Origin: Acidobacteria bacterium UBA2999
GTDB taxonomy: Bacteria > Acidobacteriota > Vicinamibacteria > Vicinamibacterales > UBA2999
Direction of reading: 5' to 3'
Assembly (NCBI GenBank): GCA_002346475.1
Contig: DDZV01000015.1
Coordinates: 47,643 to 111,642 of the forward strand
Length of the DNA stretch: 64,000 nucleotides
Positions within the stretch are counted from its first letter, which is position 1, and each line of letters starts with the position of its first letter. Below are positions 1 through 64,000 of this stretch, one piece after another. The translations under genes and the position numbers were made by a program. A model generated the notes under the pieces. The model worked only from the letters and a program-made list of their open reading frames with translations, was not told the origin of the DNA and searched no databases.

Positions 1-716
1 CCTCGATCCTTCATCTGTGCTAATACCCGAGCAAGGATGAACGCAGGATTTGCTAAGGCCCCGCCAAATGATCCCGAATGAAGATCTGTTTTGCTCCCCC
101 GCACATCAATTTGGAAATACGTCAGACCACGTAAGCCATAACAGATTGACGGAACTCCACGATCAAACATCGGTGAATCAGAAACCACCACCACATCAGT
201 AGCAAGCTTGGCCTTATGCGTACGAACAAACTCATCAAGATGGGTACTTCCAACTTCTTCTTCACCTTCAATAAGCAGTTTAATGTTGAGTGGTAATCCA
301 CCCGTTTGCTTCAGATATGCTTCAATCGCCTTGATGTGCATAAAAACCTGACCCTTATCATCAGCAGCACCACGCGCATAAATCTCACCATCACGTACCG
401 TTGCCTCAAATGGGGGTGAAATCCACTGATCGAGTGGATCTACTGGCTGCACGTCATAATGACCATAAAAAAGGAGGGTCGGGGCATCAGATGCACAAAG
501 CCAGTCGCCATAGACAACGGGGTTACCAGGGGTATCAATGAGCTTGACATTCTGTAACCCAATGCGCCGAAGTTCATCAGCCGTCCACTCTGCGCAACGG
601 CGTACGTCAGCTTTGTGTTGCGGCAACGCACTTACACTGGGAATTGCTAGATACTGCTTAAGCTCCTCGACATAGCGATCTCGGTTAATGTGAATAAAAT
701 CGACAACTTGATCCAT
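1..716 (-). CDS. M20-family dipeptidase / ArgE-DapE-like metallopeptidase, N-terminal ~238 aa (gene runs off the window edge)
   Basis: Absent from the ORF track because it has no in-window stop. My minus-strand translation from ATG at 716 reads MDQVVDFIHINRDRYVEELKQYLAIPSVS...LLFYGHYDVQPVDPLDQW...ARGAADDKGQ...LLIEGEEEVGS. These are the metal-site blocks typical of peptidase M20. Confidence 0.8.
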   Translation of the reverse strand, partial: MDQVVDFIHINRDRYVEELKQYLAIPSVSALPQHKADVRRCAEWTADELRRIGLQNVKLIDTPGNPVVYGDWLCASDAPTLLFYGHYDVQPVDPLDQWISPPFEATVRDGEIYARGAADDKGQVFMHIKAIEAYLKQTGGLPLNIKLLIEGEEEVGSTHLDEFVRTHKAKLATDVVVVSDSPMFDRGVPSICYGLRGLTYFQIDVRGSKTDLHSGSFGGALANPAFILARVLAQMKDR

Positions 717-785
717 ACCTAAAATCATAGCGTTAGTCTCTACCTATTAGGTAATGAACTCGTAGGCACCCCCCACAAAGAATCA

Positions 786-1613
786 CTATTGGGAATCTCC
801 TCCGAACGACCAATGTTCACCGTTGTGTATTAATTGTTGTCCCTGTTCAAGCTTCCGGAGGTGTGCCAAAACACTCTCAGCAGCCATCGTTCGTAGCGAC
901 TCTTGGAGGTTGATATAAATGCATGTCACGATTTCCTCAACTGTAGAAGCCCCTGTCCGCAGAGCATCGAGAATTTGTTGCTCCCGCTCAAGACGATGAC
1001 GGATATAGCCACGAAGCAATTCCTCTGGATTGGTAATCACTGGACCGTGCGCCGGAAGGATCCGCGCTGGCCGCAACGTCAGTACCCGCTCCAGTGAGGT
1101 CAAATAAGCACCGAGATCGCCTCCCGTGCTCGCGGGAATGACAACTGTTGTCCCCTGAATTGCGAGGTCGCCGCCAAAGAGTGTCCGCGTCTCTGCGTGC
1201 CAGAAACAAACATGGTCAGGGGCATGTCCAGGAGTATGGATAACTTGAAGAATCCCATCACCGGTATTAATGAACTGTTCGTGCACTAATGGATCCCAAG
1301 ACACTGGATAGCGACTGTCACGATCGAGCCATGCTAGTTTAGAAAATCGTACGCCAGATATATGCTCTTGAAGCGCGAATACACCAGAAGCGTGATCGCT
1401 ATGATTGTGCGTTACAAGCACCTGCGCGAGTCGTGCACCACCGAGAGCTTCGTCGAGAGCCTTCAGATGACGAGGATCACCAGTGCCAGCATCAATAAGC
1501 GTTGGGATAGAACCAGGCAACAACCAAGTAATATTCCCAGCACCAGTCAGTGGTCCTGGATTGAAGACACAAATAGGAAGTGCCGTCAGGAGAGCATCCT
1601 CTTCATTAGACAA
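786..1613 (-). CDS. MBL-fold metallo-hydrolase
   Basis: 275-aa ORF with the 'LVTHNHSDHASG' HxHxDH zinc motif and a later 'HTPGHAPDH'. The TTG start lies 5 nt after the upstream stop. Confidence 0.85.
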   Translation of the reverse strand: MSNEEDALLTALPICVFNPGPLTGAGNITWLLPGSIPTLIDAGTGDPRHLKALDEALGGARLAQVLVTHNHSDHASGVFALQEHISGVRFSKLAWLDRDSRYPVSWDPLVHEQFINTGDGILQVIHTPGHAPDHVCFWHAETRTLFGGDLAIQGTTVVIPASTGGDLGAYLTSLERVLTLRPARILPAHGPVITNPEELLRGYIRHRLEREQQILDALRTGASTVEEIVTCIYINLQESLRTMAAESVLAHLRKLEQGQQLIHNGEHWSFGGDSQ

Positions 1614-1618
1614 TGAAC

Positions 1619-2986
1619 TTAAAAATAAAATTTTAGACGACTATATAGAAAATCACGCTGAGAGAAACGACTTAGCATGTCTAATCCATTCCCCAAAAGC
1701 CAGCCACCAGATATCTCCAACCATATGTTGTCACGTACGCGAATCGACCCGATGCCACGGACAAAGGCACTCTCGGCCTTTGGATTGTACGCACTTAAGA
1801 ATCGAAGCGTCCGTGTTTCGCGTGCAAATGTTCGCTCGATCCACCCAACTAATAGCACATCCGTTGTTTCAATAGCTGGATCAAAGAGTACCGGGGCTCC
1901 CTCCCATTGTGACTGGTTGATACGACTCCAAGTAATCATGAGATTGCTACTAAAATGATAATTTCCTATTCGACGATCGATACCAACTCCACCACTCAGT
2001 GATCGCCCAGGGATACTATTAAGTACTGTAAATGATTGCAGAGTGTCTTCTGGAAAGTACGCGACTTCCCCCCTAATACCCCATTGCCCACGCACTGTTT
2101 CAAAATCCCCAGCAATCATTGTGAATCGTGGAAACGTCTCATATAGCAGAAAGGTCTGCCTGGTTGCTTCCAATGCCGGTGATGGCTCCCGTGTAAAGAT
2201 CGGCAGCGTTTTAAAACCTCGATACACTGATGCGCTCAGGTCAAGCCGTCCAACAGTTCCAGTGACTCGTCCACCGCCTTGCAATTGATTCCACGCAGTT
2301 TTTGGTTCTTCACGAATAGTATTGAAGCGTGCACAACTCCCCGTCCCAGCCAGACAAATAATTTCTTTCGGTGCACCAAGAAAAAATGGTGACGTTTCCT
2401 CCTCAAGTTGATCAAATCGCCCAGGACGAAACATCGGCACTACAATACCCTCAACAGTAAAATTTCTAGGTAGGTATACTCGCCCCCGTACAAGCATTAC
2501 GGGAAGACGTGCTTCGCTGCGCCCCTCTAAAAAAAACCGAGATATATCGAGTGGATTAACTACATCACTCGGCTGAAATTCATCGAGGCGACCCCAAACA
2601 ATGCGCGATGCCCCGATACGTACATCTGCCCGGGCTGTTCGAAATTCGGCATATAGGTCAGAGGGACGAATAATCGCTGCGGCAGTAGTAGTCGTATTCC
2701 CTACGACATTTCTGTTGGCAACAAAACTGTCAATGTATGCACCCATATTCAGATGCAACCAGTTGCTAACGTCCTGCCGACGCTCAATCAAAAGTCTCGT
2801 CCGCAGTTCTGCAACTGATTGATGCCCACCAGCTTTGTCTATGTCTGGCATCACGTTAAACAGGACGGAGACATAACCGTCAATCCAATTGGCTAGATTC
2901 GGTGAAGAACTAGTTTCCTGCTGTCCAAAAGTAGTAACTGGAAAAATGGTGAGCAGTACAACTAAATACAAACACTGGACTCTCAC
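1619..2986 (-). CDS. DUF1302-like outer-membrane beta-barrel protein
   Basis: The track start (3121) lies 138 nt inside the upstream gene. GTG at 2986 overlaps the MMPL stop as GTGA and gives a signal peptide (RVQCLYLVVLLTIFPVTTFG/QQ). The sequence has a 'RIGASRIVWGRLDEF..NPLD' block, an alternating strand pattern, and a C-terminal ...RLKFYF aromatic end typical of OM barrels. Confidence 0.6.
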   Translation of the reverse strand: MRVQCLYLVVLLTIFPVTTFGQQETSSSPNLANWIDGYVSVLFNVMPDIDKAGGHQSVAELRTRLLIERRQDVSNWLHLNMGAYIDSFVANRNVVGNTTTTAAAIIRPSDLYAEFRTARADVRIGASRIVWGRLDEFQPSDVVNPLDISRFFLEGRSEARLPVMLVRGRVYLPRNFTVEGIVVPMFRPGRFDQLEEETSPFFLGAPKEIICLAGTGSCARFNTIREEPKTAWNQLQGGGRVTGTVGRLDLSASVYRGFKTLPIFTREPSPALEATRQTFLLYETFPRFTMIAGDFETVRGQWGIRGEVAYFPEDTLQSFTVLNSIPGRSLSGGVGIDRRIGNYHFSSNLMITWSRINQSQWEGAPVLFDPAIETTDVLLVGWIERTFARETRTLRFLSAYNPKAESAFVRGIGSIRVRDNIWLEISGGWLLGNGLDMLSRFSQRDFLYSRLKFYF

Positions 2987-5304
2987 GGTGTGATTCCCAT
3001 CCGCCTGGCCACTTGAGCTGTGGCATAGATGCGTGGAAGCACTGTAATAACAGCTGGAACAATAAATACTTCCGTAATAAACGCAACCGCCATAGTCAAT
3101 GCCAGTAAGCCGCCAAACCAAGCAGTTGGTTTATAACTAGAGAACATCATGATGCTAAAGCCCAACGAGTTAACAATCGCTGTGGTGAGTGCTGCGCGAC
3201 CTTCATGGGAAGTCGCTATTTCAATAGCCGTGTACGTACTGACCCCGGCTGTAGCTTCTCGTCGGTAACGCCCGATAAAATGTATGGTGTCGTCATCAAC
3301 AATCCCAAGTGCCACGCTCGCAACCATTACGGTAGCGACATTAAGCGAAATATCAATCCAACCCATCACTCCAAGAACAGCCAAAACTGGAACCGCATTG
3401 GCAATCACACCAAGAACGCCGAACCGAACTGATCGGAAAACCAGAAAAATCACTGCAAACACAGTTAAAAAGGCGGTACCAAAACTAGTTATTTGTGATG
3501 TCACGAGGTAATGGTCGAGTGTTGAGAACATCCGTCCAGCACCAGTAACCGTAGTTGTAATACCAGATCCCCTGAATACAGCTTCTGCTCGCCTCTCTGC
3601 CTCATTGATCTGCTCAAAGACCACGTCTGAACTCATCGATGCGAGTTTTATGGACATCTGTGCTTTCGAGTAATCACTGGTAGTAATCCGTGACAACTCA
3701 TGACGCCCAGCACCAGACAACTCGAAAAGGAACAACTCCTGTGCCACAGCCTCAGCACTTTCAGGAAGCACTGCCGCTTCTGGCACACCACCGTTTAGTT
3801 CACGGTTGACCCGTTTTACATAATCCGCTAGCGATACAACCTTTCGAGTGTGGGGAAGCTCCTCAAGTGATTCTCCGAGACGCTCCATACGCTGAAGAAT
3901 CTCTGGGGACTTCATTGATCCTGGCGATCCTTCTAAAAGAATATTAAAACTGTAGACACCTGATAACTCGCGGTCGATCACTTGTGCTGACTCATGGAGA
4001 GGATGTCCCTCTCCAAAAAAATTGATGTGGTTCGTATCGACCCGAAGACGTGAAATTCCAGTTATGGCAAGAGCTGCAATCACAAACCCCACTATGAGGA
4101 CGGAGTGTGCGTACCGTGTCGAGAATGATGCAACTGCTTTCAGGGGACCCATGAGCCATCGTTCCTGTGGTGGCTTTACCGTCTCCGGTGTCAAAAACAT
4201 CAGGAGTGTTGGCACAAATACCAGCGACATTACAAAATCAACCATCACACCGGTAGCCGCTCCGATACCAAAGGCACGAACAGCAAGAACCTGACTTGTG
4301 GCTAGCGATGCTAGGCCAAGGGCGGTTGTCGCACTGGCACCGAATAGCGGTACAAAGAGATTCCTGATAGTTGATATAAATGCTTGTTTCTTGTCGCCCG
4401 TGTCTCTTAATTGATGTATGAAATGCTGCACGATGTGCACATCATCGGCAATCGCAAGCACAACAACAAGGGGTGGCAACATACTAGCGAGCACGTTGTA
4501 CTCAAAACCCATAAGTGAAAAAAGGCCGAGCGTCCAAAGAACTGCAACTATTACTGAGGCCGTGACTATTAATGTGATCTTCCAAGACCTAAACAACCAA
4601 TAGACGGCAAGAATTGTGAGTAGAAGAATGGGGGGAGCTAATGTAAACGTGTTTGAACGGGTCACCCGATTGTAAGTTTCACTGATCTCAAGGCTACCGT
4701 TGTAGTGTGCTGTGAGACCTAGCGGCAATCGAGGATCAATGATCTGGTGAATTCCCTCAATAACTTCACCGCGCATATCATCGACGCGATCTTCATCAAA
4801 ATTAACGACAATGGCCGTAACTCGACCATTTTCAGATACAAGGTCTCCACGAAGTAACCGATCATCTAGGGCACGTGCACGTGCAATACCTGGTGCGTCT
4901 GGCAACTCAAGATCGTCCAGCAAGGGACGAACCTCAATGCCGCTTGAAAACTCCCCGTCTTCAGGAAGCGCACGAACAATGTTAACCGTCGATAAACTCT
5001 GGACCCGCTGGACAGTATCGGTGCGTTCGAGTTCCTCGGTAACCTCTCGAATAAACTCGAGTGACTCTTTGGTAAATAATCTGTCGCCCTCAATAGCAAT
5101 AATGAGTGTCCGGCCACCGCCGAACTCATCCCGAAATTGTTCGTAAGTTTGATAGACAGGATCGCTTTCTGAAATCCACGTAGTAACATCATTATTTAGT
5201 GCGGTGAAATTCGCGAGTGGGGCTAAAGCAAGCGATCCGAGTACAAGTAAAACAAAAGCGGGATGGCGGAATTGCCAAATGAGAATCGCAAGCCGTGCAC
5301 TCAT
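2983..5304 (-). CDS. MMPL / RND-superfamily (COG1033-type) exporter
   Basis: 773 aa with two TM bundles, each preceded by a large soluble loop. The acidic TM motifs are duplicated: 'LAIADDVHIVQHF' and 'ALGIVDDDTIHFIGRY'. Confidence 0.85.
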   Translation of the reverse strand: MSARLAILIWQFRHPAFVLLVLGSLALAPLANFTALNNDVTTWISESDPVYQTYEQFRDEFGGGRTLIIAIEGDRLFTKESLEFIREVTEELERTDTVQRVQSLSTVNIVRALPEDGEFSSGIEVRPLLDDLELPDAPGIARARALDDRLLRGDLVSENGRVTAIVVNFDEDRVDDMRGEVIEGIHQIIDPRLPLGLTAHYNGSLEISETYNRVTRSNTFTLAPPILLLTILAVYWLFRSWKITLIVTASVIVAVLWTLGLFSLMGFEYNVLASMLPPLVVVLAIADDVHIVQHFIHQLRDTGDKKQAFISTIRNLFVPLFGASATTALGLASLATSQVLAVRAFGIGAATGVMVDFVMSLVFVPTLLMFLTPETVKPPQERWLMGPLKAVASFSTRYAHSVLIVGFVIAALAITGISRLRVDTNHINFFGEGHPLHESAQVIDRELSGVYSFNILLEGSPGSMKSPEILQRMERLGESLEELPHTRKVVSLADYVKRVNRELNGGVPEAAVLPESAEAVAQELFLFELSGAGRHELSRITTSDYSKAQMSIKLASMSSDVVFEQINEAERRAEAVFRGSGITTTVTGAGRMFSTLDHYLVTSQITSFGTAFLTVFAVIFLVFRSVRFGVLGVIANAVPVLAVLGVMGWIDISLNVATVMVASVALGIVDDDTIHFIGRYRREATAGVSTYTAIEIATSHEGRAALTTAIVNSLGFSIMMFSSYKPTAWFGGLLALTMAVAFITEVFIVPAVITVLPRIYATAQVARRMGITP

Positions 5305-6173
5305 TGGCCAGGCACCATCTCCAAGCGTCTCCGGCTAAAATCAGCTTCCGTTAACCCAACGTTGTACTCGATTGACAGGGTTTCAAGCTCGGTTCGTGTT
5401 TGTTCACTCTTATCAACCATTACGAGTGCCGTCACTGTCCAAATACCGCTGATTTGATCTAATCGCGTTACCTCAAAAACTTTCGCTTGCTCATCCCGAT
5501 GGTTATATATATCAGCATGTACAAGTACAAGTTGTTCTTTAAGGATCGTTGAGACTGACCGTGGATAGTTCATCTTTTGATCTTTGCCAACGGCTTCGAT
5601 ACGCCAGGCTGGATAATATGCACCATCAGGTGCCACCCAGGTAGCATCTTCCTCAACAAATTGGTAAGTGTAATCGGCTACATTTCGACCACCAATATCC
5701 TCATAGCTGAGATCGCTGCCAACAAAACTTTCTTGTTTTTCAGCACCTGTAATCCGCCTAACACGCCCGAGTGCAGGCAAGAAGAGAAACCGCTCATCCT
5801 CAGCATCTGGATGTTCCCACACAAGAAGCGCAGTGTTCCGTATGTCATTAGGATAGGTAAAGCGTACGAGGATGCGGTCTTTGGTGTTCCCGGCCTCGTG
5901 ACGGGTTAAGAAAGTCATCGTCCGCTCACGAACACGGCCCTGACGATCATAAAGCCGCATTCGCATTTCAGCCTGAGAATCTTGACCCGTATCACGATCC
6001 TGAGCCAGACGTGCCACTTCCTCAGCGGTAAGTTGATTCGCCGTAACGACTGGAATTTGGTACATCAAACCCATTACGCCAAAACACAACACCAAGAAAC
6101 TTATGCTCGTGATAGAGAACTGCTTCAATGCTTGTGGCAATACTTGGTTGTGATGTAGATCAAGGCGAAACAT
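5301..6173 (-). CDS. outer-membrane lipoprotein-sorting (LolA-like / DUF1329-like) protein
   Basis: 290 aa with an N-terminal hydrophobic anchor. It carries the hallmark block 'ERFLFLPALGRVRRITG...SFVGSDLSYEDIGG' and overlaps the MMPL gene by 4 nt. Confidence 0.8.
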   Translation of the reverse strand: MFRLDLHHNQVLPQALKQFSITSISFLVLCFGVMGLMYQIPVVTANQLTAEEVARLAQDRDTGQDSQAEMRMRLYDRQGRVRERTMTFLTRHEAGNTKDRILVRFTYPNDIRNTALLVWEHPDAEDERFLFLPALGRVRRITGAEKQESFVGSDLSYEDIGGRNVADYTYQFVEEDATWVAPDGAYYPAWRIEAVGKDQKMNYPRSVSTILKEQLVLVHADIYNHRDEQAKVFEVTRLDQISGIWTVTALVMVDKSEQTRTELETLSIEYNVGLTEADFSRRRLEMVPGQ

Positions 6174-6185
6174 GACAAAGAGTCT

Positions 6186-7364
6186 TTACGTTTGTTGAGG
6201 ATTCTGAGCTGTAGGCACTCGGCTTAAACCCACCATACTAATAAGAAACGCTGCTAGCATTAGGGTAGCAGCTGTGAGATAAGGTGTTACTAAGCCAAAG
6301 TTGTCGTAAAGAAACCCCCCTGTAACAGGTCCGATAATCCGAGCAAGACTGGCTGTCGACTGCGAAATGCCAAGCACGCCACCTTGTTCGTCAGCGTGTG
6401 ACAATCGAGAAATCATAGACGTAATTGAGGGACTATTAAAACCCATGCCTACTGATAGCAGTGCTACTGCTACAAGAAGGGCTGTAACACTTCCTGAGAT
6501 GGGGATGAGTACAAGACCAGCTGCAAGTACTAGAATCGCAATGGGGACAACACGGTGCTCACCAACCAGGCGTGCCATACGCCCAACGAGGGTACCTTGA
6601 ACAATCGCCAAAATTACACCTACGAATGCAAAAACATACCCAATGGTTGAAGCATTAAATCCATAGCGTACTTCGCTAAAAAGTGCGAAAGTTGCCTCAA
6701 AACTTGAAAAAGCAGCGATCACAATAAAATAAACTAACAGTAATTGTGGAAGATATGGACGTGCTATGGCAGCCTTCAACACTTCGAAACGGGAGCCTCC
6801 ACGCTGATGCCCATGATTGCTTGGAGGTTTAGACTCTGGTAACACAAACCAGGCAGATATGAAGTTCAGCAATGACAATCCAGATGCAAAAAATGAAGGT
6901 ACCTGATAACCCCACTGGCTAAGGAATCCCCCAATAGCAGGACCAAAAATAAAACCCAAGCCAAATGCTGCGCCAACAAGCCCCATGCCTCTGGCTCGAT
7001 TCTCTGGAGTGGTAACGTCAGCCATGTACGCTTGTGCCGTGGACACATTTGCGCCAGCAATACCTGCAAAAATGCGTGAGACAAACAATAGTGTCAGCGA
7101 TGTTGCCAACCCAAAAAATAGGTACGCTAAAAAGGATCCAAACAATCCAATCAGAATCACTGGTCGACGGCCAATGCGATCTGATAATCGACCCCAGAAT
7201 GGGGCAAACAAAAACTGCATAAACGAAAACGATGTGCTCAGCAAACCAACGGAAAGAGCAGTGCCACCGAAATGCTCAGCATAAAACGGTAGCAATGGAA
7301 TAATGATTCCAAAGCCAATTAGATCAATAAACACTGTAAGGAAAACTACGGCCGTTGGAGTCAT
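6186..7364 (-). CDS. MFS transporter (TCR/Tet-like, 12 TM)
   Basis: 392 aa with MFS motif A 'GRLSDRIGRRPVIL'. It lies 12 nt upstream of the LolA-like gene. Confidence 0.85.
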   Translation of the reverse strand: MTPTAVVFLTVFIDLIGFGIIIPLLPFYAEHFGGTALSVGLLSTSFSFMQFLFAPFWGRLSDRIGRRPVILIGLFGSFLAYLFFGLATSLTLLFVSRIFAGIAGANVSTAQAYMADVTTPENRARGMGLVGAAFGLGFIFGPAIGGFLSQWGYQVPSFFASGLSLLNFISAWFVLPESKPPSNHGHQRGGSRFEVLKAAIARPYLPQLLLVYFIVIAAFSSFEATFALFSEVRYGFNASTIGYVFAFVGVILAIVQGTLVGRMARLVGEHRVVPIAILVLAAGLVLIPISGSVTALLVAVALLSVGMGFNSPSITSMISRLSHADEQGGVLGISQSTASLARIIGPVTGGFLYDNFGLVTPYLTAATLMLAAFLISMVGLSRVPTAQNPQQT

Positions 7365-8104
7365 TCCGCGTCAGCTCCCACCCGGTGAAGACGGAAATGT
7401 GTGAAATACGACACAAGAAGGTAATAAACCGGAAAAATAAACGAACTCCAAAATAAAATTCTCGACACATCGGTAGACAATTGAAGGACTAAAACAAGAA
7501 TTATCGCTGTCCATACAATGCCAAGCGTAATTGTAGTGCGCCTCAACGTAACCGTCTTTGAGCGGTAAATGTATTTCAATGGTACAAAGACAAGAATCAC
7601 AAAAACAATAAGTACTACGGCATTGATAACAAGAGGCCAGTTAGCAATGTACAAATAAAAAACTACGATGTTCCAGTAGGATGGAAATCCAGTAAAAAAA
7701 TGATCGTCTGTTTTGGCCGCTGATTGACTAAAACCATAGGCACTAGCAAGTAACATTGCAGCACAAATTGGGACCGTGACGGACACTGGCACAAGGGATG
7801 CGTACGACACAAGTAACACAGGTACGAACACGTAGGTGAGATAGTCAACAAGATTGTCGAGCAAAGCACCATTAAACCAGGGAAGCTTTTCTGAAACGCG
7901 AAAACGCCTAGCTAGGAATCCGTCTGTTGAATCAATTACTGTAGCTACAAATAATAAAAGGAAGGCCCGTTGGTATGCTTGCTCAGTAATACTCGTAACT
8001 GCAAGGAATCCAAGTACTACACCGCTTGCAGTATAAAGATGAATTAGCCAGGCACCAACCACAGCGTCAAGCTCACAGTCGACGGACAGCGGCTGGGAAA
8101 TCAT
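7361..8104 (-). CDS. pcs: phosphatidylcholine synthase (CDP-alcohol phosphatidyltransferase family)
   Basis: 'DSTDGFLARR...LLDNLVDYLTYV' is the CDP-alcohol transferase motif. The 'LIHLYTASG' and 'FFTGFPSYWNIVVFY' blocks match Pcs as I remember it from rhizobia. I chose ATG 8104 because the track start at 8218 is deep in the upstream gene. The 3' end overlaps the MFS gene by 4 nt. Confidence 0.7.
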   Translation of the reverse strand: MISQPLSVDCELDAVVGAWLIHLYTASGVVLGFLAVTSITEQAYQRAFLLLFVATVIDSTDGFLARRFRVSEKLPWFNGALLDNLVDYLTYVFVPVLLVSYASLVPVSVTVPICAAMLLASAYGFSQSAAKTDDHFFTGFPSYWNIVVFYLYIANWPLVINAVVLIVFVILVFVPLKYIYRSKTVTLRRTTITLGIVWTAIILVLVLQLSTDVSRILFWSSFIFPVYYLLVSYFTHFRLHRVGADAE

Positions 8105-9608
8105 TCCAGACCGGTACGCCACAGAAGTGACTTCCTTCGGTGCATCTTGGTGAAACAAGCCCGTTACGAATGACGCACGGCGGACCAATATGTCGCGCGA
8201 TCCTAGGATGTGCAACACGAACTTGGGCTAATTCATCCATCGATGCTAAATAAATTTCCTCCTGTGCATTAAAACAAGTACGCATTGTCCACTTGTGCAT
8301 CAAAGCAAGAAGTGAACCTGATTCGATAAAGCGAAGAGCCTTCGCGTTTGGTAAGAGGTAAAGCGCAAATTCTAGCGGTACTCCCAAATCAAGAAGCCTG
8401 TTTTTAGCTTCCCACGCATGTTCCATGGCCTCCTTATAAAGGCTGTAAGCATCTGTGTTTGAAGAGATTAGGCGAGGTGTTATGTAATCTGGATCACGTG
8501 TATCAGTAAACGCCATCAATGGGCGGGATGCTGGCACCATCCGGTGCCGTTGGTCTTGTGAATCAGCAGTATGACTTAATCGTTTTTCAAAAACATATGT
8601 TACGTGATGCAAAGCCCGCATCAGTGGTGAATTGTATGTTACATTCATTATGTCAAGTCGGTAACGATTCTTTGCTGGATCCATAACCCGATTAAGCGCT
8701 TCATCATCTGACATCTCCGCTAAGGTCAATCCAAATACTGATCGTACTGCTTCAGCAAGAACTCCTTCGGCTTCTGGAGATACGTCAAGCAATCGTGAAC
8801 AGCGCTTACCAAGTCGCGTATCAAATTCAGCAATAAAAGTTTCGCCTCTGTCTCGCGGACGAGGAAAAGATGTTTCTGCTAAGTCTTCCGACAACCATGG
8901 TTCCTCGCCGATGCGTTCGAAGAACGCTGGATCCCACTCCTTTACAAGCCTGACCATTTCCCCTACAACCTGCCTAGCTTCATACGGCGCATCACCGCTA
9001 TTAACCATACGTTGCAACCGATGCAAGACAATGCCGGAAACTGTGTGCACCATGGAGGTGAAAGCTGCGATTGGCAACACGTAACGTGCCGTTTCAATGG
9101 CTCGTTTCCCTGCGTCTTTGTCAATCACTTTTAGTCGTTCAGGTGAACTCTTCGGCTGGATATACCGCAACTCTTTTAAGATGGTGGTGGCATCATCTTT
9201 TAGTAATGAGGACAACTTAGCGTAATAGTCCCAAGCCCTAAGAATCGCAGCTTCGTAAATGTTAAGCGCCTCACCACTGAGTGGCGGCACAAACGCACGT
9301 GGTTCACGCAATTTGACATAGCGCTGACTGGATTGCTCGGAGTTGTAGAAAGGATATGAATGCAGAAAACTCCAAACAAATTGTCGAGACACATTTTCAA
9401 GACCAAATTCAAAGTGAGCATGCTGATAAACCGTGTGATGTCCGCCATCAAAGGTTAGTCGACCTATTGATTCTCGTTGTCGTTCAGTCACTTCATTTGA
9501 CGACACAACACGCGGCGAGTAACAAGTACGTGCCGCAGCAATTGCCCCATCGTAGGGCATAACAGGTGCAGTCCGGAGAGTAATATGCGGGGGATCCGTG
9601 AGTAACAT
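8073..9608 (-). CDS. double-length flavin-dependent thymidylate synthase (ThyX/Thy1)-like protein
   Basis: 511 aa, equivalent to two Thy1-like halves. Half 1: 'GGHHTVYQHAHFEFGLENVSRQ...LHSYPFYNSEQSSQRYV'. Half 2: 'HHVTYVFEKRLSHTADSQDQRHRMVPASRP'. The C-terminus has a Cys cluster, 'PPCVIRNGLVSPRCTEGSHFCG'. Confidence 0.65.
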   Translation of the reverse strand: MLLTDPPHITLRTAPVMPYDGAIAAARTCYSPRVVSSNEVTERQRESIGRLTFDGGHHTVYQHAHFEFGLENVSRQFVWSFLHSYPFYNSEQSSQRYVKLREPRAFVPPLSGEALNIYEAAILRAWDYYAKLSSLLKDDATTILKELRYIQPKSSPERLKVIDKDAGKRAIETARYVLPIAAFTSMVHTVSGIVLHRLQRMVNSGDAPYEARQVVGEMVRLVKEWDPAFFERIGEEPWLSEDLAETSFPRPRDRGETFIAEFDTRLGKRCSRLLDVSPEAEGVLAEAVRSVFGLTLAEMSDDEALNRVMDPAKNRYRLDIMNVTYNSPLMRALHHVTYVFEKRLSHTADSQDQRHRMVPASRPLMAFTDTRDPDYITPRLISSNTDAYSLYKEAMEHAWEAKNRLLDLGVPLEFALYLLPNAKALRFIESGSLLALMHKWTMRTCFNAQEEIYLASMDELAQVRVAHPRIARHIGPPCVIRNGLVSPRCTEGSHFCGVPVWNDFPAAVRRL

Positions 9609-9644
9609 TACGATGATTCAGTATAGCTGGCTTATATGTAAGAC

Positions 9645-10175
9645 CTAAGCATCTTCACTCTTGGCCCAGTACTTGGTGAACTCTTCCATATAAGTCAACG
9701 TTTTGAGTGAATCCATCCGATCGAAAAAAAGAATCCCGTCAAGATGATCCGTTTCATGTTGGACCACACGTGAGGGGAAATCTGTAAGATGTAATTCCAT
9801 TGGTTTCCCATTCCTGTCTAGCCCTCGGACAGTGATTTCAAATTGTCTCGGAACCATTCCACGAATGTCAGGAATACTGAGACACCCTTCCCAACCTTCG
9901 ACCGTGGCCGAGTCGGTAGATACAATTTCTGGGTTAATAATTACAGTTGCGTTAGCTTCAGGGTCTGGCTCATCCTCTAACAGCGCAACAAATAAACGAA
10001 CGCTCTCATGGACTTGCGGAGCAGCCAATCCAACACCATGGTACTCATGCATTGTTTCGATCATGTCATCAATTAGTTGCTGTAACGCTCGGCTGTGAAT
10101 CTTCGACGACTCAATCGGTTTTGCTTGGCGTCGCAACACAGGATGACCCATACGTACGACTTTTAGTATGGACAT
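9645..10175 (-). CDS. def: peptide deformylase
   Basis: All three PDF motifs are present: 'GVGLAAPQV', 'EGCLSIPD' and 'QHETDHLDG'. Confidence 0.95.
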   Translation of the reverse strand: MSILKVVRMGHPVLRRQAKPIESSKIHSRALQQLIDDMIETMHEYHGVGLAAPQVHESVRLFVALLEDEPDPEANATVIINPEIVSTDSATVEGWEGCLSIPDIRGMVPRQFEITVRGLDRNGKPMELHLTDFPSRVVQHETDHLDGILFFDRMDSLKTLTYMEEFTKYWAKSEDA

Positions 10176-10217
10176 AAGTAAAAATTATAAGACTCCCAGA
10201 GGCTAAGATATCACCAT

Positions 10218-10733
10218 ATGCACTTACAGAATGATTCCACTAATTATAAGTTCTGTCCTCATTGTAGTGGTGCCCTTGAACAACGACTCATAAAACAAAC
10301 TGAACCTATGCGCCTTGTTTGTATCAAGTGTGATTTTATCTTTTATCTTGACCCCAAACTTGCCGTAGGCACCATCATTGTAAATAAAGAAAACCATATT
10401 TTGCTCATTAGACGTGCTATTGAGCCAGGGTACGGTAAATGGGTCTTTCCTGGTGGGTATGTTGACCGAGGCGAAGAGGTAATCGCTGCAGCCATCAGAG
10501 AAGCTCGTGAAGAGTGTGGCCTGAAAGTTCAGATCGAACGGCTCGTGAATATTTACTCGTACGCTGGGAGTGCGCCCGTAATCATCGTGTACGAAACAAG
10601 CGTAATTGAAGGTCAGCTGGCGTGCGACGATGAAGGCCTTGAAGTACGATTCTTTCCACCATCTGAGATTCCCTGGGACAATTTAGCATTCAAAAGTACA
10701 CGAGAAGCACTACATGAATTTCTCAAAATCTAA
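10218..10733 (+). CDS. NUDIX hydrolase with N-terminal zinc ribbon
   Basis: Zinc ribbon 'CPHCSG...CIKCDF' (CxxC...CxxC). Nudix box 'GGYVDRGEEVIAAAIREAREECGL'. Confidence 0.85.
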   Translation: MHLQNDSTNYKFCPHCSGALEQRLIKQTEPMRLVCIKCDFIFYLDPKLAVGTIIVNKENHILLIRRAIEPGYGKWVFPGGYVDRGEEVIAAAIREAREECGLKVQIERLVNIYSYAGSAPVIIVYETSVIEGQLACDDEGLEVRFFPPSEIPWDNLAFKSTREALHEFLKI

Positions 10734-10736
10734 TTA

Positions 10737-11795
10737 TTAAGCAATAGTGATTTCTTTCGCTAAATAAACATCCTGAATAGCATTCAAGAGCGCAACCCCT
10801 TCTTTTAAAGGACGTTGGAATGCCTTCCGACCTGAGATTAATCCCATTCCACCTGCTCGTTTATTAATTACCGCAGTCTTTACAGCTTCTTTTAAATCAC
10901 TCTCGCCAGCTGATGCACCACCAGAATTAATTAATCCAGCACGCCCCATATAACAATTCGCCACCTGGTAGCGAGTAAGGTCGATTGGGTGACTACTTGT
11001 AAGCTTGTCATAGACATCCTTATGTGTTTTTCCAAAACCAAGGACTGTATAACCATTGTTATTTTCTGGGAGTTTCTGCTTAATGATGTCCGCCTCAATC
11101 GTCACGCCAAGATGATTAGCCTGCCCAGTGAGATCGGCAGAGACATGATAATCATTCTCCTTTGTCTTAAATTCAGGGTTGCGTAAATAACACCAGAGCA
11201 CCGTTAACATCCCCAAATCGTGAGCTTGCTGAAACAAAGTAGTAACTTCCTGTAATTGGCGCTTAGATTCTTCAGAACCAAAATAAATTGTTGCACCGAC
11301 ACCAATTGCACCCATGTCGAACGCTTGTTCCACACTAGAAAACTGAATCTGATCATAGGAATTAGGGTAAGAAATAAATTCGTTATGATTCAATTTAAGA
11401 ATGAATGGAATTTTATGTGCATACTTCCGAGAAACAGAACCAAGAACCCCAAGGGTTGACGCGACTGCATTGCAACCGCCTTCAATAGCCAAGCGAATAA
11501 GATTTTCAGGATCAAAATATGCTGGATTCGGGGCAAATGAAGCCCCTGCAGAATGCTCAATCCCTTGATCAACTGGAAGAATCGAAACATAACCTGTACC
11601 TGCGAGACGACCAGAGCTAAAGAAGGTTTGCAGGTTGGTTAAAACACGTGTGGGTCGATCAGACGCAGAACATATGCGATCAACAAAATCAGGACCTGGC
11701 AAATGCAGGTTCTGGTGTGGAATTGTTTTACACTGGTGCTCAAGAAGCTTAGCGTCTTGACCAAGGATATCCTTGATCTTAGTAAACCCTGACAT
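10737..11795 (-). CDS. fbaB: class I fructose-bisphosphate aldolase (FbaB/DhnA type)
   Basis: Near-collinear with E. coli FbaB as I recall it ('[27 protein letters not shown]', '[14 protein letters not shown]', '[18 protein letters not shown]'). I chose ATG 11795 ([22 protein letters not shown]) rather than the track start at 11843. Confidence 0.9.
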
Positions 11796-11848
11796 ACCTG
11801 TTACCTTTCGCCACTGTGGAACCTCTGCTGTAACTGGGCACACACGAT

Positions 11849-13048
11849 TTACGAGGCCCGTTTATTTGTAACTCTAGTTGATCCTATCATTGGAAATTCA
11901 AACTCTTCCACAGTTGCTTCACGAATTGCACTTTCGACAAAATCGCTGATGGGCAAAGCCTGCTCAGCGGCAATAATTGCGGGCAAGCGCCCACGAGTTA
12001 GGGGGTTGCTAGGCATGAATAAAGTGCAACAATCCTGATCAGGAATAATGGAGATAGGATAGGTCCCGAGCTTCTGGGCTTCTGCAATAATCTCATCCTT
12101 ATCCATTCCAATTAGTGGTCGAAAAATAGGCAAATTTGCCACATTCTCTATAACAGCTATGTTTTCAAGCGTCTGAGACGCCACCTGCCCAATAGCTTCT
12201 CCGGTCACTAGGGCTCGAGCATGGCGAATATGTGCCACCCGCTCCGCAATTCGAAACATGAGACGCCGATAGATTATCACTCGCATTGGCCCTGGAATCG
12301 ATAACACAACGTTCTGCTGAATGTTGCTAAATGGAACAAGGTAAAGCCGAGAATGTTGTTGGTAGTGAGTTAAAAGATCAACAAGCTGATGAACCTTCTC
12401 CTGCGAAGCACGCGACAGAATCGGATAGCTGTGAAAATGAATGAACGTTACAGCACAACCACGTTTCATCATCTTAAACGCAGCAACTGGAGAATCAATT
12501 CCCCCAGATAGAAGAGCTACAACACGACCAGCTGTGCCAGTTGGAAGACCACCCGATGCACGTGTCTTGTCAAAAAAATAAAATGCTTCATTTGATAATA
12601 ATTGGACATAGATCACCAGTTCGGGATCATCAAGGTTTACTTTCCAACCCATAGATTCTTGAATACGACTACCAAGCTGCCGTTCGATTTCTGGAGAAGT
12701 CAGTGGAAATCGTTTATCCGCACGACGGGCAGATACTCGAAAACTATGACATTGTCTGTTTTTTAAACTGGAGAGAATGGCAGATGTTATTACATCCATT
12801 TCAAGCGGAACACGATCAGCATAGGCGTAATTTGCTACTCCAAATGTTTGACGGATCCGCTCCCCTATTTGATCTGGCTGAGCTGTAGGACCTAGAACTA
12901 ATTCGATACGTCCCATTAATGCACGAACTTCTGACACATCCAGATCAGATACAGCACGTCGAAGGTTTTCCACAAGCCTCGTCACAAACCAGGATCGATT
13001 CTTTCCTTTGAGTGCAATCTCTTGATAATGAATAATGAAGGATGACAT
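11849..13048 (-). CDS. thiI: tRNA 4-thiouridine(8) synthase / sulfurtransferase ThiI (no rhodanese domain)
   Basis: THUMP-like N-terminal half followed by the PP-loop '[13 protein letters not shown]'. 399 aa. Confidence 0.9.
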
Positions 13049-13078
13049 TGTTGTCTACTCTATGGGTTTTTTGATGCC

Positions 13079-13558
13079 ATGCGAGACTTAATTGCCTGGT
13101 TCGTTGCGGCCTTTCTGCTAGCAACTGCTGCAAGTCTTGCTAGCACACTGCGCTACTACCGACTCAGGCGCCAGCGTGCAACTGACTTTCAGCGTGTTCG
13201 TGGACGTCGCATCATTGCTGAACTTCCAATTACCGATGACTTAGTTTATTTCACTGAAGATACAACTCATTTTTATTACGGTGAACGTTCTATAAATAAG
13301 AGTCAAATCCAAGTCGCACGAGTCTTAATTAACGGATCTCCAATTGCAGAAGTCTCTGCTCAACACCAAACATCTCACATAGTAAAACCACCAATCTTTG
13401 TAGACCAGCCTGAGGGTATCCTCCGGGATCGATGGGATGTCATGATCGGAACTGAATCCGGTGATATCTTAGTTGAATGTGGTGCGGTACGAGAACGAGT
13501 TTCCCAGGAACTTGCACGAAAGATCTTCGATGCCATCAAAGCTACGATTGAAAGCTAA
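13079..13558 (+). CDS. hypothetical membrane-anchored protein
   Basis: 159-aa ORF with one N-terminal TM helix (IAWFVAAFLLATAASLAS) followed by an R-rich stop-transfer segment. I recognise no motif. Confidence 0.5.
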   Translation: MRDLIAWFVAAFLLATAASLASTLRYYRLRRQRATDFQRVRGRRIIAELPITDDLVYFTEDTTHFYYGERSINKSQIQVARVLINGSPIAEVSAQHQTSHIVKPPIFVDQPEGILRDRWDVMIGTESGDILVECGAVRERVSQELARKIFDAIKATIES

Positions 13559-13561
13559 AAT

Positions 13562-14098
13562 TCACCACTCCGTTTCTTTTATATTAGCACTGTGATTCAC
13601 TGCACGAGCGAGCACAAACAACAAATCGGACAGCCGATTCAAGTAGATAAGTATAAGTGGGTCCACTTGATCGCCCAATGCAACTACTCGCCGTTCCGCC
13701 CGACGACACACAGTACGGGCCATATGCAAGGTTGCACCAGCGGGCGAACCACCAGGCAGAATAAAACGACGCAAAGGTTGAGGCACCGATTCAAAATGAT
13801 CAATGGCGTCCTCAAGTTTCTTAACGTCAGTTTCGGTAATAGACGCCTTCTCAACACGCCCCTGAATTTTAGTAGCTGGATCAGCCAGAAGCGAACCAAG
13901 GGCAAAGAGGTCCTTTTGGACATCTTCCAGGACGGATCTAACTTCTTCGCTTACCTCAGCAGAACATGCAACTCCAACACATGCATTTACTTCGTCAATC
14001 TCGCCGTACGCATCAACCCGCGGGTTCGATTTTCGAACCCGGCTGTTATCGAACAACGAAGTCTCGCCAGTATCACCAGTCTTTGTGTACAGTTTCAT
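13562..14098 (-). CDS. PduO-type ATP:cob(I)alamin adenosyltransferase
   Basis: Family N-terminus 'MKLYTKTGDTGETSLFDNSRV'. ATG 14098 is preceded by AGGA; the track start at 14116 adds 6 aa. Confidence 0.85.
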   Translation of the reverse strand: MKLYTKTGDTGETSLFDNSRVRKSNPRVDAYGEIDEVNACVGVACSAEVSEEVRSVLEDVQKDLFALGSLLADPATKIQGRVEKASITETDVKKLEDAIDHFESVPQPLRRFILPGGSPAGATLHMARTVCRRAERRVVALGDQVDPLILIYLNRLSDLLFVLARAVNHSANIKETEW

Positions 14099-14147
14099 AT
14101 GTTCCTGAGCATGCATTAACGCTCATATCGCGGACATTATACGTCGC

Positions 14148-14846
14148 ATGCCAATATCTCAACTGCCAACTTCGTTACAGCGACAACGTTTTCGGAGACG
14201 GCTCTTTACCTGGTACCGAAAACATGGACGCGACTTACCTTGGCGGCATACAAACAACCCCTACCATATCCTTGTTTCCGAAGTAATGCTCCAGCAAACT
14301 CAAGTTGAGCGTGTACTGCCTAAGTACCATGAATGGCTTACTAAATATCCCTCTCTTTCGGCACTTGCTGATGCACCCATTAAGAAAGTTGTTAGCACCT
14401 GGCGTCCACTAGGGTACAACGTCCGTCCACGGCGTCTACATGCTATCGCCCGTGAAGCAGTCCTTCACTTTTCAGGACGCTTACCTTCAGACGAAGCTAC
14501 ATTGCTCTCATTTAAGGGAATAGGCCCTTACACCGTCGGAGCAATTCGAAGCTTCGCTTTTAAAAAACGTGCAGCAATCCTAGACACGAATGTGGCTCGC
14601 TTGTTGTTTCGGGTGTTTATCGGACAAGGTGAGCTAGAAGCACATGCCACACATAAGCATCTATGGATAATTTCTAAAGCTTTAGTGCCACGCAAACATG
14701 TCTTTGATTTTAATCAAGCACTAATGGACTTCGGTGCTTTACTTTGTACAGCTCGAAAACCTCATTGTGAAAACTGTCCAATGACCACAATGTGTGCATC
14801 GTACCCAACCTTAAAGCAAAAAGACTCAGCTTCTAAAAAACGATAG
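14148..14846 (+). CDS. mutY: A/G-specific adenine DNA glycosylase MutY, catalytic domain only (no C-terminal MutT-like domain)
   Basis: Motifs 'LPWRHTNNPYHILVSEVMLQQTQV' and 'ILDTNVARL', with the 4Fe-4S cluster loop 'CTARKPHCENCPMTTMC'. The protein is 232 aa, versus about 350 for full-length MutY. Confidence 0.8.
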   Translation: MPISQLPTSLQRQRFRRRLFTWYRKHGRDLPWRHTNNPYHILVSEVMLQQTQVERVLPKYHEWLTKYPSLSALADAPIKKVVSTWRPLGYNVRPRRLHAIAREAVLHFSGRLPSDEATLLSFKGIGPYTVGAIRSFAFKKRAAILDTNVARLLFRVFIGQGELEAHATHKHLWIISKALVPRKHVFDFNQALMDFGALLCTARKPHCENCPMTTMCASYPTLKQKDSASKKR

Positions 14847-14895
14847 CCGTGCATAGTGCTCGACATTCTGTTAGTTCCACATAACAATCATTCTG

Positions 14896-15294
14896 TTGTC
14901 CCTACATAGGATTAATGTTGTTGCCGCCGTTATTGAACAAAACGAACACTTCCTTCTAACCTGTCGCCAAAAAGGAGTTCATTTGGAAGGCCTGTGGGAA
15001 TTCCCTGGTGGAAAAATTGATCATGGAGAAACACACGAAGTGGCACTGCGCCGGGAAATACATGAAGAGCTTGGGGCTGATGTTGAGATAAAAAATTGTA
15101 TCTTAACAACATCACACACATATCAAGATCGAACTGTCAAACTACACTTTTACCAGTGTCGTTTAATTGGAATTCCAAAACCTATGCTTGGTCAAAAAAT
15201 GCGTTGGGTCCAACGGCAAGAGCTTAACAATCTACAGTTTCCGCCAGCAGACAATGCGTTAATCGCAATACTTACGAAAACGGAAGAGCGCTGA
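14896..15294 (+). CDS. MutT/NudG-like (deoxy)nucleoside-triphosphate pyrophosphohydrolase
   Basis: Intact Nudix box 'GGKIDHGETHEVALRREIHEELG'. 132 aa with a TTG start. Confidence 0.8.
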   Translation: MSLHRINVVAAVIEQNEHFLLTCRQKGVHLEGLWEFPGGKIDHGETHEVALRREIHEELGADVEIKNCILTTSHTYQDRTVKLHFYQCRLIGIPKPMLGQKMRWVQRQELNNLQFPPADNALIAILTKTEER

Positions 15295-16261
15295 CAGTTG
15301 CACTGACAAATTTCTCATATCCAGTCACTTCAACCTTCGATCCAGGTTCTACATAATCACGGTGAACGTACCCGAGTGCAATTGCACCGGAACGAGGAGT
15401 AGAGGCTACGCTTGTAACAGTGCCTACATCCTGACCACCTGCACGCAGTATTGTGCCAGGCTTCGGAAGCGTGTTGGAATCAAGGCAAAGTCCAACTAGT
15501 TTCTTTACTATACGACCATGCCCGCGATCCAAGATTCTGATCACAACTTCCTGTCCAACATAACACCCCTTGGTAAAAGAAATTGCCCTCGACTCAATGC
15601 CCGCTTCCAGCGGAATAATTTCCTCATCCATATCGATACCAAACAACGGTATCCCCGCTTCAATACGAGTAGCTGAAACCGCTTCCGTGCCAACTAGCAA
15701 TGCTCCAGATGCAAGCAACGCATCTCGCAAGAGTTCATTGAAATCGCTAGAGACATATATCACGAAGCCAGGCACGCCTAGTTGATCAACACGCACTACA
15801 ACAACTGAAGCATCTTTAAAAGTACTTCTGGTATTACAGTATTGGGTCCAACTATCTAGTCCAGTTACATTGGGAATCGTCTTTTCAACTAATTTTGCCG
15901 CTTCAGGTCCATGTATACAGACTCTTGAAAGGTCGGCAGTTAAATCCCCTATCTGTACGTCCTCTGTAAAAATTAAGTTCTCAAGTCGCTGTTTCACAGA
16001 CGTGGCGACATGTGCAGGCACATCAAGCAAAAGCATGTCTCCACCCTCGATGACGTGCATATCTGTCATCATCCGGCCTTGTGGTGTCAACCATACTGAA
16101 TAACATCCAGTTCCTGGTTGAAGTACCTCAATGTCGTTGGTAAGGAGACCCTGCAGATAACTGGCTCTATCAGAACCAGATACAGCTATCATGCCTCTCG
16201 GCATAACGTCTCCCACAGCAGCTCCCTGGAGAATAGCCTGGTAATCAGTTTTCAGTGTCAT
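15272..16261 (-). CDS. ygfZ: folate-binding YgfZ / GcvT-family protein
   Basis: Carries the 'TKGCYVGQEV' signature (KGC[YF]xGQE). 329 aa with GcvT-like N-terminal blocks. Confidence 0.75.
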   Translation of the reverse strand: MTLKTDYQAILQGAAVGDVMPRGMIAVSGSDRASYLQGLLTNDIEVLQPGTGCYSVWLTPQGRMMTDMHVIEGGDMLLLDVPAHVATSVKQRLENLIFTEDVQIGDLTADLSRVCIHGPEAAKLVEKTIPNVTGLDSWTQYCNTRSTFKDASVVVVRVDQLGVPGFVIYVSSDFNELLRDALLASGALLVGTEAVSATRIEAGIPLFGIDMDEEIIPLEAGIESRAISFTKGCYVGQEVVIRILDRGHGRIVKKLVGLCLDSNTLPKPGTILRAGGQDVGTVTSVASTPRSGAIALGYVHRDYVEPGSKVEVTGYEKFVSATVSALPFS

Positions 16262-16314
16262 ATAACGAAGAACCCTACAGAATGGCCAACGTCTGATACG
16301 ATCAATCTAAGTTT

Positions 16315-17973
16315 ATGCGTGGAATCCATTGTACTTGCGTCCTAGTTGTATTTTTATTGTTGAGTTCATCGGCTCATGGCAACCAAGAAAGTCCTGCTGA
16401 GAGTGAAACTTACGGATTTGTAGTGTTTCTACGTGGTGCAGCCATTGGCCGGGAAGATGTGACCACGAAGATAACAGCCGATGGAAAAACGACTATTTCT
16501 GGCCGTGGACGCTTAGCGCCACCCTTAGATATTGTCGTACGTGAAGCTGAAGTTCATTACCAAAATGACTGGACTCCTGAATCATTACTTATTGAAGGGA
16601 CCCTCAGAGGTGACGAGATCGAATTGAGGACAGACTTCCAGGGGACTGAAGCTCAGTCTGAGACTCGTGTTAATGGACAGGTTGAGACAGAAACAGACAC
16701 TGTGACGGCAACTACTATTGTTCTCCCAAATTTATTTATGGGTACCTACGAAGCACTTGCTCGTCGGTTAAAAGATGCAGTGGTTGATACAGAGCTTCCT
16801 GTTTTCATTGCACCCCAACAAGAAATAAAACTCCGTGTTAATACAATTCGCCAAGCAGTAGTACAAACTGGCACTACTACGTTTACCGTTCGCCAGTACG
16901 ACCTAACCATGGCGAGTCCAACTGGTGATCTTCAGATACAACTGTCAACCGATGAAGTTGGGAGACTCGTCCGTTTGACTGTGCCAACGCAAACGCTTGA
17001 TGTTGTTCGTGAAGATGTTGCAGCTTCGACATCACGGACCGTTCTCCATTCAAATCCGTCAGATGAATCAGTCATGATTCCCGCAAATGGTTTTAATTTA
17101 GCAGCAACAATAACGCTTCCGACACTTACGTTAAAAAATCAACCAGCTGTGGTGCTGGTCCCAGGGACTACAGGAGACCGTGATGGTGTTGTGGCAGGAA
17201 CACCTATCCTTAGCCAGCTTGCTGGCACGCTAGCGGATGCTGGATTTCTAGTAATACGGTACGACCGTCGCGGCTACGGGCAATCTGGTGGACGAGCAGA
17301 AGCGGCAACGATTGACCATTTTGCAGAAGACGCACGAACTGTTGTGCGCTATATAGGAAAGCGGAAAGACGTTGATTCAAAACGCATTGCCATTGTTGGA
17401 CATGGTGAAGGGGCATGGATTGCACTATTGACAGCCTCTCGTGAGAACCGTGTTTCTGCTATTGTTTCGATTGCCGGTGCGGCAACAACCGGAGCTGAAC
17501 TAATTCTTGAGCAACAACGACTTATGCTTGAACAGATGCAAGTGCCAGACGCAGAACGCCAGGCTAAAATCGTCCTTCAGAAACAGATCAACTCAGCCGT
17601 CATAAGTGGAGAGGGGTGGGAAGAAGTACCAGAGGAACTTCGACAACAAGCTGACAGTCCATGGTTTCAAAGTTTACTTACCTATAACCCTTCGAAAATT
17701 CTTGAGAAAATTGATCAACCAATCTTAATTCTCCATGGTGAATTGGATCATCAAGTACCCGTAAGCCATGCTAAACGCCTCGCTGAACTCGCACATGCTA
17801 TGAGTGATTCTAAAGCAGTCAAATTGGCAACTATTCGAGACCTGACACATCCACTAGTTCAAGAGAAATCGTCTGCTAACAGTGGAACTATGCTAAGCAA
17901 TCAAACTATCAGCACAGAAGCAACCGGTCCGCTTATTGATTGGCTCGCTAAAATGCTTGCAGTTAGGCGATAA
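16315..17973 (+). CDS. secreted two-domain protein: beta-rich N-domain plus alpha/beta-hydrolase fold lacking the nucleophile Ser
   Basis: Signal peptide MRGIHCTCVLVVFLLLSSSAHG. The hydrolase-fold blocks 'VVLVPGTTGDRDG' and 'ILHGELDHQVP' are present, but the nucleophile elbow reads 'VGHGEGAW' instead of GHSxG. Confidence 0.7.
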   Translation: MRGIHCTCVLVVFLLLSSSAHGNQESPAESETYGFVVFLRGAAIGREDVTTKITADGKTTISGRGRLAPPLDIVVREAEVHYQNDWTPESLLIEGTLRGDEIELRTDFQGTEAQSETRVNGQVETETDTVTATTIVLPNLFMGTYEALARRLKDAVVDTELPVFIAPQQEIKLRVNTIRQAVVQTGTTTFTVRQYDLTMASPTGDLQIQLSTDEVGRLVRLTVPTQTLDVVREDVAASTSRTVLHSNPSDESVMIPANGFNLAATITLPTLTLKNQPAVVLVPGTTGDRDGVVAGTPILSQLAGTLADAGFLVIRYDRRGYGQSGGRAEAATIDHFAEDARTVVRYIGKRKDVDSKRIAIVGHGEGAWIALLTASRENRVSAIVSIAGAATTGAELILEQQRLMLEQMQVPDAERQAKIVLQKQINSAVISGEGWEEVPEELRQQADSPWFQSLLTYNPSKILEKIDQPILILHGELDHQVPVSHAKRLAELAHAMSDSKAVKLATIRDLTHPLVQEKSSANSGTMLSNQTISTEATGPLIDWLAKMLAVRR

Positions 17974-17995
17974 CACGATCGATAGGAATGAGAAT

Positions 17996-18817
17996 ATGAA
18001 TCGCGTAGTTGTGCCTGATCTAAAAGCTAAAAAGCGTCGTGGCGAGCGAATTGCAATGCTGACAGCCTACGATGCAACAATGGCTCGGCTACTCGATCGA
18101 GCTGGTCTTGACGTCATACTGGTTGGTGACTCAGTGGGAATGGTTGCACTTGGCTACGATAACACTCTCACTGTAACGCTAGATGCAATGGTGCACCATA
18201 CACAAGCAGTCACCCGCGGGGCTCAACGTGCCCTTGTAGTAGCAGATATGCCCTTCCTTACCTACCAGATTAGTGTCTCTGATGCCGTTCGAAATGCGGG
18301 CCGCCTAATGCAAGAGGGAGGCGCAGCAGCCGTTAAACTAGAAGGAGGCAGTTCTGTAATAGATGTCGTAAAACGACTAGTTGCTGTAGGTATCCCTGTC
18401 ATGGGACACCTTGGGCTCCTGCCACAATCAATTAACCAGATTGGAAAGTACACTCGGCAGGCAACCCAACCAAAAGACGCTGACACCCTCATTGCTGACG
18501 CAGTAGCGCTAGAGCAAGCTGGCGCTTTCGCAGTTGTGCTTGAAGCGATCCCAGCCGAGCTTGCAAGAGTTGTGACTGCACGCGTTGGTATTCCAACAAT
18601 TGGAATTGGCGCAGGACCAGACTGTGATGGTCAGGTGCTCGTTAGTCATGACATGCTAGGTTTGTTTGACGAGTTTGTGCCATCTTTTGTAAAGCAGTAC
18701 GCGAAGCTTGGCGACGAAATCCTCACAGCTACCCGTGAATATGTTGACGATGTTCGTGCAGGGCGATATCCAGTATCAACACCTCAGTTAGTAAAAACTA
18801 AGACTAAGGTGAGATGA
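17996..18817 (+). CDS. panB: 3-methyl-2-oxobutanoate hydroxymethyltransferase
   Basis: Motifs 'MLTAYD', 'VGDSVGMV' and 'VKLEGG'. ATG 17996 follows an AGGA; the track start at 17936 overlaps the upstream gene. Confidence 0.92.
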   Translation: MNRVVVPDLKAKKRRGERIAMLTAYDATMARLLDRAGLDVILVGDSVGMVALGYDNTLTVTLDAMVHHTQAVTRGAQRALVVADMPFLTYQISVSDAVRNAGRLMQEGGAAAVKLEGGSSVIDVVKRLVAVGIPVMGHLGLLPQSINQIGKYTRQATQPKDADTLIADAVALEQAGAFAVVLEAIPAELARVVTARVGIPTIGIGAGPDCDGQVLVSHDMLGLFDEFVPSFVKQYAKLGDEILTATREYVDDVRAGRYPVSTPQLVKTKTKVR

Positions 18818-19680
18818 CGACCGCGCTAAGCGAGTCCATCGAACAACTTCGTGCACGCTTGACGGAACACCGGCGCACAGGAATTACGATTGGCCTAGTG
18901 CCAACGATGGGCTCACTACATGCTGGCCATGTTCGTCTAATTGAACAAGCAAAGCAGGAATGTGGAATCGTAGTAACAAGTATTTTTGTGAACCCACTAC
19001 AGTTCGACCGTGACGATGATTTTAAAAACTATCCACGTACATTGGCAGAAGATATCGAAGTTTGTAAATCATCAGCTGTAGACATTGTCTTTACACCCTC
19101 AGTGGATGAAATCTATCCAAGCCCCCAGGAATGCACCATAAAAGTGGGCCGTTTAGGAACGTACCTGTGCGGTAAATACCGCCCTGGTCACCTTAATAGC
19201 GTTGCAACTGTGGTGATGAAGTTGCTACAAATTGTACAGCCCGGACGAGCGTATTTTGGTGAAAAGGATGCTCAACAACTAGCAATTATTCGTTATTTAG
19301 TGAGAGATTTTTTGTTGCCGGTCACCATTGTAGGTGTCCCGACAGTTCGCGAAGCAGATGGCCTAGCCCTAAGTTCTCGAAATCAGTTACTCAGTCCAAC
19401 CCAGCGCCAGACTGCTATAGTTCTCTACAAGCTGCTCTTATATACGCAGAAAAAAATTGCAACAGGTATGAAAGAAGCAAAAATTGTAAAAGAATTGGCA
19501 ATGGCACAAATTCCAAAGGATGTAGCTGTGCGGATAGAGTACCTCGAACTTGTAGACCCTGAGAACATGCAACCTGTCGAGCTTATCGCTGGTCCAGTGT
19601 TAGCTGCAGGTGCTGCTTGGGTTGGCACAACAAGATTGATTGATAATGTTATTTGTAATCCAATTGCAGATACACACTAA
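18814..19680 (+). CDS. panC: pantoate--beta-alanine ligase
   Basis: 'VPTMGSLHAGH' HIGH-type motif. The start overlaps panB by 4 nt. Confidence 0.92.
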   Translation: MTTALSESIEQLRARLTEHRRTGITIGLVPTMGSLHAGHVRLIEQAKQECGIVVTSIFVNPLQFDRDDDFKNYPRTLAEDIEVCKSSAVDIVFTPSVDEIYPSPQECTIKVGRLGTYLCGKYRPGHLNSVATVVMKLLQIVQPGRAYFGEKDAQQLAIIRYLVRDFLLPVTIVGVPTVREADGLALSSRNQLLSPTQRQTAIVLYKLLLYTQKKIATGMKEAKIVKELAMAQIPKDVAVRIEYLELVDPENMQPVELIAGPVLAAGAAWVGTTRLIDNVICNPIADTH

Positions 19681-19701
19681 CTGGAATGTTTCGGAGCGGG
19701 T

Positions 19702-20082
19702 ATGAAATTACGAGAAATCTGCAAGTCGAAGATTCATCGGGCTACAATCACAGCAGCGGACCTTCACTACGTGGGGAGTATTGGTATTGACAAAACCTTA
19801 ATGCAACTAACAAATATCATTCCTGGCGAAAAGGTCTCTGTCTGGAACATCAATAACGGTGAGAGAATCGAGACATACGCAATCCCGCTAGAAGGTGATT
19901 CTGGGAAAGTTGTCGTTAACGGTGCTGCAGCGAGACATTTCCAAGCTGGCGACACAGTTATTATCGTTGCGTTCTGCCTAACCGATGAACCAGTGACTGC
20001 CAAAATGATTGTGGTAGACAAGAAGAATCGCTTTGCTAAGGACTTGCCAAGTAATCATGAAGCCCTTAGCCTGGAATCGTAG
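19702..20082 (+). CDS. panD: aspartate 1-decarboxylase
   Basis: 'KSKIHRATITAADLHYVGSIGID', which includes the G-S self-processing site. Confidence 0.92.
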   Translation: MKLREICKSKIHRATITAADLHYVGSIGIDKTLMQLTNIIPGEKVSVWNINNGERIETYAIPLEGDSGKVVVNGAAARHFQAGDTVIIVAFCLTDEPVTAKMIVVDKKNRFAKDLPSNHEALSLES

Positions 20083-20161
20083 TCAATCGAAGCGTGAACT
20101 AATACTCCTTCACCACGCTGCTGATCCTTAAATAGCGTGATTCGTAGGAGAATGGTACTTA

Positions 20162-21229
20162 ATGTCAGAGAAACCTCTTCAAATTGCAGTCATTGCTGGG
20201 GACGGTGTCGGAAAAGAAGTTATCCCCGCTGGTGTTACGCTACTCGAAAGAGTCGCACGTGATGCTACGTTCTCGTGTGAATTTGTAAATTTTCCGTGGG
20301 GTTGTGAGTTTTATCTTCAAACCCAACGGATGATGGATGAAGACTGGCTAGATCAAATAAGAAATTTTGATGCAATCTACATGGGGGCGATCGGTGCACC
20401 AACTGTCCCGGACCATATTTCTGCGCAGGAACTGATTCTTCCAATCCGGCAACGTCTAGTCCAGTACGTCAATCTTAGACCAATGAGACTATTGCCCGGC
20501 ATCACCTCGCCTTTAGGTAAAAGAAGCACGAGAGATATTGATATGGTTTGCGTGCGTGAAAACTCTGAAGGTGAGTACTGTGGTGTTGGTGGTCGAGTTC
20601 ATGTGGGTACGACAAATGAACTTGCTGAACAAACGAGTATCTTCACACGGCAAGGTATCGAGCGGATTGCACGTTATGCATTTGAACTTGCCCAAAAACG
20701 CCCACGAAAACTGCTTGCTAGTGCAACTAAATCAAATGCACTTCAGCACTCCATGGTTCTATGGGATGAAGTAATTTCAAAGGTTTCAACTGAGTACCCA
20801 GATGTGAAACTACAGAAGTACCACGTCGATGCATTGGCAGCTCGTATGATTACAAGTCCACAGACTCTTGATGTCATGGTTACTTCGAACTTGTTTGGGG
20901 ACATCTTGACTGATATTGGTTCAGCAATCTCTGGGAGTCTGGGGGTTGGACCAAGTGGAAATATCAACCCTGAGAAAGATTTTCCGTCTATGTTTGAGCC
21001 AATCCATGGCTCGGCCCCTGATATCGCTGGAAAAGACCTTGCAAATCCTATTGGAGCAATCTGGGCTGGGGCTATGATGCTAGAACATTTAGGCCAACCT
21101 GAAGCATCTAGACGTCTTGTTGAAGCTATCGAAAGTGTTCTTGGAAATGGAACAGTTCTTACGCCTGACCTTGGCGGCACAGCTACAACAACAGGAATGA
21201 CCGCAGCCATCCTAGAAGCATTGGAGTAA
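20162..21229 (+). CDS. tartrate dehydrogenase/decarboxylase-type isopropylmalate-dehydrogenase-family enzyme
   Basis: Motifs 'VRENSEGEY', 'NLFGDILTDIGSAISGSLG' and 'FEPIHGSAPDIAGK'. Overall collinear with tartrate/D-malate dehydrogenases as I recall them. Confidence 0.75.
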   Translation: MSEKPLQIAVIAGDGVGKEVIPAGVTLLERVARDATFSCEFVNFPWGCEFYLQTQRMMDEDWLDQIRNFDAIYMGAIGAPTVPDHISAQELILPIRQRLVQYVNLRPMRLLPGITSPLGKRSTRDIDMVCVRENSEGEYCGVGGRVHVGTTNELAEQTSIFTRQGIERIARYAFELAQKRPRKLLASATKSNALQHSMVLWDEVISKVSTEYPDVKLQKYHVDALAARMITSPQTLDVMVTSNLFGDILTDIGSAISGSLGVGPSGNINPEKDFPSMFEPIHGSAPDIAGKDLANPIGAIWAGAMMLEHLGQPEASRRLVEAIESVLGNGTVLTPDLGGTATTTGMTAAILEALE

Positions 21230-21290
21230 AACACCACGAGTCTTGAAAGTTTTTGGGTAACCTATGGAATATCACCACAAAGGAGTTCAC

Positions 21291-21872
21291 GTGAAAATCA
21301 AAAACCAATCTCTAGTTATCGTAACAATGCTGGCGAGCCTGCTAACAACTACCATGTTGACGGCAGTGCTAACAGCCCAGTCTGGAGGCACGGTGGAATC
21401 TTTTTATGATTTAAAAACGACAAAACTTGATGGCACACCAGCTGACCTTGGGGAACACCGTGGCAAGGTTGCTCTTGTTGTCAACGTCGCTAGCAAGTGT
21501 GGTTTTACCCCTCAATACACCGGGCTTGAACAGCTCTGGCGTGACATGAAAGACAAAGGGGTAGTGGTACTTGGTTTCCCAAGCAATGATTTCGGCGGTC
21601 AGGAACCTGGGACAGCTGAAGAAATTGCAACATTCTGTAAAACCACATACGACGTAACATTCCCGCTGTTCTCAAAATTGCAAACAAAGGCGGGTCAGGG
21701 ACAGTCTCCCATTTATGCTTGGCTTGGAGAATCAGGGGATTTGCCAGCATGGAATTTTACGAAATACGTTATTAACAAGGATGGCCAAGTTGTAGCCTTT
21801 TTCCCGAGCAAGGTTGCACCAGAAGCACCGGAACTAAAGGCTGCTATCGACAAAGCCCTCTCAGGGAGCTAG
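21291..21872 (+). CDS. glutathione peroxidase (Cys-type, exported)
   Basis: Motifs 'VNVASKCGFTPQY', 'GFPSNDFGGQEPG' and 'WNFTKY'. I chose GTG 21291, which sits 5 nt after AAGGAG and gives a signal peptide; the track start is 21264. Confidence 0.85.
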   Translation: MKIKNQSLVIVTMLASLLTTTMLTAVLTAQSGGTVESFYDLKTTKLDGTPADLGEHRGKVALVVNVASKCGFTPQYTGLEQLWRDMKDKGVVVLGFPSNDFGGQEPGTAEEIATFCKTTYDVTFPLFSKLQTKAGQGQSPIYAWLGESGDLPAWNFTKYVINKDGQVVAFFPSKVAPEAPELKAAIDKALSGS

Positions 21873-21910
21873 AGCCAACCATCTAACTAAAATGTTTCTA
21901 GAAGGACACC

Positions 21911-22210
21911 GTGTGGATTCTCCGTACGACAGGCAACAGTACGCCAGAGCAAACATTCAGAATTTTGATAAATGATGTTCGCACTATTGGGCGTGCTATA
22001 GGTGCTGACTTTGTCCTCGACGACCCATTAGTATCACGAACCCATTGCCGTATAACGGAACTACCAAACGGAGAACTTGAGGTTAAAGATCTTAATAGTA
22101 CGAATGGCACATTTGTAAATGGAACACGCATTCAAAATGCACGATTGACATCTGGAGATTCTCTAAAAATCGGTCGACTAGAACTAATCGCGCTTAAAGA
22201 CGACAGCTAA
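21911..22210 (+). CDS. FHA domain protein
   Basis: FHA core blocks 'IGRAIGADFVLDDPLVSRTHCRI' and 'STNGTFVNG'. 99 aa. Confidence 0.8.
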   Translation: MWILRTTGNSTPEQTFRILINDVRTIGRAIGADFVLDDPLVSRTHCRITELPNGELEVKDLNSTNGTFVNGTRIQNARLTSGDSLKIGRLELIALKDDS

Positions 22211-22302
22211 CTTGTAAGCAGAGCAGATCGCTCACTTCAAAAAAGCTGATCTACATAGAAAGGTCTGCTTGCTGAACCCGTGAACAGTTTTTGAATGTTG
22301 AT

Positions 22303-22962
22303 CTACAGATCGTGGTTAGCAAGATATTCTGTTACAAAAGGATTTGTTGCCCGTTCATGTTCTACGGTTGTATCTGGACCATGCCCGGGATGAACAGGAG
22401 CCTTATTCCCAAGTGTGAATATAACAGTTGTAATGGAACGTAAAAGAATTTCGTAGTCGCCCCCTGGAAGATCAGTTCTTCCAATCGAGCCCGCGAAAAG
22501 CGTGTCGCCAACAAATAAGTGTTTGTCGGCACTACCCTTCTTCCCAATCTGAAGGCATACACCACCGGGACAATGACCTGGAGTGTGATGAATACATACC
22601 TCATAATCACCAAAATGAATTAATGAACTATCGTAGAATCTGTCAATTGGTGGAAGTGCTTCAGCATGGATCCCAAACATAGCACCTTGCTGAACAACAG
22701 ATTCATAGAGAAAGAGATCATCGCGATGCAGATAAATTGGAACATTAAACTTATCTTTAGCTGTTTGGACACCAGTAATATGGTCAATATGGGCATGAGT
22801 TAGCAATATGTACCGAATTTCAAGCTTACGCTCATGAACAATTTCAACAAGTTGATCGACTTCATCGCCAGGATCAATCAGCACTGCCTCGTGCGTCCGC
22901 TCACAGCCCACGACAAAGCCGTTTTTATAGAAAGGTTCAACTGTTCTGACTTCAAGAATCAT
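22303..22962 (-). CDS. MBL-fold hydrolase (hydroxyacylglutathione-hydrolase-like)
   Basis: Motifs 'LLTHAHIDHITG' and 'HTPGHCPGG'. 219 aa. Confidence 0.85.
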   Translation of the reverse strand: MILEVRTVEPFYKNGFVVGCERTHEAVLIDPGDEVDQLVEIVHERKLEIRYILLTHAHIDHITGVQTAKDKFNVPIYLHRDDLFLYESVVQQGAMFGIHAEALPPIDRFYDSSLIHFGDYEVCIHHTPGHCPGGVCLQIGKKGSADKHLFVGDTLFAGSIGRTDLPGGDYEILLRSITTVIFTLGNKAPVHPGHGPDTTVEHERATNPFVTEYLANHDL

Positions 22963-22976
22963 TCGTTACAATCTAA

Positions 22977-23336
22977 GTGATGATTATTGCCGTAGTTGAT
23001 GATCTGATGTTTGCCAGCAAGATTTCTACTGTAGCAAAAGCGGTCAAGGTGGACGTGGTCTTTGTGCGATCAGCAGAACAAGTGCTGCTTCGTGTCAAAG
23101 AAGAACGTCCGTCACTTGTTATTTTTGATCTCAATAGTACTAAGTTAAAACCGCTTGAAACAATCACTGCAATTAAAACTAATGCTGAACTGAAATCAAT
23201 ACGTACCCTTGGCTACCTTTCTCATATTGATGTCGACCTAGCGTCAGCTGCCAGAGATGCTGGGGCAGATAAAGTGCTCGCTCGATCTACTTTCTCTGAA
23301 CAGCTCCCAAGTATTCTCTCCAGTCCTAGCCACTAA
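22977..23336 (+). CDS. stand-alone receiver (CheY-like) domain protein, divergent
   Basis: 'IAVVDD' acidic pair, 'LVIFDLN' putative phospho-acceptor Asp, and the 'GYLSH' Ser position. The conserved Lys position appears to be Arg ('VLARSTF'). Confidence 0.55.
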   Translation: MMIIAVVDDLMFASKISTVAKAVKVDVVFVRSAEQVLLRVKEERPSLVIFDLNSTKLKPLETITAIKTNAELKSIRTLGYLSHIDVDLASAARDAGADKVLARSTFSEQLPSILSSPSH

Positions 23337-23341
23337 TTGAA

Positions 23342-23620
23342 TCATTGTTTGCTGTTAAAGTTTCTAGAACTTTTAGAACTAAGCTCCATAGTACTTTGTA
23401 CAAGCTCTTTCGCATCTTTTATCTGTTCCATAATGAGGGCAATATCCATTTTTGAACCACCTTTAGATGGTTCTGAAACCTGGCAATAAACGCCATGCTG
23501 ACCCACTAAGGCCAAAGCATCAGTAAGCAAATCGAGTGAGACAGCTAAACGTCCATTCTTCGTTCCAAACATAGTTTCGTGTACTTCAAGAGCATCGTGG
23601 TGTTTGTCTAAAACTGACAT
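23342..23620 (-). CDS. hypothetical protein
   Basis: 92-aa ORF that starts at the base adjacent to the upstream SDR stop (23621), suggesting translational coupling. I recognise no motif. Confidence 0.45.
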   Translation of the reverse strand: MSVLDKHHDALEVHETMFGTKNGRLAVSLDLLTDALALVGQHGVYCQVSEPSKGGSKMDIALIMEQIKDAKELVQSTMELSSKSSRNFNSKQ

Positions 23621-24349
23621 CTAATTTCCTCTAGGGGGGCGAGATGGCCGTAATTCTACACGGCTAGGCAAACTTCGTGCAGGGTGCATAAGGAGATCTG
23701 TAACAACTTCTGCTACGTCTTCTGGCGAAAGTTTCCAGTCAATATTTTTCCCAGATTGACCTCTGAAATTCGTCTTCACTGAACCAGGCAGAACGTGAGC
23801 AACACGAATCCCATCGTGACGAACCTCTTGCATAAGTACTTCACTGAATGCGTTAAGGGCTGACTTCGAGGAACAATAAGCCGAACCTCCTGGAAAAGGA
23901 TTCTTGCTAGCAAGACTTGAAATATTAATGATCCACCCACTATTGTTCTTTTGAAGATGCGGCAACGCAACTCGACAACAGTAAAAAACACCTGTTAAGT
24001 TAGTATCCAGGACGGCATGCCAGTCATCTAAAGATATTTCACTGACCGAGCCCCAAACACCTATGCCAGCATTATTAATCAAGATATCGAGGCTACCGAA
24101 ATGAGTTGCTGTTGTCTCAATTAGTTTTTCAACGTCTTGATAACGTCGCACATCAGCCTGAACTGAAAGTACTTGTTCCTCTGAAGAAGCCAGTTTTCGC
24201 AGATTAACTGCAGCCTGCGTGAGCTTGTCCTGTTTAGTACCAGTCACAACAATGCTGGCACCTCGTGTTAGGAGAGCCCTAGCCACTGCATACCCAATAC
24301 CTTCAGAACTACCTGTAATTACAGCGATCTTTCCAGAAAGACTCATCAT
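23621..24349 (-). CDS. SDR-family oxidoreductase
   Basis: 'ITGSSEGIGYAVA' (TGxxxGIG) and 'YCSSKSALNAF' (YxxxK). Confidence 0.88.
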   Translation of the reverse strand: MMSLSGKIAVITGSSEGIGYAVARALLTRGASIVVTGTKQDKLTQAAVNLRKLASSEEQVLSVQADVRRYQDVEKLIETTATHFGSLDILINNAGIGVWGSVSEISLDDWHAVLDTNLTGVFYCCRVALPHLQKNNSGWIINISSLASKNPFPGGSAYCSSKSALNAFSEVLMQEVRHDGIRVAHVLPGSVKTNFRGQSGKNIDWKLSPEDVAEVVTDLLMHPARSLPSRVELRPSRPPRGN

Positions 24350-24448
24350 GCCTATTACAATACACCGACGGTGCTAAACCAAGACTAAAGACTCTTAGTA
24401 GGCCATGCACCCAACAGTGAAAACGTAGATCATTAGGCGCTTAATGAA

Positions 24449-25300
24449 ATGTCATCAAGGATTGTAATTCTCGGAGCTGGCGAATTAGGTGGGGCTGTCG
24501 CTCAGGCGGTTGCTACTCGTGATTGTGTTAGTCAGATTGTTCTGATTGACACGGTAGAGTCAGTAGCCTCTGGGAAAGCCCTTGATCTCAAGCAATCCAG
24601 CGCCATTGACCACTTCCATACTCAAATCACTGGAACAGACGACGTGTCAATTGTTACAGGTGCACAAGTATGTGTGATTGCCGATCGAGCAGGCCCACCC
24701 AAAAATGAATGGGCCGACAAAGAGGGCTTGGCTATGCTACGCCAAGTACTCCAGTACGGATCTGGTGCGCCAGTTATTTTTGCTGGCACTGGACAAACAG
24801 AGATGCTCCTGCGTAGCACCCGTGACTTAGGAGCTGCGCGCGAGCGACTGATTGGTTCTGCTCCAGAGGCTCTAGTATCAGCTATCCGAGCAATTGTTGC
24901 TGTTGAAGCAGAATGCTCTCCGGATGAGGTGAGCCTTAGTGTTCTCGGTGTGCCTGCTGGTGGATTAGTAGTGGTCTGGAGCGAGGCAACCATTGGCGGA
25001 CATGCGGTTGAACATATGCTCTCGCAAGCTCAGTTGAATCGCCTAGAAACCCGTGTAGCTAAACTCTGGCCACCCGGCCCATATACCCTTGGAGCTGCGG
25101 CCGCTCGTATTGTGCAATCTGTTGTAGAATCTGGTCGCCACCGGGCAAGTGTCTTAACAGTGCTTACTGATGAATTTGGTATTAAGGACCGTGTCGGAAT
25201 CTTACAAGCTCTTCTTGGCCAGGGGGGTATCATGCAGGTACAGGTGCCTTCACTCAATACAAGAGAGCGCGTGAAACTAGAATCCGCATTTGAGAAGTAA
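24449..25300 (+). CDS. lactate/malate-dehydrogenase-like protein lacking catalytic His/Asp (probable pseudo-enzyme)
   Basis: The Rossmann N-terminus 'IVILGAGELGGAVA' and 'GKALDL' align to LDH-type MDH. The 'GGHGD' catalytic-His block reads 'GVPAGG', and 'LDSAR' reads 'ALVSAIR'. Confidence 0.65.
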   Translation: MSSRIVILGAGELGGAVAQAVATRDCVSQIVLIDTVESVASGKALDLKQSSAIDHFHTQITGTDDVSIVTGAQVCVIADRAGPPKNEWADKEGLAMLRQVLQYGSGAPVIFAGTGQTEMLLRSTRDLGAARERLIGSAPEALVSAIRAIVAVEAECSPDEVSLSVLGVPAGGLVVVWSEATIGGHAVEHMLSQAQLNRLETRVAKLWPPGPYTLGAAAARIVQSVVESGRHRASVLTVLTDEFGIKDRVGILQALLGQGGIMQVQVPSLNTRERVKLESAFEK

Positions 25301-25310
25301 GATCAAAAAT

Positions 25311-27179
25311 ATGCGTAAATCTATTTTCTTCGTACAGTTACTTGTTACATGCCTTGTTGCTGGAGTCTCATTCAGTCTTACAGCAAACCCCCTTATTTCA
25401 TCTAAAGCACTAATGAAGCATGTTCGCTTCCTCTCTTCCGACAACCTCAACGGTCGAGGAAATGGAACCCCAGGTCTTGAGAAAGCTGCTGATTACATCG
25501 CGAATCAATTCATGGCAGCAGGCCTTAAAGCTGCGGGCAACGACGGCACCTGGTTTCAGCCGTTTGAAATTGTTACCGGTTTAAACATAGGAACTGAGAA
25601 CCGTCTTGTGATCCAGGCTGGTCCTCAAACAGTGACATTCAATCTTGGTTCAACCTATTACCCTCTAGCTGCAACCTCAAACGATTCCCTAGAAGCACCC
25701 TCAGCAAAAACAAAGAATCTACCTTTAGTCTTTGCAGGTTACGGAATTTCTGCCCCGAAATTAGAATATGACGACTACTCAAGTATCGATGTAAAAGATA
25801 AAGCAGTCATAATTTTCACACACGAACCACAAGAGCACGATGCCTCAAGTCGGTTTAATGGAACTCGCTTTACTAGACATACCCTGTTAATGGAAAAAGC
25901 AATGGCAGCGCGTTCACGTGGAGCTCGTATGCTCATTGCTGTATCAGATCCAACTCATGATCATGACACTGGTACATACGAGAGCTTTAACAAAGACCCG
26001 CAAGCAGAGGATTATGGTATCCCCGTACTACGAATCAAACGATCTCATATTGAGCCCTTCTTAAAAACTTGGAACCTGGACTCTCTTGCCAAAGAAATCG
26101 ATGAAACTCTTATACCAAAGTCACACGACCTTGATGACGCAACCGTAAAATATGTAGAAACTCTTTCAAAAAAGCGAAGCATCGTGCGCAATGTAATCGG
26201 TATTCTACCTGGAAGTCACCAGGCTCGAGGACACGAAGCTGTCGTAGTCGGTGCACACTATGACCACCTTGGATTTGGTGGACGCCATTCTATGAATCCT
26301 GACCTCGCTGGACAAATTCACAATGGCGCTGATGACAATGCCTCTGGTACTGCTGCAGTAATTGAAATTGGGCGTGCGGCCTCAACTAACACTTCTCACT
26401 TTGATCGCACACTTGTTTTTATCGCTTTTGCAGGTGAGGAACTTGGGTTGCTCGGATCCGCACATTATGTAAAAAATCCGATCGTGCCCCTTGAACAAAC
26501 CGTCGCAATGATAAATCTAGATATGATTGGTCGCGCCAATGGCAAGGTCGTGGTTAGTGGACTCCATGTTTCCAAAACACTCACAGCAGATTTTAAAGAA
26601 GCTTCAATTATGTTTCCTGATCTGAAAGCTACACAATTCCAGCAAGGTGCTGGAGTTGGAGCAAGTGACGATACTTCTTTTGCTGTAAAAAAGATTCCGG
26701 CGATAGGATTTTTCTCTGGTTTTCATGCTGATTATCACCGTCCAACAGATGACTGGGATCGTATTGATAGTGAAGGTGCTGCACAAATAGCTTCGCTTGC
26801 TTTCCAAATTACTTCTAGAATTGCTAACCGAATAAACCGACCTGAATTTGCAGCACCTGCTCCCTCACACGGCTCATCAACTGCCGACAGCAGTGCTGGA
26901 TCGATTGGTGGTTATGGCCCTTACTTTGGCTCGATACCAGATATGGGTAGTAGTAATGATGGTGTGACTTTCGCTGAAATTAGAGAAAATAGCCCTGCTT
27001 GGAAGGCTGGGCTTCGTGGGGGAGACACTTTAATTGCCTTTGCTGGAAAACCTATCAAGACCCTTATTGATTTTACATTCGCACTCAGAGAAAAAAGTCC
27101 TGGCGATACTGTTGAAGTACAAGTACGTCGAAATGACACAATAATTATGGCCACCGTAGAACTGACAACCCGGCCGTAA
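25311..27179 (+). CDS. M28-family aminopeptidase with C-terminal PDZ domain
   Basis: Signal peptide MRKSIFFVQLLVTCLVAG. Motifs 'GAHYDHLG', 'GADDNASGTA' and 'FAGEELGLLGS', with the PDZ-like tail 'LRGGDTLIAFAGKPI'. I chose ATG 25311 over the TTG at 25290. Confidence 0.85.
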   Translation: MRKSIFFVQLLVTCLVAGVSFSLTANPLISSKALMKHVRFLSSDNLNGRGNGTPGLEKAADYIANQFMAAGLKAAGNDGTWFQPFEIVTGLNIGTENRLVIQAGPQTVTFNLGSTYYPLAATSNDSLEAPSAKTKNLPLVFAGYGISAPKLEYDDYSSIDVKDKAVIIFTHEPQEHDASSRFNGTRFTRHTLLMEKAMAARSRGARMLIAVSDPTHDHDTGTYESFNKDPQAEDYGIPVLRIKRSHIEPFLKTWNLDSLAKEIDETLIPKSHDLDDATVKYVETLSKKRSIVRNVIGILPGSHQARGHEAVVVGAHYDHLGFGGRHSMNPDLAGQIHNGADDNASGTAAVIEIGRAASTNTSHFDRTLVFIAFAGEELGLLGSAHYVKNPIVPLEQTVAMINLDMIGRANGKVVVSGLHVSKTLTADFKEASIMFPDLKATQFQQGAGVGASDDTSFAVKKIPAIGFFSGFHADYHRPTDDWDRIDSEGAAQIASLAFQITSRIANRINRPEFAAPAPSHGSSTADSSAGSIGGYGPYFGSIPDMGSSNDGVTFAEIRENSPAWKAGLRGGDTLIAFAGKPIKTLIDFTFALREKSPGDTVEVQVRRNDTIIMATVELTTRP

Positions 27180-27208
27180 TGTAACTATTTTATTTTGATT
27201 GTTAAACC

Positions 27209-28534
27209 ATGGTCTTAGTGGCCATATTCATAATCTCAGGGCTGATTCTGGCCAACGCGGTTTATGTTGCGGCAGAGTTCTCTGCCGTCAGTGTCCGAGC
27301 GAGCCGGGTCCACATGCTAGCAGGCAACGGCAACCGCCTTGCCAAAAAGTTGCTCCCCATCCTCAACTCACCAGTAGCACTAGATCAACATATTGCCACT
27401 TGCCAAATTGGTATTACTCTGTCTAGCCTCGTTATCGGAGCTTATGCGCAAGCAAACTTTGCAGTCTTGTTAGTGCCATTCTTTGCGTCTTGGACCAACA
27501 TTCAAATAGTCGCTGCAGAGTCCTTGTCTGCTGGGTTCGTGTTAATAATCCTTGCAGGACTGCAACTACTGCTCGGCGAACTAATTCCAAAATCACTAGC
27601 GCTGCAGTATCCAACACCCATGGCGCTGTACACCATGTTGCCGATGGCCCCGTCGGCCTTGCTATTCCGACCTTTCAACACGATTCTTAATGGCAGCAGT
27701 TTAGGTCTACTCCGCTTGCTTGGTGCTTCCCCGCACGGTCACCGGCACATTCATTCACCAGAAGAAATCGAACTGTTAATTGCGGATAGTCGTGAGGGTG
27801 GCCTACTAAAACCTGACGAACATAGGCGCTTACAGCGGGCGCTTCGATTGAACCTCTGGCAAGCCAGGCAACTCATGGTGCCTCGCACACACCTTAAAGC
27901 TATTGACGTAAATACACCTTTAGACCAAGCCGTCACAATAGTCACACAGGGTTCTTACTCACAATTTCCTGTGTACCAAGACTCGATTGACAACATTGTA
28001 GGCATCCTACATGCCAAAGACCTTGCGCGCTGGTGTGTGACTAACAACACAGCCGTACCCTTGGTGGATGTCATTCACCCCTTGTCAAGCCTTCACGAAA
28101 GCGTAACGGCAGACCGTGTCCTCAGGCACTTTCGTGAACAAGGAGTACAACAAGCACTCGTTGTTGATGAGTTTGGTGGCACCGCTGGATTAGTAACACT
28201 GAAAGACGTGCTATCTGAACTTCTTGGAGATATTGGCAACGAGCTACAATCAAATGACCCTGCGACGGAAATACTGCCTAATGGTCGAATACGTCTTCCC
28301 GGCAGAATGCCCGTTCACAAAGCAGCTAGGCTCCTTAACGTCAAGTGGGAGACTGAGGTAGCAACACTTGGCGGCCTGGTCACTGCTGAACTTGAGCGCC
28401 TTCCAGAAGGTGGAGAACAGGTAGTCGTAGACAATGTGGAACTAACTGTTGAAAAAGTCGCTGAACACGCTGTGCAGTTTATTATCGCAAGGCGTCTGAA
28501 CATTACGAAAGCTCAAACAACTACAGATGCCTGA
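27209..28534 (+). CDS. CNNM/HlyC-CorC-family transporter (DUF21 + CBS pair + CorC_HlyC)
   Basis: N-terminal 4-TM DUF21 ('NAVYVAAEFSAVS', 'LLLGELIPKSLA'), a CBS pair, and a C-terminal 'ILPNGRIRLPGRMPV...' domain. Confidence 0.85.
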   Translation: MVLVAIFIISGLILANAVYVAAEFSAVSVRASRVHMLAGNGNRLAKKLLPILNSPVALDQHIATCQIGITLSSLVIGAYAQANFAVLLVPFFASWTNIQIVAAESLSAGFVLIILAGLQLLLGELIPKSLALQYPTPMALYTMLPMAPSALLFRPFNTILNGSSLGLLRLLGASPHGHRHIHSPEEIELLIADSREGGLLKPDEHRRLQRALRLNLWQARQLMVPRTHLKAIDVNTPLDQAVTIVTQGSYSQFPVYQDSIDNIVGILHAKDLARWCVTNNTAVPLVDVIHPLSSLHESVTADRVLRHFREQGVQQALVVDEFGGTAGLVTLKDVLSELLGDIGNELQSNDPATEILPNGRIRLPGRMPVHKAARLLNVKWETEVATLGGLVTAELERLPEGGEQVVVDNVELTVEKVAEHAVQFIIARRLNITKAQTTTDA

Positions 28535-29552
28535 CTCACTTAGCATCTTTATCATTATTACTGCACTAGTGCTCCTCAACTCTATGTTTGTGGCAGCAGA
28601 GTTCGCAATTGTAGGTGCTCCCAGAGGAATAATTGAACATCTCGCTGAACAGGGCGTTCGAAAAGCACGTCAAGTACATACCATTCTTCAAGATATAAGA
28701 CTGCAAGATCGGTATATTGCCACCGCTCAGATTGGTATCACCGTGGTCAGCCTTGGTCTTGGTATGTATGGTGAACACGTTGTAGCTGACTTGCTTAGAC
28801 CCTGGCTAGAAGGCTGGACCAAAAACCCGTGGCTAACTACACATATGTTAGCCAGTGTTCTTTCTATTGGATGTCTCACTTATCTACACATCGTGCTCGG
28901 TGAAATGATTCCAAAAGCACTTGCACTGCAACACGCAGAACGAACAGTACTGTTGGTAACACCAGTGATCGTTATTTTAGAAAAAGCCTTGTCACCACTC
29001 GTGTCTGTGTTAAACGGCATTAGTAATGCACTGCTTGGAATGTTTGGAATCCGGAGACAACAACAAAAAACTGAGCGTTACCACACTACTGACGAGCTTC
29101 GATTAATTATTGAAGAAAGCCACCAAGGTGGCTTGCTCCGAGGTGAGGCGGGTTCACTACTGAGAGAACTCTTTGAATACGGAAACTTAAACGCTGGACA
29201 AGTAATGGTTCCACGCACTCAAATAGCAGCACTTGCGTCTTCAGCCGATCCTGAAAAACTACGTACTCTTGTTAAGACTTCACCTCATACGCGTTACCCT
29301 GTTCACACAGGTAGTCTCGATCATATTGTTGGCAGCCTCCATATTAAAGATGCGCTCAGGCATCTCGTAGAAAACCGCCCCGTTACCAAACATGAAACTC
29401 GTTACTTGCCACATGTACAAACTACAGCACCTCTAGATGAAGTGCTTTCTGCAATGCGCCACCATCGCGCACAGATGGTTATTGTGACGGATAAATATGG
29501 GACAACCACAGGCTTGGTAACCATTGAGGACCTCTTTGCAACCCTAGGATAG
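28527..29552 (+). CDS. CNNM-family paralog lacking the C-terminal CorC_HlyC domain
   Basis: Has the same DUF21 and CBS architecture ('NSMFVAAEFAIVG', 'VLGEMIPKALA') but ends right after the second CBS ('GLVTIEDLFATLG*'). Its start overlaps the upstream paralog by 8 nt. Confidence 0.8.
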   Translation: MPDSLSIFIIITALVLLNSMFVAAEFAIVGAPRGIIEHLAEQGVRKARQVHTILQDIRLQDRYIATAQIGITVVSLGLGMYGEHVVADLLRPWLEGWTKNPWLTTHMLASVLSIGCLTYLHIVLGEMIPKALALQHAERTVLLVTPVIVILEKALSPLVSVLNGISNALLGMFGIRRQQQKTERYHTTDELRLIIEESHQGGLLRGEAGSLLRELFEYGNLNAGQVMVPRTQIAALASSADPEKLRTLVKTSPHTRYPVHTGSLDHIVGSLHIKDALRHLVENRPVTKHETRYLPHVQTTAPLDEVLSAMRHHRAQMVIVTDKYGTTTGLVTIEDLFATLG

Positions 29553-29563
29553 AAAGCCTCAGG

Positions 29564-30226
29564 TTAACCCGTAGAAATAATGGGGCTCCGATCAAAAACA
29601 GCGCCACAATGTTTTACGAAGGCATCTTCAACATTTCTGATTGGCATCAGTTGACCAGTTAGTTTTTCAAGTGATGTGACCCCACGATCTTCAATCCCAC
29701 ATGGAATAATCAAACGGAAGTAATCAAGATTAGTATTCACGTTGAAGGCAAGACCATGACTCGTAATCCATCTTGAGATACGAACTCCTATAGCTCCAAT
29801 TTTGTCATCCCCAACCCAAACACCAGTAAGGCCATCGATGCGCGTACCCACAATTCCATATTCAGCACACACCCGAATCATAACTTCCTCTACGTCGCGT
29901 ACGTACCGATGCACATCTCGACGATCAGGATGAAGATTAAGAATGGGATAAACAACGACCTGACCTGGACCATGATACGTAACGTTGCCACCTCGTCCGG
30001 TCTTGTGAACTGCAACTCCAAGTTCTTGTAAATGGTCAGATGTCGCTACGATATGGGAATGGTCTTTGTCTCCATTTACGCCAACGGTAATCACAGAAGG
30101 GTGCTGAAGGATTAGAAGTAAGTCTGGTACATGATCGGCTCGGCGCTCTTCTACGAGGTGCTGTTGTAGCGTAAGAGCCTCGGCATAGGAGACCATGCCA
30201 AGCCTCCGGATCTCAAGCTGACGCAA
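29564..30226 (-). CDS. lipB: lipoyl(octanoyl) transferase
   Basis: Motif 'RGGNVTYHGPGQVVVYPIL'. 220 aa. Confidence 0.92.
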   Translation of the reverse strand: MRQLEIRRLGMVSYAEALTLQQHLVEERRADHVPDLLLILQHPSVITVGVNGDKDHSHIVATSDHLQELGVAVHKTGRGGNVTYHGPGQVVVYPILNLHPDRRDVHRYVRDVEEVMIRVCAEYGIVGTRIDGLTGVWVGDDKIGAIGVRISRWITSHGLAFNVNTNLDYFRLIIPCGIEDRGVTSLEKLTGQLMPIRNVEDAFVKHCGAVFDRSPIISTG

Positions 30227-30231
30227 TGTCT

Positions 30232-31473
30232 TTACACATCCTCAGAACTAAAATTTTCAAGTTGCGTTTTGAGATCTGCCATAAACTCATCAGCTACGAC
30301 CCCATCAATCAGCCGATGATCGAAGCCAAGTGTTAGATACGCCATAGTCCTGATTTGGACTTTGTTGTTTACCGGTACAGCTCGCTTTTCAATTGTTCCA
30401 ATGCCAAGAATTGCGACCTGTGGCTGATTGATGATCGGAAAACCAAATTGTGCCCCAAGTTGGCCAGGATTTGTAATTGTGAACGTGCCATCTTGTACTT
30501 CCTCAGGCTTTAATTGTTTAGATCGAGCACGGCTTGCAACGTCGACAATAGCTTTGCTCAGTCCTAAGACGTCTTTTGCCTGTGCATTTTTAATCACAGG
30601 CACAATAAGCCCCTTCTCTAATGAGACCGCAATCCCAAGGTTAATATTCTTTCGATAAATAATACTGTCTCCATCAAGTGACGCATTAAGAATCGGATGT
30701 CTTTGAATCGCATCAACAACAGCCTTCGCAATAAATGCCATGTACGTTAATTTGGCGCCAGCCTGATCATATTCAGCTTTTTTCTTTTGACGAATCTTTT
30801 TTAAGTTTGAAAAATCTACATGGAAAACTGAGTGAACGTGTGCAGAAGTACGACGACTCAAGATCATATGCTCAGCAATCTTTTTTCGCATATTCGAGAG
30901 CGGCTCAACACGATCACCTGGTGCTGCTATGGAAGCCGGTGCCGTCCTTTGAGTGGCAGCTGACCCTCTCTCAATGACTTGCAGAATGTCTCGCTTAGTC
31001 ACACGACCATTCGCACCAGTTCCTGCAATTTTGTTGATATCAATATTATGTTCATCGGCAAGACGACGAACTAATGGTGATGACTTCAACTCGCGTACTG
31101 CTTCAGTTGTTAACGAATCAGTTGAGCTTGTTTTGTCCGTTACCGATTTAGTCACTGCTTGATTGGAAGCAGTGCTTGTCTGTGTGGTTTCGACCTGTTC
31201 TGGCAAGGCATGATCCGTACTAGTAGCAGGCTCGTCCGTATCTGAGATTGTTGCTACCACACTATTTACGGCAGCCATCTCACCCTCTTGAACTTTTACT
31301 GATAAAAGCACACCAGACGCAGGAGCAGGAATCTCTGCATCAACTTTATCGGTAGAAATTTCAAACAGTGGCTCGTCGCGATCCACTGTTTCGCCAACTT
31401 TCTTTAACCAGCGGACAACGGTCCCCTCAGCAATGGACTCACCCATCTGAGGCATTAACACAGGAACAGGCAT
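30232..31473 (-). CDS. 2-oxoacid dehydrogenase E2 dihydrolipoamide acyltransferase (one lipoyl domain)
   Basis: Lipoyl domain 'MPQMGESIAEGTV...EISTDKVDAEIPAP', a PSBD 'SPLVRRLADEHNIDI', and the catalytic 'DHRLIDG'. I chose ATG 31473; the track TTG at 31512 abuts the lpd stop. Confidence 0.88.
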   Translation of the reverse strand: MPVPVLMPQMGESIAEGTVVRWLKKVGETVDRDEPLFEISTDKVDAEIPAPASGVLLSVKVQEGEMAAVNSVVATISDTDEPATSTDHALPEQVETTQTSTASNQAVTKSVTDKTSSTDSLTTEAVRELKSSPLVRRLADEHNIDINKIAGTGANGRVTKRDILQVIERGSAATQRTAPASIAAPGDRVEPLSNMRKKIAEHMILSRRTSAHVHSVFHVDFSNLKKIRQKKKAEYDQAGAKLTYMAFIAKAVVDAIQRHPILNASLDGDSIIYRKNINLGIAVSLEKGLIVPVIKNAQAKDVLGLSKAIVDVASRARSKQLKPEEVQDGTFTITNPGQLGAQFGFPIINQPQVAILGIGTIEKRAVPVNNKVQIRTMAYLTLGFDHRLIDGVVADEFMADLKTQLENFSSEDV

Positions 31474-31512
31474 AATGGTCTTTTTCTCTCTGTAATCTTC
31501 AGATGCCTGCAA

Positions 31513-32928
31513 TTACATGTGAATAGCAGCACCATGTGTTGCATGCGAAGCCTCGGCAACTGCTTCGGAAAACGTCGGGTGTGCATGAATGGTCCTGATG
31601 AGCTCCTCAACCGTGCATTCAAGACGCAAAGCCAGCACAGCTTCAGCCACGAGCTCTGTAGAACGGGGTCCAATCATGTGCACTCCAAGTACTTCATCGT
31701 ACTTCTTGTCAGCCACGATCTTCACAAAACCTTCACCTTCCCCAGCCATCTTCGCGCGACCAAGTACTCCAAATGGGAATTTTCCTACTTGGACATCGTA
31801 TCCTTGTTCTTTTGCTTTGGCCTCAGTTAATCCAACACTCCCAATTTCCGGATCGCAGTAAGTACAACCAGGGACGTGAAGAAAATTCAACGGCACTGCT
31901 TCTTGTCCAGCCAAACGCTCAGCCACAATAATACCTTCTGCCGAAGACACGTGAGCAAGCTGAGGATGAGTTGATTCGCCAAGAGTGACCACATCACCTA
32001 TAGCAGAGATGTTTTTAATAGAGGTTCTATAAAGCTCGTCAACCTTGATATATCCCTTTTCAAGTTCTAAACCAATATCTTCTACACCAAGACCAGTCGT
32101 TACCGGTCCTCGACCAGTTGCAACAAGCAAGATCTCTGCTGTCATAGACACGGTCTTACCATCTGATGTTTGTGCTTCGATATCAACACCCTTAGGGTTA
32201 GCCTTAGCCTTTGTCAACTTCGTACTTGTTAACGATTTAATCCCTTGCTTCTTGAATGACTTTTCAAGTTCTGTAGAAATGGCCTCATCCTCCACAGGGA
32301 CAAGACGTGGCAACAACTCTATAATTGTTACCTCAGAACCAAAGCGCCGGTAAATGGAAGCACACTCTACACCCACTGCTCCGCTACCTAGAACAACTAA
32401 AGATTTTGGAACTTCTTTGAGATGAATTGCCTGGTCGCTAGTAATGATCCTTTTCTTGTCAATATCAACACCAGGGACGCTGCGAGGGGAAGATCCTGTC
32501 GCTATAATAATTTCTTTTGCATTAAGCGTTTGCTTGTCCCCCTCGAAGATGTCAACTTTGCCATCGCCAAGAAGTCGAGCAGTACCTTTAATCCAATCGA
32601 TTTTATTCTTCTTAAATAAAAACTCGATACCTTTCGTGAGCCCAGTGACAATCTTTTCTTTCCTAGCGTGGACTTGTCCCATATCAATCGACGGTGCCCC
32701 CGCAGGAATCGTTACGGCCCATTCTTTTGCTTGCTGGATTACCTTTAGGGCGTGCGCATGCTCAAGAAGCGCCTTAGTGGGAATACAACCCCAGATTAGA
32801 CAAGTACCACCAAGTGCCTTCTGCTTCTCGACCACAGCCACCTTGAGACCTAACTGTGATGCCCGGATAGCAGCTACATAGCCACCCGTGCCTGCCCCGA
32901 TTACGACGACGTCGTAAGAATTCGACAA
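31513..32928 (-). CDS. lpdA: dihydrolipoyl dehydrogenase (E3)
   Basis: Motifs 'VVIGAGTGGY', the redox disulfide 'GGTCLIWGCIPTK', and 'HAHPTFSE'. The TTG at 32928 lies 6 nt after AAGGAG (32940-32935). Confidence 0.9.
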   Translation of the reverse strand: MSNSYDVVVIGAGTGGYVAAIRASQLGLKVAVVEKQKALGGTCLIWGCIPTKALLEHAHALKVIQQAKEWAVTIPAGAPSIDMGQVHARKEKIVTGLTKGIEFLFKKNKIDWIKGTARLLGDGKVDIFEGDKQTLNAKEIIIATGSSPRSVPGVDIDKKRIITSDQAIHLKEVPKSLVVLGSGAVGVECASIYRRFGSEVTIIELLPRLVPVEDEAISTELEKSFKKQGIKSLTSTKLTKAKANPKGVDIEAQTSDGKTVSMTAEILLVATGRGPVTTGLGVEDIGLELEKGYIKVDELYRTSIKNISAIGDVVTLGESTHPQLAHVSSAEGIIVAERLAGQEAVPLNFLHVPGCTYCDPEIGSVGLTEAKAKEQGYDVQVGKFPFGVLGRAKMAGEGEGFVKIVADKKYDEVLGVHMIGPRSTELVAEAVLALRLECTVEELIRTIHAHPTFSEAVAEASHATHGAAIHM

Positions 32929-33118
32929 AGATTGCTCCTTTAGACCACCCTGAATAAGTGTGATCACAAATACTATAAATTAGCGTATCAAAAATTTGAG
33001 GGATTAAAAGGCCTAGGACTGCATCAAACACGCGAAGGTGAAATGGCACGACGGGGAAACGACATAATGCCGTATCACCGTCGCGCTATATTAGACGTAG
33101 ATCGTATAAAAACCAGCT

Positions 33119-33418
33119 TTATTTCTGAGGAAGAACAGCATCCTTCAGTTGCTTGGTTATCCTCGCCTTAACGACTGTTTTTGCCGGAATCTTGATGGCT
33201 TCACCAGTGGCTGGATTCCGACCCATTCTTGCCTTGCGCTTCTGTACCACCAACTTCACCATTCCTGGTAATACAAACTCCCCTGCTCGCTTCAGCTCTT
33301 TTTCGGACAATGCAGTCAGCTCGTCAAAAAACGCTCGTGCCTCCGTCCGCTTAATACTGAAGTGATTGGCGAAGTGCGAGAAGAGTTCTGATTTGCCCAT
33401 TCTCTTTGCATCTGCCAT
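33119..33418 (-). CDS. HU/IHF-family DNA-binding protein
   Basis: 99 aa with the arm motif 'RMGRNPATGEAIKIPAKTVVK'. Confidence 0.88.
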   Translation of the reverse strand: MADAKRMGKSELFSHFANHFSIKRTEARAFFDELTALSEKELKRAGEFVLPGMVKLVVQKRKARMGRNPATGEAIKIPAKTVVKARITKQLKDAVLPQK

Positions 33419-33514
33419 CCAAAGGTCCCCTTATAGCTAGTGCGCGCCTAAATACAGACCGCATTACATGACAGTCGCGCGCGCACGACCGCTGCGGGAA
33501 TTTAAGTAAAACGA

Positions 33515-33544
33515 ATGCTAGCTTGCACCTCAAGGCAGTGTCAA
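33515..33544 (-). promoter_or_regulatory. sigma70-like promoter candidate for the HU gene (TTGACA-N18-TAGCAT)
   Basis: On the minus strand, TTGACA lies at 33544-39 and TAGCAT at 33520-15. This would give a ~95-nt leader ending in AAGGGGA before the ATG at 33418. Confidence 0.3.
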
Positions 33545-33604
33545 TGAAAAGAGCATTTTCCCACACACCTGTTTTGTAGAGCAAAATGCTAGAATTCAGG
33601 CTAG

Positions 33605-33961
33605 ATGTCAAACATATCTCCGTTGGAGACTTTTCCTAACCCAAGACCAGGCCGTGACTTCGAGGTCAAAATTCAGTGCCCTGAGTTTACTTCAGTCTGC
33701 CCAAAAACGGGTCTCCCAGACTTCGGTGAAATCCAGATTACTTACGTACCGGCCGACCTCTGCATCGAGCTTAAGTCGCTCAAGTACTACATGATCGGGT
33801 TTCGTGATCGAGGGATTTTTTACGAGGCTGTGACAAACCAAATCCTTGATGACCTCGTTACTATTTGCCAGCCACGTTCTATGACAATTGTCGGTGATTT
33901 TACTGTGAGAGGAGGAATCAAGACCGTTGTAACCGCTACCTACACTGCAGAGGAGGAATGA
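33605..33961 (+). CDS. queF: NADPH-dependent 7-cyano-7-deazaguanine reductase (unimodular type)
   Basis: Motif '[24 protein letters not shown]'. 118 aa. Confidence 0.92.
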
Positions 33962-34006
33962 ATAGGGTGGTTTTTCAAACTATTTATATGTAGCCCGGAT
34001 GAAAAA

Positions 34007-34276
34007 ATGGTTCACCAAATTCCGATTGAAGACAACTTAGATTTACACACATTTCGACCGCAGGACACCAAATCTGTTGTCGAAGAGTACGTAACATCCG
34101 CCTGGAAAGCAGGGCTGAATGAGATCCGATTGATCCACGGACGAGGACAGGGTATTCAGCGTAAAATTGTCCACTCTGCACTAGACCGAAATCCTTTGGT
34201 CGTAGATTTCTGGGATGCTCCAGAATCTCACCTCGGAGCTACGATTGTGAATCTTGTATCCAACGCTGAGGATTGA
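34007..34276 (+). CDS. Smr domain protein
   Basis: 'LDLHTF...' and 'LIHGRGQGI' (the Smr LDLHG / HGxG blocks). 89 aa. Confidence 0.75.
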   Translation: MVHQIPIEDNLDLHTFRPQDTKSVVEEYVTSAWKAGLNEIRLIHGRGQGIQRKIVHSALDRNPLVVDFWDAPESHLGATIVNLVSNAED

Positions 34277-34293
34277 ATTAAAGTAAGGGACCG

Positions 34294-35322
34294 ATGTATT
34301 CAACAACCCGTTTGGTTATTACCTCACTTATTACGATAGCTTTATTAACTTCTGGCGTACTAACAATCCGGGCAAAAAATAAGCAAGCCTTAGAAACACC
34401 ATTTGAACAATGGCTTGAATCCTTTATAAGCGAAGCACGTGAGCGTGGCTATAGCAGTGTGTTTCTCGAGAGCACTCTTGGAGATCTGAAACCCCTTCAA
34501 CGAGTTATCCGCAGCGATCGAACCCAAGCTGAGCTCACTTTGGATTTTAATCGGTACTATCAAACCCGAGTAACGCCTTCGGTCATCGAGCGTGGACGTA
34601 AACTGAAAAAACAGCATCGTAAACTTCTCGATCGTGTTGCCGAAACTTTTGGTGTTCCACCTAGATTTATCTTAGCAATTTGGGGCATGGAATCTAGATA
34701 TGGACAAGTCCAAGGCAAGACTCCAGTCTTTCAAGCACTAGCCACTCTTGCTTGGGAGCCTCGACGAGCAAAATTTTTTCGAACACAACTCTTTGATGCC
34801 TTAGCCATAGCGGCTAGCAGTGATGTTGAGGCAACCTGGATGTTGGGATCGTGGGCTGGAGCTATGGGGCAACCTCAGTTCATGCCATCAAGTTATCTTC
34901 AGTATGCTGTGGATTTCGATGGAGATGGTAAACGGAACATCTGGAATTCAACTGCTGATGTGCTGGCATCAATTGCTCACTATCTTCAGGAGCATGGTTG
35001 GAAGAATGGTCGTACCTGGGGTCGTCCAGTCATCGTACCTTCGGCAACACAGGCTCAGCTTCCAGAAATCGTAAGCCAACGAAGTCAAGGTTGTTCCGCA
35101 AAGCGAAACATGACAGACCGCCTGCCTTTAAACCAGTGGCATGAATTGGGCGTACGGCGACTAGGTGGAAACGTCCTGCCTAAGGTAACGATTGATGCCA
35201 GTCTTGTTGAAGCTGAATCAAATACTTTTTTAGTCTATGGTAACTATGACACACTGCTTTCTTATAACTGTGCGCACTACTACGCACTCAGCGTAGGGTT
35301 GCTTGCGGATCAGCTTGACTAA
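34294..35322 (+). CDS. lytic murein transglycosylase (MltB-like)
   Basis: N-terminal anchor, then 'ILAIWGMESRYG' and 'GSWAGAMGQPQFMPSSY'. Confidence 0.85.
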   Translation: MYSTTRLVITSLITIALLTSGVLTIRAKNKQALETPFEQWLESFISEARERGYSSVFLESTLGDLKPLQRVIRSDRTQAELTLDFNRYYQTRVTPSVIERGRKLKKQHRKLLDRVAETFGVPPRFILAIWGMESRYGQVQGKTPVFQALATLAWEPRRAKFFRTQLFDALAIAASSDVEATWMLGSWAGAMGQPQFMPSSYLQYAVDFDGDGKRNIWNSTADVLASIAHYLQEHGWKNGRTWGRPVIVPSATQAQLPEIVSQRSQGCSAKRNMTDRLPLNQWHELGVRRLGGNVLPKVTIDASLVEAESNTFLVYGNYDTLLSYNCAHYYALSVGLLADQLD

Positions 35323-35351
35323 AGAAACTCTAGGACAAAAATTGATCTTTT

Positions 35352-36179
35352 TTAGTGTCGATTAAGAATAAATTGATTAAGAACGTCGGCTACCCCCGAT
35401 TGTTCGTGAGAACCTGTTATAAACCAACCGCGTTCCTTCAAAGATTGCACGGCATTGCCCATCACAACTGGGAGACCAGCAAACTCAAGCATGTCAAGGT
35501 CGTTTAGATTGTCTCCAATGGCCATCACTTCATCGCGCTTCAATCCAAGATGTTCTGCACGCCATTTTAATGCATGGCCTTTTGTTGCACTTGGAGCTGT
35601 TATATCTACCAAGCAAAAATCCCGTTCCTCATACTCAGTTAAGGCTACAGCAAAGTCTGCTCCACCCTCGAGACTGCTGACCAAAAGACGCATGTCCGCT
35701 ACAGAACCATTAAACATTACTTGAATCGGATCTTCTGTCAGTGCATCCTCTAGTGGCGTGCACTGATCGATAAGCGATTTGTTGCGTGCCCAATATCCTT
35801 TTCTATTTGGATTGTCCCAATCCATAGATTCAAATAACAATTGTCGAGCATCATCGCGATCAAAGATTAAAGCTGCAGCGTCACGATATTTATGCATAGA
35901 TCGTAGTACTCTTTGCGCAACCTGGCGTGGAAGTAGACGCCTTGCTAATGTTTTACCTGTTATAGAACGCTCAACAGCACCATTGCTGACAATTAAGGTA
36001 ATCTCTGGTGGTAAATGGTTGGCGATGGGACGTGCAAAGGAATAGCTACGACCTGTCACAAGCGCCACGTGTACTCCGAGAGCAACAACTTTTTCAATTG
36101 CTTGTTGATTGCTTGCGGACACGGCACCACTCCCATCAAGGAGCGTGCCATCAATGTCAATACCTATGAGGCGAATCAC
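35352..36179 (-). CDS. Cof-type HAD-IIB phosphatase
   Basis: 'IGIDIDGTLLD' (DxDGT) and 'AIGDNLNDLDM'. Confidence 0.85.
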   Translation of the reverse strand: MIRLIGIDIDGTLLDGSGAVSASNQQAIEKVVALGVHVALVTGRSYSFARPIANHLPPEITLIVSNGAVERSITGKTLARRLLPRQVAQRVLRSMHKYRDAAALIFDRDDARQLLFESMDWDNPNRKGYWARNKSLIDQCTPLEDALTEDPIQVMFNGSVADMRLLVSSLEGGADFAVALTEYEERDFCLVDITAPSATKGHALKWRAEHLGLKRDEVMAIGDNLNDLDMLEFAGLPVVMGNAVQSLKERGWFITGSHEQSGVADVLNQFILNRH

Positions 36180-36306
36180 TTATTTAACCAATCTCGGAGT
36201 ACCATATCAGGTATGCATTTTTTGCTATTGCGAAGATCTATTACAAAATGAAATTTTATAAATTATTTCGTACGTACTTGGCGTCTGTCGTTGTGCTATT
36301 TAAAAA

Positions 36307-37137
36307 TTGCTCATAATGCTTATTAAAATTCTACACTTGCTACTGCTCATCTGCCTCTTCCTCACTTGGAACATTGCCGAGGTACAAGCACAAACAGAGC
36401 AAAATCCCACACCTCCACCAAACATAGGTACCCCCCCGCCAGATGCCATAAAGACCAAGAGCGGACTGATCACGAAGGTAATAAGCTCTGGCACTGGAAA
36501 ACGTACAGCGACTGCTGACGATTTAGTAACAATTCACTACACTGGTTGGCTCGCTTCTGGAGAACTGCTTGATAGTTCCCGCGAACGTGAACAACCAGCC
36601 CTGTTTCCTTTAGAAAACGTCATTCCTGGTTGGCGCGAATGCGTAACTCTAATGACCGTTGGTGAAAAGCGACGATGCTGGATTCCTCAGAACTTAGCCT
36701 ATAGAGGTGAACGGGGACGACCAACTGGCCTGCTGATATTTGATATTGAATTGCTAAACTTTCAACCATCTCCAACAATCCCGCCATCTAATTTAGTAGA
36801 ACCCCCAGTAGATGCCGAAAAATTAACTTCAGGACTTGCCTATAAAGTACTGGAACCTGGTGATGGCGTCCGTCGCCCACTGCCAAATGGACGCGTAACT
36901 GTCCACTACACAGGATGGACAACTGAGGGAAAGGTTTTTGACAGTTCCGTACTACGCGGTACGCCGGCAACCCTTCAACTTAACAATGTGATCGCAGGGT
37001 GGGTAGAAGGCGTACAGCTCATGGTAGAAGGACAAAAAACACGCTTCTGGATACCAGAGAGCTTAGCTTATCCCGAAGGCGGGGGGCCGGCAGGTCTGCT
37101 AGTTTTCGACATTGAACTCCTTCGTATTGATAGATAG
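36307..37137 (+). CDS. exported FKBP-type peptidyl-prolyl isomerase with two FKBP domains
   Basis: Signal peptide, then two copies of the FKBP core: 'VTIHYTGWLASGELLDSS...VIPGWRE' and 'VTVHYTGWTTEGKVFDSS...VIAGWVEG'. Confidence 0.88.
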   Translation: MLIMLIKILHLLLLICLFLTWNIAEVQAQTEQNPTPPPNIGTPPPDAIKTKSGLITKVISSGTGKRTATADDLVTIHYTGWLASGELLDSSREREQPALFPLENVIPGWRECVTLMTVGEKRRCWIPQNLAYRGERGRPTGLLIFDIELLNFQPSPTIPPSNLVEPPVDAEKLTSGLAYKVLEPGDGVRRPLPNGRVTVHYTGWTTEGKVFDSSVLRGTPATLQLNNVIAGWVEGVQLMVEGQKTRFWIPESLAYPEGGGPAGLLVFDIELLRIDR

Positions 37138-37139
37138 CC

Positions 37140-38528
37140 TTAACGATTGGCATCCAATTCAACAGAAATATTTTTCCAACGCCCTTGATGAAACCGGAGT
37201 GCACTTAATAAAGCACGGGTAAAGTGGCCGAGCAGAATAGCCATCCAAATATCTTGGGGCGCAAGCCCGCGGGACATTTGTAAAACTGTACATAGCCCGA
37301 TCGGTATGGCAACTTGTGAAATAATTGAAATGACTAGTGGGCTTCTTGTGTCACCGGTTCCCTGTAACCCACCTGTATAACTCAGAGCAATAGTGACAAA
37401 GAAGCCTGAGAGACTTAAGTATTGCAATAACTGAACACCCAGCGATGCCACGAGCGGCTCTGTCATTCCAAAAACTTGAAGCAGGTGATTCGGTATAAGC
37501 AAAAACATGCTGCCAACAATTGTTGCAACTACAAGACCATATCGAGATGCAACAACTACACCCTTCGCTGCTCGCTTATGGTTACCCGCTCCAAGGTTCT
37601 GACCAGCAATTGTTGCTGATGCTCCCATTAGACCTACCGATGTCCAGGTAATAAGCGAGAATAGCTGTGTATAACCAACAGCATACGCAGCCTGAGCAGC
37701 GGCACTGTGCTGCAGAGAACCTACAAAACGCACCAGCATTACACCTGCAATGTTCATTGCAATACCCTGCATACCAGTAGGCAAACCAAATCGAAACAGC
37801 GCACGAATAATTGAAAAATCTGGACGTCTCTCGATTCCTGTATGTACGTGAATAACAGACCCTGGCCTAAAAATGAGCCATATGCCGTACACACCAACCA
37901 GCAAGTTTCCAGTAACGGTACCAAGTGCGGCACCAAGTGTTCCAAGCGGTGGGATCAGAATAAGGTTAAATGTAATAGTTAGAATGGTCAGCCAAACACC
38001 AAGCTTGAGTGGTGTGCGAACATCCCCTGCGGCGCGGAATGCGCCACTTAACATGAAAAACATTATCTGGCCTATACCCCCAAGAAACATAACCCGCATA
38101 TAGGGCAAAGCCTCTTGCTGAACTTCTGGGGCAGCATTTACCAAATCGAGTAGTTTCGGTGAAGCTACATAGCCCACACATGCCATGATTACCGCTAGAG
38201 CTGCCGCAGTTAGAAATGACTGATAAACAACTCGGTTCACTTTTTCAGGCTCGTTGGCGCCTGAGAATCGCGCCACGAGTACTGCCATCCCTGTGAACAA
38301 GGAACTAATAAAAACAATGACAACAAGGATCACTTGCCAGCTAACACCAATTGCCGCATTGGCTGTAAAACCAACGAATTGGCCAACCATTGCGTGATCT
38401 ATGATGCCTTGTAACCCTGCAACCACGTTTTGTAGCATTGTTGGCCACGCCAGACGCCACACAGCTTTTCCGAGCGGACCTTCAACAAGTGATCTATCAA
38501 ATTTTCCTGATTGAACTGAAGCAACCAT
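37140..38528 (-). CDS. MATE-family efflux transporter
   Basis: 462 aa, about 12 TM, with a typical MATE N-terminus ('LAWPTMLQNVVAGLQGIIDHAMVG'). Confidence 0.85.
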   Translation of the reverse strand: MVASVQSGKFDRSLVEGPLGKAVWRLAWPTMLQNVVAGLQGIIDHAMVGQFVGFTANAAIGVSWQVILVVIVFISSLFTGMAVLVARFSGANEPEKVNRVVYQSFLTAAALAVIMACVGYVASPKLLDLVNAAPEVQQEALPYMRVMFLGGIGQIMFFMLSGAFRAAGDVRTPLKLGVWLTILTITFNLILIPPLGTLGAALGTVTGNLLVGVYGIWLIFRPGSVIHVHTGIERRPDFSIIRALFRFGLPTGMQGIAMNIAGVMLVRFVGSLQHSAAAQAAYAVGYTQLFSLITWTSVGLMGASATIAGQNLGAGNHKRAAKGVVVASRYGLVVATIVGSMFLLIPNHLLQVFGMTEPLVASLGVQLLQYLSLSGFFVTIALSYTGGLQGTGDTRSPLVISIISQVAIPIGLCTVLQMSRGLAPQDIWMAILLGHFTRALLSALRFHQGRWKNISVELDANR

Positions 38529-38627
38529 CTGTATGTCTTATATAGTATCGCTCGAGAATTAATGATTGCCCGTGTTCAATGAGTCCAAAGGGCCTGTTCC
38601 CGTGCAATAAGAATTGAGGAGGATGAG

Positions 38628-39152
38628 GTGAAGATACAGCAATTGATTGTTGTAACAGTGATTTTTACGATGGCAATGGGCGCAACGTATTCAACTCAAT
38701 CGGGTTCACTTAGTGGTGATTTAGCAAAGGATTGGGAAGCACAAAAAGCAACAATGATCCAAATTTCAAACCAGATGCCTGAAGATACTTTTAATTTTAA
38801 GGCAACGCCCACCCAGCGCAGTTGGGGTGAACAAATCCTTCATGTGGCCGGCGCGAATGTGGGTCTAATGCAGATTCTTGGATCGAAAGTCCCCGCACCA
38901 GTGATTAACCAGACAGCCAGTTCAAAAGCTGAAATCCTCAGTGCGTTAAATGATTCATTCGATTTTGGCTCAGCAGTCCTCAAGGAAATGGATGATGCAT
39001 CGCTACAACAAATAGTCAAGGGACCAAGTTTCTTTGGCGATGGTACACGGGTTAAGTTTGTTTACCGGACGATGATGCATACAGAGAACATCTATGGACA
39101 AATGGTTGTCTATTTACGACTCAACGGACTCGTGCCGCCAGCTAGTCAGTAA
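38628..39152 (+). CDS. DinB-family (four-helix-bundle) protein, exported
   Basis: GTG start after GAGGAGGA, followed by a signal peptide. The spaced His pattern ('ILHVAGAN', 'MMHTENIYGQMVVYLR') matches DinB-like proteins. Confidence 0.65.
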   Translation: MKIQQLIVVTVIFTMAMGATYSTQSGSLSGDLAKDWEAQKATMIQISNQMPEDTFNFKATPTQRSWGEQILHVAGANVGLMQILGSKVPAPVINQTASSKAEILSALNDSFDFGSAVLKEMDDASLQQIVKGPSFFGDGTRVKFVYRTMMHTENIYGQMVVYLRLNGLVPPASQ

Positions 39153-39168
39153 TGTTAAACAATCTTTG

Positions 39169-41073
39169 TTAGACGTCGAGCTCTTGTACTTCCAGTGCTC
39201 GGTCCATAATGAAGCGAAAACGCGCAGACGCATCTCGGCCCATTAACTCATTGAAAACACGATCGGTAACAATTCGATCGTCTATTTCAACGCGGAGTAA
39301 TCGACGTGTTTTTGGGTTCAGCGTTGTTTCCCACAGCACCTTTGGCATCATCTCTCCGAGACCTTTAAAACGAGTGATCTCTGGGTTCCCGCGCTTGTTC
39401 TGATGTTGCTTTAGGATTTGATCCCGATGCGCATCGTCTAATGCCCAGTATGTCTGGTCTCCAATATCTATGCGATAGAGTGGCGGTTGCGCGAGAAATA
39501 CCTTCCCGTCCGTTAATAGTTCCGGTAGATGACGATAAAGAAATGTTAATAACAAAGTGGCAATATGGTTCCCGTCAGAGTCAGCATCAGCAAGAATGAT
39601 CGTTTTGCCGTAACGCAAACGACTCATGTCAAAATTTTTACCGAGACCACAACCAAGAGCTGTCACTAAATCAGACAGCTCTTTGTTCTCGATGATCTTA
39701 GTGAGCGCCACACCTTCAGTATTCATAACTTTTCCACGTAACGGCAAAATAGCTTGGCGTACACGATCGCGTCCTTGCTTGGCTGATCCACCAGCAGAGT
39801 CACCTTCAACAATAAAAAGTTCGCTATCAGAACGATTCTTAGTCGTGCAGTCACTCAACTTGCCTGGCAGGTTCAATCGACCAGAAGTAGCCGTTTTACG
39901 TGTCACCTCAGCTTGGGCTGCTCGGCTTGCCTCACGGGCTCTGGCCGCAAGGATAATTCTGGCGACGATTGCCTCAGCAATAGTGCGATTGTGGTTCAGC
40001 CAATGCTCAAGGGCTTGCCGAACCGAAGAATCCACCAAGGAGAGTAGTGCAGGATTATTTAGTCGGTCCTTGGTCTGGCCCTGAAACTGAGGATCCTCTA
40101 TAAACAAACTCAATACACCAACCAAGCCTTCCCGGATATCCTCCGCAGTTAGCACTACCCCGCGCGGGGAGAGGTTGTGGGTTTCTATATAGTTACGAAT
40201 TGCCTTCCCAAGGCCTGCTCGAAAACCATTCTCATGCGTGCCTCCTGAAGCAGTAGGAATACCATTGACGTAACTGCGTACATGCTCATCCGTGGATTCA
40301 GTCCACTTCAGGACTAAGTCGAGTCGAGGTTCACTGTCACGCGAAAGCACAAATAGAGATTCGTGTACTGGCTTCGCACTTCGTTCTTGGATGATTTTTG
40401 CGAGATAGTCACTAATCCCTTCTTCGTGAACGAAAACATCTTTCGTGCCTTCCAGTTCATTCAAAAAAGTGACATGTATCCCATGATGGATATAGCTCAC
40501 AATCTCTAAGCGCTCGCGAATGATCGCTGGGTCAAATTCAATCCTTGTGAAAATCTTCGGGTCTGGCTGGAAATACACTGTCGTGCCAGTGCCACGAGCA
40601 GCGCCAACTTTCTTCAACCCGCCAGACAGTCGCCCTTGCTTAAAGCGCATTTCCCACTTTGTGCCATCTCGCTTTACTGTTGCGCGAAGCTCTTTCGACA
40701 GTGCATTTACTACACTCGCCCCCACACCGTGCAAACCACCAGAGGTCTTGTAACTACCGTGTTCAAACTTCCCCCCGGCATGCAAAACAGTGAAGATAAC
40801 TTCAAGTGCGCTCTTCTTGCTTTTAAGATGTTTGTCGACCGGTATACCGCGACCATCATCAGAAATTGTTAAGGAAGTGCCATCGGCATGCAGTTTCACA
40901 GTAATATTTTTTGCAAAACCATTCATCGCTTCGTCAACTGCGTTGTCAAGAATTTCCCAGACTAAATGGTGCAACCCAGTCATCCCGACGCCGCCAATGT
41001 ACATACCAGGACGTCTGCGAACAGGATCAAGTCCTTCAAGAACTGTTATGTCTTTTGCCGTATATTTAGCCAT
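39169..41073 (-). CDS. type IIA DNA topoisomerase subunit B (ParE/GyrB family, short form)
   Basis: GHKL block 'GLHHLVWEILDNAVDE', plus 'GGLHGVGASVVNALS'. Toprim motifs 'EGDSAGGSAKQGRDR', 'PLRGKVMN' and 'DADSDGNHI'. Confidence 0.92.
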   Translation of the reverse strand: MAKYTAKDITVLEGLDPVRRRPGMYIGGVGMTGLHHLVWEILDNAVDEAMNGFAKNITVKLHADGTSLTISDDGRGIPVDKHLKSKKSALEVIFTVLHAGGKFEHGSYKTSGGLHGVGASVVNALSKELRATVKRDGTKWEMRFKQGRLSGGLKKVGAARGTGTTVYFQPDPKIFTRIEFDPAIIRERLEIVSYIHHGIHVTFLNELEGTKDVFVHEEGISDYLAKIIQERSAKPVHESLFVLSRDSEPRLDLVLKWTESTDEHVRSYVNGIPTASGGTHENGFRAGLGKAIRNYIETHNLSPRGVVLTAEDIREGLVGVLSLFIEDPQFQGQTKDRLNNPALLSLVDSSVRQALEHWLNHNRTIAEAIVARIILAARAREASRAAQAEVTRKTATSGRLNLPGKLSDCTTKNRSDSELFIVEGDSAGGSAKQGRDRVRQAILPLRGKVMNTEGVALTKIIENKELSDLVTALGCGLGKNFDMSRLRYGKTIILADADSDGNHIATLLLTFLYRHLPELLTDGKVFLAQPPLYRIDIGDQTYWALDDAHRDQILKQHQNKRGNPEITRFKGLGEMMPKVLWETTLNPKTRRLLRVEIDDRIVTDRVFNELMGRDASARFRFIMDRALEVQELDV

Positions 41074-41108
41074 GTTCTCTAAAGAGAAATAATTGCTGTC
41101 TGTTTATC

Positions 41109-43535
41109 TTACTGATTCACGAGTGGCTCTGGAGTTTCGATTTCACTGGGAATCACACGGGTAAACTTTCCCCGTTTCGTTAGTTCATGTCCTTTTCCAC
41201 CTCGACTGGTTACTTTGTACTTAGCTGTGCTGATCGTTTGCTCAGCACCTCGATTGGTCTCAACACGAAGGATGTGCCGTTCGCCCCTTGACGCAAGAAA
41301 TCCCAGCACACGGTCTTCTTTAGCAGAAAGCTTAATCAGAATGACGCCACGACCTGGACCTGATAGATAGTTCACCTGTTCTGCAGGGCACAGTAATCCT
41401 CGGGCATTTTGTGTTGCAACTATCAGGATCTCGCTACCGCTGAGCTTTGCAACTCCAATTACTTCAGCGCCTTTTGCCGGTCTCGCAAATCGTCGACCTG
41501 CTCGTGTACTAGGTTCTACAAACAACGCAAGACTAAAACGCAACGCATAACCATCACTTGTCACAGCCACCACGTGGACCAATGGGATGTTGTTTTTGCC
41601 AACAGCTGCAAGATCTCCAGACACACGAGAATCAAGACTAAAAGCTCCAACTATGTATTCGCCGTCTCGAAGTTTAAACAACTTCTGCACCGGCTCTCCA
41701 TAACCCGTTGAGGCTGGAACATCAATAATCCTTGCTGTGTAAGCCACGCCGAAATTAGAAAAAAACACTATAGTGGCACGGGTGCTCCCCTGTAGCACGG
41801 CCAGCACAGCGTCTCCTTCTCGAAGACGAGTTGTCGATAGATCTTTCACTTCCTTCTGTCGCTTGACCCAACCATCACGTGAAACAATAACAACATTGTC
41901 TTCGTCAACAATGAAATCATCTTCAGTAAATGCTACTTCTTCTGCTTGTTCGATTAAGGTTCGGCGCTTATCAATTTTTACGCCAGCATATTGCTTCTGT
42001 ATTTGAACAATCTCGTCTCGGACAAGCTTACGACGACGTTCTTCGTCTTTTAGCAACGCATTAATTTGGCGGAGACGTTTTTTCTTGCTCGAAAGTTCTT
42101 CTTTAATAACTCGAATTTCTAATTTTGCAAGGCGATATAGCTTTAGTTCAAGAATTGCATCTGTCTGTTCAGCATCAAGACGAAACCGTTTCATGATTAC
42201 CACTGCTGCGTCTGCTTTGCCATCTGACTTTCGGATAATACGAATGATGTCATCTAGAACATCAAATACTGCAGCAAGACCATCAAGTATATGAATTCGT
42301 TTTTTGAGAGCTTCTCGTTCATGCTCAAGACGACGCGTAACAACTTCGACCCTGAAGTGTAAAAAGGATTCAAGTAAAGACCGAAGATCAAGTCGGTCAG
42401 GAACAGCTACTTCTTCGCCTTCGCTTTTGCCTTCAAGCGGCGTTAAACATGTCAGATTGACTGCAAAGTTGGTCTGCAGAGGCGTGTTCTTAAAAAGGTA
42501 TGCCATGACTATCTTCGGATCGGCTTCACGTTTAATCTCAAGTGCAATCCGGACGTCATCCGTCGACACATCCATCACGTCAACAAGTAGCGGTAGCTTA
42601 CGGGACAATACAATCTCGGCAATGCGCTCGATCAAGGCTGACTTATTTACAGCGTAGGGAATACTCGTAACATATAGAGTTCTGGCAACACGTGATATTG
42701 GACCTTCCTCCCACGTTGCACGTAAACGAATCGTGCCTGAACCAGTTTTGTAAAGCGCCTTGATTTCTTCTGGAGGATTGAGAATTTGTCCCCCTGTAGG
42801 AAAGTCTGGACCTTTAATGTACCGGCACAATTGCGCATTGGTCAGCGCAGGTTTGTCGAGTAACTTAATTAGTGCTTCGCATACCTCACCAAGGTTATGT
42901 GGCGGGATATTGGTTGCCATCCCAACAGCAATCCCAGTTGCTCCGTTGATCAGCAAATTTGGAATACGTGCAGGTAAAACAACTGGCTCTGTTTTCGTGC
43001 CGTCATAATTTGCTTGAAAATTAACAGTGTGCTGGTCAATCTCGCTAAGCATTTCATCTGAGATATGTGCTAATCGACATTCGGTATAACGCATCGCCGC
43101 TGCGCCGTCACCGTCTATCGACCCAAAGTTTCCTGAACCATCAACAAGGGGGTACCTCAATGAAAAAGACTGCGCCATTCGCACGAGAGCTTCGTACAAC
43201 GCCGCGTCTCCATGTGGGTGGTAACTACCCATTACATCCCCAACGACTTTTGCGCACTTTCTGTGTTTCGCTACAGCGCTCAGATGTTGTCGCCACATCG
43301 TGTAAAGGATCCTTCGCTGTACTGGTTTGAGACCATCACGAACGTCTGGTAACGCGCGGGAAGTAATGACCGATAGTGCGTAGTTGAGATAGCGGCTCTG
43401 TGCCGCTTCATGCAGGGCAACTGCCTCATGATCGTCCGGTGACAACTCGGAAGTTGCGTTTGGCAGGTCGAATAAAGAGGGATCGGATTTTTTAGTTGAG
43501 CGTTTAGCCGATTTTCTAGTTGAGCGTTTAGCCAA
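41109..43535 (-). CDS. type IIA DNA topoisomerase subunit A (ParC-like; no GyrA box at start of CTD)
   Basis: Motifs '[18 protein letters not shown]' and '[17 protein letters not shown]', with the catalytic Tyr in '[10 protein letters not shown]'. The TTG start at 43535 sits 5 nt after GAGG. Confidence 0.9.
43486..43533 (-). repeat. 2 x 24-nt tandem duplication at the 5' end of the topoisomerase A-subunit gene
   Basis: gattttttagttgagcgtttagcc / gattttctagttgagcgtttagcc (23/24 identical). It encodes [16 protein letters not shown]. Confidence 0.9.
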
Positions 43536-43613
43536 TCTGGAACCTCAATAGCTACAAACACATCATATTATCTGACCCGCAAGACTGACATCATACCGAG
43601 AATGTATGATTGA

Positions 43614-44159
43614 ATGGAGAATGGACACTCAGGAGACTCATATATGATGGATTATGGCGCTAAGGACCTAGCTAGATCATTCCGAACAGTCCGAGCAAAT
43701 ACTGCGCAGATTGCAAATGACATCCCAGAAGATAAATACACATTCGCACCAGCAGATGGCACACAAACAGTCGGTCAATTGCTAGCGCACATTGCAATAA
43801 CGTATCGATTATTCCAAGCAATGCATCTGCAGGAAGATCCATCGAAACCTGTTGATTTTCAGAAGTTATTTGCCGAGATTGACGCTGAAGCTAAAAAACC
43901 ACGATCAAAAAACGACATTCTCGAACTGTTAAATACTGAAGGAGAAAAATGTGCAGAATGGCTTCAAACATTAAGTGACGAGTTTTTAGCCGAGCGTGTC
44001 GATATGCCCAACGGCGACCCACCATCTAAGAGTCGGCTTGAAATGCTCATGAGTATCAAAGAGCATGAAATGCACCATCGTGGACAACTTATGCTTATCG
44101 AGCGGATACTTGGCATCGTTCCACATCTGACACGCCAACGGGAGGCTGCACGTAACTGA
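43614..44159 (+). CDS. DinB-family protein
   Basis: 'LLAHIAITYRLF' and 'IKEHEMHHRGQLMLIERIL', the DinB_2-like His triad pattern. Confidence 0.7.
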   Translation: MENGHSGDSYMMDYGAKDLARSFRTVRANTAQIANDIPEDKYTFAPADGTQTVGQLLAHIAITYRLFQAMHLQEDPSKPVDFQKLFAEIDAEAKKPRSKNDILELLNTEGEKCAEWLQTLSDEFLAERVDMPNGDPPSKSRLEMLMSIKEHEMHHRGQLMLIERILGIVPHLTRQREAARN

Positions 44160-44182
44160 GCGTTTCGTTTCAAAACCTGCAC

Positions 44183-44890
44183 ATGGTTGTTTTTTCACAA
44201 AAAACACTAGCGTTTTTACGAGCTTTAAAACACCACAATGAGCGCGAATGGTTCAAGGCTCGCAAGGACGAGTATGAGGAACACGTACGGAATCCAATGC
44301 TGTTGCTCCTTGAACAACTTGCAAAAGATTTCCAACGTTTTGCACCTGACCTTGTTGCAAGCCCGCGTGTTTCATTGTTTCGTATTTATCGAGACATCCG
44401 CTTCAGTGCTGACAAATCACCACTCAAGACACAGATAGGTGCTTATTTTCCGAATCGAATACTCATGAAAAAAGGTGCCGGCCTTTATCTCGAGATCGGA
44501 CCAGACGGCGTCTGGAGTGGCGGCGGTCTTTACCGTGCTACAACTTCACAACTTCAATTTATTCGCGACCACATTGCTTGTAATCACCGGAAATTTAAAA
44601 ACATCGTTGAGTCAACGCAGTTTAAAAAAACTGTAGGCTCACTACACGGCAAAAAAAATAATCGTATTCCACGGGGATTCCATAACGATCATCCCGCAGC
44701 ACCATACTTGAAATTCAGACAATTCCTAGCAGGCTGTGCACATCCAGCTGAATTTGCCCACACGCCACAGTTTTATAAATCCACTATCACTAGCTTCCAG
44801 GCGGTCACACCATTAGTCCGATTCCTGAACGAGTCACTCTTGACACACGAATCAGACTCACTGCAAGAGACGCCTGGGTCTCTCGAGTAA
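44183..44890 (+). CDS. DUF2461 (TIGR02453) family protein
   Basis: Motifs 'LAFLRALKHHNEREWFKARKDEYEEHVRNPM', 'IYRDIRFSADKSPLK' and 'GGGLY'. Confidence 0.8.
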   Translation: MVVFSQKTLAFLRALKHHNEREWFKARKDEYEEHVRNPMLLLLEQLAKDFQRFAPDLVASPRVSLFRIYRDIRFSADKSPLKTQIGAYFPNRILMKKGAGLYLEIGPDGVWSGGGLYRATTSQLQFIRDHIACNHRKFKNIVESTQFKKTVGSLHGKKNNRIPRGFHNDHPAAPYLKFRQFLAGCAHPAEFAHTPQFYKSTITSFQAVTPLVRFLNESLLTHESDSLQETPGSLE

Positions 44891-44927
44891 ATAATGAGGC
44901 TAGCCTGCGGAACAATTAACCCAATGC

Positions 44928-46481
44928 CTAAGTTTGTTTAGCAAGTGACCCACGATCGACTTTGCCAAGGTGAGTACGAGGTAGCACCTTAAGAAAAACA
45001 ATTTTTCGTGGATATTTATAGGACTCCAAACGTGTTTTTGTAAAAGCTTGCAATTCAGCCCCAAGCTGTGTAGACGGAGCGTCAGCTACGACAAAAGCCC
45101 AGGGCTTAACGAGACCAGTATCGTTAACAACACCAACCACTGCTACTTCTCGTACAGCTGGATGAGTCAACAAACAGTTCTCCAACTCTCCTGGTGCCAA
45201 CCACTTACCATTGACTTTGAGCATGCTGTCTGCTCGACCGCAATAAACATAATTTCCATCAGATCGACGGCGCAACATGTCACCAGAAATGTACCATTCA
45301 CCTTGAAAAGCCTGCATTGTTTCCTTCGCCTGCTGCCAGTACTCGATTGCACGCGATTTGCCGCACACCCAAAGCCTGCCTACTTCGCCATCAACTACTT
45401 CAGCACCCCTATCATCACAGAGCTTGATATTGAAACCTGGCACCACCTTCCCAAGTGTGCCAGGCACTACTGCGCCAGAACGGTTGCTTAAAAATATGTG
45501 CGACATCTCAGACGATCCAAGGCCGTCGAGAAGTTCTACATTGAAAGTACTCAACCATCGTTTGTGCAACTTTAGAGGCAGGGCCTCTCCGGCTGACGTC
45601 GCAAGACGGAGACACGACAAATCCTGTAGAGCGGCTTCCTCGTGCGACACCATCTGTTGAATCATATTTGGGACACTAACAAACACTGTAGGACGGTGGC
45701 GTCGGATCTCGTCAAAGATTCTTTCAGGAGTGCAACGTTCTGGAAATAACACGCAGGAAGCACCCACAGAAAATGGAAAGAAAAGGTTTGAGCCTGTTGC
45801 ATAACCAAAATACAGTTTCGGCACTGAGATCGTAATGTCCTGTTTGTTAATGTTGAGTACATTCTGACCATATAGGTGGGTTGTTATAGCAAATGATCGA
45901 TGGGCCTGCATTACACCTTTTGGTCGTCCGGTTGTGCCACCACTAAAGGACAAGAGAGCTGGGTCATCTCGAGAAGAATCAAAACAAGTAATATCACCTG
46001 TTGACATCTCTAGCTCAGACGAGAACTCAGAAGCACCAACCCCATAAAGCTTGGGCAAACGTGCACATCGGGATGTGGCAGCACGGAATAATTCAAAACG
46101 GTTGGCCGGCACGAAAGCTGCTGCTGGCTGAACATAGTCAAAAAAGTAGCTAAGCAGATCTTTTGGAGCATCTGGGTTAACTAGAACTGCTATTGAACCA
46201 AGCCGCAAGACGCCAAAAAGTGCGCCAACAAAATCAGGCGTGTCTGGTAATACAACAATCACACGTTCCTTTGGTTTGATATTGTCTCTTGCAAGGATCC
46301 GAGCGTAATTTTCAGATAATGTCTTTACCTCTGAAAAATTCAGTATGCTGGTCGCAGTTCGAATGGCTGCTCTGGCTCCATGGCCTTCGGTGATTCTCGC
46401 GTCGAGAAGGTAACTACACAGATTGAGTCGTTCGGGAAGTTCAGTTTTTAATGTAGGGGTCGATTGCTGGATCTTCATCAC
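44928..46481 (-). CDS. benzoate-CoA-ligase-family aryl-CoA ligase (2-aminobenzoate / hydroxybenzoate type)
   Basis: AMP-binding motif 'FSGGTTGRPKGV' plus the family-specific 'PKLYFGYATGSNLFFPF'. 517 aa. Confidence 0.85.
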   Translation of the reverse strand: MMKIQQSTPTLKTELPERLNLCSYLLDARITEGHGARAAIRTATSILNFSEVKTLSENYARILARDNIKPKERVIVVLPDTPDFVGALFGVLRLGSIAVLVNPDAPKDLLSYFFDYVQPAAAFVPANRFELFRAATSRCARLPKLYGVGASEFSSELEMSTGDITCFDSSRDDPALLSFSGGTTGRPKGVMQAHRSFAITTHLYGQNVLNINKQDITISVPKLYFGYATGSNLFFPFSVGASCVLFPERCTPERIFDEIRRHRPTVFVSVPNMIQQMVSHEEAALQDLSCLRLATSAGEALPLKLHKRWLSTFNVELLDGLGSSEMSHIFLSNRSGAVVPGTLGKVVPGFNIKLCDDRGAEVVDGEVGRLWVCGKSRAIEYWQQAKETMQAFQGEWYISGDMLRRRSDGNYVYCGRADSMLKVNGKWLAPGELENCLLTHPAVREVAVVGVVNDTGLVKPWAFVVADAPSTQLGAELQAFTKTRLESYKYPRKIVFLKVLPRTHLGKVDRGSLAKQT

Positions 46482-46569
46482 ATTCTCCGAACTATATCCG
46501 TGTGCTACACGAAGGGTATCGTGACAGACTTAGCAAGTGCTCAAGTAGCTTAAACTCGAATAGCAAATT

Positions 46570-47382
46570 ATGTCAGTCTTTACAGAACCAACCCCTGATT
46601 TGCTCCGAGGCCGCACAGCCGTTGTTACGGGCGGGGGTCGTGGAATTGGTGCTGCGGTAGCAAATCGGCTCGCAACCGCGGGCGCAGTAGTCCTTGTTTC
46701 ATCAAAAACAGCAGCCCATGCTAAAAAGACAGCAGCCCGTCTCCGCGCAGCTGGACATACTGCACATGCAACTCCCTGCGATGTCTCAAAACACGAGGAT
46801 GTTGAAGCACTCCAGACAACCGCAACCTCCTTACTGGGGAAGGTTGATGTTTTAGTAAACAATGCTGGCGTGGCATTTTCAGCACCCTTCCTTCAAACTG
46901 ACTTTGATGATTTTTCGAAAACCATGTCAGTCAATACGACTGGCACATTTCTTTGCCTTAAAACCTTTCTCCCAGAGATGCTCAAAACTGGTTGGGGACG
47001 AGTAATTAATATCGCATCCATAGCAGGGCTCTCTGCAGGTCCTTATATATCTGCATATGCGACTTCAAAACACGCCGTTGTAGGTCTGACCAAAGCTGTA
47101 GCAACTGAAGTTGTCTTAACGGGTGTAACAGTTAACGCGCTCTGTCCTGGATACGTTAAAACAGACATGACCAAAAGAGCTATCAAGCACATTATGCACA
47201 CCACTGGACTTACAGAACCGGAGGCACTCAATGCGATGCTGAAAACTGCAACGCAAGACCGGCTGGTTGAGCCGGAAGAAGTAGCGGATGCCGTAGTTTT
47301 TCTCTGTAGAGAAGATTCAAAGGATATTAACGGTTCGACACTGGTTATTGACGGAGGAGTAGGTGGACGCAAGTATGCTTAA
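46570..47382 (+). CDS. SDR-family dehydrogenase (3-hydroxyacyl-CoA-dehydrogenase-like)
   Basis: Motifs 'VTGGGRGIGAAVA', 'NNAG' and 'YATSKHAVVGLT'. Confidence 0.85.
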   Translation: MSVFTEPTPDLLRGRTAVVTGGGRGIGAAVANRLATAGAVVLVSSKTAAHAKKTAARLRAAGHTAHATPCDVSKHEDVEALQTTATSLLGKVDVLVNNAGVAFSAPFLQTDFDDFSKTMSVNTTGTFLCLKTFLPEMLKTGWGRVINIASIAGLSAGPYISAYATSKHAVVGLTKAVATEVVLTGVTVNALCPGYVKTDMTKRAIKHIMHTTGLTEPEALNAMLKTATQDRLVEPEEVADAVVFLCREDSKDINGSTLVIDGGVGGRKYA

Positions 47383-47421
47383 TGTTATAAAACCAGCATT
47401 GTTTAGTATGGCAACAGTTGC

Positions 47422-48222
47422 ATGATCAAACCAACTTCCTTCTTGCTTGAACACAACCCCGAGTCTGGCATAGCAATAATCACCCTCAACAGACCCGAGC
47501 GTCTTAATGCGCTTACGTTCGAGGTATATACAGAATTACGCGATACATTCCGTTCACTTGAAACAGCTGCACATATTCGCACCATTATCATCACTGGAAC
47601 TGGAAAAGCCTTTTGCTCTGGTGGAGATGTCCACGAGATCATTGGAGATCTTGTGAACAGTGATGCGAAAGAACTCTTAGAATTTAACCAACTCACCTGT
47701 GATCTTGTGCGTGCAATTTTTGAGTACCCACATCCAGTTATTGGTGCTCTTAATGGGACTACCGCGGGTGCAGGTGCAGTGATTGCAACCGCCTGCGACA
47801 TTAGGATTGCTGTACCCTCAGCGCGTATTGCATTTCTCTTTACGAAAGTTGGTCTGTCTGGTGCAGACATGGGTGCAGCCTGGCTCCTTCCGCGTCTTGT
47901 TGGGCTTGGTCGGGCCACAGAGTTACTGCTAACTGGAGACTTTATTAGTGCAGGTGAAGCCTACCGCATTGGTCTTTACAATCGCCTTGTAGCTAATGAC
48001 GAAAACGTGGTCGATGCAGCTAGCAGCTTGGCCACAGCCCTCACAAAAGCTCCCACCACGGCATTGCGTGAAACGAAAAAGGCCTTGCACCGAGAATTGT
48101 CTGTGGATTTTTCGACTGCACTTGATCAAGAAGCAAAGCTTCAGGCCTTGTTAATGAAACACCCAGATTTTCGGGAAGCTTACAACGCTTTTGTGACTAA
48201 ACGCCCTCCGAGGTTCTCGTGA
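47422..48222 (+). CDS. enoyl-CoA hydratase/isomerase family protein
   Basis: Motifs 'ITLNRPERLNAL', 'GKAFCSGGDV' and 'ALNGTTAGAGA'. Confidence 0.88.
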   Translation: MIKPTSFLLEHNPESGIAIITLNRPERLNALTFEVYTELRDTFRSLETAAHIRTIIITGTGKAFCSGGDVHEIIGDLVNSDAKELLEFNQLTCDLVRAIFEYPHPVIGALNGTTAGAGAVIATACDIRIAVPSARIAFLFTKVGLSGADMGAAWLLPRLVGLGRATELLLTGDFISAGEAYRIGLYNRLVANDENVVDAASSLATALTKAPTTALRETKKALHRELSVDFSTALDQEAKLQALLMKHPDFREAYNAFVTKRPPRFS

Positions 48223-49409
48223 AGCGTCCTGGTATTGACCGGCTGTCGAGTATCGAACCGGTGGCAGCCTTCCTCGAACCGTCTCACTCGGAACTAGCAA
48301 AACAGGTTGGATCATTCTGTAAACACGAGTTATTAAATGAAACTGAACCACAATCAGACAAAGAGGCGCGAACCGTCGCACGCAAGTGGCTAAAACTTGT
48401 CGGTGGCAAAGGCGTGCTTAGCCCACTAGCCTTAGAAGATCTGCGTGGGTTCTGTCTAACACGTGAAGCAATTGCCTCCTATAGCCCACTCGTTGATGCC
48501 GTCGTGGCCATTCAGGCCCTAGTCGCTACATCATTACAACTTGCTGGATCTAAAAAGCAGCAAGCATTGTGGCTGGATGGAATCGTTACAGGACAGATCA
48601 TGGCAGCCTTTGCAATGACCGAACCGGAAGCAGGTTCTGACGTGGCTGCTATCAGCACGACCGCGACTAAAGACACTAACGGTTGGGTGCTTAATGGGCA
48701 GAAACACTTGATTTCAAATGCCGGCATCGCAGATCTCTACTTAGTGTTTGCCGCCACATCGCTAAAGGCTGGTAGCCGTGGACTCAGTGCCTTTCTAGTA
48801 CCGAGTAATACGCAAGGACTTGTCTACACGGGGACACAGATTGCTGCTGCTGGACACCCGCTTGGACAGATCAGCCTCGACGATTGTTCCGTGCCCTCTG
48901 ATGCACTCTTAGGATCTCTGAATGGCGGTTTTAAACTTGGCATGATGACTCTTGACCGGCTTCGCCCTTCCGTTGGTGCGGCCGCATGTGGCATGGCCTC
49001 CAGGGCTCTTGTCGAAAGCTTGCAACACGTAACTTCGAGACGCCAGTTTGGTGAACCCCTTGAGAGATTTCAGCTTATTCGAGAGAAGATTGGACGCATG
49101 TCTACGCTCCTCGAAGCAGCACGTTTGCTCGTTTACCGAGCGGCATGGTGTCATGATCAGGGGAAGCGCATTACTCTCGAATCAGCAATGGCTAAGAGTT
49201 TCTCTACAGAAGCAGCGCAATCAATCATTGATGAAGGTCTACAAATTGCTGGTGGCTTAGGGGTAGTTGTTGGTCACCCGCTTGAACGTCTGTATCGGGC
49301 AGTCCGAGCGTTACGGATCTACGAAGGCACAACAGAGATTCAGCGCCTGATTGTTGCAGGGGAACTCTTAGGAAGCCAGCCGTTGGGAAACCGGGACAAA
49401 CAATCTTAA
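48219..49409 (+). CDS. acyl-CoA dehydrogenase
   Basis: Motifs 'AMTEPEAGSDV' and 'IYEGTTEIQRL'. The start overlaps the upstream gene by 4 nt. Confidence 0.88.
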   Translation: MKRPGIDRLSSIEPVAAFLEPSHSELAKQVGSFCKHELLNETEPQSDKEARTVARKWLKLVGGKGVLSPLALEDLRGFCLTREAIASYSPLVDAVVAIQALVATSLQLAGSKKQQALWLDGIVTGQIMAAFAMTEPEAGSDVAAISTTATKDTNGWVLNGQKHLISNAGIADLYLVFAATSLKAGSRGLSAFLVPSNTQGLVYTGTQIAAAGHPLGQISLDDCSVPSDALLGSLNGGFKLGMMTLDRLRPSVGAAACGMASRALVESLQHVTSRRQFGEPLERFQLIREKIGRMSTLLEAARLLVYRAAWCHDQGKRITLESAMAKSFSTEAAQSIIDEGLQIAGGLGVVVGHPLERLYRAVRALRIYEGTTEIQRLIVAGELLGSQPLGNRDKQS

Positions 49410-51688
49410 TGAAAATTACTTGTGTCGGCGGGGGCCCAGCCGGACTGTACTTTAGCCTCCTTATGAAAAAGGCGAGGCCTGCCTACGAGGTCACACTGCT
49501 TGAGCGGAACAAATTAGAAGAAACTTTTAGTGCGGGTGTAGTGCTTTCGGATGCCACGATAAATTCTATTGCTACTGTAGACCCAGAAATTGCTCTGGCC
49601 CTTAGCCAACATGGCGTTCATTGGAACGACATTGAAGTGCACTACAACGGCAATTACACATCCTCCACTGGACATGGTTTCCTAGGTATTAGACGAGATC
49701 GCCTTATAAATATCCTCCGATCACAGGCACAAGCACAAGGGGTAAATATTTGTTTCGAACACGAAGAAGCAAGTCTCGCTATTGGGAAAAAAGCTGACCT
49801 TGTTGTTGCTGCTGACGGTGCAAATAGCAGTATCCGATCACGCCTCGCCACAAAGATTACGACGACCATTCACAAAGGTTCGAATCGTTTTATGTGGCTA
49901 GAAACCGACAAGGTTTTTTCGGCATTCACCTTCTGCTTCCGAGAAAACGAGCACGGTCTTTGGTGCATTCATGCTTATCAGTACGCCTCTGATCGCTCAA
50001 CCATCATTGTTGAGTGCAATGAAGCAACCTGGCTATCAAGTGGAATGGAACGTGCTACTGAAGCGGAAATGAAAACCTATCTTGAACAACTGTTCACCCA
50101 GGAATTGTCGGGACACAAACTGATGACAACGTTTGGCCCTTGGCAACAGTTTTCCACAATCTGCACGACACCTTGGTCATCAGATCGATTTGTCCTCCTT
50201 GGAGACGCAGCACACACAACGCACTTCTCTATTGGTTCAGGAACAAGCATGGCTATGGATGATGCTCTCGTACTCTGTGAGGCACTCTCCTCACACGCAG
50301 AAGTGCCCGAAGCATTCAAACAGTACGAGAAGATCAGACGGCCACAGATTGAGAGTTTGCAACGATCTGCCCAAGCATCTATGGAATGGTTCGAACATGC
50401 TTCGCATTACAGAGGGCTCGATCCAGTGTTGTTCAGTTTTTCATTGCTCACACGTTCGATGCGAATCACTCATGAACATTTACGCACCAGAGACCCTAAG
50501 TTTCTTGCTCAGGTTGATACAGCCGTATTTGAGAATGCAGAGCATCAAGTTAAAAAGCCTCTCGATCGCACTTGTCTGCCACCTCCGATGTTCACACCAT
50601 TCCGGTTGCGCGATCTCGTCATCCCAAATCGGGTCGTCGTATCACCTATGTGCCAATACGTTGCCAAAGATGGCACTGTAGGGGATTGGCACCTAGTACA
50701 TCTGGGAAGCCGTGCACTGGGAGGAGCAGGCTTACTTATAGCTGAGATGACAAACGTCAATCCAGATGCGCGTATTTCACCTAACTGTGCTGGGTTATAC
50801 AAGGACGATCACTTGGCTGCGTGGAAGCGTGTTGTCGAGTTTGTCCATCATGAAACACCTGCGAAAATTGGGATTCAACTTGGCCATGCTGGCCGTAAAG
50901 GTGCAACAAAACCTCCATGGGAAGGGAACCATGAACCTCTTGAAGAGGATAGTTGGTCAATCCTCTCGGCCTCCCCACTTCCATACTTACCTGGCCACAG
51001 CAAAATTCCACAAGAAATGACACGTGGCGACATGGATCAAGTAGTTACTGATTTTGTCAAAGCTACCAAGCTGGCTATCCTCGCTGCATTTGATCTTCTT
51101 GAAATCCATATGGCGCACGGATACTTACTCGCATCGTTTATCTCACCATTGACAAACAAGCGGACAGATGAATACGGAGGCTCATTAGAAAATAGGATGC
51201 GGTTTCCTCTTGAGGTCTTCGATGCTTGTCGTGAAGTTTGGCCACCACATCAACCAATGAGTGTCAGAATTAGTGCCGTTGATTGGGCGCCAGGTGGTAT
51301 GAACATTGCGGACGCCGTTAAAGTAGCTGCGCTATTAAAAGCACACAACTGTGACATCGTAGACGTCTCTACTGGACAGACTGTACCAGAACAACAACCA
51401 AACTATGGTCGCTTGTTTCAAACACCATTTGCCGATCGTATTCGCCGAGAAACCAATATTGCCACCATGGCTGTTGGCAACATTTCCTCTTACATGGATG
51501 TCAATACAATCATTGCAGCAGGACGGGCTGACTTATGTCTCTTGGCACGTGCACACCTGTTCGACCCCTACTGGACTAGGCATGCTGCTTGGATGCTTGA
51601 CTATCCTCTACCTTGGCCCAATCCCTATAAAGCCATGGAACGTTATAACCCGCGACTCGAATTTCAGTTTACAGATAAGAAAGAGTAG
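49409..51688 (+). CDS. bifunctional aryl-CoA monooxygenase/reductase (2-aminobenzoyl-CoA monooxygenase-reductase / salicylyl-CoA 5-hydroxylase type)
   Basis: The N-terminal half is an FAD aromatic hydroxylase ('ITCVGGGPAGLY', 'GDAAHTTHFSIGSGT'). The C-terminal half is an Old-Yellow-Enzyme-like domain ('HMAHGYLLASFISPLTNKRTDEYGGSLENRMRF'). 759 aa. The start overlaps the ACAD stop by 1 nt. Confidence 0.8.
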   Translation: MKITCVGGGPAGLYFSLLMKKARPAYEVTLLERNKLEETFSAGVVLSDATINSIATVDPEIALALSQHGVHWNDIEVHYNGNYTSSTGHGFLGIRRDRLINILRSQAQAQGVNICFEHEEASLAIGKKADLVVAADGANSSIRSRLATKITTTIHKGSNRFMWLETDKVFSAFTFCFRENEHGLWCIHAYQYASDRSTIIVECNEATWLSSGMERATEAEMKTYLEQLFTQELSGHKLMTTFGPWQQFSTICTTPWSSDRFVLLGDAAHTTHFSIGSGTSMAMDDALVLCEALSSHAEVPEAFKQYEKIRRPQIESLQRSAQASMEWFEHASHYRGLDPVLFSFSLLTRSMRITHEHLRTRDPKFLAQVDTAVFENAEHQVKKPLDRTCLPPPMFTPFRLRDLVIPNRVVVSPMCQYVAKDGTVGDWHLVHLGSRALGGAGLLIAEMTNVNPDARISPNCAGLYKDDHLAAWKRVVEFVHHETPAKIGIQLGHAGRKGATKPPWEGNHEPLEEDSWSILSASPLPYLPGHSKIPQEMTRGDMDQVVTDFVKATKLAILAAFDLLEIHMAHGYLLASFISPLTNKRTDEYGGSLENRMRFPLEVFDACREVWPPHQPMSVRISAVDWAPGGMNIADAVKVAALLKAHNCDIVDVSTGQTVPEQQPNYGRLFQTPFADRIRRETNIATMAVGNISSYMDVNTIIAAGRADLCLLARAHLFDPYWTRHAAWMLDYPLPWPNPYKAMERYNPRLEFQFTDKKE

Positions 51689-51709
51689 CGAGGTGGGTGC
51701 CGTTACACT

Positions 51710-52090
51710 CTATGTTTTGCTGCGTAATCCATCAATACTCAATGATCCAGCACCGCGCACGGCAAGGTAAAGAAACGCAAAACAGAATAACACTGCAGAT
51801 TCTCCATTATTCTGTACCGGCCAAAATGCTTGTGGTAGGTGTGCAATAAAGTAAGCAGCAGCCATCTGTCCACTGGCAATGAACGCTGCCAACCGAGTGA
51901 ACAGTCCAACAATAATTAGTATGCCTCCGATAAGCTCCACCATGGCAGCAACCCCCAACAACGAACCAAGAGGCACAACCGTTCCATCAAACATACCGAA
52001 TAATTTCTGTAATCCGTGCACGAGAAATAGAAACCCAAAAACAATTCGCACAATTGCGTAAATCGTAGAAGCATAACGTTCTGGAATCAT
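51710..52090 (-). CDS. DoxX-family membrane protein
   Basis: 126 aa, 4 TM, with 'RIVFGFLFLVHGLQKLFG'. AGGAG lies upstream of the ATG. Confidence 0.8.
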   Translation of the reverse strand: MIPERYASTIYAIVRIVFGFLFLVHGLQKLFGMFDGTVVPLGSLLGVAAMVELIGGILIIVGLFTRLAAFIASGQMAAAYFIAHLPQAFWPVQNNGESAVLFCFAFLYLAVRGAGSLSIDGLRSKT

Positions 52091-52117
52091 TGTTTATCTC
52101 CTGTGCATAAAGTATAG

Positions 52118-52134
52118 AAACAATAATATTGTTT
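52118..52134. promoter_or_regulatory. 7-3-7 inverted repeat AAACAAT-aat-ATTGTTT in the DoxX / BMC-operon divergent intergenic region
   Basis: Perfect 7-bp arms. A TATAAT hexamer sits at 52163-68, 8 nt before the 52177 ATG. The context is AT-rich, so a chance match is plausible. Confidence 0.3.
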
Positions 52135-52176
52135 AATCTCCATGTACAAAGAACAGAAGCCCTATAATGTAAGGCT

Positions 52177-52533
52177 ATGCCACTTATTACAAGGGTTAGC
52201 GGAACTCTCCTGATTTTGACCGGACTACTTGGTTATATCGTAACCGGCACAAGTAGTCTGACGGCTTTCATCCCAGCAATTTTTGGTTTAATTCTCGTCC
52301 TACTTGGAATCTGGGCCAATGCTGAAGAAACACGCAAACACGCTATGCACGCGGCCGCGGCCGTGGGACTCATCAGTTTAATCGTAGGACTTGCAAGCCT
52401 ACTGCTGTCATGGCTGTACCCGCGGTCATTGGCATCGGTACTGGCTCAAGTGGCAATGATAATAATTGCAGCCACTTTCCTTGGGTTATGTATAAGATCT
52501 TTCATTAACGCCCGTCGGACAAATCCTCGCTAG
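52177..52533 (+). CDS. small 4-TM membrane protein, unknown family
   Basis: 118-aa ORF with four hydrophobic helices. It ends 14 nt upstream of the BMC-H gene. Confidence 0.6.
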   Translation: MPLITRVSGTLLILTGLLGYIVTGTSSLTAFIPAIFGLILVLLGIWANAEETRKHAMHAAAAVGLISLIVGLASLLLSWLYPRSLASVLAQVAMIIIAATFLGLCIRSFINARRTNPR

Positions 52534-52547
52534 TAGACGACTGACTT

Positions 52548-52865
52548 ATGAACGCTAAACGTAAGGATGCGAACGTGACAGCCAAAGAGAATCTCGGAGA
52601 TGCCCTGGGACTTATCGAAACCCGTGGACTCATTGGTATGATTGAAGCAACTGATGCAATGCTTAAAACTGCAAACGTCGTGCTTGTAAGCTGGGAAAAA
52701 GTCGATGCTGGACTCGTCACTGCATTAGTCCGTGGGGATGTAGGGTCGGTGCAGGCGGCAACTGATGCCGGAGCAGCTGCGGCTCGTCGTGTGGGCGAGC
52801 TCATTGGTGTACACGTTATTCCTCGGCCTGCCGACGACTGCGAGAGAGTTTTACCGATCCGCTAG
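52548..52865 (+). CDS. bacterial microcompartment shell protein, BMC-H (PduA/EutM/CcmK-type, Pfam BMC domain)
   Basis: '[76 protein letters not shown]' is collinear with PduA as I recall it ('[61 protein letters not shown]...VHVIPRP'). There is an 18-aa Lys-rich N-terminal extension. Confidence 0.9.
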
Positions 52866-53307
52866 ATCTCCGTCGTCGCTCTCGTACGGTTACAGGTCGA
52901 AGTGACAACTCTTCTCCATCTACAAGAAGTGCCTGTGTTGGCTTTTCAACATTGAACAACCCATTGTCTGTACGAACGTATAACTGATCTCCTTTGATTA
53001 GCAATGCCGGCGTTTCACCTTCGCCAATTACTTCGTACAACCTCACACCAAATTCCTCGCGCAACACGCTTAGAAGGTTTCTGATACGAGGAACAGAAAA
53101 CCCTCGACGCCGTAAGTCGCCTAGAATCTGAAGCTCAAGAACATCAATTGTGGTGTAACGTCGTTCAGTAAATCCACCTGCAGGTGTTCGTTTAGGAGCA
53201 ATCGCCGGCGCGAAGAGGCGTCTCGCATCCCACCATTGCAACTGTCTCGCAGATAGCCCTGTTAGGGTTGAAACTTCTCGAGAGCTATAAAACTTCTTCA
53301 GCCTCAT
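52816..53307 (-). CDS. MerR-family transcriptional regulator
   Basis: N-terminal HTH '[21 protein letters not shown]'. ATGA overlap with the upstream PCD gene. The basic C-terminal tail overlaps the BMC-H 3' end by 50 nt. Confidence 0.75.
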
Positions 53308-53594
53308 AATAATTCTTGGGCTTTGCGGTCGGCCATACGTGCGCCCTCAATGTCCTTAAGCGTAACGCCACCTTGACTATGTGTAGAGTATGAAAGGGTA
53401 ACTCGCTTGTAATTTATGCTGATGTCAGGATGGTGATCTGCTTGTTCTGCCTCTGGCACAAGATGCCCTACAAACGTAACTGCCTCAGGGAACCCAGCAA
53501 ATGTAAATTGTTTGCAGATGGCGTTTCCACTTAATGACCATCCCTGAAGCGATTGGAGATGTTGTTCAATGTCTGCATGCGACAGGATCACCAT
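53304..53594 (-). CDS. pterin-4a-carbinolamine dehydratase (PCD/DCoH)
   Basis: Full canonical motif 'EAEQADHHPDISINYKRVTLSYSTHSQGGVTLKD' ([DE]x3HHPx5[YW]x9Hx8D). ATG 53594 is preceded by GGAGGAGG; the track start is 53645. Confidence 0.85.
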   Translation of the reverse strand: MVILSHADIEQHLQSLQGWSLSGNAICKQFTFAGFPEAVTFVGHLVPEAEQADHHPDISINYKRVTLSYSTHSQGGVTLKDIEGARMADRKAQELL

Positions 53595-53634
53595 GACGAT
53601 TCCTCCTCCAAGATCACAACAACCAAGATGGGTG

Positions 53635-54735
53635 TTATAGCCCAAAGCGACTAGGAGTTGTAAGCATTAGTTCAGGGGCCTTAGCATTCTCTAGTAGAAA
53701 ATCTGCAACTATCTTGGCTGTAAGTGGTGCTAATAGGACGCCATTGCGATAGTGGCCTGTAGCATAAATCACATTTGGCCACTCGCACGAAGGACCTACT
53801 AGTGGTAATTCGTCAGGAGATACTGGACGAAGTCCCACACGCACATCACGCAACCGTGCATCTTTGATTGTCGGCAAGACCGCTTGCGCCACTTGAAGAA
53901 GGTGTTGCACAGCAGCTGCTGTAGATCTCTCGTCAAAACCAACATCTTCGACTGTGGCACCAACGAGTATGGTGCCGTCTTGTAGTGGCACAAGATAGCA
54001 ATCAGGACTCCAAATAACGTGTGCTGCCGATGGAGTGTTGCAAACAAGATTCAGGAGTTGTCCGCGAATAGGCTTAACGGGTGCAGGCATCGCCTGCTTA
54101 ACAGCAACACGAGCAGACCAACTCCCTGTTGCTAACACCAAAGCATCTACTTCAATTGTGCTACCTTCTGAAAGATGAACTTGGACACGGTTATGTCTCT
54201 GTTGCAGTGCTTCAACCTTCACCGTTGACTTCACTGACACGCCCTTCTGTCGTGCAGCAACTTCCAAAGCGTGGACTAGAGCACGAGACTGTACGTACCC
54301 ATGATTCGGAATTAGGAGCGCTCCTGTTGCTGTAGGTGCAAGTCCAGGCTCAAGTACACGTGCTGCAGCTGGTTCAAGATATTGATGCTCAACATGGGTG
54401 GCATTATATTTTTCAGCAGTGGTACGAAGGTGATGAGCTTGTTCTTCGTTAAGAGCCACCTCTAATGTGCCTATGCGACGATAATCGATAGGTAGCCCAG
54501 AATCTCTACTCACACGTTCAATAAATGCGTCATACAGACCTAGACTTTGCACTCCAAGTTGTAAAAACTCTGGTGAGTGCCCTTCAATATATGGAGCAAG
54601 TATGCCTGCAGCGGCTTGTGAAGCGCCTTCACCGGCACGACGTGCATCTAACATTTGCACCTCCGCACCACGCGCAACAAGCTCATAAGCAACCGCACAG
54701 CCAACCACGCCGGCTCCAACAACTAGTACTTGCAC
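53635..54735 (-). CDS. FAD-dependent glycine oxidase ThiO-like / DAO-family oxidoreductase
   Basis: Motifs 'VLVVGAGVVGCAVAYEL', 'RGQLL' and 'TGHYRNGVLLAP'. Confidence 0.75.
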   Translation of the reverse strand: MQVLVVGAGVVGCAVAYELVARGAEVQMLDARRAGEGASQAAAGILAPYIEGHSPEFLQLGVQSLGLYDAFIERVSRDSGLPIDYRRIGTLEVALNEEQAHHLRTTAEKYNATHVEHQYLEPAAARVLEPGLAPTATGALLIPNHGYVQSRALVHALEVAARQKGVSVKSTVKVEALQQRHNRVQVHLSEGSTIEVDALVLATGSWSARVAVKQAMPAPVKPIRGQLLNLVCNTPSAAHVIWSPDCYLVPLQDGTILVGATVEDVGFDERSTAAAVQHLLQVAQAVLPTIKDARLRDVRVGLRPVSPDELPLVGPSCEWPNVIYATGHYRNGVLLAPLTAKIVADFLLENAKAPELMLTTPSRFGL

Positions 54736-54843
54736 GAATGGCAGTTTACCCTCTTGAGAACTCTCACGTTAGAGAGCTGGCTCAGTTACTATTAAGATTG
54801 CACAATTGACATAAAGCGATCTAATAGTGGTATTGCAAAAAGT

Positions 54844-55404
54844 ATGCATCGAATCTGTCTTTTTTGTGGATCAAGCACAGGTACAAACCCTGCTTACACC
54901 CTTGCGGCTCAAGTAATTGGAAAAGAGCTTGCTAGGCGGAAGATCGATCTTGTATTTGGAGGTGGTGCCATTGGGCTCATGGGTGTTGTAGCCAATGCTG
55001 TGCTTGCGGGTGGTGGCCACGCGATTGGTGTTATTCCGAAATCACTCGAGGCACGCGACATTGCGCACCAGGGGCTACCAGATCTAAGAATAGTCAACTC
55101 AATGCATGAGCGAAAAGCTCTAATGAGTTCACTGGCTGATGCCTTTATTGCTCTACCCGGTGGATTTGGCACTTTTGAAGAATTTTGCGAGGCCCTCACG
55201 TGGACACAGCTAGGCCTACATAACAAACGTTGTGGTCTGCTTAATGTGGAAGGATATTACGACCCACTGCTCGCCTTATTTGATCGGGCAGTCAAAGATG
55301 ATTTTATTACGGTGAATTACCGTGCCATGGTCATCGCACACGCCGACCCGCTTCTGCTGCTAGACAAACTCCTACAGCCAGAGGGCACACCGATAAAACC
55401 GTAG
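54844..55404 (+). CDS. LOG-family (TIGR00730) nucleotide phosphoribohydrolase
   Basis: Motifs 'VFGGGAIGLMG' and 'ALPGGFGTFEE'. Confidence 0.88.
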   Translation: MHRICLFCGSSTGTNPAYTLAAQVIGKELARRKIDLVFGGGAIGLMGVVANAVLAGGGHAIGVIPKSLEARDIAHQGLPDLRIVNSMHERKALMSSLADAFIALPGGFGTFEEFCEALTWTQLGLHNKRCGLLNVEGYYDPLLALFDRAVKDDFITVNYRAMVIAHADPLLLLDKLLQPEGTPIKP

Positions 55405-55429
55405 TACCGTGGAGACAGCTCAAGAACAC

Positions 55430-55882
55430 TTATACCTCAAGGCGCCACTGCTCCTCCCAGCTATCACCGATGGGATGCAGGGCGACCATACCATTCCGCG
55501 GAAAGTTAATTAGCATTTCCTCTGTTGGCACTTCAACTCCAAGCATAAGCCTTAGTAACCGTTCCAAGTAAGGCATATGGCCCACAGCCATAAGTTCTCG
55601 GATATCTCCTTGAAACTGATCGCGTATCCATACAGGCGAGTCTGCTGGTTGGAGACCACGCTTAGCAGTCATCGTGGCAAATGGGTTGCAGGCTTTCCAA
55701 AACGCTTCAGCAGTCTGCCGCGCCCGGAGCTTTCCACTGTGCCAGATATACAAGGGGCGTACTCCTCGCTGGGTCGCTTGGAGCGCAAGGTGGGCAGCTG
55801 CGGCACGCCCACGTGCCGATAATGGACGCATTGGATCAACCTCGGTTATAACTGCTTCAGCGTGATGAACAAGATAAATCAA
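55430..55882 (-). CDS. SixA-like histidine-phosphatase-superfamily protein (HH instead of RH in the catalytic motif)
   Basis: 'IYLVHHAEA' at the N-terminus and 'VGHMP' late in the protein. I chose TTG 55882, which gives the family-typical ~150 aa. The track GTG start at 55987 would add 35 non-conserved aa and cover the metK leader. Confidence 0.6.
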   Translation of the reverse strand: MIYLVHHAEAVITEVDPMRPLSARGRAAAAHLALQATQRGVRPLYIWHSGKLRARQTAEAFWKACNPFATMTAKRGLQPADSPVWIRDQFQGDIRELMAVGHMPYLERLLRLMLGVEVPTEEMLINFPRNGMVALHPIGDSWEEQWRLEV

Positions 55883-55909
55883 GTGAACTCTCAGGCTCTT
55901 TAGTGGTAG

Positions 55910-55918
55910 TGCTATACT
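55910..55918 (+). promoter_or_regulatory. extended -10-like element TGcTATACT upstream of the metK leader
   Basis: Sequence match only. I saw no convincing -35. Confidence 0.3.
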
Positions 55919-56000
55919 AAATGGGTTCAGAGTGTGCGGCGATTTCACCGACTTGATGGGCCGCTCGTCCAGATTGTAACCTGGCACTCACACTATCTAA

Positions 56001-56022
56001 GTCGCGAAAGTTCGCCCGCGAC
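56001..56022 (+). promoter_or_regulatory. alternative (antiterminator-like) hairpin sharing bases with the metK leader terminator
   Basis: GTCGCG (56001-06) pairs with CGCGAC (56017-22) around a 10-nt loop. Its 3' arm is the 5' arm of the terminator stem, so the two structures are mutually exclusive. Confidence 0.5.
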
Positions 56023-56046
56023 AAAAAGTCAGCGGGCTTTTTTGTT
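56014..56046 (+). terminator. intrinsic-terminator-like hairpin inside the metK 5' leader (candidate attenuator)
   Basis: GCCCGCGAC (56014-22) pairs with GTC-a-GCGGGC (56028-37) around an AAAAA loop, followed by TTTTTTGTT (56038-46). The upstream neighbour is on the opposite strand, so there is no same-strand gene to terminate. Confidence 0.6.
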
Positions 56047-56060
56047 GTCTAAGGAGTTTT

Positions 56061-57197
56061 ATGTCGCGTTTCACGTTCACGTCCGAGTCAGTGTCGGAAG
56101 GACATCCAGATAAAGTCTGTGATTACGTTTCCGATTCCATCCTAGATGCCTGTTTTGAACAAGACCCACACAGCCGTGTCGCGTGTGAAACTCTCTGCAA
56201 AAGCGACACTGTGGTACTGGCAGGTGAAATCACGACAAATGCAAATCTAAACTACGAACAAATTGTACGACAGGCTATTAAAGATATTGGATATACCGAC
56301 CCCAATGAAACATTCTGTGATACGACTCTTAAATTGATTTCAATTATTACCCAACAGTCATCACAGATTTCACAAGGTGTTACAGCAACAACAAGTCAAA
56401 GTGGAGACCAAGGTGCTGGTGACCAAGGCATTATGTTTGGCTATGCCACTGATGAATCTCCAGAAATGATGCCTTTACCCATTCTCTTGGCACACCGTCT
56501 GACGAAGGGGCTAACGGACGATCGCAAGGCTGGCAATGTTGATTGGCTCCTTCCAGACAATAAGTCACAGGTTTCCGTCGCTTACGAAAACAACGAGCCG
56601 AAATTTGTTTCAGCGGTTGTCGTTTCAACACAACACACCACTGCCGTTAAACAAAAACAAATCGCGGAATATGTCAGAGAAGATCTCGGTCCACGCGTGC
56701 TTGGCCAGTGGTGGAATCAGGACTTAGCGCTTCTGGTGAACCCAACAGGTGATTTTAGCCATGGTGGGCCCGCTGCTGACGCTGGCGTGACTGGACGCAA
56801 GATCATCGTCGACACCTATGGTGGCTGGGGCCGTCATGGCGGGGGTGCCTTTAGTGGTAAGGATCCATCAAAGGTCGATCGTAGCAGTGCCTACTTCTGT
56901 CGATTTGTTGCCCGGCAAGTTGTTGCTGCTGGTCTTGCGCGAAGGGTTGAAATCCAACTAGGCTATGCCATCGGAATGGCTAAACCTGTCTCGGTAAAGA
57001 TAGATACGTTTGGAACCGGTGATAGTCGTGCAGCTGAAGAGTTTGTGGAAAACACCTTTGATTTTCGACCACGGGCTATCATTGAACAGCTCGATCTGCT
57101 GCGACCCATTTACCGCAACACCACGAATTACGGTCACTTTGGTCGACCTGAACTACCCTGGGAAACAGCGGAGAAGGCCACGGCGACAACTCGATAA
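56061..57197 (+). CDS. metK: S-adenosylmethionine synthetase
   Basis: Motifs 'SEGHPDKVCD', 'GAGDQGIMFGYA' and 'GGGAFSGKDPSKVDRS'. AAGGAG lies 4 nt upstream of the ATG. Confidence 0.97.
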   Translation: MSRFTFTSESVSEGHPDKVCDYVSDSILDACFEQDPHSRVACETLCKSDTVVLAGEITTNANLNYEQIVRQAIKDIGYTDPNETFCDTTLKLISIITQQSSQISQGVTATTSQSGDQGAGDQGIMFGYATDESPEMMPLPILLAHRLTKGLTDDRKAGNVDWLLPDNKSQVSVAYENNEPKFVSAVVVSTQHTTAVKQKQIAEYVREDLGPRVLGQWWNQDLALLVNPTGDFSHGGPAADAGVTGRKIIVDTYGGWGRHGGGAFSGKDPSKVDRSSAYFCRFVARQVVAAGLARRVEIQLGYAIGMAKPVSVKIDTFGTGDSRAAEEFVENTFDFRPRAIIEQLDLLRPIYRNTTNYGHFGRPELPWETAEKATATTR

Positions 57198-57213
57198 AAT
57201 CTGACCGTTCTAC

Positions 57214-60200
57214 TCACCGAAAGCACGGAAGTTGTAACGGCTCGTACGTGCTGGTCGGAGTGCGACGACTGTCAACCGAGAGCCAAATAATCAGTCCCTC
57301 TCGGTGTAAGCGATCCTGAAGAATTGGATACGAATCAACAAATCGGTTCGCGGCATAGGCATGGACATCTTCATACGCTTCCAAGTACTGCAGGGGTCTT
57401 GATCCACCAACGCCGACGAGAATCGGCACCGGAGATTGTTCAACTAAGGCTATCGTGCGCTGCTGCAACTCCGCAGAGTGTTGAAACCCGTTACCCCAAG
57501 CCATGTGTCGCACAACGCGTCGCTCAGCATAGTACGGTGTTGTGTACATATCTGTCATTGCCCAGATCCGATCTTCCGGCGCAGTGCACTCGTAGAAGTA
57601 CCGCAACAATGCGCGATCACCTCTGCTCTCCTTCGGCGCATATCCATCAATCGGTGGCGATATTGTCCACCGGTTGAATTTTTCCGCAGATACGTCCCAC
57701 ATCCTCGTAACTCCTCCGAAAACCCCGATCCTGTTCAAGAATGAGGAATTGAAAATCCTGGTGTGGCTAATCGTAGCACCTATTGAGATCACGACTACGA
57801 CGGTGACAACGGCAAGGAGGACTGTTTGCCGAAGAATGCGACCGACCGTACGCGTCTGCAACGCTTGAGTCACTTGACGCCACGAAACCCAGCTCTGGAA
57901 AACCTGTGGAAGGCACCACGCACTGAAAACCATTGCGATGTTCACGTGGTCTTGGAAAGCCCCCATTTTTCGCATGAGCGCATAGTTAGTAATTACCGTC
58001 ATCAGGCCCAGCGCGAGCATCTTCGCACCCTCGTGCGACATTCCGTCGATTTGCTGGCCACGCACTGCTTTCATTATCAGTAATCCGATGACGAGAAAGG
58101 GAAGCAGCATTGTGACGTAGTACAACCACGCCCCGGCATTCTGGGCATGGATGATTTTTGGTAACACAGCGAGTCGCAGTATCGAAAAATCACGTTGCCA
58201 TGACATAAGCCACGAATCACTTTCGAGTTTTACATCCTCGAGTAAGGGAGTACCTGGTGTCGTCGTCCAGACAGATTCGATGCCACTACTTCCACTCACA
58301 TACCTGTCACTAACCAGGGCCTTAAGACGAGCTGAACTGGCATCGACCATGGTGTACGCATGCATACCTGCTGGCGCATTGATCGTGACGAGACCATGTT
58401 TCGTTTCGAGTGCTTGTCGCTGCTCGGTAGTCACAACATCGTGCGCCCATAGAACGTTTAACCGCGCGCCTATAAAAGCATCTTGATCTTCCAGCCATAC
58501 ACTGTCCTCAATTTCGCCTACTACTTGGAAAGTGCCTTCGACTTCGGTTGGGATAATACGGCCTATGGTTTCTACTCGTTCATCGTGTACTAACCGCGTT
58601 ACATTCTCGACCGAGGTATTTGTGATGTCATAGTCAAATGCCAAATGGTTATTTTCATTCTCGTTGAATTTTCTATTGACGAGTTGGTACTCTGCCTCTG
58701 CAGCAAAACGCAATTCCTTAGAAAGATCGTTGACCCAAACAATCCCAATCCGTGGGCCTAATACGATGGCCGCCGTGTCTTCGACTCTTGTGTCTTGTAC
58801 CAACTGCGTGACATTCGCACGAGAGGGATCCGCGAGCTCGTAGAAAAATGAACGGCCATCATCACCATTCGGGACTTTGTTGACGAGTTGGTACTGTGCC
58901 TCCGCAGCGACGGATGCCTCTGCGGATACCTGTTCAGCCCAGCGAAGCCCAATCCGTGGACCTGCTTTGGGAATCTCGATCAGGCCGATCGCCTCTGGAC
59001 GTATCACGGGACGTGTACCTTGCGTTCGTAAGATTGCACGGTCGGTCATCAGCGCAGTGATATTGTCTTGCGAACGATCTTGAACCTCATATTGCACCGG
59101 TTCCCCAGGCAGGGTAATGGCTGAAACATTCGACTCGTTAGAAATTGGTACGAGTTGGTATTGGGCTTCGAGACGGGTACGTTCTGAGTCGGTAACCCAC
59201 TCCGCCCAGAGAACCGTCAGCGATTCCCCGGCAGCCCCGGCTTCCATTTGGTACGCGCGCCGAAATGACCCGTAGACACCATCTACGATATTCACCTTTG
59301 AATCAGCTACTAGCGCTTTGAGGTTAACGTCTGACGGGTCAAGTAGTTGGTAACTGTGCCAACCGCCGGGCTCTCGAAGAGGCAGATCGTCAAGCCCTCT
59401 AGGCTGAGTATTCCCCTGTAGGCCATATTGTGTTTCCAGTTGTGTCCGTAAACGGGGAGATACCTCGGGTGCCCATTCGATGGCAATCCCGGCGGGGAAT
59501 TGAGGCATTATGCCCACCCAAAACGAAGGCCGAGACTCATCGATCACGAGCGGTACGGATTGGCGTCCTTCCTGATCGAGTTGACGTGCGAAATCAATGC
59601 GCTCAGTGAAATAAGCAACGATCCCTTCATTGATTTGGACTAGGACAAAGAACGGCAAGAATATGATGATTCCAACACCAACGAATCGCCCTACGGAGTA
59701 GGCGATTCTGCGGTACCCGTCGTGCCAATGTGCAATGAGAATTGCTATAGAAGCACCGAGGCCTACGTACAAACCGTGATCATGTCGAAAACCGAACGCC
59801 ACGGCCACCGCCACCGCAAGCCCGAACATGCGCAGGAAAGTTGGCTTCTCAATGTATCGCCACGTAAGCCAGCCACCGAGAGGGTATACAAATATTTTTG
59901 GATAACTGTAGACCTTGGTTTCGATCATCAGCACCATAACAACGATTAGAAGTACGAAAGCTATGAGACGTGAGCGGCTGGCTTCCCAAGCCATGTCGTA
60001 GCTGAGGGTAAGAGCAACGGTAGTGAACGTGACTGCAAGGAATATTTCGCCAATGACGCGGTAGCCCACAATCTTCTGTGCTATTGCTGACATAAACCAA
60101 AAGAGTGGATCGCCCATGTCCACAAAGCCGTCGAGCCATGCATCGCCTTTTAGAAACGCTGCAGCTTTCCCGAGAGCTAAGTGATCGTCACCCCCAAGAT

Positions 60201-60336
60201 CTTTAACAATTAACCATTGCAGTATCCACACGAACACAAAGATCGTCGTAAGTGTCAGTGCCTGATACCTGCGGGAAGGAACGGATACCATTGTTATCTG
60301 TGCTCTACGCTTTATGAAGATCTGGCTTGTGCTCAT
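57214..60336 (-). CDS. 1040-aa polytopic membrane protein, GT-C-glycosyltransferase-like, with an inserted five-repeat soluble region
   Basis: About 7 TM in residues 1-250, with 'GGDD' in the first extracytoplasmic loop. Five tandem repeats span residues 283-690, followed by ~4 more TM (730-860) and a ~180-aa C-terminal soluble domain. An alternative ATG at 60291 would remove the 32-nt overlap with the cupin gene. The GT-C assignment is an inference from topology and gene context only. Confidence 0.55.
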   Translation of the reverse strand: MSTSQIFIKRRAQITMVSVPSRRYQALTLTTIFVFVWILQWLIVKDLGGDDHLALGKAAAFLKGDAWLDGFVDMGDPLFWFMSAIAQKIVGYRVIGEIFLAVTFTTVALTLSYDMAWEASRSRLIAFVLLIVVMVLMIETKVYSYPKIFVYPLGGWLTWRYIEKPTFLRMFGLAVAVAVAFGFRHDHGLYVGLGASIAILIAHWHDGYRRIAYSVGRFVGVGIIIFLPFFVLVQINEGIVAYFTERIDFARQLDQEGRQSVPLVIDESRPSFWVGIMPQFPAGIAIEWAPEVSPRLRTQLETQYGLQGNTQPRGLDDLPLREPGGWHSYQLLDPSDVNLKALVADSKVNIVDGVYGSFRRAYQMEAGAAGESLTVLWAEWVTDSERTRLEAQYQLVPISNESNVSAITLPGEPVQYEVQDRSQDNITALMTDRAILRTQGTRPVIRPEAIGLIEIPKAGPRIGLRWAEQVSAEASVAAEAQYQLVNKVPNGDDGRSFFYELADPSRANVTQLVQDTRVEDTAAIVLGPRIGIVWVNDLSKELRFAAEAEYQLVNRKFNENENNHLAFDYDITNTSVENVTRLVHDERVETIGRIIPTEVEGTFQVVGEIEDSVWLEDQDAFIGARLNVLWAHDVVTTEQRQALETKHGLVTINAPAGMHAYTMVDASSARLKALVSDRYVSGSSGIESVWTTTPGTPLLEDVKLESDSWLMSWQRDFSILRLAVLPKIIHAQNAGAWLYYVTMLLPFLVIGLLIMKAVRGQQIDGMSHEGAKMLALGLMTVITNYALMRKMGAFQDHVNIAMVFSAWCLPQVFQSWVSWRQVTQALQTRTVGRILRQTVLLAVVTVVVVISIGATISHTRIFNSSFLNRIGVFGGVTRMWDVSAEKFNRWTISPPIDGYAPKESRGDRALLRYFYECTAPEDRIWAMTDMYTTPYYAERRVVRHMAWGNGFQHSAELQQRTIALVEQSPVPILVGVGGSRPLQYLEAYEDVHAYAANRFVDSYPILQDRLHREGLIIWLSVDSRRTPTSTYEPLQLPCFR
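58267..59490 (-). repeat. intragenic tandem array of five 68-96-codon repeats in the 1040-aa membrane protein gene
   Basis: Protein repeats begin GIAIEWAPEV (283), SLTVLWAEWV (372), RIGLRWAEQV (461), RIGIVWVNDL (529) and RLNVLWAHDV (625). DNA echo: 'ttgacgagttggtac' occurs at 58676 and 58880, and 'cccaatccgtgg' at 58744 and 58948 (204-nt period). Confidence 0.85.
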
Positions 60337-60661
60337 CCATCCGATGAGAAAGCATGTTCAGCCAAACTGAATCCTCAAGGGTCTCAAAGGTATGTACCTC
60401 ATAGGGATCGATCACAAAACACATGTTCGGCTCAGCGATGAATTCATGTTTTTCACCGGTTTCGATATGGTGAACCATAACGCGAATCCGTCCACTCAGA
60501 ATATAGAACAGTTCCTTGGTGTGCTGGTGGTAGTGGTTCCCGCGAATTACATTCTTTTTCGTGGTGATGTGGTTGATTTCAGCCCAGGTGTAACGATTGA
60601 CGATCCCATTGAAGATCCCGCGGTCGTCCTCGTGAATCAGGTACTTCTCTAGGAATTCCAT
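60305..60661 (-). CDS. cupin-fold sugar-nucleotide isomerase/epimerase-like protein (WxcM/FdtA-like)
   Basis: 'IRGNHYHQHTKELFYILSGRIRV' is a cupin metal motif. I chose ATG 60661 (MEFLEKYLIHEDDRG) over the track TTG at 60721. Confidence 0.6.
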   Translation of the reverse strand: MEFLEKYLIHEDDRGIFNGIVNRYTWAEINHITTKKNVIRGNHYHQHTKELFYILSGRIRVMVHHIETGEKHEFIAEPNMCFVIDPYEVHTFETLEDSVWLNMLSHRMDEHKPDLHKA

Positions 60662-60808
60662 GCAGGGCCTCCACTTAACCGTAGAGATCGCCCGGATAGC
60701 GGAAAATCTCTCCGGGGGCAATAATCTGTATATCTATATCACATGGTATCGTGCCCTGGGGAGAGCTTGGCACTGCGCTGGGCAATCCATATGATTTGTA
60801 GAAAATAA

Positions 60809-61999
60809 ATGACTATTGATACTAAAACATTAGCTCTGAAAGGTGGGCACCCCATCCGGGAAACAAGACTGCCTTTAAATAGTCCTTATCTGGATGATGA
60901 GGATGAACGTAGTGTCTCTAGCACTATTCGCTCAGGATGGATCGTAGGTGACGGACCAAAGTGTAAAGAGTTTGAAGAAGCCTTTGCTGAGTACTTGGGT
61001 GTCAAATATGCACTTCTAACAACATCCTGCACATCTGCACTGCACCTCGCCTTTCTGGCTCTTGGTTTCAGTGATGGTCAGGCCATCATACCTGACTACA
61101 CTTTTACATCAACTGGGTTAGCTCCGCTTTTAACTGGTATGACCGTAAAACTGTGTGACGTGGAATTTGACACTGCTAATATTGACACGCACTTAATTGA
61201 ATCTTTAATCACTGACAAAACAAGAGCAATTGTTCCAGTGGATTATGCTGGGCATCCTTGTCACATTGACAAAATCAATGCTCTCGCTAAAAAACATAAC
61301 TTAGTGGTAGTGCACGATAGTGCTCAATCCTGCGGATCAAAATTCCAGGGGAAATATGTTGGTCGCCAAGCATTGGTCTCGTGCTTTAGCTTTCATGCCA
61401 CTAAGAACCTCGTCACTGGTGAAGGTGGATGCATGGTAACTAATGATGAGGAGTTAGCACGAAAGGCGTACATCATTCGTGATAAAGGGACAAACAAGCG
61501 TGAAAAATTACTTGCTAAAGGCAATATTGGTTACTTTGAATATCAAAGCATTGGTAATTCTTACGTGCAATCGAACATCCTGGGAGCATTAGCTTTATCA
61601 CAATTAAAAAAATTGGATCGCATGAACGCTATCCGTCGTCAACATGCTGAATATTTAAACGAGGGGCTCAAGCATGTTGATGGCATTCAACTCCCAATCG
61701 TCAAAGAGTACGCTGAATCTAATTGGGCGATTTATGCAATACGGGTTATGGGTGCCAGTGTCATTGAAGTGCGCGATGCCATTCGAGCTGAAGGGATTGA
61801 ATGCAACACCCACTATCATCCATTGCATATCAATGCATACTATCGCGCAATGGCTAATTATCAGGAAAATGATTTTCCGGTTTCGAATCAGGTGTATCAG
61901 TCGTTATTACGACTGCCTATGTACCCTCAATTAACGCACACTGATTTAGACGAAACGATTGCTGCTGTAACAAAAGTTATGCAAGCTTTTCATCAATAA
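60809..61999 (+). CDS. DegT/DnrJ/EryC1/StrS-family sugar aminotransferase
   Basis: 'FSFHATKNLVTGEGG' (PLP Lys), 'SCTSALHLA' and 'HDSAQS'. Confidence 0.9.
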   Translation: MTIDTKTLALKGGHPIRETRLPLNSPYLDDEDERSVSSTIRSGWIVGDGPKCKEFEEAFAEYLGVKYALLTTSCTSALHLAFLALGFSDGQAIIPDYTFTSTGLAPLLTGMTVKLCDVEFDTANIDTHLIESLITDKTRAIVPVDYAGHPCHIDKINALAKKHNLVVVHDSAQSCGSKFQGKYVGRQALVSCFSFHATKNLVTGEGGCMVTNDEELARKAYIIRDKGTNKREKLLAKGNIGYFEYQSIGNSYVQSNILGALALSQLKKLDRMNAIRRQHAEYLNEGLKHVDGIQLPIVKEYAESNWAIYAIRVMGASVIEVRDAIRAEGIECNTHYHPLHINAYYRAMANYQENDFPVSNQVYQSLLRLPMYPQLTHTDLDETIAAVTKVMQAFHQ

Positions 62000-62015
62000 C
62001 ACACTGCCGAGAACA

Positions 62016-62567
62016 ATGAGTTCGTCAAAAATGTCATTCATCGGTTCACTGATCAAGAGAATCAGTTACTCAAAAATTGTCCCCAGGAGCTTGTTGCGTC
62101 TTGTCGATGAAGTATTACTGAATGCTGCCATGTCGTGGCCAGGCAGTCCGGGTCGGAAACTATTCAATCGACTACGCGGAGTCACAATCGGAAAAAATGT
62201 GTGGATCGGCCAAGGCGTAATCTTAGGCCAACATCCATTTCTGTTGACAATCCAAGACAACGTTATCATTGCAGCTGGCGTTAAGATTTTGACTCATGAC
62301 ACCAGCTTTACGGTTGTTGGTGGGAAAGATCTGGCTGGAACAGTCATGATTGGCAGTAACGTGCATCTTGGTGAGAATGCAGTGATCCTTCCAGGTGTTT
62401 CTATCGGGAATCGTTGTGTGATTGGAGCAAGTGCTGTGGTAAATAAAAGCATTCCTTCAGGACAGGTTGCTACTGGGGTCCCTGCTAAAGTGATTTGCTC
62501 CATCGAAGAAGGCTTGTCAAAACTGAACACCAAGCTTCGATCAGAGAATTTTTTCTCCACATGGTAA
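62016..62567 (+). CDS. hexapeptide-repeat (LbH) acyl/acetyltransferase
   Basis: Repeated [LIV]G-x4 hexads: 'IGKNVWIGQGVILG', 'IGSNVHLGENAVILPGVSIGNRCVIGASAVV'. Confidence 0.85.
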   Translation: MSSSKMSFIGSLIKRISYSKIVPRSLLRLVDEVLLNAAMSWPGSPGRKLFNRLRGVTIGKNVWIGQGVILGQHPFLLTIQDNVIIAAGVKILTHDTSFTVVGGKDLAGTVMIGSNVHLGENAVILPGVSIGNRCVIGASAVVNKSIPSGQVATGVPAKVICSIEEGLSKLNTKLRSENFFSTW

Positions 62568-63295
62568 ACGACCGAGAACAAGTAGATTTGTCCGTCGTCT
62601 TACCCTGCTATAACGAAATCGATTATTTACAAAAGGCAGTCGATAACACCGAAAACCTCTTAAAACGAACAAACTATACGTATGAAATCATCATTGCTGA
62701 AGATGCCTCCACAGACGGCACTGATGAATTAGCCGAAAAGCTCTCAAAAGAACGTGACCATATTGTTTGGATGCATCGCAATAAACGTACTGGGCGAGGA
62801 TCAGCTGTCGCAGATGCCTTTCGAAAAGCCCGCGGTCGCATTGTGGGGTTCCTTGATATTGATTTAGAAGCTCCAGCACACTACATCGTGCCTATGGTGT
62901 TAGCTATTAATCAGGGAGCAGACATTGCCGTCGGTGTGCGGAAAATAAAAATTAGCACCCTTGGTTTCGTATTTCAATTACATAAAATCATTACGCACAA
63001 TGGTTACAAATGGCTTGCGAGAAAACTGTTGAAGGTGAACCTGCAAGATATCGGTGTTGGATTTAAGTTTTTCAAAAAAGCACACATCTTACCAATCCTC
63101 GATGAGGTCAAAGATCAACATTGGTTCTGGGATACTGAAATAGTAGTGCGCGCGTTATTGAAAGGCCTCACAGTGTCAGAACTGCCTATTGCCTATACTC
63201 CCATTCCCGATCGGGAATCCAAAGTAAACTATGTGCAAGATAGTTTTATACACTTCAAAAAATTATTAGCTCTAAGAAAAGAATTAAAACTATAA
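62561..63295 (+). CDS. GT2 polyprenyl-phosphate sugar transferase (DPM1/ArnC/GtrB-like)
   Basis: Motifs 'LSVVLPCYNE', 'IIIAEDASTDGT' and 'FLDIDLE'. ATG 62561 overlaps the acetyltransferase stop (ATGGTAA); the track start is 62495. Confidence 0.85.
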   Translation: MVNDREQVDLSVVLPCYNEIDYLQKAVDNTENLLKRTNYTYEIIIAEDASTDGTDELAEKLSKERDHIVWMHRNKRTGRGSAVADAFRKARGRIVGFLDIDLEAPAHYIVPMVLAINQGADIAVGVRKIKISTLGFVFQLHKIITHNGYKWLARKLLKVNLQDIGVGFKFFKKAHILPILDEVKDQHWFWDTEIVVRALLKGLTVSELPIAYTPIPDRESKVNYVQDSFIHFKKLLALRKELKL

Positions 63296-63313
63296 GGTTG
63301 CGCGGATACGAAA

Positions 63314-63991
63314 TTAGTATGCCTGCTTAGGCAAAACTTCGCTTGGCAACCCGGCCGTCGTTAGTGTTCCTTGTTCTAGGATTAGCACATGCTCGGCGAT
63401 AGTTGCTATTTCATCTGGCGCATGTGCTACATACACCAACGGAATTTCCAATTCATCACGAATGCGTAGAAGCACTTGGAGAATCCGGCGACGGTGTGGA
63501 AGATCTACTGCTGCCATTGGTTCGTCGAGAAGCAAGACGTCTGGGTCAGACAAAAGTGCACGGGCCAAGGCCACCCGCTGACGCTCGCCTCCTGACAGAG
63601 ACGAAACCTGCCTGTCTAGTATTGCGTTTAAATTAAGAAATTCGATGGTTTCCGCGAGTCGTTCGATCGCAACTGTTCCTTTGGGACAACCGTAAATGAT
63701 GTTCTCGCGAGTATCAAGATGGGGAAACAACAACACGTCTTGCGGCACGTAACCTACGCCACGAAAGCGTGGCGGAAGGTTAATGCCGGACTTGTCTGAA
63801 AATAAAACCCTCTTATCCACACAGATTGTTCCACGCGATGGAGTTCGCAGGCCGGCAATAACTTCTACGATCGAAGTCTTCCCTGATCCTGATGGACCAA
63901 ACAACGCAAGTGCTCGGCAATCTGATCGGTCGGTTACAGAAAGAGTGAACGACCCTTGTTGCAAGAAAACATCCAGATCAAAAATTGCCAT
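63314..63991 (-). CDS. ABC transporter ATP-binding protein (ModC-like N-domain, no TOBE domain)
   Basis: Walker A 'GPSGSGKTS', signature 'LSGGERQRVALARAL', and Walker B 'LLLDEP'. 225 aa. Confidence 0.85.
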   Translation of the reverse strand: MAIFDLDVFLQQGSFTLSVTDRSDCRALALFGPSGSGKTSIVEVIAGLRTPSRGTICVDKRVLFSDKSGINLPPRFRGVGYVPQDVLLFPHLDTRENIIYGCPKGTVAIERLAETIEFLNLNAILDRQVSSLSGGERQRVALARALLSDPDVLLLDEPMAAVDLPHRRRILQVLLRIRDELEIPLVYVAHAPDEIATIAEHVLILEQGTLTTAGLPSEVLPKQAY

Positions 63992-64000
63992 AGCTTAAGG

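Follow-up and report, generated by a model that had tools for sequence, protein, structure and literature searches.

A Pcs-like gene beside an RND pump, LolA-like carrier and outer-membrane barrel module in a conserved gene block of Acidobacteriota

In a 64,000-nt stretch of DNA from Acidobacteria bacterium UBA2999 (GCA_002346475.1, DDZV01000015.1:47643-111642; hereafter the window), a gene resembling phosphatidylcholine synthase (pcs) is followed on the same strand by genes for an MFS transporter, a LolA-like protein, an MMPL-type RND protein and a β-barrel. The arrangement raises the question of whether the five genes form one pathway, in which a lipid is made and then exported to the outer membrane, or whether two separate functions share one place in the genome. 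The first-pass annotation of this DNA had taken the former view and proposed phosphatidylcholine (PC) or a related phospholipid as the cargo. We consider it somewhat more probable than not that the locus is a vertically inherited synteny block holding two modules, one formed by pcs with or without the DHA1-type MFS gene, and the other a three-part envelope machine that would consist of the LolA-like protein, the MMPL pump and the barrel (together, the trio).

The ORF calls and the profile matches agree on five consecutive minus-strand genes, in the order and of the families given by the first-pass annotation, and all four junctions that it had described could be read directly in the sequence. 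The Pcs-like gene (7361-8104) and the MFS gene (6186-7364) overlap by the ATGA at 7361-7364, a 12-nt gap (6174-6185) separates the MFS gene from the LolA-like gene (5301-6173), the latter overlaps the MMPL gene (2983-5304) by the ATGA at 5301-5304, and the MMPL gene overlaps the barrel gene (1619-2986) by the GTGA at 2983-2986. This 12-nt spacer also marks where the pcs/MFS module ends and the trio module begins. The neighbours are as described too, all on the minus strand: a tandem, double-length thyX (8073-9608) and def (9645-10175), with which the conserved same-strand run begins, lie upstream, and a gene for an MBL-fold hydrolase (786-1613) begins 5 nt after the barrel gene. It is followed by a partial M20 peptidase gene (3-728; Peptidase_M20, E 1e-20) that continues beyond the window edge.

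The overlaps had been taken to imply one operon and coupled translation. A shared function does not follow from them here, because the stop of the unrelated thyX lies 32 nt inside pcs, so that pcs overlaps thyX equally. The coding share of the window is ~92%, 17 of its 30 same-strand neighbour pairs (57%) have gaps of at most 12 nt, and 13 of the 30 overlap or abut; the tight junctions of the cluster are therefore real but typical of the genome, and in themselves unremarkable. A scan of positions 1-11000 for promoter-like and terminator-like sites gave counts at or below the expectation from shuffled sequence and is therefore uninformative on operon structure. No regulator adjoins the trio among the annotated genes of the window.

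The Pcs-like protein is 247 aa long when counted from the ATG used here, while in its relatives the gene call begins at a GTG that lies 18 nt upstream of this position. It matches CDP-OH_P_transf (PF01066) with 31.8 bits (E 2e-7; gathering score 22), and its best NCBIfam matches are five Pcs models, which cover it over nearly its full length (E 1e-52 to 1e-36). The Pcs models give 124-179 bits, compared with 38 for PssA, 36 for archaetidylserine synthase and 20 for PgsA, and the Pcs HMMs score at least four-fold above those of PssA and PgsA. In addition, the protein carries the motif D58-x2-D61-G62-x2-A65-R66-x12-G79-x3-D83-x3-D87, every position of which is invariant in 24 relatives, and a modified Pcs motif with the same 12-residue spacer (DX2DGX2ARX12GX3DX3D) has been reported (PMC3972451). 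The hydropathy profile has at least seven hydrophobic segments, and a search of PDB sequences with the Pcs alignment profile gave no match. Judged by its sequence, the protein is a member of a divergent Pcs clade and a putative phosphatidylcholine synthase; most likely it would join CDP-diacylglycerol and choline to give PC on the cytoplasmic side of the inner membrane. The alcohol substrate is uncertain, since the protein scores below every Pcs equivalog cut-off (300-440 bits; 178.9 bits at best, against 440). PC itself is among the lipids known from Acidobacteriota (PMC12816986).

The MFS protein (392 aa; MFS_1, E 9e-67) had been suggested to carry choline or a lyso-lipid. Its nearest solved structures are NorA (E 5e-36), MFSD10 (E 3e-33), VMAT and VAChT, and it reaches 238 bits with a Tet(A)-like NCBIfam model whose cut-off is 475, so it is not a Tet determinant. 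By these matches it is assigned to the DHA1 type of organic-cation/H+ antiporters, for which efflux and not choline uptake is the family default. We also considered an LplT-type lysophospholipid flippase and rejected it, as no LplT model occurs among the best 25 of 70 NCBIfam matches and, among solved structures, DHA1 cation antiporters are nearest. The gene is an optional member of the cluster: it is missing from most trio loci, tracks pcs rather than the LolA-like gene, occurs without the trio in ~10 loci, and keeps its 4-nt overlap with pcs in 10 of 18 loci.

The LolA-like protein (290 aa) belongs to PF17131 (LolA_like / TP_0789-like), which it matches at E 1e-48 with 165.7 bits against a cut-off of 30. 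It falls just short of the DUF1329 cut-off (PF07044; 22.0 against 23.1 bits), with only 83 residues matched. Solved homologues were found at E 1e-34 to 1e-20, the closest being LolA3 of P. gingivalis (9TP6, E 1e-34), followed by 4Z48 and 3BK5. At its N-terminus a hydrophobic stretch (residues 16-44) precedes VTA/NQ, and the LVLC present there is a poor lipobox. In the literature on PF17131/TP0789, on LolA-like proteins with MMPL, and on HAE3 proteins with lipids, we found no functional study of this subfamily.

The MMPL protein (773 aa) matches MMPL in two stretches (E 5e-35), and its best RND model is TIGR00921 (HAE3) with 208.4 bits, which is under the threshold of 351.9. Its hydropathy gives the RND topology of 12 TM segments with two periplasmic loops of ~180 aa each (TM1, loop 37-219, TM2-6, TM7, loop 421-604, TM8-12). 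Acidic residues occur in TM4 (IADDVH, D287-D288) and in TM10 (IVDDDTIHF, D670-D672), and the TM10 motif is also conserved in relatives. HpnN, an HAE3 hopanoid shuttle (PMC6394551), was considered as an orthologue and rejected on scores of 110 bits with TIGR03480 (cut-off 752) and 68 bits with NF052374 (cut-off 1100).

The barrel protein starts from a GTG and has a signal peptide (MRVQCLYLVVLLTIFPVTTFG/QQ). It is a divergent DUF1302 relative, matching PF06980 at E 6e-10 with 39.2 bits against 23.2, over model positions 148-370 of 541 only, and many of its relatives carry a precomputed PF06980 match. A search of PDB sequences with the barrel alignment profile gave no match. The AF2 model (pLDDT 79, pTM 0.76) has ~20 strands, and Foldseek placed it with porins and AlgE (E 1e-11 to 1e-9, TM up to 0.53). 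In seven distinct relative sequences the pump and the barrel form a single reading frame that retains the signal segment (RR, a hydrophobic stretch and AxA/Q), and these fusions argue for a direct pump-barrel partnership. The 4-nt overlap is preserved in 38 of 51 loci at the MMPL/barrel junction and in 21 of 25 at the LolA-like/MMPL junction. We conclude that the three genes form an internally coupled module. The conserved overlaps, the fusions and the confident barrel model strengthen the assignment of its members as inner-membrane RND pump, periplasmic carrier and outer-membrane barrel.

On either side of the five genes lie the other members of a housekeeping block. The def product (Pep_deformylase, E 7e-56) also scores above its NCBIfam cut-off, and the gene is upstream in most related loci. 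ThyX contains two Thy1 stretches (E 7e-53); the thyX/pcs junction overlaps or is at most 6 nt in 20 of 30 loci, and ThyA plus DHFR replaces thyX in L001 and L166. The MBL product is a cytoplasmic LACTB2-like hydrolase with a winged-helix domain (PF00753, Lactamase_B, E 4e-20; PF17778, BLACT_WH, E 5e-11) that aligns with human LACTB2 (4AD9) over residues 15-264, its full length, at E 3e-32. This gene is the most constant neighbour of the cluster, following the barrel gene in ~33 of 41 informative loci, and an M20 peptidase gene comes after it also in L166-L169 and L171.

Across Vicinamibacterales-like Acidobacteriota, of which the window seems to represent a low-GC marine member, we found a common block of def, thymidylate synthase, pcs, an optional MFS gene, an optional trio, the LACTB2-like MBL gene and M20, which belongs to an extended synteny block of 20-25 kb that also includes ThiI, DeoC and NUDIX before def and, in groundwater relatives, hpnCDE-like squalene genes. 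Co-occurrence of pcs and the trio in related genomes, a check named beforehand, was borne out by the neighbourhood scan: of the 20 informative locus types, 14 have Pcs upstream of the trio at a distance of at most 2.7 kb. The full arrangement including the MFS gene is present in L006, L088, L110 and L166, and the arrangement lacking it in L094, L101, L113, L132, L141, L160 and L168, among which pcs abuts the LolA-like gene in L094, L101, L132 and L168. The junction that leads from pcs or MFS into the LolA-like gene is the loosest in the cluster (12-314 nt; in relatives 21-284 nt from Pcs, and 12 and 314 nt from MFS), and at this place a PF00144 gene is inserted in L167 and a minus-strand ORF in L171.

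The two modules also occur apart. The trio lies beside the MBL gene, with pcs absent, in L095/96, L152, L163, L169 and L170; an L163 ORF (6030-6725) with the size and position expected of Pcs was rejected as non-coding, repeat-rich sequence. Conversely, pcs lies near the MBL gene in ~25 backbone loci that have no trio, and in trio-less loci the MBL gene directly follows Pcs or MFS. A rough MBL tree mixes loci with and without the trio, which points to repeated loss or gain, and the association of the trio with the MBL gene is at least as strong as that with pcs. In the rearranged loci L018 and L001-3 the trio is still less than 10 kb from pcs (9 kb in L001-3/L087). Within 10 kb of ~45 further Pcs loci, mostly of other phyla (Binatia, Methylomirabilota, 'delta proteobacterium' MAGs, Chloroflexi) and in part on Vicinamibacterales contigs, no MMPL, LolA-like or barrel gene was found. 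In a Pcs-centred scan the full arrangement had appeared in L006 only, which read as a single-lineage insertion of the trio between MFS and MBL; this reading was overturned when a barrel-centred scan and long contigs put the closest barrel relatives almost all at the same locus. The locus in fact keeps its place, with def/thyX/pcs on one side and MBL/M20 on the other, over a range of barrel identities from 38 to 92%, which, together with the lack of an adjacent regulator, suggests a housekeeping rather than an inducible role. Since the cluster sits inside a housekeeping synteny block, the co-location of its genes can be inherited and need not be functional.

How these observations are weighed decides between the possible readings. 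The synteny-block reading that we prefer overlaps largely, and without contradiction, with a plainer one, in which the five genes are merely neighbours in a compact genome, co-transcribed for economy, with a mechanistic link within the trio only. The 57% of same-strand pairs in the window that have gaps of at most 12 nt speak for it, as do the mutually unrelated def, thyX, pcs, MBL and M20, whose order is equally conserved, and we give it a substantial chance that falls somewhat short of even. If the genes instead formed a dedicated PC unit, Pcs would make PC, the MFS protein would supply choline or flip a lyso-lipid, and the trio would carry PC specifically to the outer membrane. The 14 of 20 locus types with Pcs immediately upstream on the same strand, MFS-less ones included, fit such a unit, as do the rearranged loci (L018, L001-3) in which the trio stays within 10 kb of pcs and the Pcs/MFS overlap kept in 10 of 18 loci. 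Nevertheless, the co-location is limited to one clade and to a housekeeping block, the pcs/MFS-to-trio junction is the loosest of the cluster, loci without pcs keep the trio beside MBL and loci without the trio keep pcs, the ~45 other Pcs loci have no such neighbours, and the MFS protein is of a DHA1 efflux type and missing from most trio loci. We therefore regard the dedicated unit as unlikely.

Two other readings separate the cargo from pcs. The only characterised relatives of the trio act on exogenous hydrophobic compounds: AmeABCD of Castellaniella defragrans deals with exogenous monoterpenes and not with membrane lipids, and its deletion reduces tolerance to them (PMC6394551), DUF1302/DUF1329/BNR/RND genes are cofit and important on Tween 20 and fatty esters in RB-TnSeq data, and in Thalassolituus n-C28 induces TOL_3187 and its porin 42-fold (PMC6304351). 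Two of our loci, moreover, have a PF00144 serine hydrolase/esterase-like gene just upstream of the trio. A role in tolerance or efflux of terpenes, fatty esters or alkanes, with pcs unrelated and placed there by history, is nevertheless doubtful, as the window has no catabolic island, local regulator or BNR/COG4447 partner, and a single locus that has kept its place amid housekeeping genes across deep divergence is more in line with a constitutive envelope function than with accessory tolerance. Alternatively, the trio may carry another endogenous lipid (a hopanoid, an ornithine or amino lipid, one based on iso-diabolic acid, or one related to LPS) and lie beside pcs by inheritance. The characterised HAE3 members are the HpnN hopanoid shuttles, squalene genes occur in the extended block of groundwater relatives, and five locus types have the trio without pcs; against this, the pump is not an HpnN orthologue (68-110 bits against 752-1100) and no biosynthetic gene for another lipid adjoins the cluster in the window, and we consider this reading rather improbable.

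Under the synteny-block reading, the HAE3/MMPL pump, driven by the proton gradient through the acidic residues of TM4 and TM10, would draw its hydrophobic or amphiphilic cargo out of the inner membrane and pass it to the soluble periplasmic LolA-fold carrier, which would deliver it to the outer-membrane barrel of ~20 strands. We infer in which direction transport runs, in which order the parts hand the molecule over, what the cargo is and which alcohol the enzyme uses. As cargo we consider an endogenous membrane lipid bound for the outer membrane most likely, with PC as the leading single, although tentative, candidate. Of the earlier proposal, the three-part reading of the trio gains from the 4-nt overlaps, the RND-barrel fusions and the barrel model, and the inference of PC as its cargo is weak, the evidence for it being circumstantial, clade-restricted co-location. 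A bolder extension would make the trio a dedicated RND-based anterograde route that takes PC or bulk glycerophospholipid from the inner to the outer membrane of Acidobacteria by a mechanism unlike that of the AsmA-like/TamB/YhdP bridges or of Mla, with the pump and the barrel of one sub-clade made as a polyprotein that signal peptidase splits at the internal signal peptide; we think this quite improbable.

Little is known about how diderms beyond Proteobacteria bring lipids to their outer membrane, and the widespread HAE3 RND systems that have LolA-fold and barrel partners lack a mechanistic explanation. The cluster offers a compact three-gene version of such a system at a fixed, probably constitutively expressed locus of an abundant soil and marine clade, with PC as a concrete candidate cargo. 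If the cargo is not PC, the locus is a caution that overlaps and conserved order (def, thyX, pcs) in compact genomes do not imply a common pathway.

Each part of the cluster has known counterparts. The Pcs enzymes of Sinorhizobium, Agrobacterium, Legionella, Pseudomonas and Borrelia share with ours the family, the motif with the 12-residue spacer, the size and the multi-pass topology. Known bacterial Pcs is supplied by ChoXWV or BetT choline uptake, whereas the partner here, if there is one, is a DHA1 MFS protein and not an ABC or BCCT importer; in addition, our gene is embedded in a def-thyX operon and belongs to a divergent sequence clade. The mycobacterial Rv1410 and LprG likewise pair an MFS gene with an adjoining one for a periplasmic lipid-binding protein and export lipid to the outer envelope, but the match between Rv1410 and our MFS protein is weak, partial and local.

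HpnN (hopanoids) and MmpL3 (trehalose monomycolate) have the same MMPL/HAE-type RND fold as our pump, with 12 TM segments, two periplasmic domains and proton-relay acidic residues in TM4 and TM10, and they move lipids from the inner membrane toward the outer envelope, a role to which that of our pump can be likened. The pump scores far under the equivalog cut-offs of both, however, and while HpnN acts without dedicated periplasmic or outer-membrane partners (PMC6394551), our pump has two, encoded by overlapping genes and in one case sometimes fused to it. LolA3 of P. gingivalis and F. johnsoniae is a LolA-fold paralogue like our carrier; it acts outside the canonical Lol route and fails to bind LolB, and its loss causes no lipoprotein-related phenotype. 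The papers on LolA3 and on the flexirubin LolA2/LolB2 report no RND or barrel partner, unlike the trio.

In Thalassolituus oleivorans, the TOL_3187 system consists of the same three functional parts, two of them naturally fused: a LolA-like-MMPL fusion with a porin downstream (PMC6304351). There the carrier is fused to the pump, whereas in relatives of the window it is the pump and the barrel that are joined, and the system is gammaproteobacterial, induced by long-chain alkanes and has no pcs context. The DUF1302/DUF1329/RND grouping had been called uncharacterised, yet AmeABCD and RB-TnSeq cofitness studies of such genes exist, the latter on a cofit DUF1302/DUF1329/BNR (COG4447)/RND (COG1033) cluster known from Shewanella, Pseudomonas and Kangiella. 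As in our locus, both combine an HAE3-type RND protein with a DUF1302-type barrel and a LolA-superfamily protein that is periplasmic (putatively so in ours), and for both an envelope-spanning path for hydrophobic molecules has been proposed. A BNR/COG4447 (Ycf48-like) component was found neither in the operon nor in the annotated window flanks nor in six long relatives. Further differences are that our carrier, of 290 aa, belongs to PF17131 where theirs is a DUF1329 protein of ~450 aa, that our barrel is shorter (455 aa, compared with ~600 aa for the Ame type) and aligns with the central part of the DUF1302 model only, that our genes run carrier, pump, barrel and theirs barrel, carrier, BNR, pump, and that the trio occupies a housekeeping locus where AmeABCD-type genes occupy a catabolic island. 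In these terms, the trio is a compact form, with three genes, of the DUF1302/DUF1329/BNR/HAE3-RND cassettes, which have been studied in part and are represented by AmeABCD.

In the window, the putative phosphatidylcholine synthase gene (pcs, 7361-8104) lies in a minus-strand run that the ORF map resolves into def (9645-10175), a tandem thyX (8073-9608), pcs, an MFS transporter gene (6186-7364), a LolA-like carrier gene (5301-6173), an MMPL-type RND pump gene (2983-5304), a barrel gene with a GTG start and a clear signal peptide (1619-2986), an MBL hydrolase gene (786-1613) and a partial M20 peptidase gene (3-728). Direct reading of every junction revealed ATGA overlaps between pcs and the MFS gene (7361-64) and between the LolA-like and MMPL genes (5301-04), a GTGA overlap between the MMPL and barrel genes (2983-86), a 12-nt spacer between the MFS and LolA-like genes (6174-85) and 5 nt between the barrel and MBL genes, which bears out the gene set and junctions of the first-pass annotation. 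The end of thyX is overlapped by pcs over 32 nt (8073-8104), or over 50 nt if the GTG of its relatives is the start. As a chance control, we used a crude gene set over the whole window, which is ~92% coding; in 17 of its 30 same-strand neighbour pairs the gap is ≤12 nt, and 13 pairs overlap or abut, which makes tight junctions the norm in this genome. A simple scan for promoter and terminator sites found none above shuffled expectation. Elsewhere in the window, a minus-strand ORF of 1040 aa (57214-60336) has no Pfam match at E ≤1e-5.

The pump and the barrel form one stop-free reading frame in eight loci comprising seven distinct, mutually divergent metagenome sequences (L138/L140, L150, L152, L155, L161, L162 and L163, L numbers denoting related loci compared with the window), the equivalent site in the window being the junction at 2983-2986. 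The linker of these fusions retains a basic stretch (RR), a hydrophobic segment and an AxA|Q site, and is the barrel signal peptide, now a predicted thirteenth membrane-spanning segment that follows the pump's cytoplasmic C-terminus. This suggests that the barrel may be released from the fused product by signal peptidase, and the fusions would imply that inner- and outer-membrane components are made as one polyprotein with a signal peptide inside it. They provide Rosetta-stone evidence that pump and barrel work together. A complementary fusion is known from Thalassolituus oleivorans, where TOL_3187 joins a LolA-like domain to MMPL domains and has a porin-like gene downstream; n-C28 strongly induces both (PMC6304351).

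The individual proteins largely agree with the families first assigned to them. The pump has the topology TM1, loop, TM2-6, TM7, loop, TM8-12, with acidic residues in TM4 (DD) and TM10 (DDD), and HAE3 is its best-scoring model; HpnN orthology was ruled out on score. The carrier had been called DUF1329-like, but it scores 22.0 bits against that model, under the cut-off of 23.1, and is not a member; it belongs instead to PF17131 (LolA_like/TP_0789-like, E 1e-48), with P. gingivalis LolA3 (9TP6, E 1e-34), 4Z48 and 3BK5 as solved homologues, LolA3 being a LolA without LolB pairing. The barrel matches DUF1302 in the central part only (E 6e-10), and its model, built from a 28-sequence alignment (pLDDT 79, pTM 0.76), has ~20 strands and matches porins and AlgE in Foldseek (E ~1e-10, TM up to 0.53). 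The MBL protein matches LACTB2 over its full length (4AD9, E 3e-32) and has a winged-helix domain; it lacks a hydrophobic segment and is therefore presumably cytoplasmic. The evidence supports reading the trio of carrier, pump and barrel as a proton-driven tripartite transporter, through which a hydrophobic or amphiphilic molecule would leave the inner membrane, with the periplasmic LolA-fold carrier as the intermediate and the outer-membrane barrel as the endpoint.

There are more than 1300 relatives of the barrel. Scanning its alignment against metagenomes gave 80 loci (38-92% identity), and six long contigs were added via look-ups. The nearest barrel relatives are almost all at the same locus as in the window, which reverses the first impression from a Pcs-centred scan. 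Throughout the barrel-centred loci the order is constant: the barrel always has MMPL upstream of it, and MMPL the LolA-like gene. Of the 41 loci with sufficient downstream sequence, ~33 have MBL after the barrel. We counted 20 informative trio locus types with at least 2.5 kb of upstream sequence. The lack of co-occurrence in related genomes that would have refuted the first-pass annotation is not seen: Pcs lies ≤2.7 kb upstream in 14 of the 20, with the MFS gene between in five (the window, L006, L088, L110, L166) and without it in nine (L094, L101, L113, L132, L160, L168, L167, L171, L018). For the other six (L087, at 9 kb; L095/96, L152, L163, L169, L170), Pcs was not found in the available upstream flank of 4.0-6.9 kb. 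The short contig L141, left out of this count, has a partial Pcs directly upstream of the LolA-like gene, in the same order. The long contigs extend the synteny to the whole region (ThiI, DeoC, NUDIX(-), def, thymidylate synthase, Pcs, ..., MBL, M20, then Transglut_core2, HAD, DUF1684, acyl-CoA dehydrogenase and thiolase), and the flanks of the window agree with this gene order.

Several loci differ locally. In L167, a PF00144 gene (serine beta-lactamase/esterase-like; 4481-5749) stands between Pcs and the trio, just upstream of the LolA-like gene, and L169 has one in the same slot (4494-5567) despite having no def, thyX or pcs in the neighbourhood. Several copies of a repeat element fill the stretch of L163 that separates the LolA-like gene from the minus-strand ThyX (~4800-6700), and the translations repeat '...PTAWHDEHEAHE...RRDALQRRTISGC...'; this is probably non-coding repeat DNA. 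On the long-read contig L171, def and ThyX are called as one 729-aa product (2642-4831), which is either a genuine fusion or the artefact of a frameshift; the contig also has a truncated MMPL and lacks the LolA-like gene.

We also scanned the Pcs alignment against one genome per GTDB species and searched the resulting 80 loci (44-57% identity) with the window proteins. In ~35 of the 80, def, tandem ThyX, Pcs and the MBL of the window form a backbone; these loci are almost all labelled Vicinamibacterales or Acidobacteriota; MBL directly follows Pcs in ~13 of them, and MFS then MBL in ~10. Only L006 among the 80 has the complete window arrangement, and L018 has a LolA-like gene and MMPL 2.6 kb downstream of Pcs without barrel or MBL. 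For ~45 of the 80, drawn from Binatia, Methylomirabilota, 'delta proteobacterium' MAGs and Chloroflexi as well as some Vicinamibacterales contigs, no MMPL, LolA-like or barrel gene was found within 10 kb of Pcs. In a groundwater relative at 61% identity, def, ThyA, DHFR, Pcs and MFS are present and the trio comes 9 kb later, beyond unrelated genes, and TARA Oceans contigs at 95% identity retain thyX, pcs and MFS. In the slot between def and pcs (window 8073-9608), ThyA and DHFR replace the tandem ThyX in L001-L003 and L166, an in-place exchange of two non-homologous thymidylate synthase systems. The groundwater loci L001-L003 also carry, at ~2054-5189, two SQS_PSY plus amine-oxidase genes (an hpnCDE-like squalene set) between a PduO-type adenosyltransferase and ThiI; the set is inside the extended synteny block and is absent at that position in the window. 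L067 has a single LolA-like gene on the opposite strand (7343-8335, minus), orthologue-level at 312 bits and 2 kb from Pcs, with no MMPL or barrel gene on the 11-kb contig.

Junction statistics over all loci, with approximate start assignment, show where the cluster is tight. A 4-nt overlap joins LolA to MMPL in 21 of 25 cases, MMPL to barrel in 38 of 51 and Pcs to MFS in 10 of 18, and MBL begins within 20 nt of Pcs in 11/13 and of the barrel in 27/30. The distance from Pcs to LolA is 21-284 nt in four of five loci, with one apparent 56-nt overlap, and that from MFS to LolA is 12 and 314 nt. The cluster is loosest where the trio meets the pcs/MFS side, a join that at times holds another gene, indicating two parts, thyX-pcs-(MFS) and LolA-MMPL-barrel(-MBL). 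The thyX-Pcs junction (overlap or ≤6 nt in 20/30) is conserved although a functional link is not obvious. MBL is the steadiest neighbour, coming after the barrel in loci with the trio and directly after Pcs or MFS in those without it, usually with M20 next. Trio-bearing and trio-less loci are interleaved in a neighbour-joining tree of 67 MBL sequences, a rough one without support values, which suggests that the trio is old at this site and has been lost or gained repeatedly.

The Pcs-like protein, with at least seven hydrophobic segments, carries the CDP-alcohol motif with the 12-residue spacer specific to Pcs (D58xxDGxxAR-x12-GxxxDxxxD87), as described in PMC3972451, and the motif is invariant across 24 aligned relatives. 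Five NCBIfam Pcs models match nearly its full length at 124-179 bits, versus 38 bits for PssA, all five scores being well under the clade-specific equivalog cut-offs. Its relatives number thousands, many carrying the JGI name phosphatidylcholine synthase, and phosphatidylcholine (PC) is already known as an Acidobacteriota lipid (PMC12816986). We accept it as a putative Pcs-family enzyme of a divergent clade and infer choline as its alcohol substrate. The MFS protein, which associates with pcs and not with the trio, is a DHA1 transporter, Tet(A)-like at a score below the cut-off; its closest solved structures (NorA, MFSD10, VMAT and VAChT) are all organic-cation/H+ antiporters. A link of the transporter to choline, a quaternary amine, would be chemically plausible.

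The first-pass annotation had proposed that pcs, the MFS gene and the trio are one operon for the synthesis and export of envelope lipid, with PC or a related phospholipid as the cargo. An envelope-spanning trio in one run with pcs, probably co-transcribed, is supported, while the PC part is weakened. The argument for PC is co-location within one clade; however, pcs is coupled just as tightly to thyX, and the entire 20-25 kb block is syntenic. Where the block breaks, the trio stays with MBL rather than pcs (L169, L170, L095), pcs-only and trio-only loci are both common, and the Pcs of other phyla has no such partner. We consider PC the leading single candidate cargo, although less likely than not; the alternatives are a different endogenous lipid, hydrophobic compounds of exogenous origin, and neighbourhood alone. 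Because the locus is a fixed housekeeping one without a local regulator, a constitutive envelope function is favoured over an accessory tolerance trait. The value of the system lies mainly in the conserved, compact trio, the pump-barrel fusions and a cargo hypothesis that is directly testable in cultivable Vicinamibacteria.

Related clusters have been reported. Several bacteria have a cofit DUF1302/DUF1329/BNR/COG1033-RND cluster, for which export of a cell-wall component has been suggested (bioRxiv 10.1101/072470), and it matters for growth of P. putida on Tween 20 and fatty esters. Its AmeABCD form confers monoterpene tolerance in Castellaniella, and AmeD defines an HAE3 sub-lineage that always occurs with barrel and periplasmic partners (PMC6394551). 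In contrast to the Ame cassette, the trio described here has no BNR component, a shorter carrier of the PF17131 type, a shorter barrel, a different gene order and a housekeeping rather than catabolic context. The trio is therefore a variant of the DUF1302/DUF1329/BNR/RND kind and not a member of the Ame cassette.

Follow-up and report, generated by a model that had tools for sequence, protein, structure and literature searches.

The shell gene and its surroundings

The window, meaning the whole stretch of 64,000 nucleotides that was analyzed, carries a gene for a BMC-H shell protein on the forward strand at 52548..52865. A preliminary description made from the letters alone had taken its 105-aa product for a PduA/EutM-type hexamer shell protein, and two comparisons bear this out. 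The product matches PF00936 at residues 19-94 with 96.5 bits against a Pfam cut-off of 24.5, and its residues 18-103 align with residues 12-97 of PduA (PDB 3ngk) over 86 residues without a gap (E 7e-33). Having one copy of PF00936 above the gathering score, it is a single-domain BMC-H protein, and the gap-free, end-to-end alignment with PduA gives a non-permuted order of secondary-structure elements. Scores fell below the NCBIfam equivalog cut-offs for EutM (116.6 versus 133), CcmO (99.2 versus 270) and CsoS1 (86.2 versus 166). An identical protein is present on marine metagenome contigs of up to 434 kb. AF2 modeled the monomer with low confidence (pLDDT 62), and pore and tail were therefore judged from sequence alone; the protein is predicted to form hexamers.

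Selection on the 85-codon core of the gene was estimated among relatives only, because pairs that include the window sequence are saturated by the GC shift. The median dN/dS over 2308 pairs was 0.07, which marks the gene as functional rather than relict. Judged by these codon comparisons, the clade to which it belongs is under strong purifying selection.

An N-terminal extension of 18 residues, rich in K, D and E (52548..52601, forward strand), stands ahead of the domain, as the preliminary description had it. About 100 close BMC-H homologues have tails of similar length (14-17 aa) that loosely follow K-x-K-D-x-x-V-x-[DE]-[KQR]-x-[DE]-[IV]-GDALG, and this recurrence supports the ATG start. An alternative GTG start at codon 10, with AAGGA 7 nt upstream, was rejected, since homologues conserve the nine residues that it would remove. 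Extensions of more distant Vicinamibacterales BMC-H proteins are shorter and of other sequence. In the low-confidence AF2 model the extension has pLDDT values below 50.

Upstream on the same strand lies a gene for a 118-aa membrane protein of four helices (52177..52533, forward strand; AF2 and family alignment). Its stop codon, TAG at 52531-52533, is separated from the ATG at 52548 by a spacer of 14 nt (52534..52547). ORF coordinates and the AF2 model thus agree with what had been claimed of this neighbour. The model has four long helices (2-22, 28-46, 53-76 and 85-115) at a mean pLDDT of 94.5, and three motifs are conserved in the family: T-A-L-I-P, R-K-H-A-M-H-A-A-A and S-F-I-x-A-R-R. No curated family in Pfam or NCBIfam was matched above cut-off (DUF7139, 18.2 bits versus 30), and a Foldseek search of the PDB gave no structural relative better than E 0.3. 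The family is small (61 clusters). On the other side of this gene, and divergent from it, is a gene for a DoxX-family membrane protein (51710..52090, reverse strand; PF07681, 54 bits).

Three reverse-strand genes follow the shell gene. The nearest, convergent with it, encodes a MerR-family regulator (52816..53307; PF13411). The next encodes a 4a-hydroxytetrahydrobiopterin (pterin-4a-carbinolamine) dehydratase, PCD (53304..53645; PF01329, 87.6 bits; NF002017, 99 versus 80), for which gene callers choose a later start that gives 96 aa; the protein carries the HHP...Y...H...D pattern, which we take to be the canonical catalytic motif. The third encodes a DAO-family protein, the glycine oxidase ThiO of thiamin biosynthesis (53635..54735; TIGR02352, 310 versus a cut-off of 250.8). 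Pfam and the NCBIfam ThiO score thus uphold the bracketing of the pair by DoxX and a MerR/PCD/ThiO-like operon. The PCD was considered as a carboxysome-type acRAF-like factor and rejected, given that it has this pattern, that it reaches the PCD equivalog score and that no RuBisCO is present. A search of 51000-56200 against Rfam found no known RNA family. Promoter and terminator scans gave hits no more frequent than in shuffled sequence.

The wider setting has topoisomerase genes upstream and ThiO, MetK and the his operon downstream. The genes surveyed across the window are for housekeeping or common metabolism, among them the two topoisomerase subunit genes, panBCD, thiI, 2-oxoacid dehydrogenase E2 and E3-like genes, metK and an aromatic acyl-CoA cluster. 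From its gene content, the region reads as stable core chromosome and not as a BMC island. The topoisomerase B-subunit gene (39169-41073, reverse strand) was used to place the host: its named best matches are all from Vicinamibacterales, at 81-82% identity. Vicinamibacteria correspond to subdivision 6 of the Acidobacteriota.

Isolation of the gene and the motifs of its clade

According to the preliminary description, the window lacks BMC-P, aldehyde dehydrogenase, PTAC and RuBisCO genes, and this holds. A Pfam survey of selected likely genes, extended over 42.5-62.8 kb by precomputed Pfam hits on called genes, found no PF03319 (BMC-P), second PF00936, PF00171, PF06130 (PTAC), PF00596 (aldolase) or RuBisCO match in the window. 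A BMC-P HMM was built from PDB-checked sequences (the EutN sequence is 100% identical to 2hd3). It had no match in the six-frame translation of the window and none in 1.76 Mb of sequence including the window, where the best E was 0.55. As a positive control, the same HMM recovered 80/80 control loci, and a BMC-H HMM recovered 75/80.

The control loci came from a metagenome scan with the BMC-P profile and are canonical BMC-P/BMC-H loci, most of them with a BMC-type aldehyde dehydrogenase. One of them (L142), with RpiB, DeoC, BMC-H, BMC-P, aldehyde dehydrogenase and a tandem BMC protein, was read as SPU-like. An ACI architecture was not shown among these control loci. Note that the tandem 182-aa BMC proteins that top the homology list were set aside as unrelated; one of them, P0023, lies in an ordinary locus of PTAC, BMC, BMC, aldehyde dehydrogenase and aldolase.

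Contigs that extend the window by 10 kb on each side bring the source sequence covered to 84 kb, out of a contig of at least 434 kb, and no BMC gene was found in the 10 kb past either end. These contigs are from Tara Oceans marine metagenomes. On one flank are genes for a peptidase, an SDR and methyltransferases; on the other are the his operon, an MFS transporter gene and the genes of an ABC transporter (solute-binding protein, permease and ATPase).

Related loci were compared over ±10 kb. They number 83, made up of the best 80 of 177 genome loci and three syntenic contigs, L097, L098 and L099. The best 80 of 177 come from species-representative genomes, mostly labeled Acidobacteriota/Vicinamibacterales, with BMC-H identities of 67-88%. 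In all 83 loci the orthologous BMC-H gene is the sole shell gene within ±10 kb. Each of the best 80 of 177 (80/80) has exactly one ORF with a BMC domain and no BMC-P in that range, and none has a BMC-type aldehyde dehydrogenase, PTAC or class II aldolase there. A shell gene lying apart, with no BMC-P in its locus, is what a satellite gene should look like, and this was found across the 84 kb of source and the ±10 kb of 80 relatives.

At 52698..52712 (forward strand) lies the pore loop, K51-V52-D53-A54-G55. In the 3ngk alignment, PduA has K-I-G-S-G at the same position, so that the contrast between 'KVDAG' and 'KIGSG' drawn in the preliminary description proves correct. The K-V-D-A-G pore is present in 81/81 clade sequences, with V, D and A invariant. 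At the edge, P92-R93-P94-A95 (52821..52832, forward strand) replaces the usual (P/A)RPH. The position of the interface His is Ala in 66/81 clade sequences, Gly and Val being the next commonest. The edge lysine, K40, is kept within D-A-M-L-K-T-A-N (52653-52676).

A set of 207 BMC domains, taken from the 150 best representatives at 50% identity, includes 55 with a VDAG pore, and just 1 of these 55 has a PRPH edge. Most of the other domains have pores of G-x-G type, and across the whole set no edge motif is commoner than PRPH. The BMC-H domains of the 80 control loci include no VDAG pore; the motifs matched there are pores of G-G-G/G-S-G type with (P/A)RPH.

In the catalogue of Sutter et al. 2021 (PMC8217296), as far as its passages on hexamer classes go, basal BMC-H proteins, which form the bulk of the facets, are defined by KAAN and (P/A)RPH, and others are specialised. 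The window gene has K-T-A-N and P-R-P-A and departs from the basal type on both counts, and by that definition the clade counts as specialised BMC-H. The PRPA edge could reduce co-tiling with basal hexamers.

Candidate roles of the lone gene

The passages of the catalogue that deal with the ACI type (PMC8217296) confine it to Acidobacteria, for the most part those of subdivisions 4 and 6. At its main locus, genes for a class II aldolase and a hydroxyacid dehydrogenase accompany a BMC-P triplet and a basal BMC-H, and an extra BMC-H stands "by itself" on a satellite locus. A lone BMC-H is also recorded there for one FRAG-type BMC. The host of the window gene is an acidobacterium of subdivision 6, within the range given for ACI satellites. 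Given such a host, and the extra lone BMC-H that the catalogue describes, a satellite gene is the best reading. On balance we think it somewhat probable that the protein is a specialised satellite hexamer co-tiling into the shell of a distal ACI-type compartment with its main locus elsewhere in the genome. Of the two roles proposed in the preliminary description, a satellite shell gene has thus gained indirect support from the host and from the catalogued lone BMC-H, and recruitment to a membrane role has not.

The alternative with the next best claim, which we nonetheless consider unlikely, is a role independent of any microcompartment. Lone BMC-H hexamers, sheets or tubes would act by themselves, perhaps as a scaffold or some other assembly in the cytoplasm, in a marine lineage that perhaps has no BMC-P or main locus. 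The solitude of the gene in 80/80 relatives (best 80 of 177) fits such a role, as do its vertically inherited housekeeping neighbourhood, which is no mobile BMC island, and the strength of the purifying selection. The interface departs from the basal motif, with PRPA in place of PRPH. The upstream neighbour varies, with no evident operon partner: in 78 loci it is a D-Ser-dehydratase-like PLP enzyme in 35, DinB_2 in 14, DUF1501 in 7, CarboxypepD_reg in 5, and another gene or none in 17. This variation argues that the shell gene is not bound into an operon with any enzyme. Against independence, the gene retains the edge Lys and Arg required for facet tiling, and the relevant passages of the catalogue put lone acidobacterial BMC-H genes in consolidated ACI loci with BMC-P triplets elsewhere (PMC8217296).

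A broader form of the same idea makes the whole K-V-D-A-G/PRPA clade an order-wide, vertically inherited paralogue whose function needs no closed microcompartment, the marine lineage having lost, or never had, BMC-P and the main locus; we hold this to be rather more doubtful still. Note, though, that the clade is found in at least 80 species-level genomes, and that such lone BMC-H genes are recorded "occasionally" in the catalogue passages concerned. The clade may be more general than ACI satellites. If the stand-alone reading were true, the protein would be a naturally occurring BMC hexamer with its own cellular function.

A second alternative ties the shell gene to the convergent MerR, PCD and ThiO genes, through control of BMC-H by the MerR protein, through coupling at the overlapping 3' ends, or through a hexamer that acts in ThiO or PCD chemistry. 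The trio recurs on the opposite strand downstream of BMC-H, with MerR (within 4 kb) in 55/80 loci, PCD in 52/80 and ThiO in 47/80. Beyond it synteny fades, to 4/80 for LOG and 8/80 for HisPhos; all five counts refer to the best 80 of 177. The 3' ends of BMC-H and MerR overlap by 50 nt (52816-52865), and the same overlap is found in L097, L098 and L099. Nevertheless, a convergent layout makes no operon, and MerR regulators typically stand divergent from the genes they control. Where 3' ends overlap, rearrangement has scarcely any neutral DNA in which to occur, and this could alone preserve the adjacency. Insertions of 1-3.7 kb separate BMC-H from MerR in several loci. Both ThiO and PCD, at equivalog scores, are housekeeping enzymes, and the ThiO model matches residues 3-349 of 366, so that neither end is long enough to carry an encapsulation peptide as an extension. 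We regard a functional link of this kind as distinctly improbable.

The membrane role would have BMC-H act together with the four-helix protein encoded upstream. From the 14-nt spacing and shared strand, the two genes are probably co-transcribed in this lineage, and close relatives have the pair too, on several marine contigs (the clusters of BMC-H and of the membrane protein have longest-contig sizes of 434749, 142365 and 71526 bp in common). Conservation of the pair in relatives had been named beforehand as the test, and it was checked in the 83 related loci (80 genome loci and the three syntenic contigs): the adjacency is absent from all of them. Within ±10 kb of BMC-H in the best 80 of 177 genome loci, no homologue of the membrane protein was found by tblastn, and a family HMM made from 75 members had no match. 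Homologues at 36-56% identity sit in unrelated contexts, adjoining BipA and a methyltransferase, a sigma factor and a PIN-domain gene, MurB, or an FAA hydrolase; none of them has a BMC gene beside it.

Gene order in the syntenic contig L097 would account for the adjacency. Its BMC-H is 82% identical to that of the window, with 64% for DoxX, 55% for the membrane protein (150 bits against the family HMM) and 73% for MerR. The order is kynureninase, DoxX (reverse), the membrane protein (forward), GCV_T (reverse), two amine oxidases, an Aldedh fragment of 235 aa, DinB_2, BMC-H (forward), then MerR, PCD and a DAO-family gene (all reverse), with MetK and his genes farther along. The DoxX/membrane-protein pair is thus conserved, and the membrane-protein gene and BMC-H are parted by a block of 6.3 kb with five genes. 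The order in the window is that of L097 minus this block, and the spacer at 52534..52547 is the junction where L097 carries the ~6.3 kb. No orthologue of the block genes was found in the window. L098 and L099, whose BMC-H proteins are likewise 82% identical, have DinB_2, and not the membrane-protein gene, directly upstream of BMC-H.

The arrangement of membrane protein, GCV_T, amine oxidase and amine oxidase recurs in a second lineage (L091), and amine oxidase genes lie at most 10 kb upstream of BMC-H in 24/78 Vicinamibacterales loci. GC content is 46.8% in the window versus 65% in the nearest syntenic relative. We infer that the block is ancestral and was lost in the GC-poor marine lineage, rather than gained in the others. 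Loss of ~6.3 kb between the two genes would have made them neighbours forming an apparent operon. Because none of the relatives examined has the pairing, and given the order in L097, the adjacency provides no evidence of joint function. On this comparative context, which largely refutes a membrane-associated module and leaves it highly improbable, the four-helix protein is no partner of BMC-H and their adjacency is incidental. The lesson is that adjacency in a single genome can mislead: the two genes look like an operon here, and no relative examined has the pair.

A probable satellite hexamer compared with known systems

Under the satellite reading, BMC-H hexamers would be a minority among the tiles in the facets of a metabolosome encoded elsewhere, for which the Acidobacteria-specific ACI type is the candidate. 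With an Asp-Ala-Gly pore ringed by Asp53 and a PRPA edge, such tiles would have another pore charge and another edge contact. Separate transcription of the gene might then tune shell permeability, as satellite shell genes may do according to the part of the catalogue that takes up the proposal made for CcmK3/K4 (PMC8217296). Co-assembly with a distal BMC, the role in permeability and the presence of a main locus in this genome should all be considered provisional.

What the comparison does provide is a sharply defined clade of lone Vicinamibacterales BMC-H proteins, with an invariant pore Asp and a small residue, mostly Ala, in place of the interface His. Together these two replacements allow the specific hypothesis that pore selectivity is altered in the uncharacterised ACI organelle. 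Since the gene is anchored among housekeeping genes across an abundant soil and marine order, it is also a convenient marker, and one on which to test whether satellite hexamers depend on a main locus.

Lone satellite BMC-H genes of Acidobacteria are already known, and the window gene is probably one more of them. Its closest counterpart is the ACI lone BMC-H class H_marine (PMC8217296, Supplementary Data 2), which in the parts of that source bearing on it shares the subdivision 6 host and the position of a lone gene away from BMC-P and enzymes. H_marine is described there as having 'mostly standard' interface motifs; the window gene likewise keeps the edge Lys and Arg, with the His replaced. 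The text passages on H_marine give no K-V-D-A-G pore, PRPA edge or MerR-PCD-ThiO convergence such as are seen for the window gene. Assignment to this class, by host, isolation and motif description, is circumstantial.

The basal BMC-H proteins PduA and EutM (3ngk, 3mpw) have the same fold and length, and are ~65-70% identical to the window protein over 86 residues, as counted from the alignment. The D-x-x-x-K edge lysine and the PRP arginine are common to all three. They differ in the pore (G-S-G or G-G-G, against D-A-G) and at the edge (PRPH, against PRPA), and the window protein has an extra charged N-terminal tail of ~14 residues and is encoded outside a pdu or eut operon.

CcmK3 and CcmK4 of the beta-carboxysome belong to another BMC type and host and come as a pair, whereas the window BMC-H is single and has no carboxysome genes with it. 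The likeness lies in their organization: they too are paralogues of shell hexamers, encoded off the main locus and separately regulated, for which tuning of permeability has been proposed.

Genes upstream of the lone BMC-H gene and tandem-domain homologs

Among the relatives carrying a lone BMC-H gene (L003-L082), 78 loci were counted as Vicinamibacterales. At 35 of these, a gene for a PLP enzyme (PF01168 + PF14031) ends just upstream of the BMC-H gene on the same strand, as exemplified by positions 5833-9993 of locus L074. The top NCBIfam match of this enzyme was 3-hydroxy-D-aspartate aldolase BhcC, with a score far under the cut-off. Note also that a DUF1800-DUF1501 pair precedes the PLP enzyme in many loci of the set.

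In L097, the nearest syntenic relative of the window, a 235-aa PF00171 aldehyde dehydrogenase fragment (8590-9297) is encoded two genes upstream of the lone BMC-H gene. The fragment had no similarity at E 1e-8 to the BMC-type AldDh of locus L095, and is probably a remnant.

The best scores to the window BMC-H were obtained for tandem-domain BMC proteins of 182 aa (P0010-P0034; see L095/L096, 9275-13350). The locus of one of them, P0023, encodes PTAC, BMC, BMC, AldDh and class II aldolase, and is bounded at its end by integrase/recombinase and phage-like genes.

Convergent BMC-H and MerR genes and base composition

The 3' ends of the convergent BMC-H and MerR genes share 50 nt in the window (52816-52865), and the same 50-nt overlap was found in the syntenic contigs L097, L098 and L099. 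Because of this overlap, a terminator cannot fit between the two genes. The overlap may also permit antisense interference.

The marine (Tara Oceans) Vicinamibacterales lineage of the window exhibits a strong GC shift: GC content is 46.8% for the window (1-64000) versus 65% for L097, with gene order common to both and protein identity still 64-82%.

Other genes of the window

An ORF of 1040 aa at 57214-60336(-), called as 1025 aa on the source contigs, had no matches in Pfam or NCBIfam; it is flanked by metK on one side and by a sugar aminotransferase/glycosyltransferase cluster on the other. At 511 aa, the ThyX encoded at 8073-9608(-) is roughly double the normal size and contains two stretches of Thy1 domain. 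For the pterin dehydratase gene (53304-53645(-)), the longest ORF is 113 aa with a TTG start and matches Pfam from residue 21 onward; gene callers pick a later start on the source contigs, giving 96 aa.

An aromatic acyl-CoA cluster occupies 44928-51688 and comprises an AMP-binding CoA ligase on the (-) strand, an SDR, an enoyl-CoA hydratase, an acyl-CoA dehydrogenase and a 759-aa FAD-monooxygenase/OYE fusion. Against salicylyl-CoA 5-hydroxylase (NF006101), the fusion scored 1030.8 bits, slightly below the cut-off of 1078.
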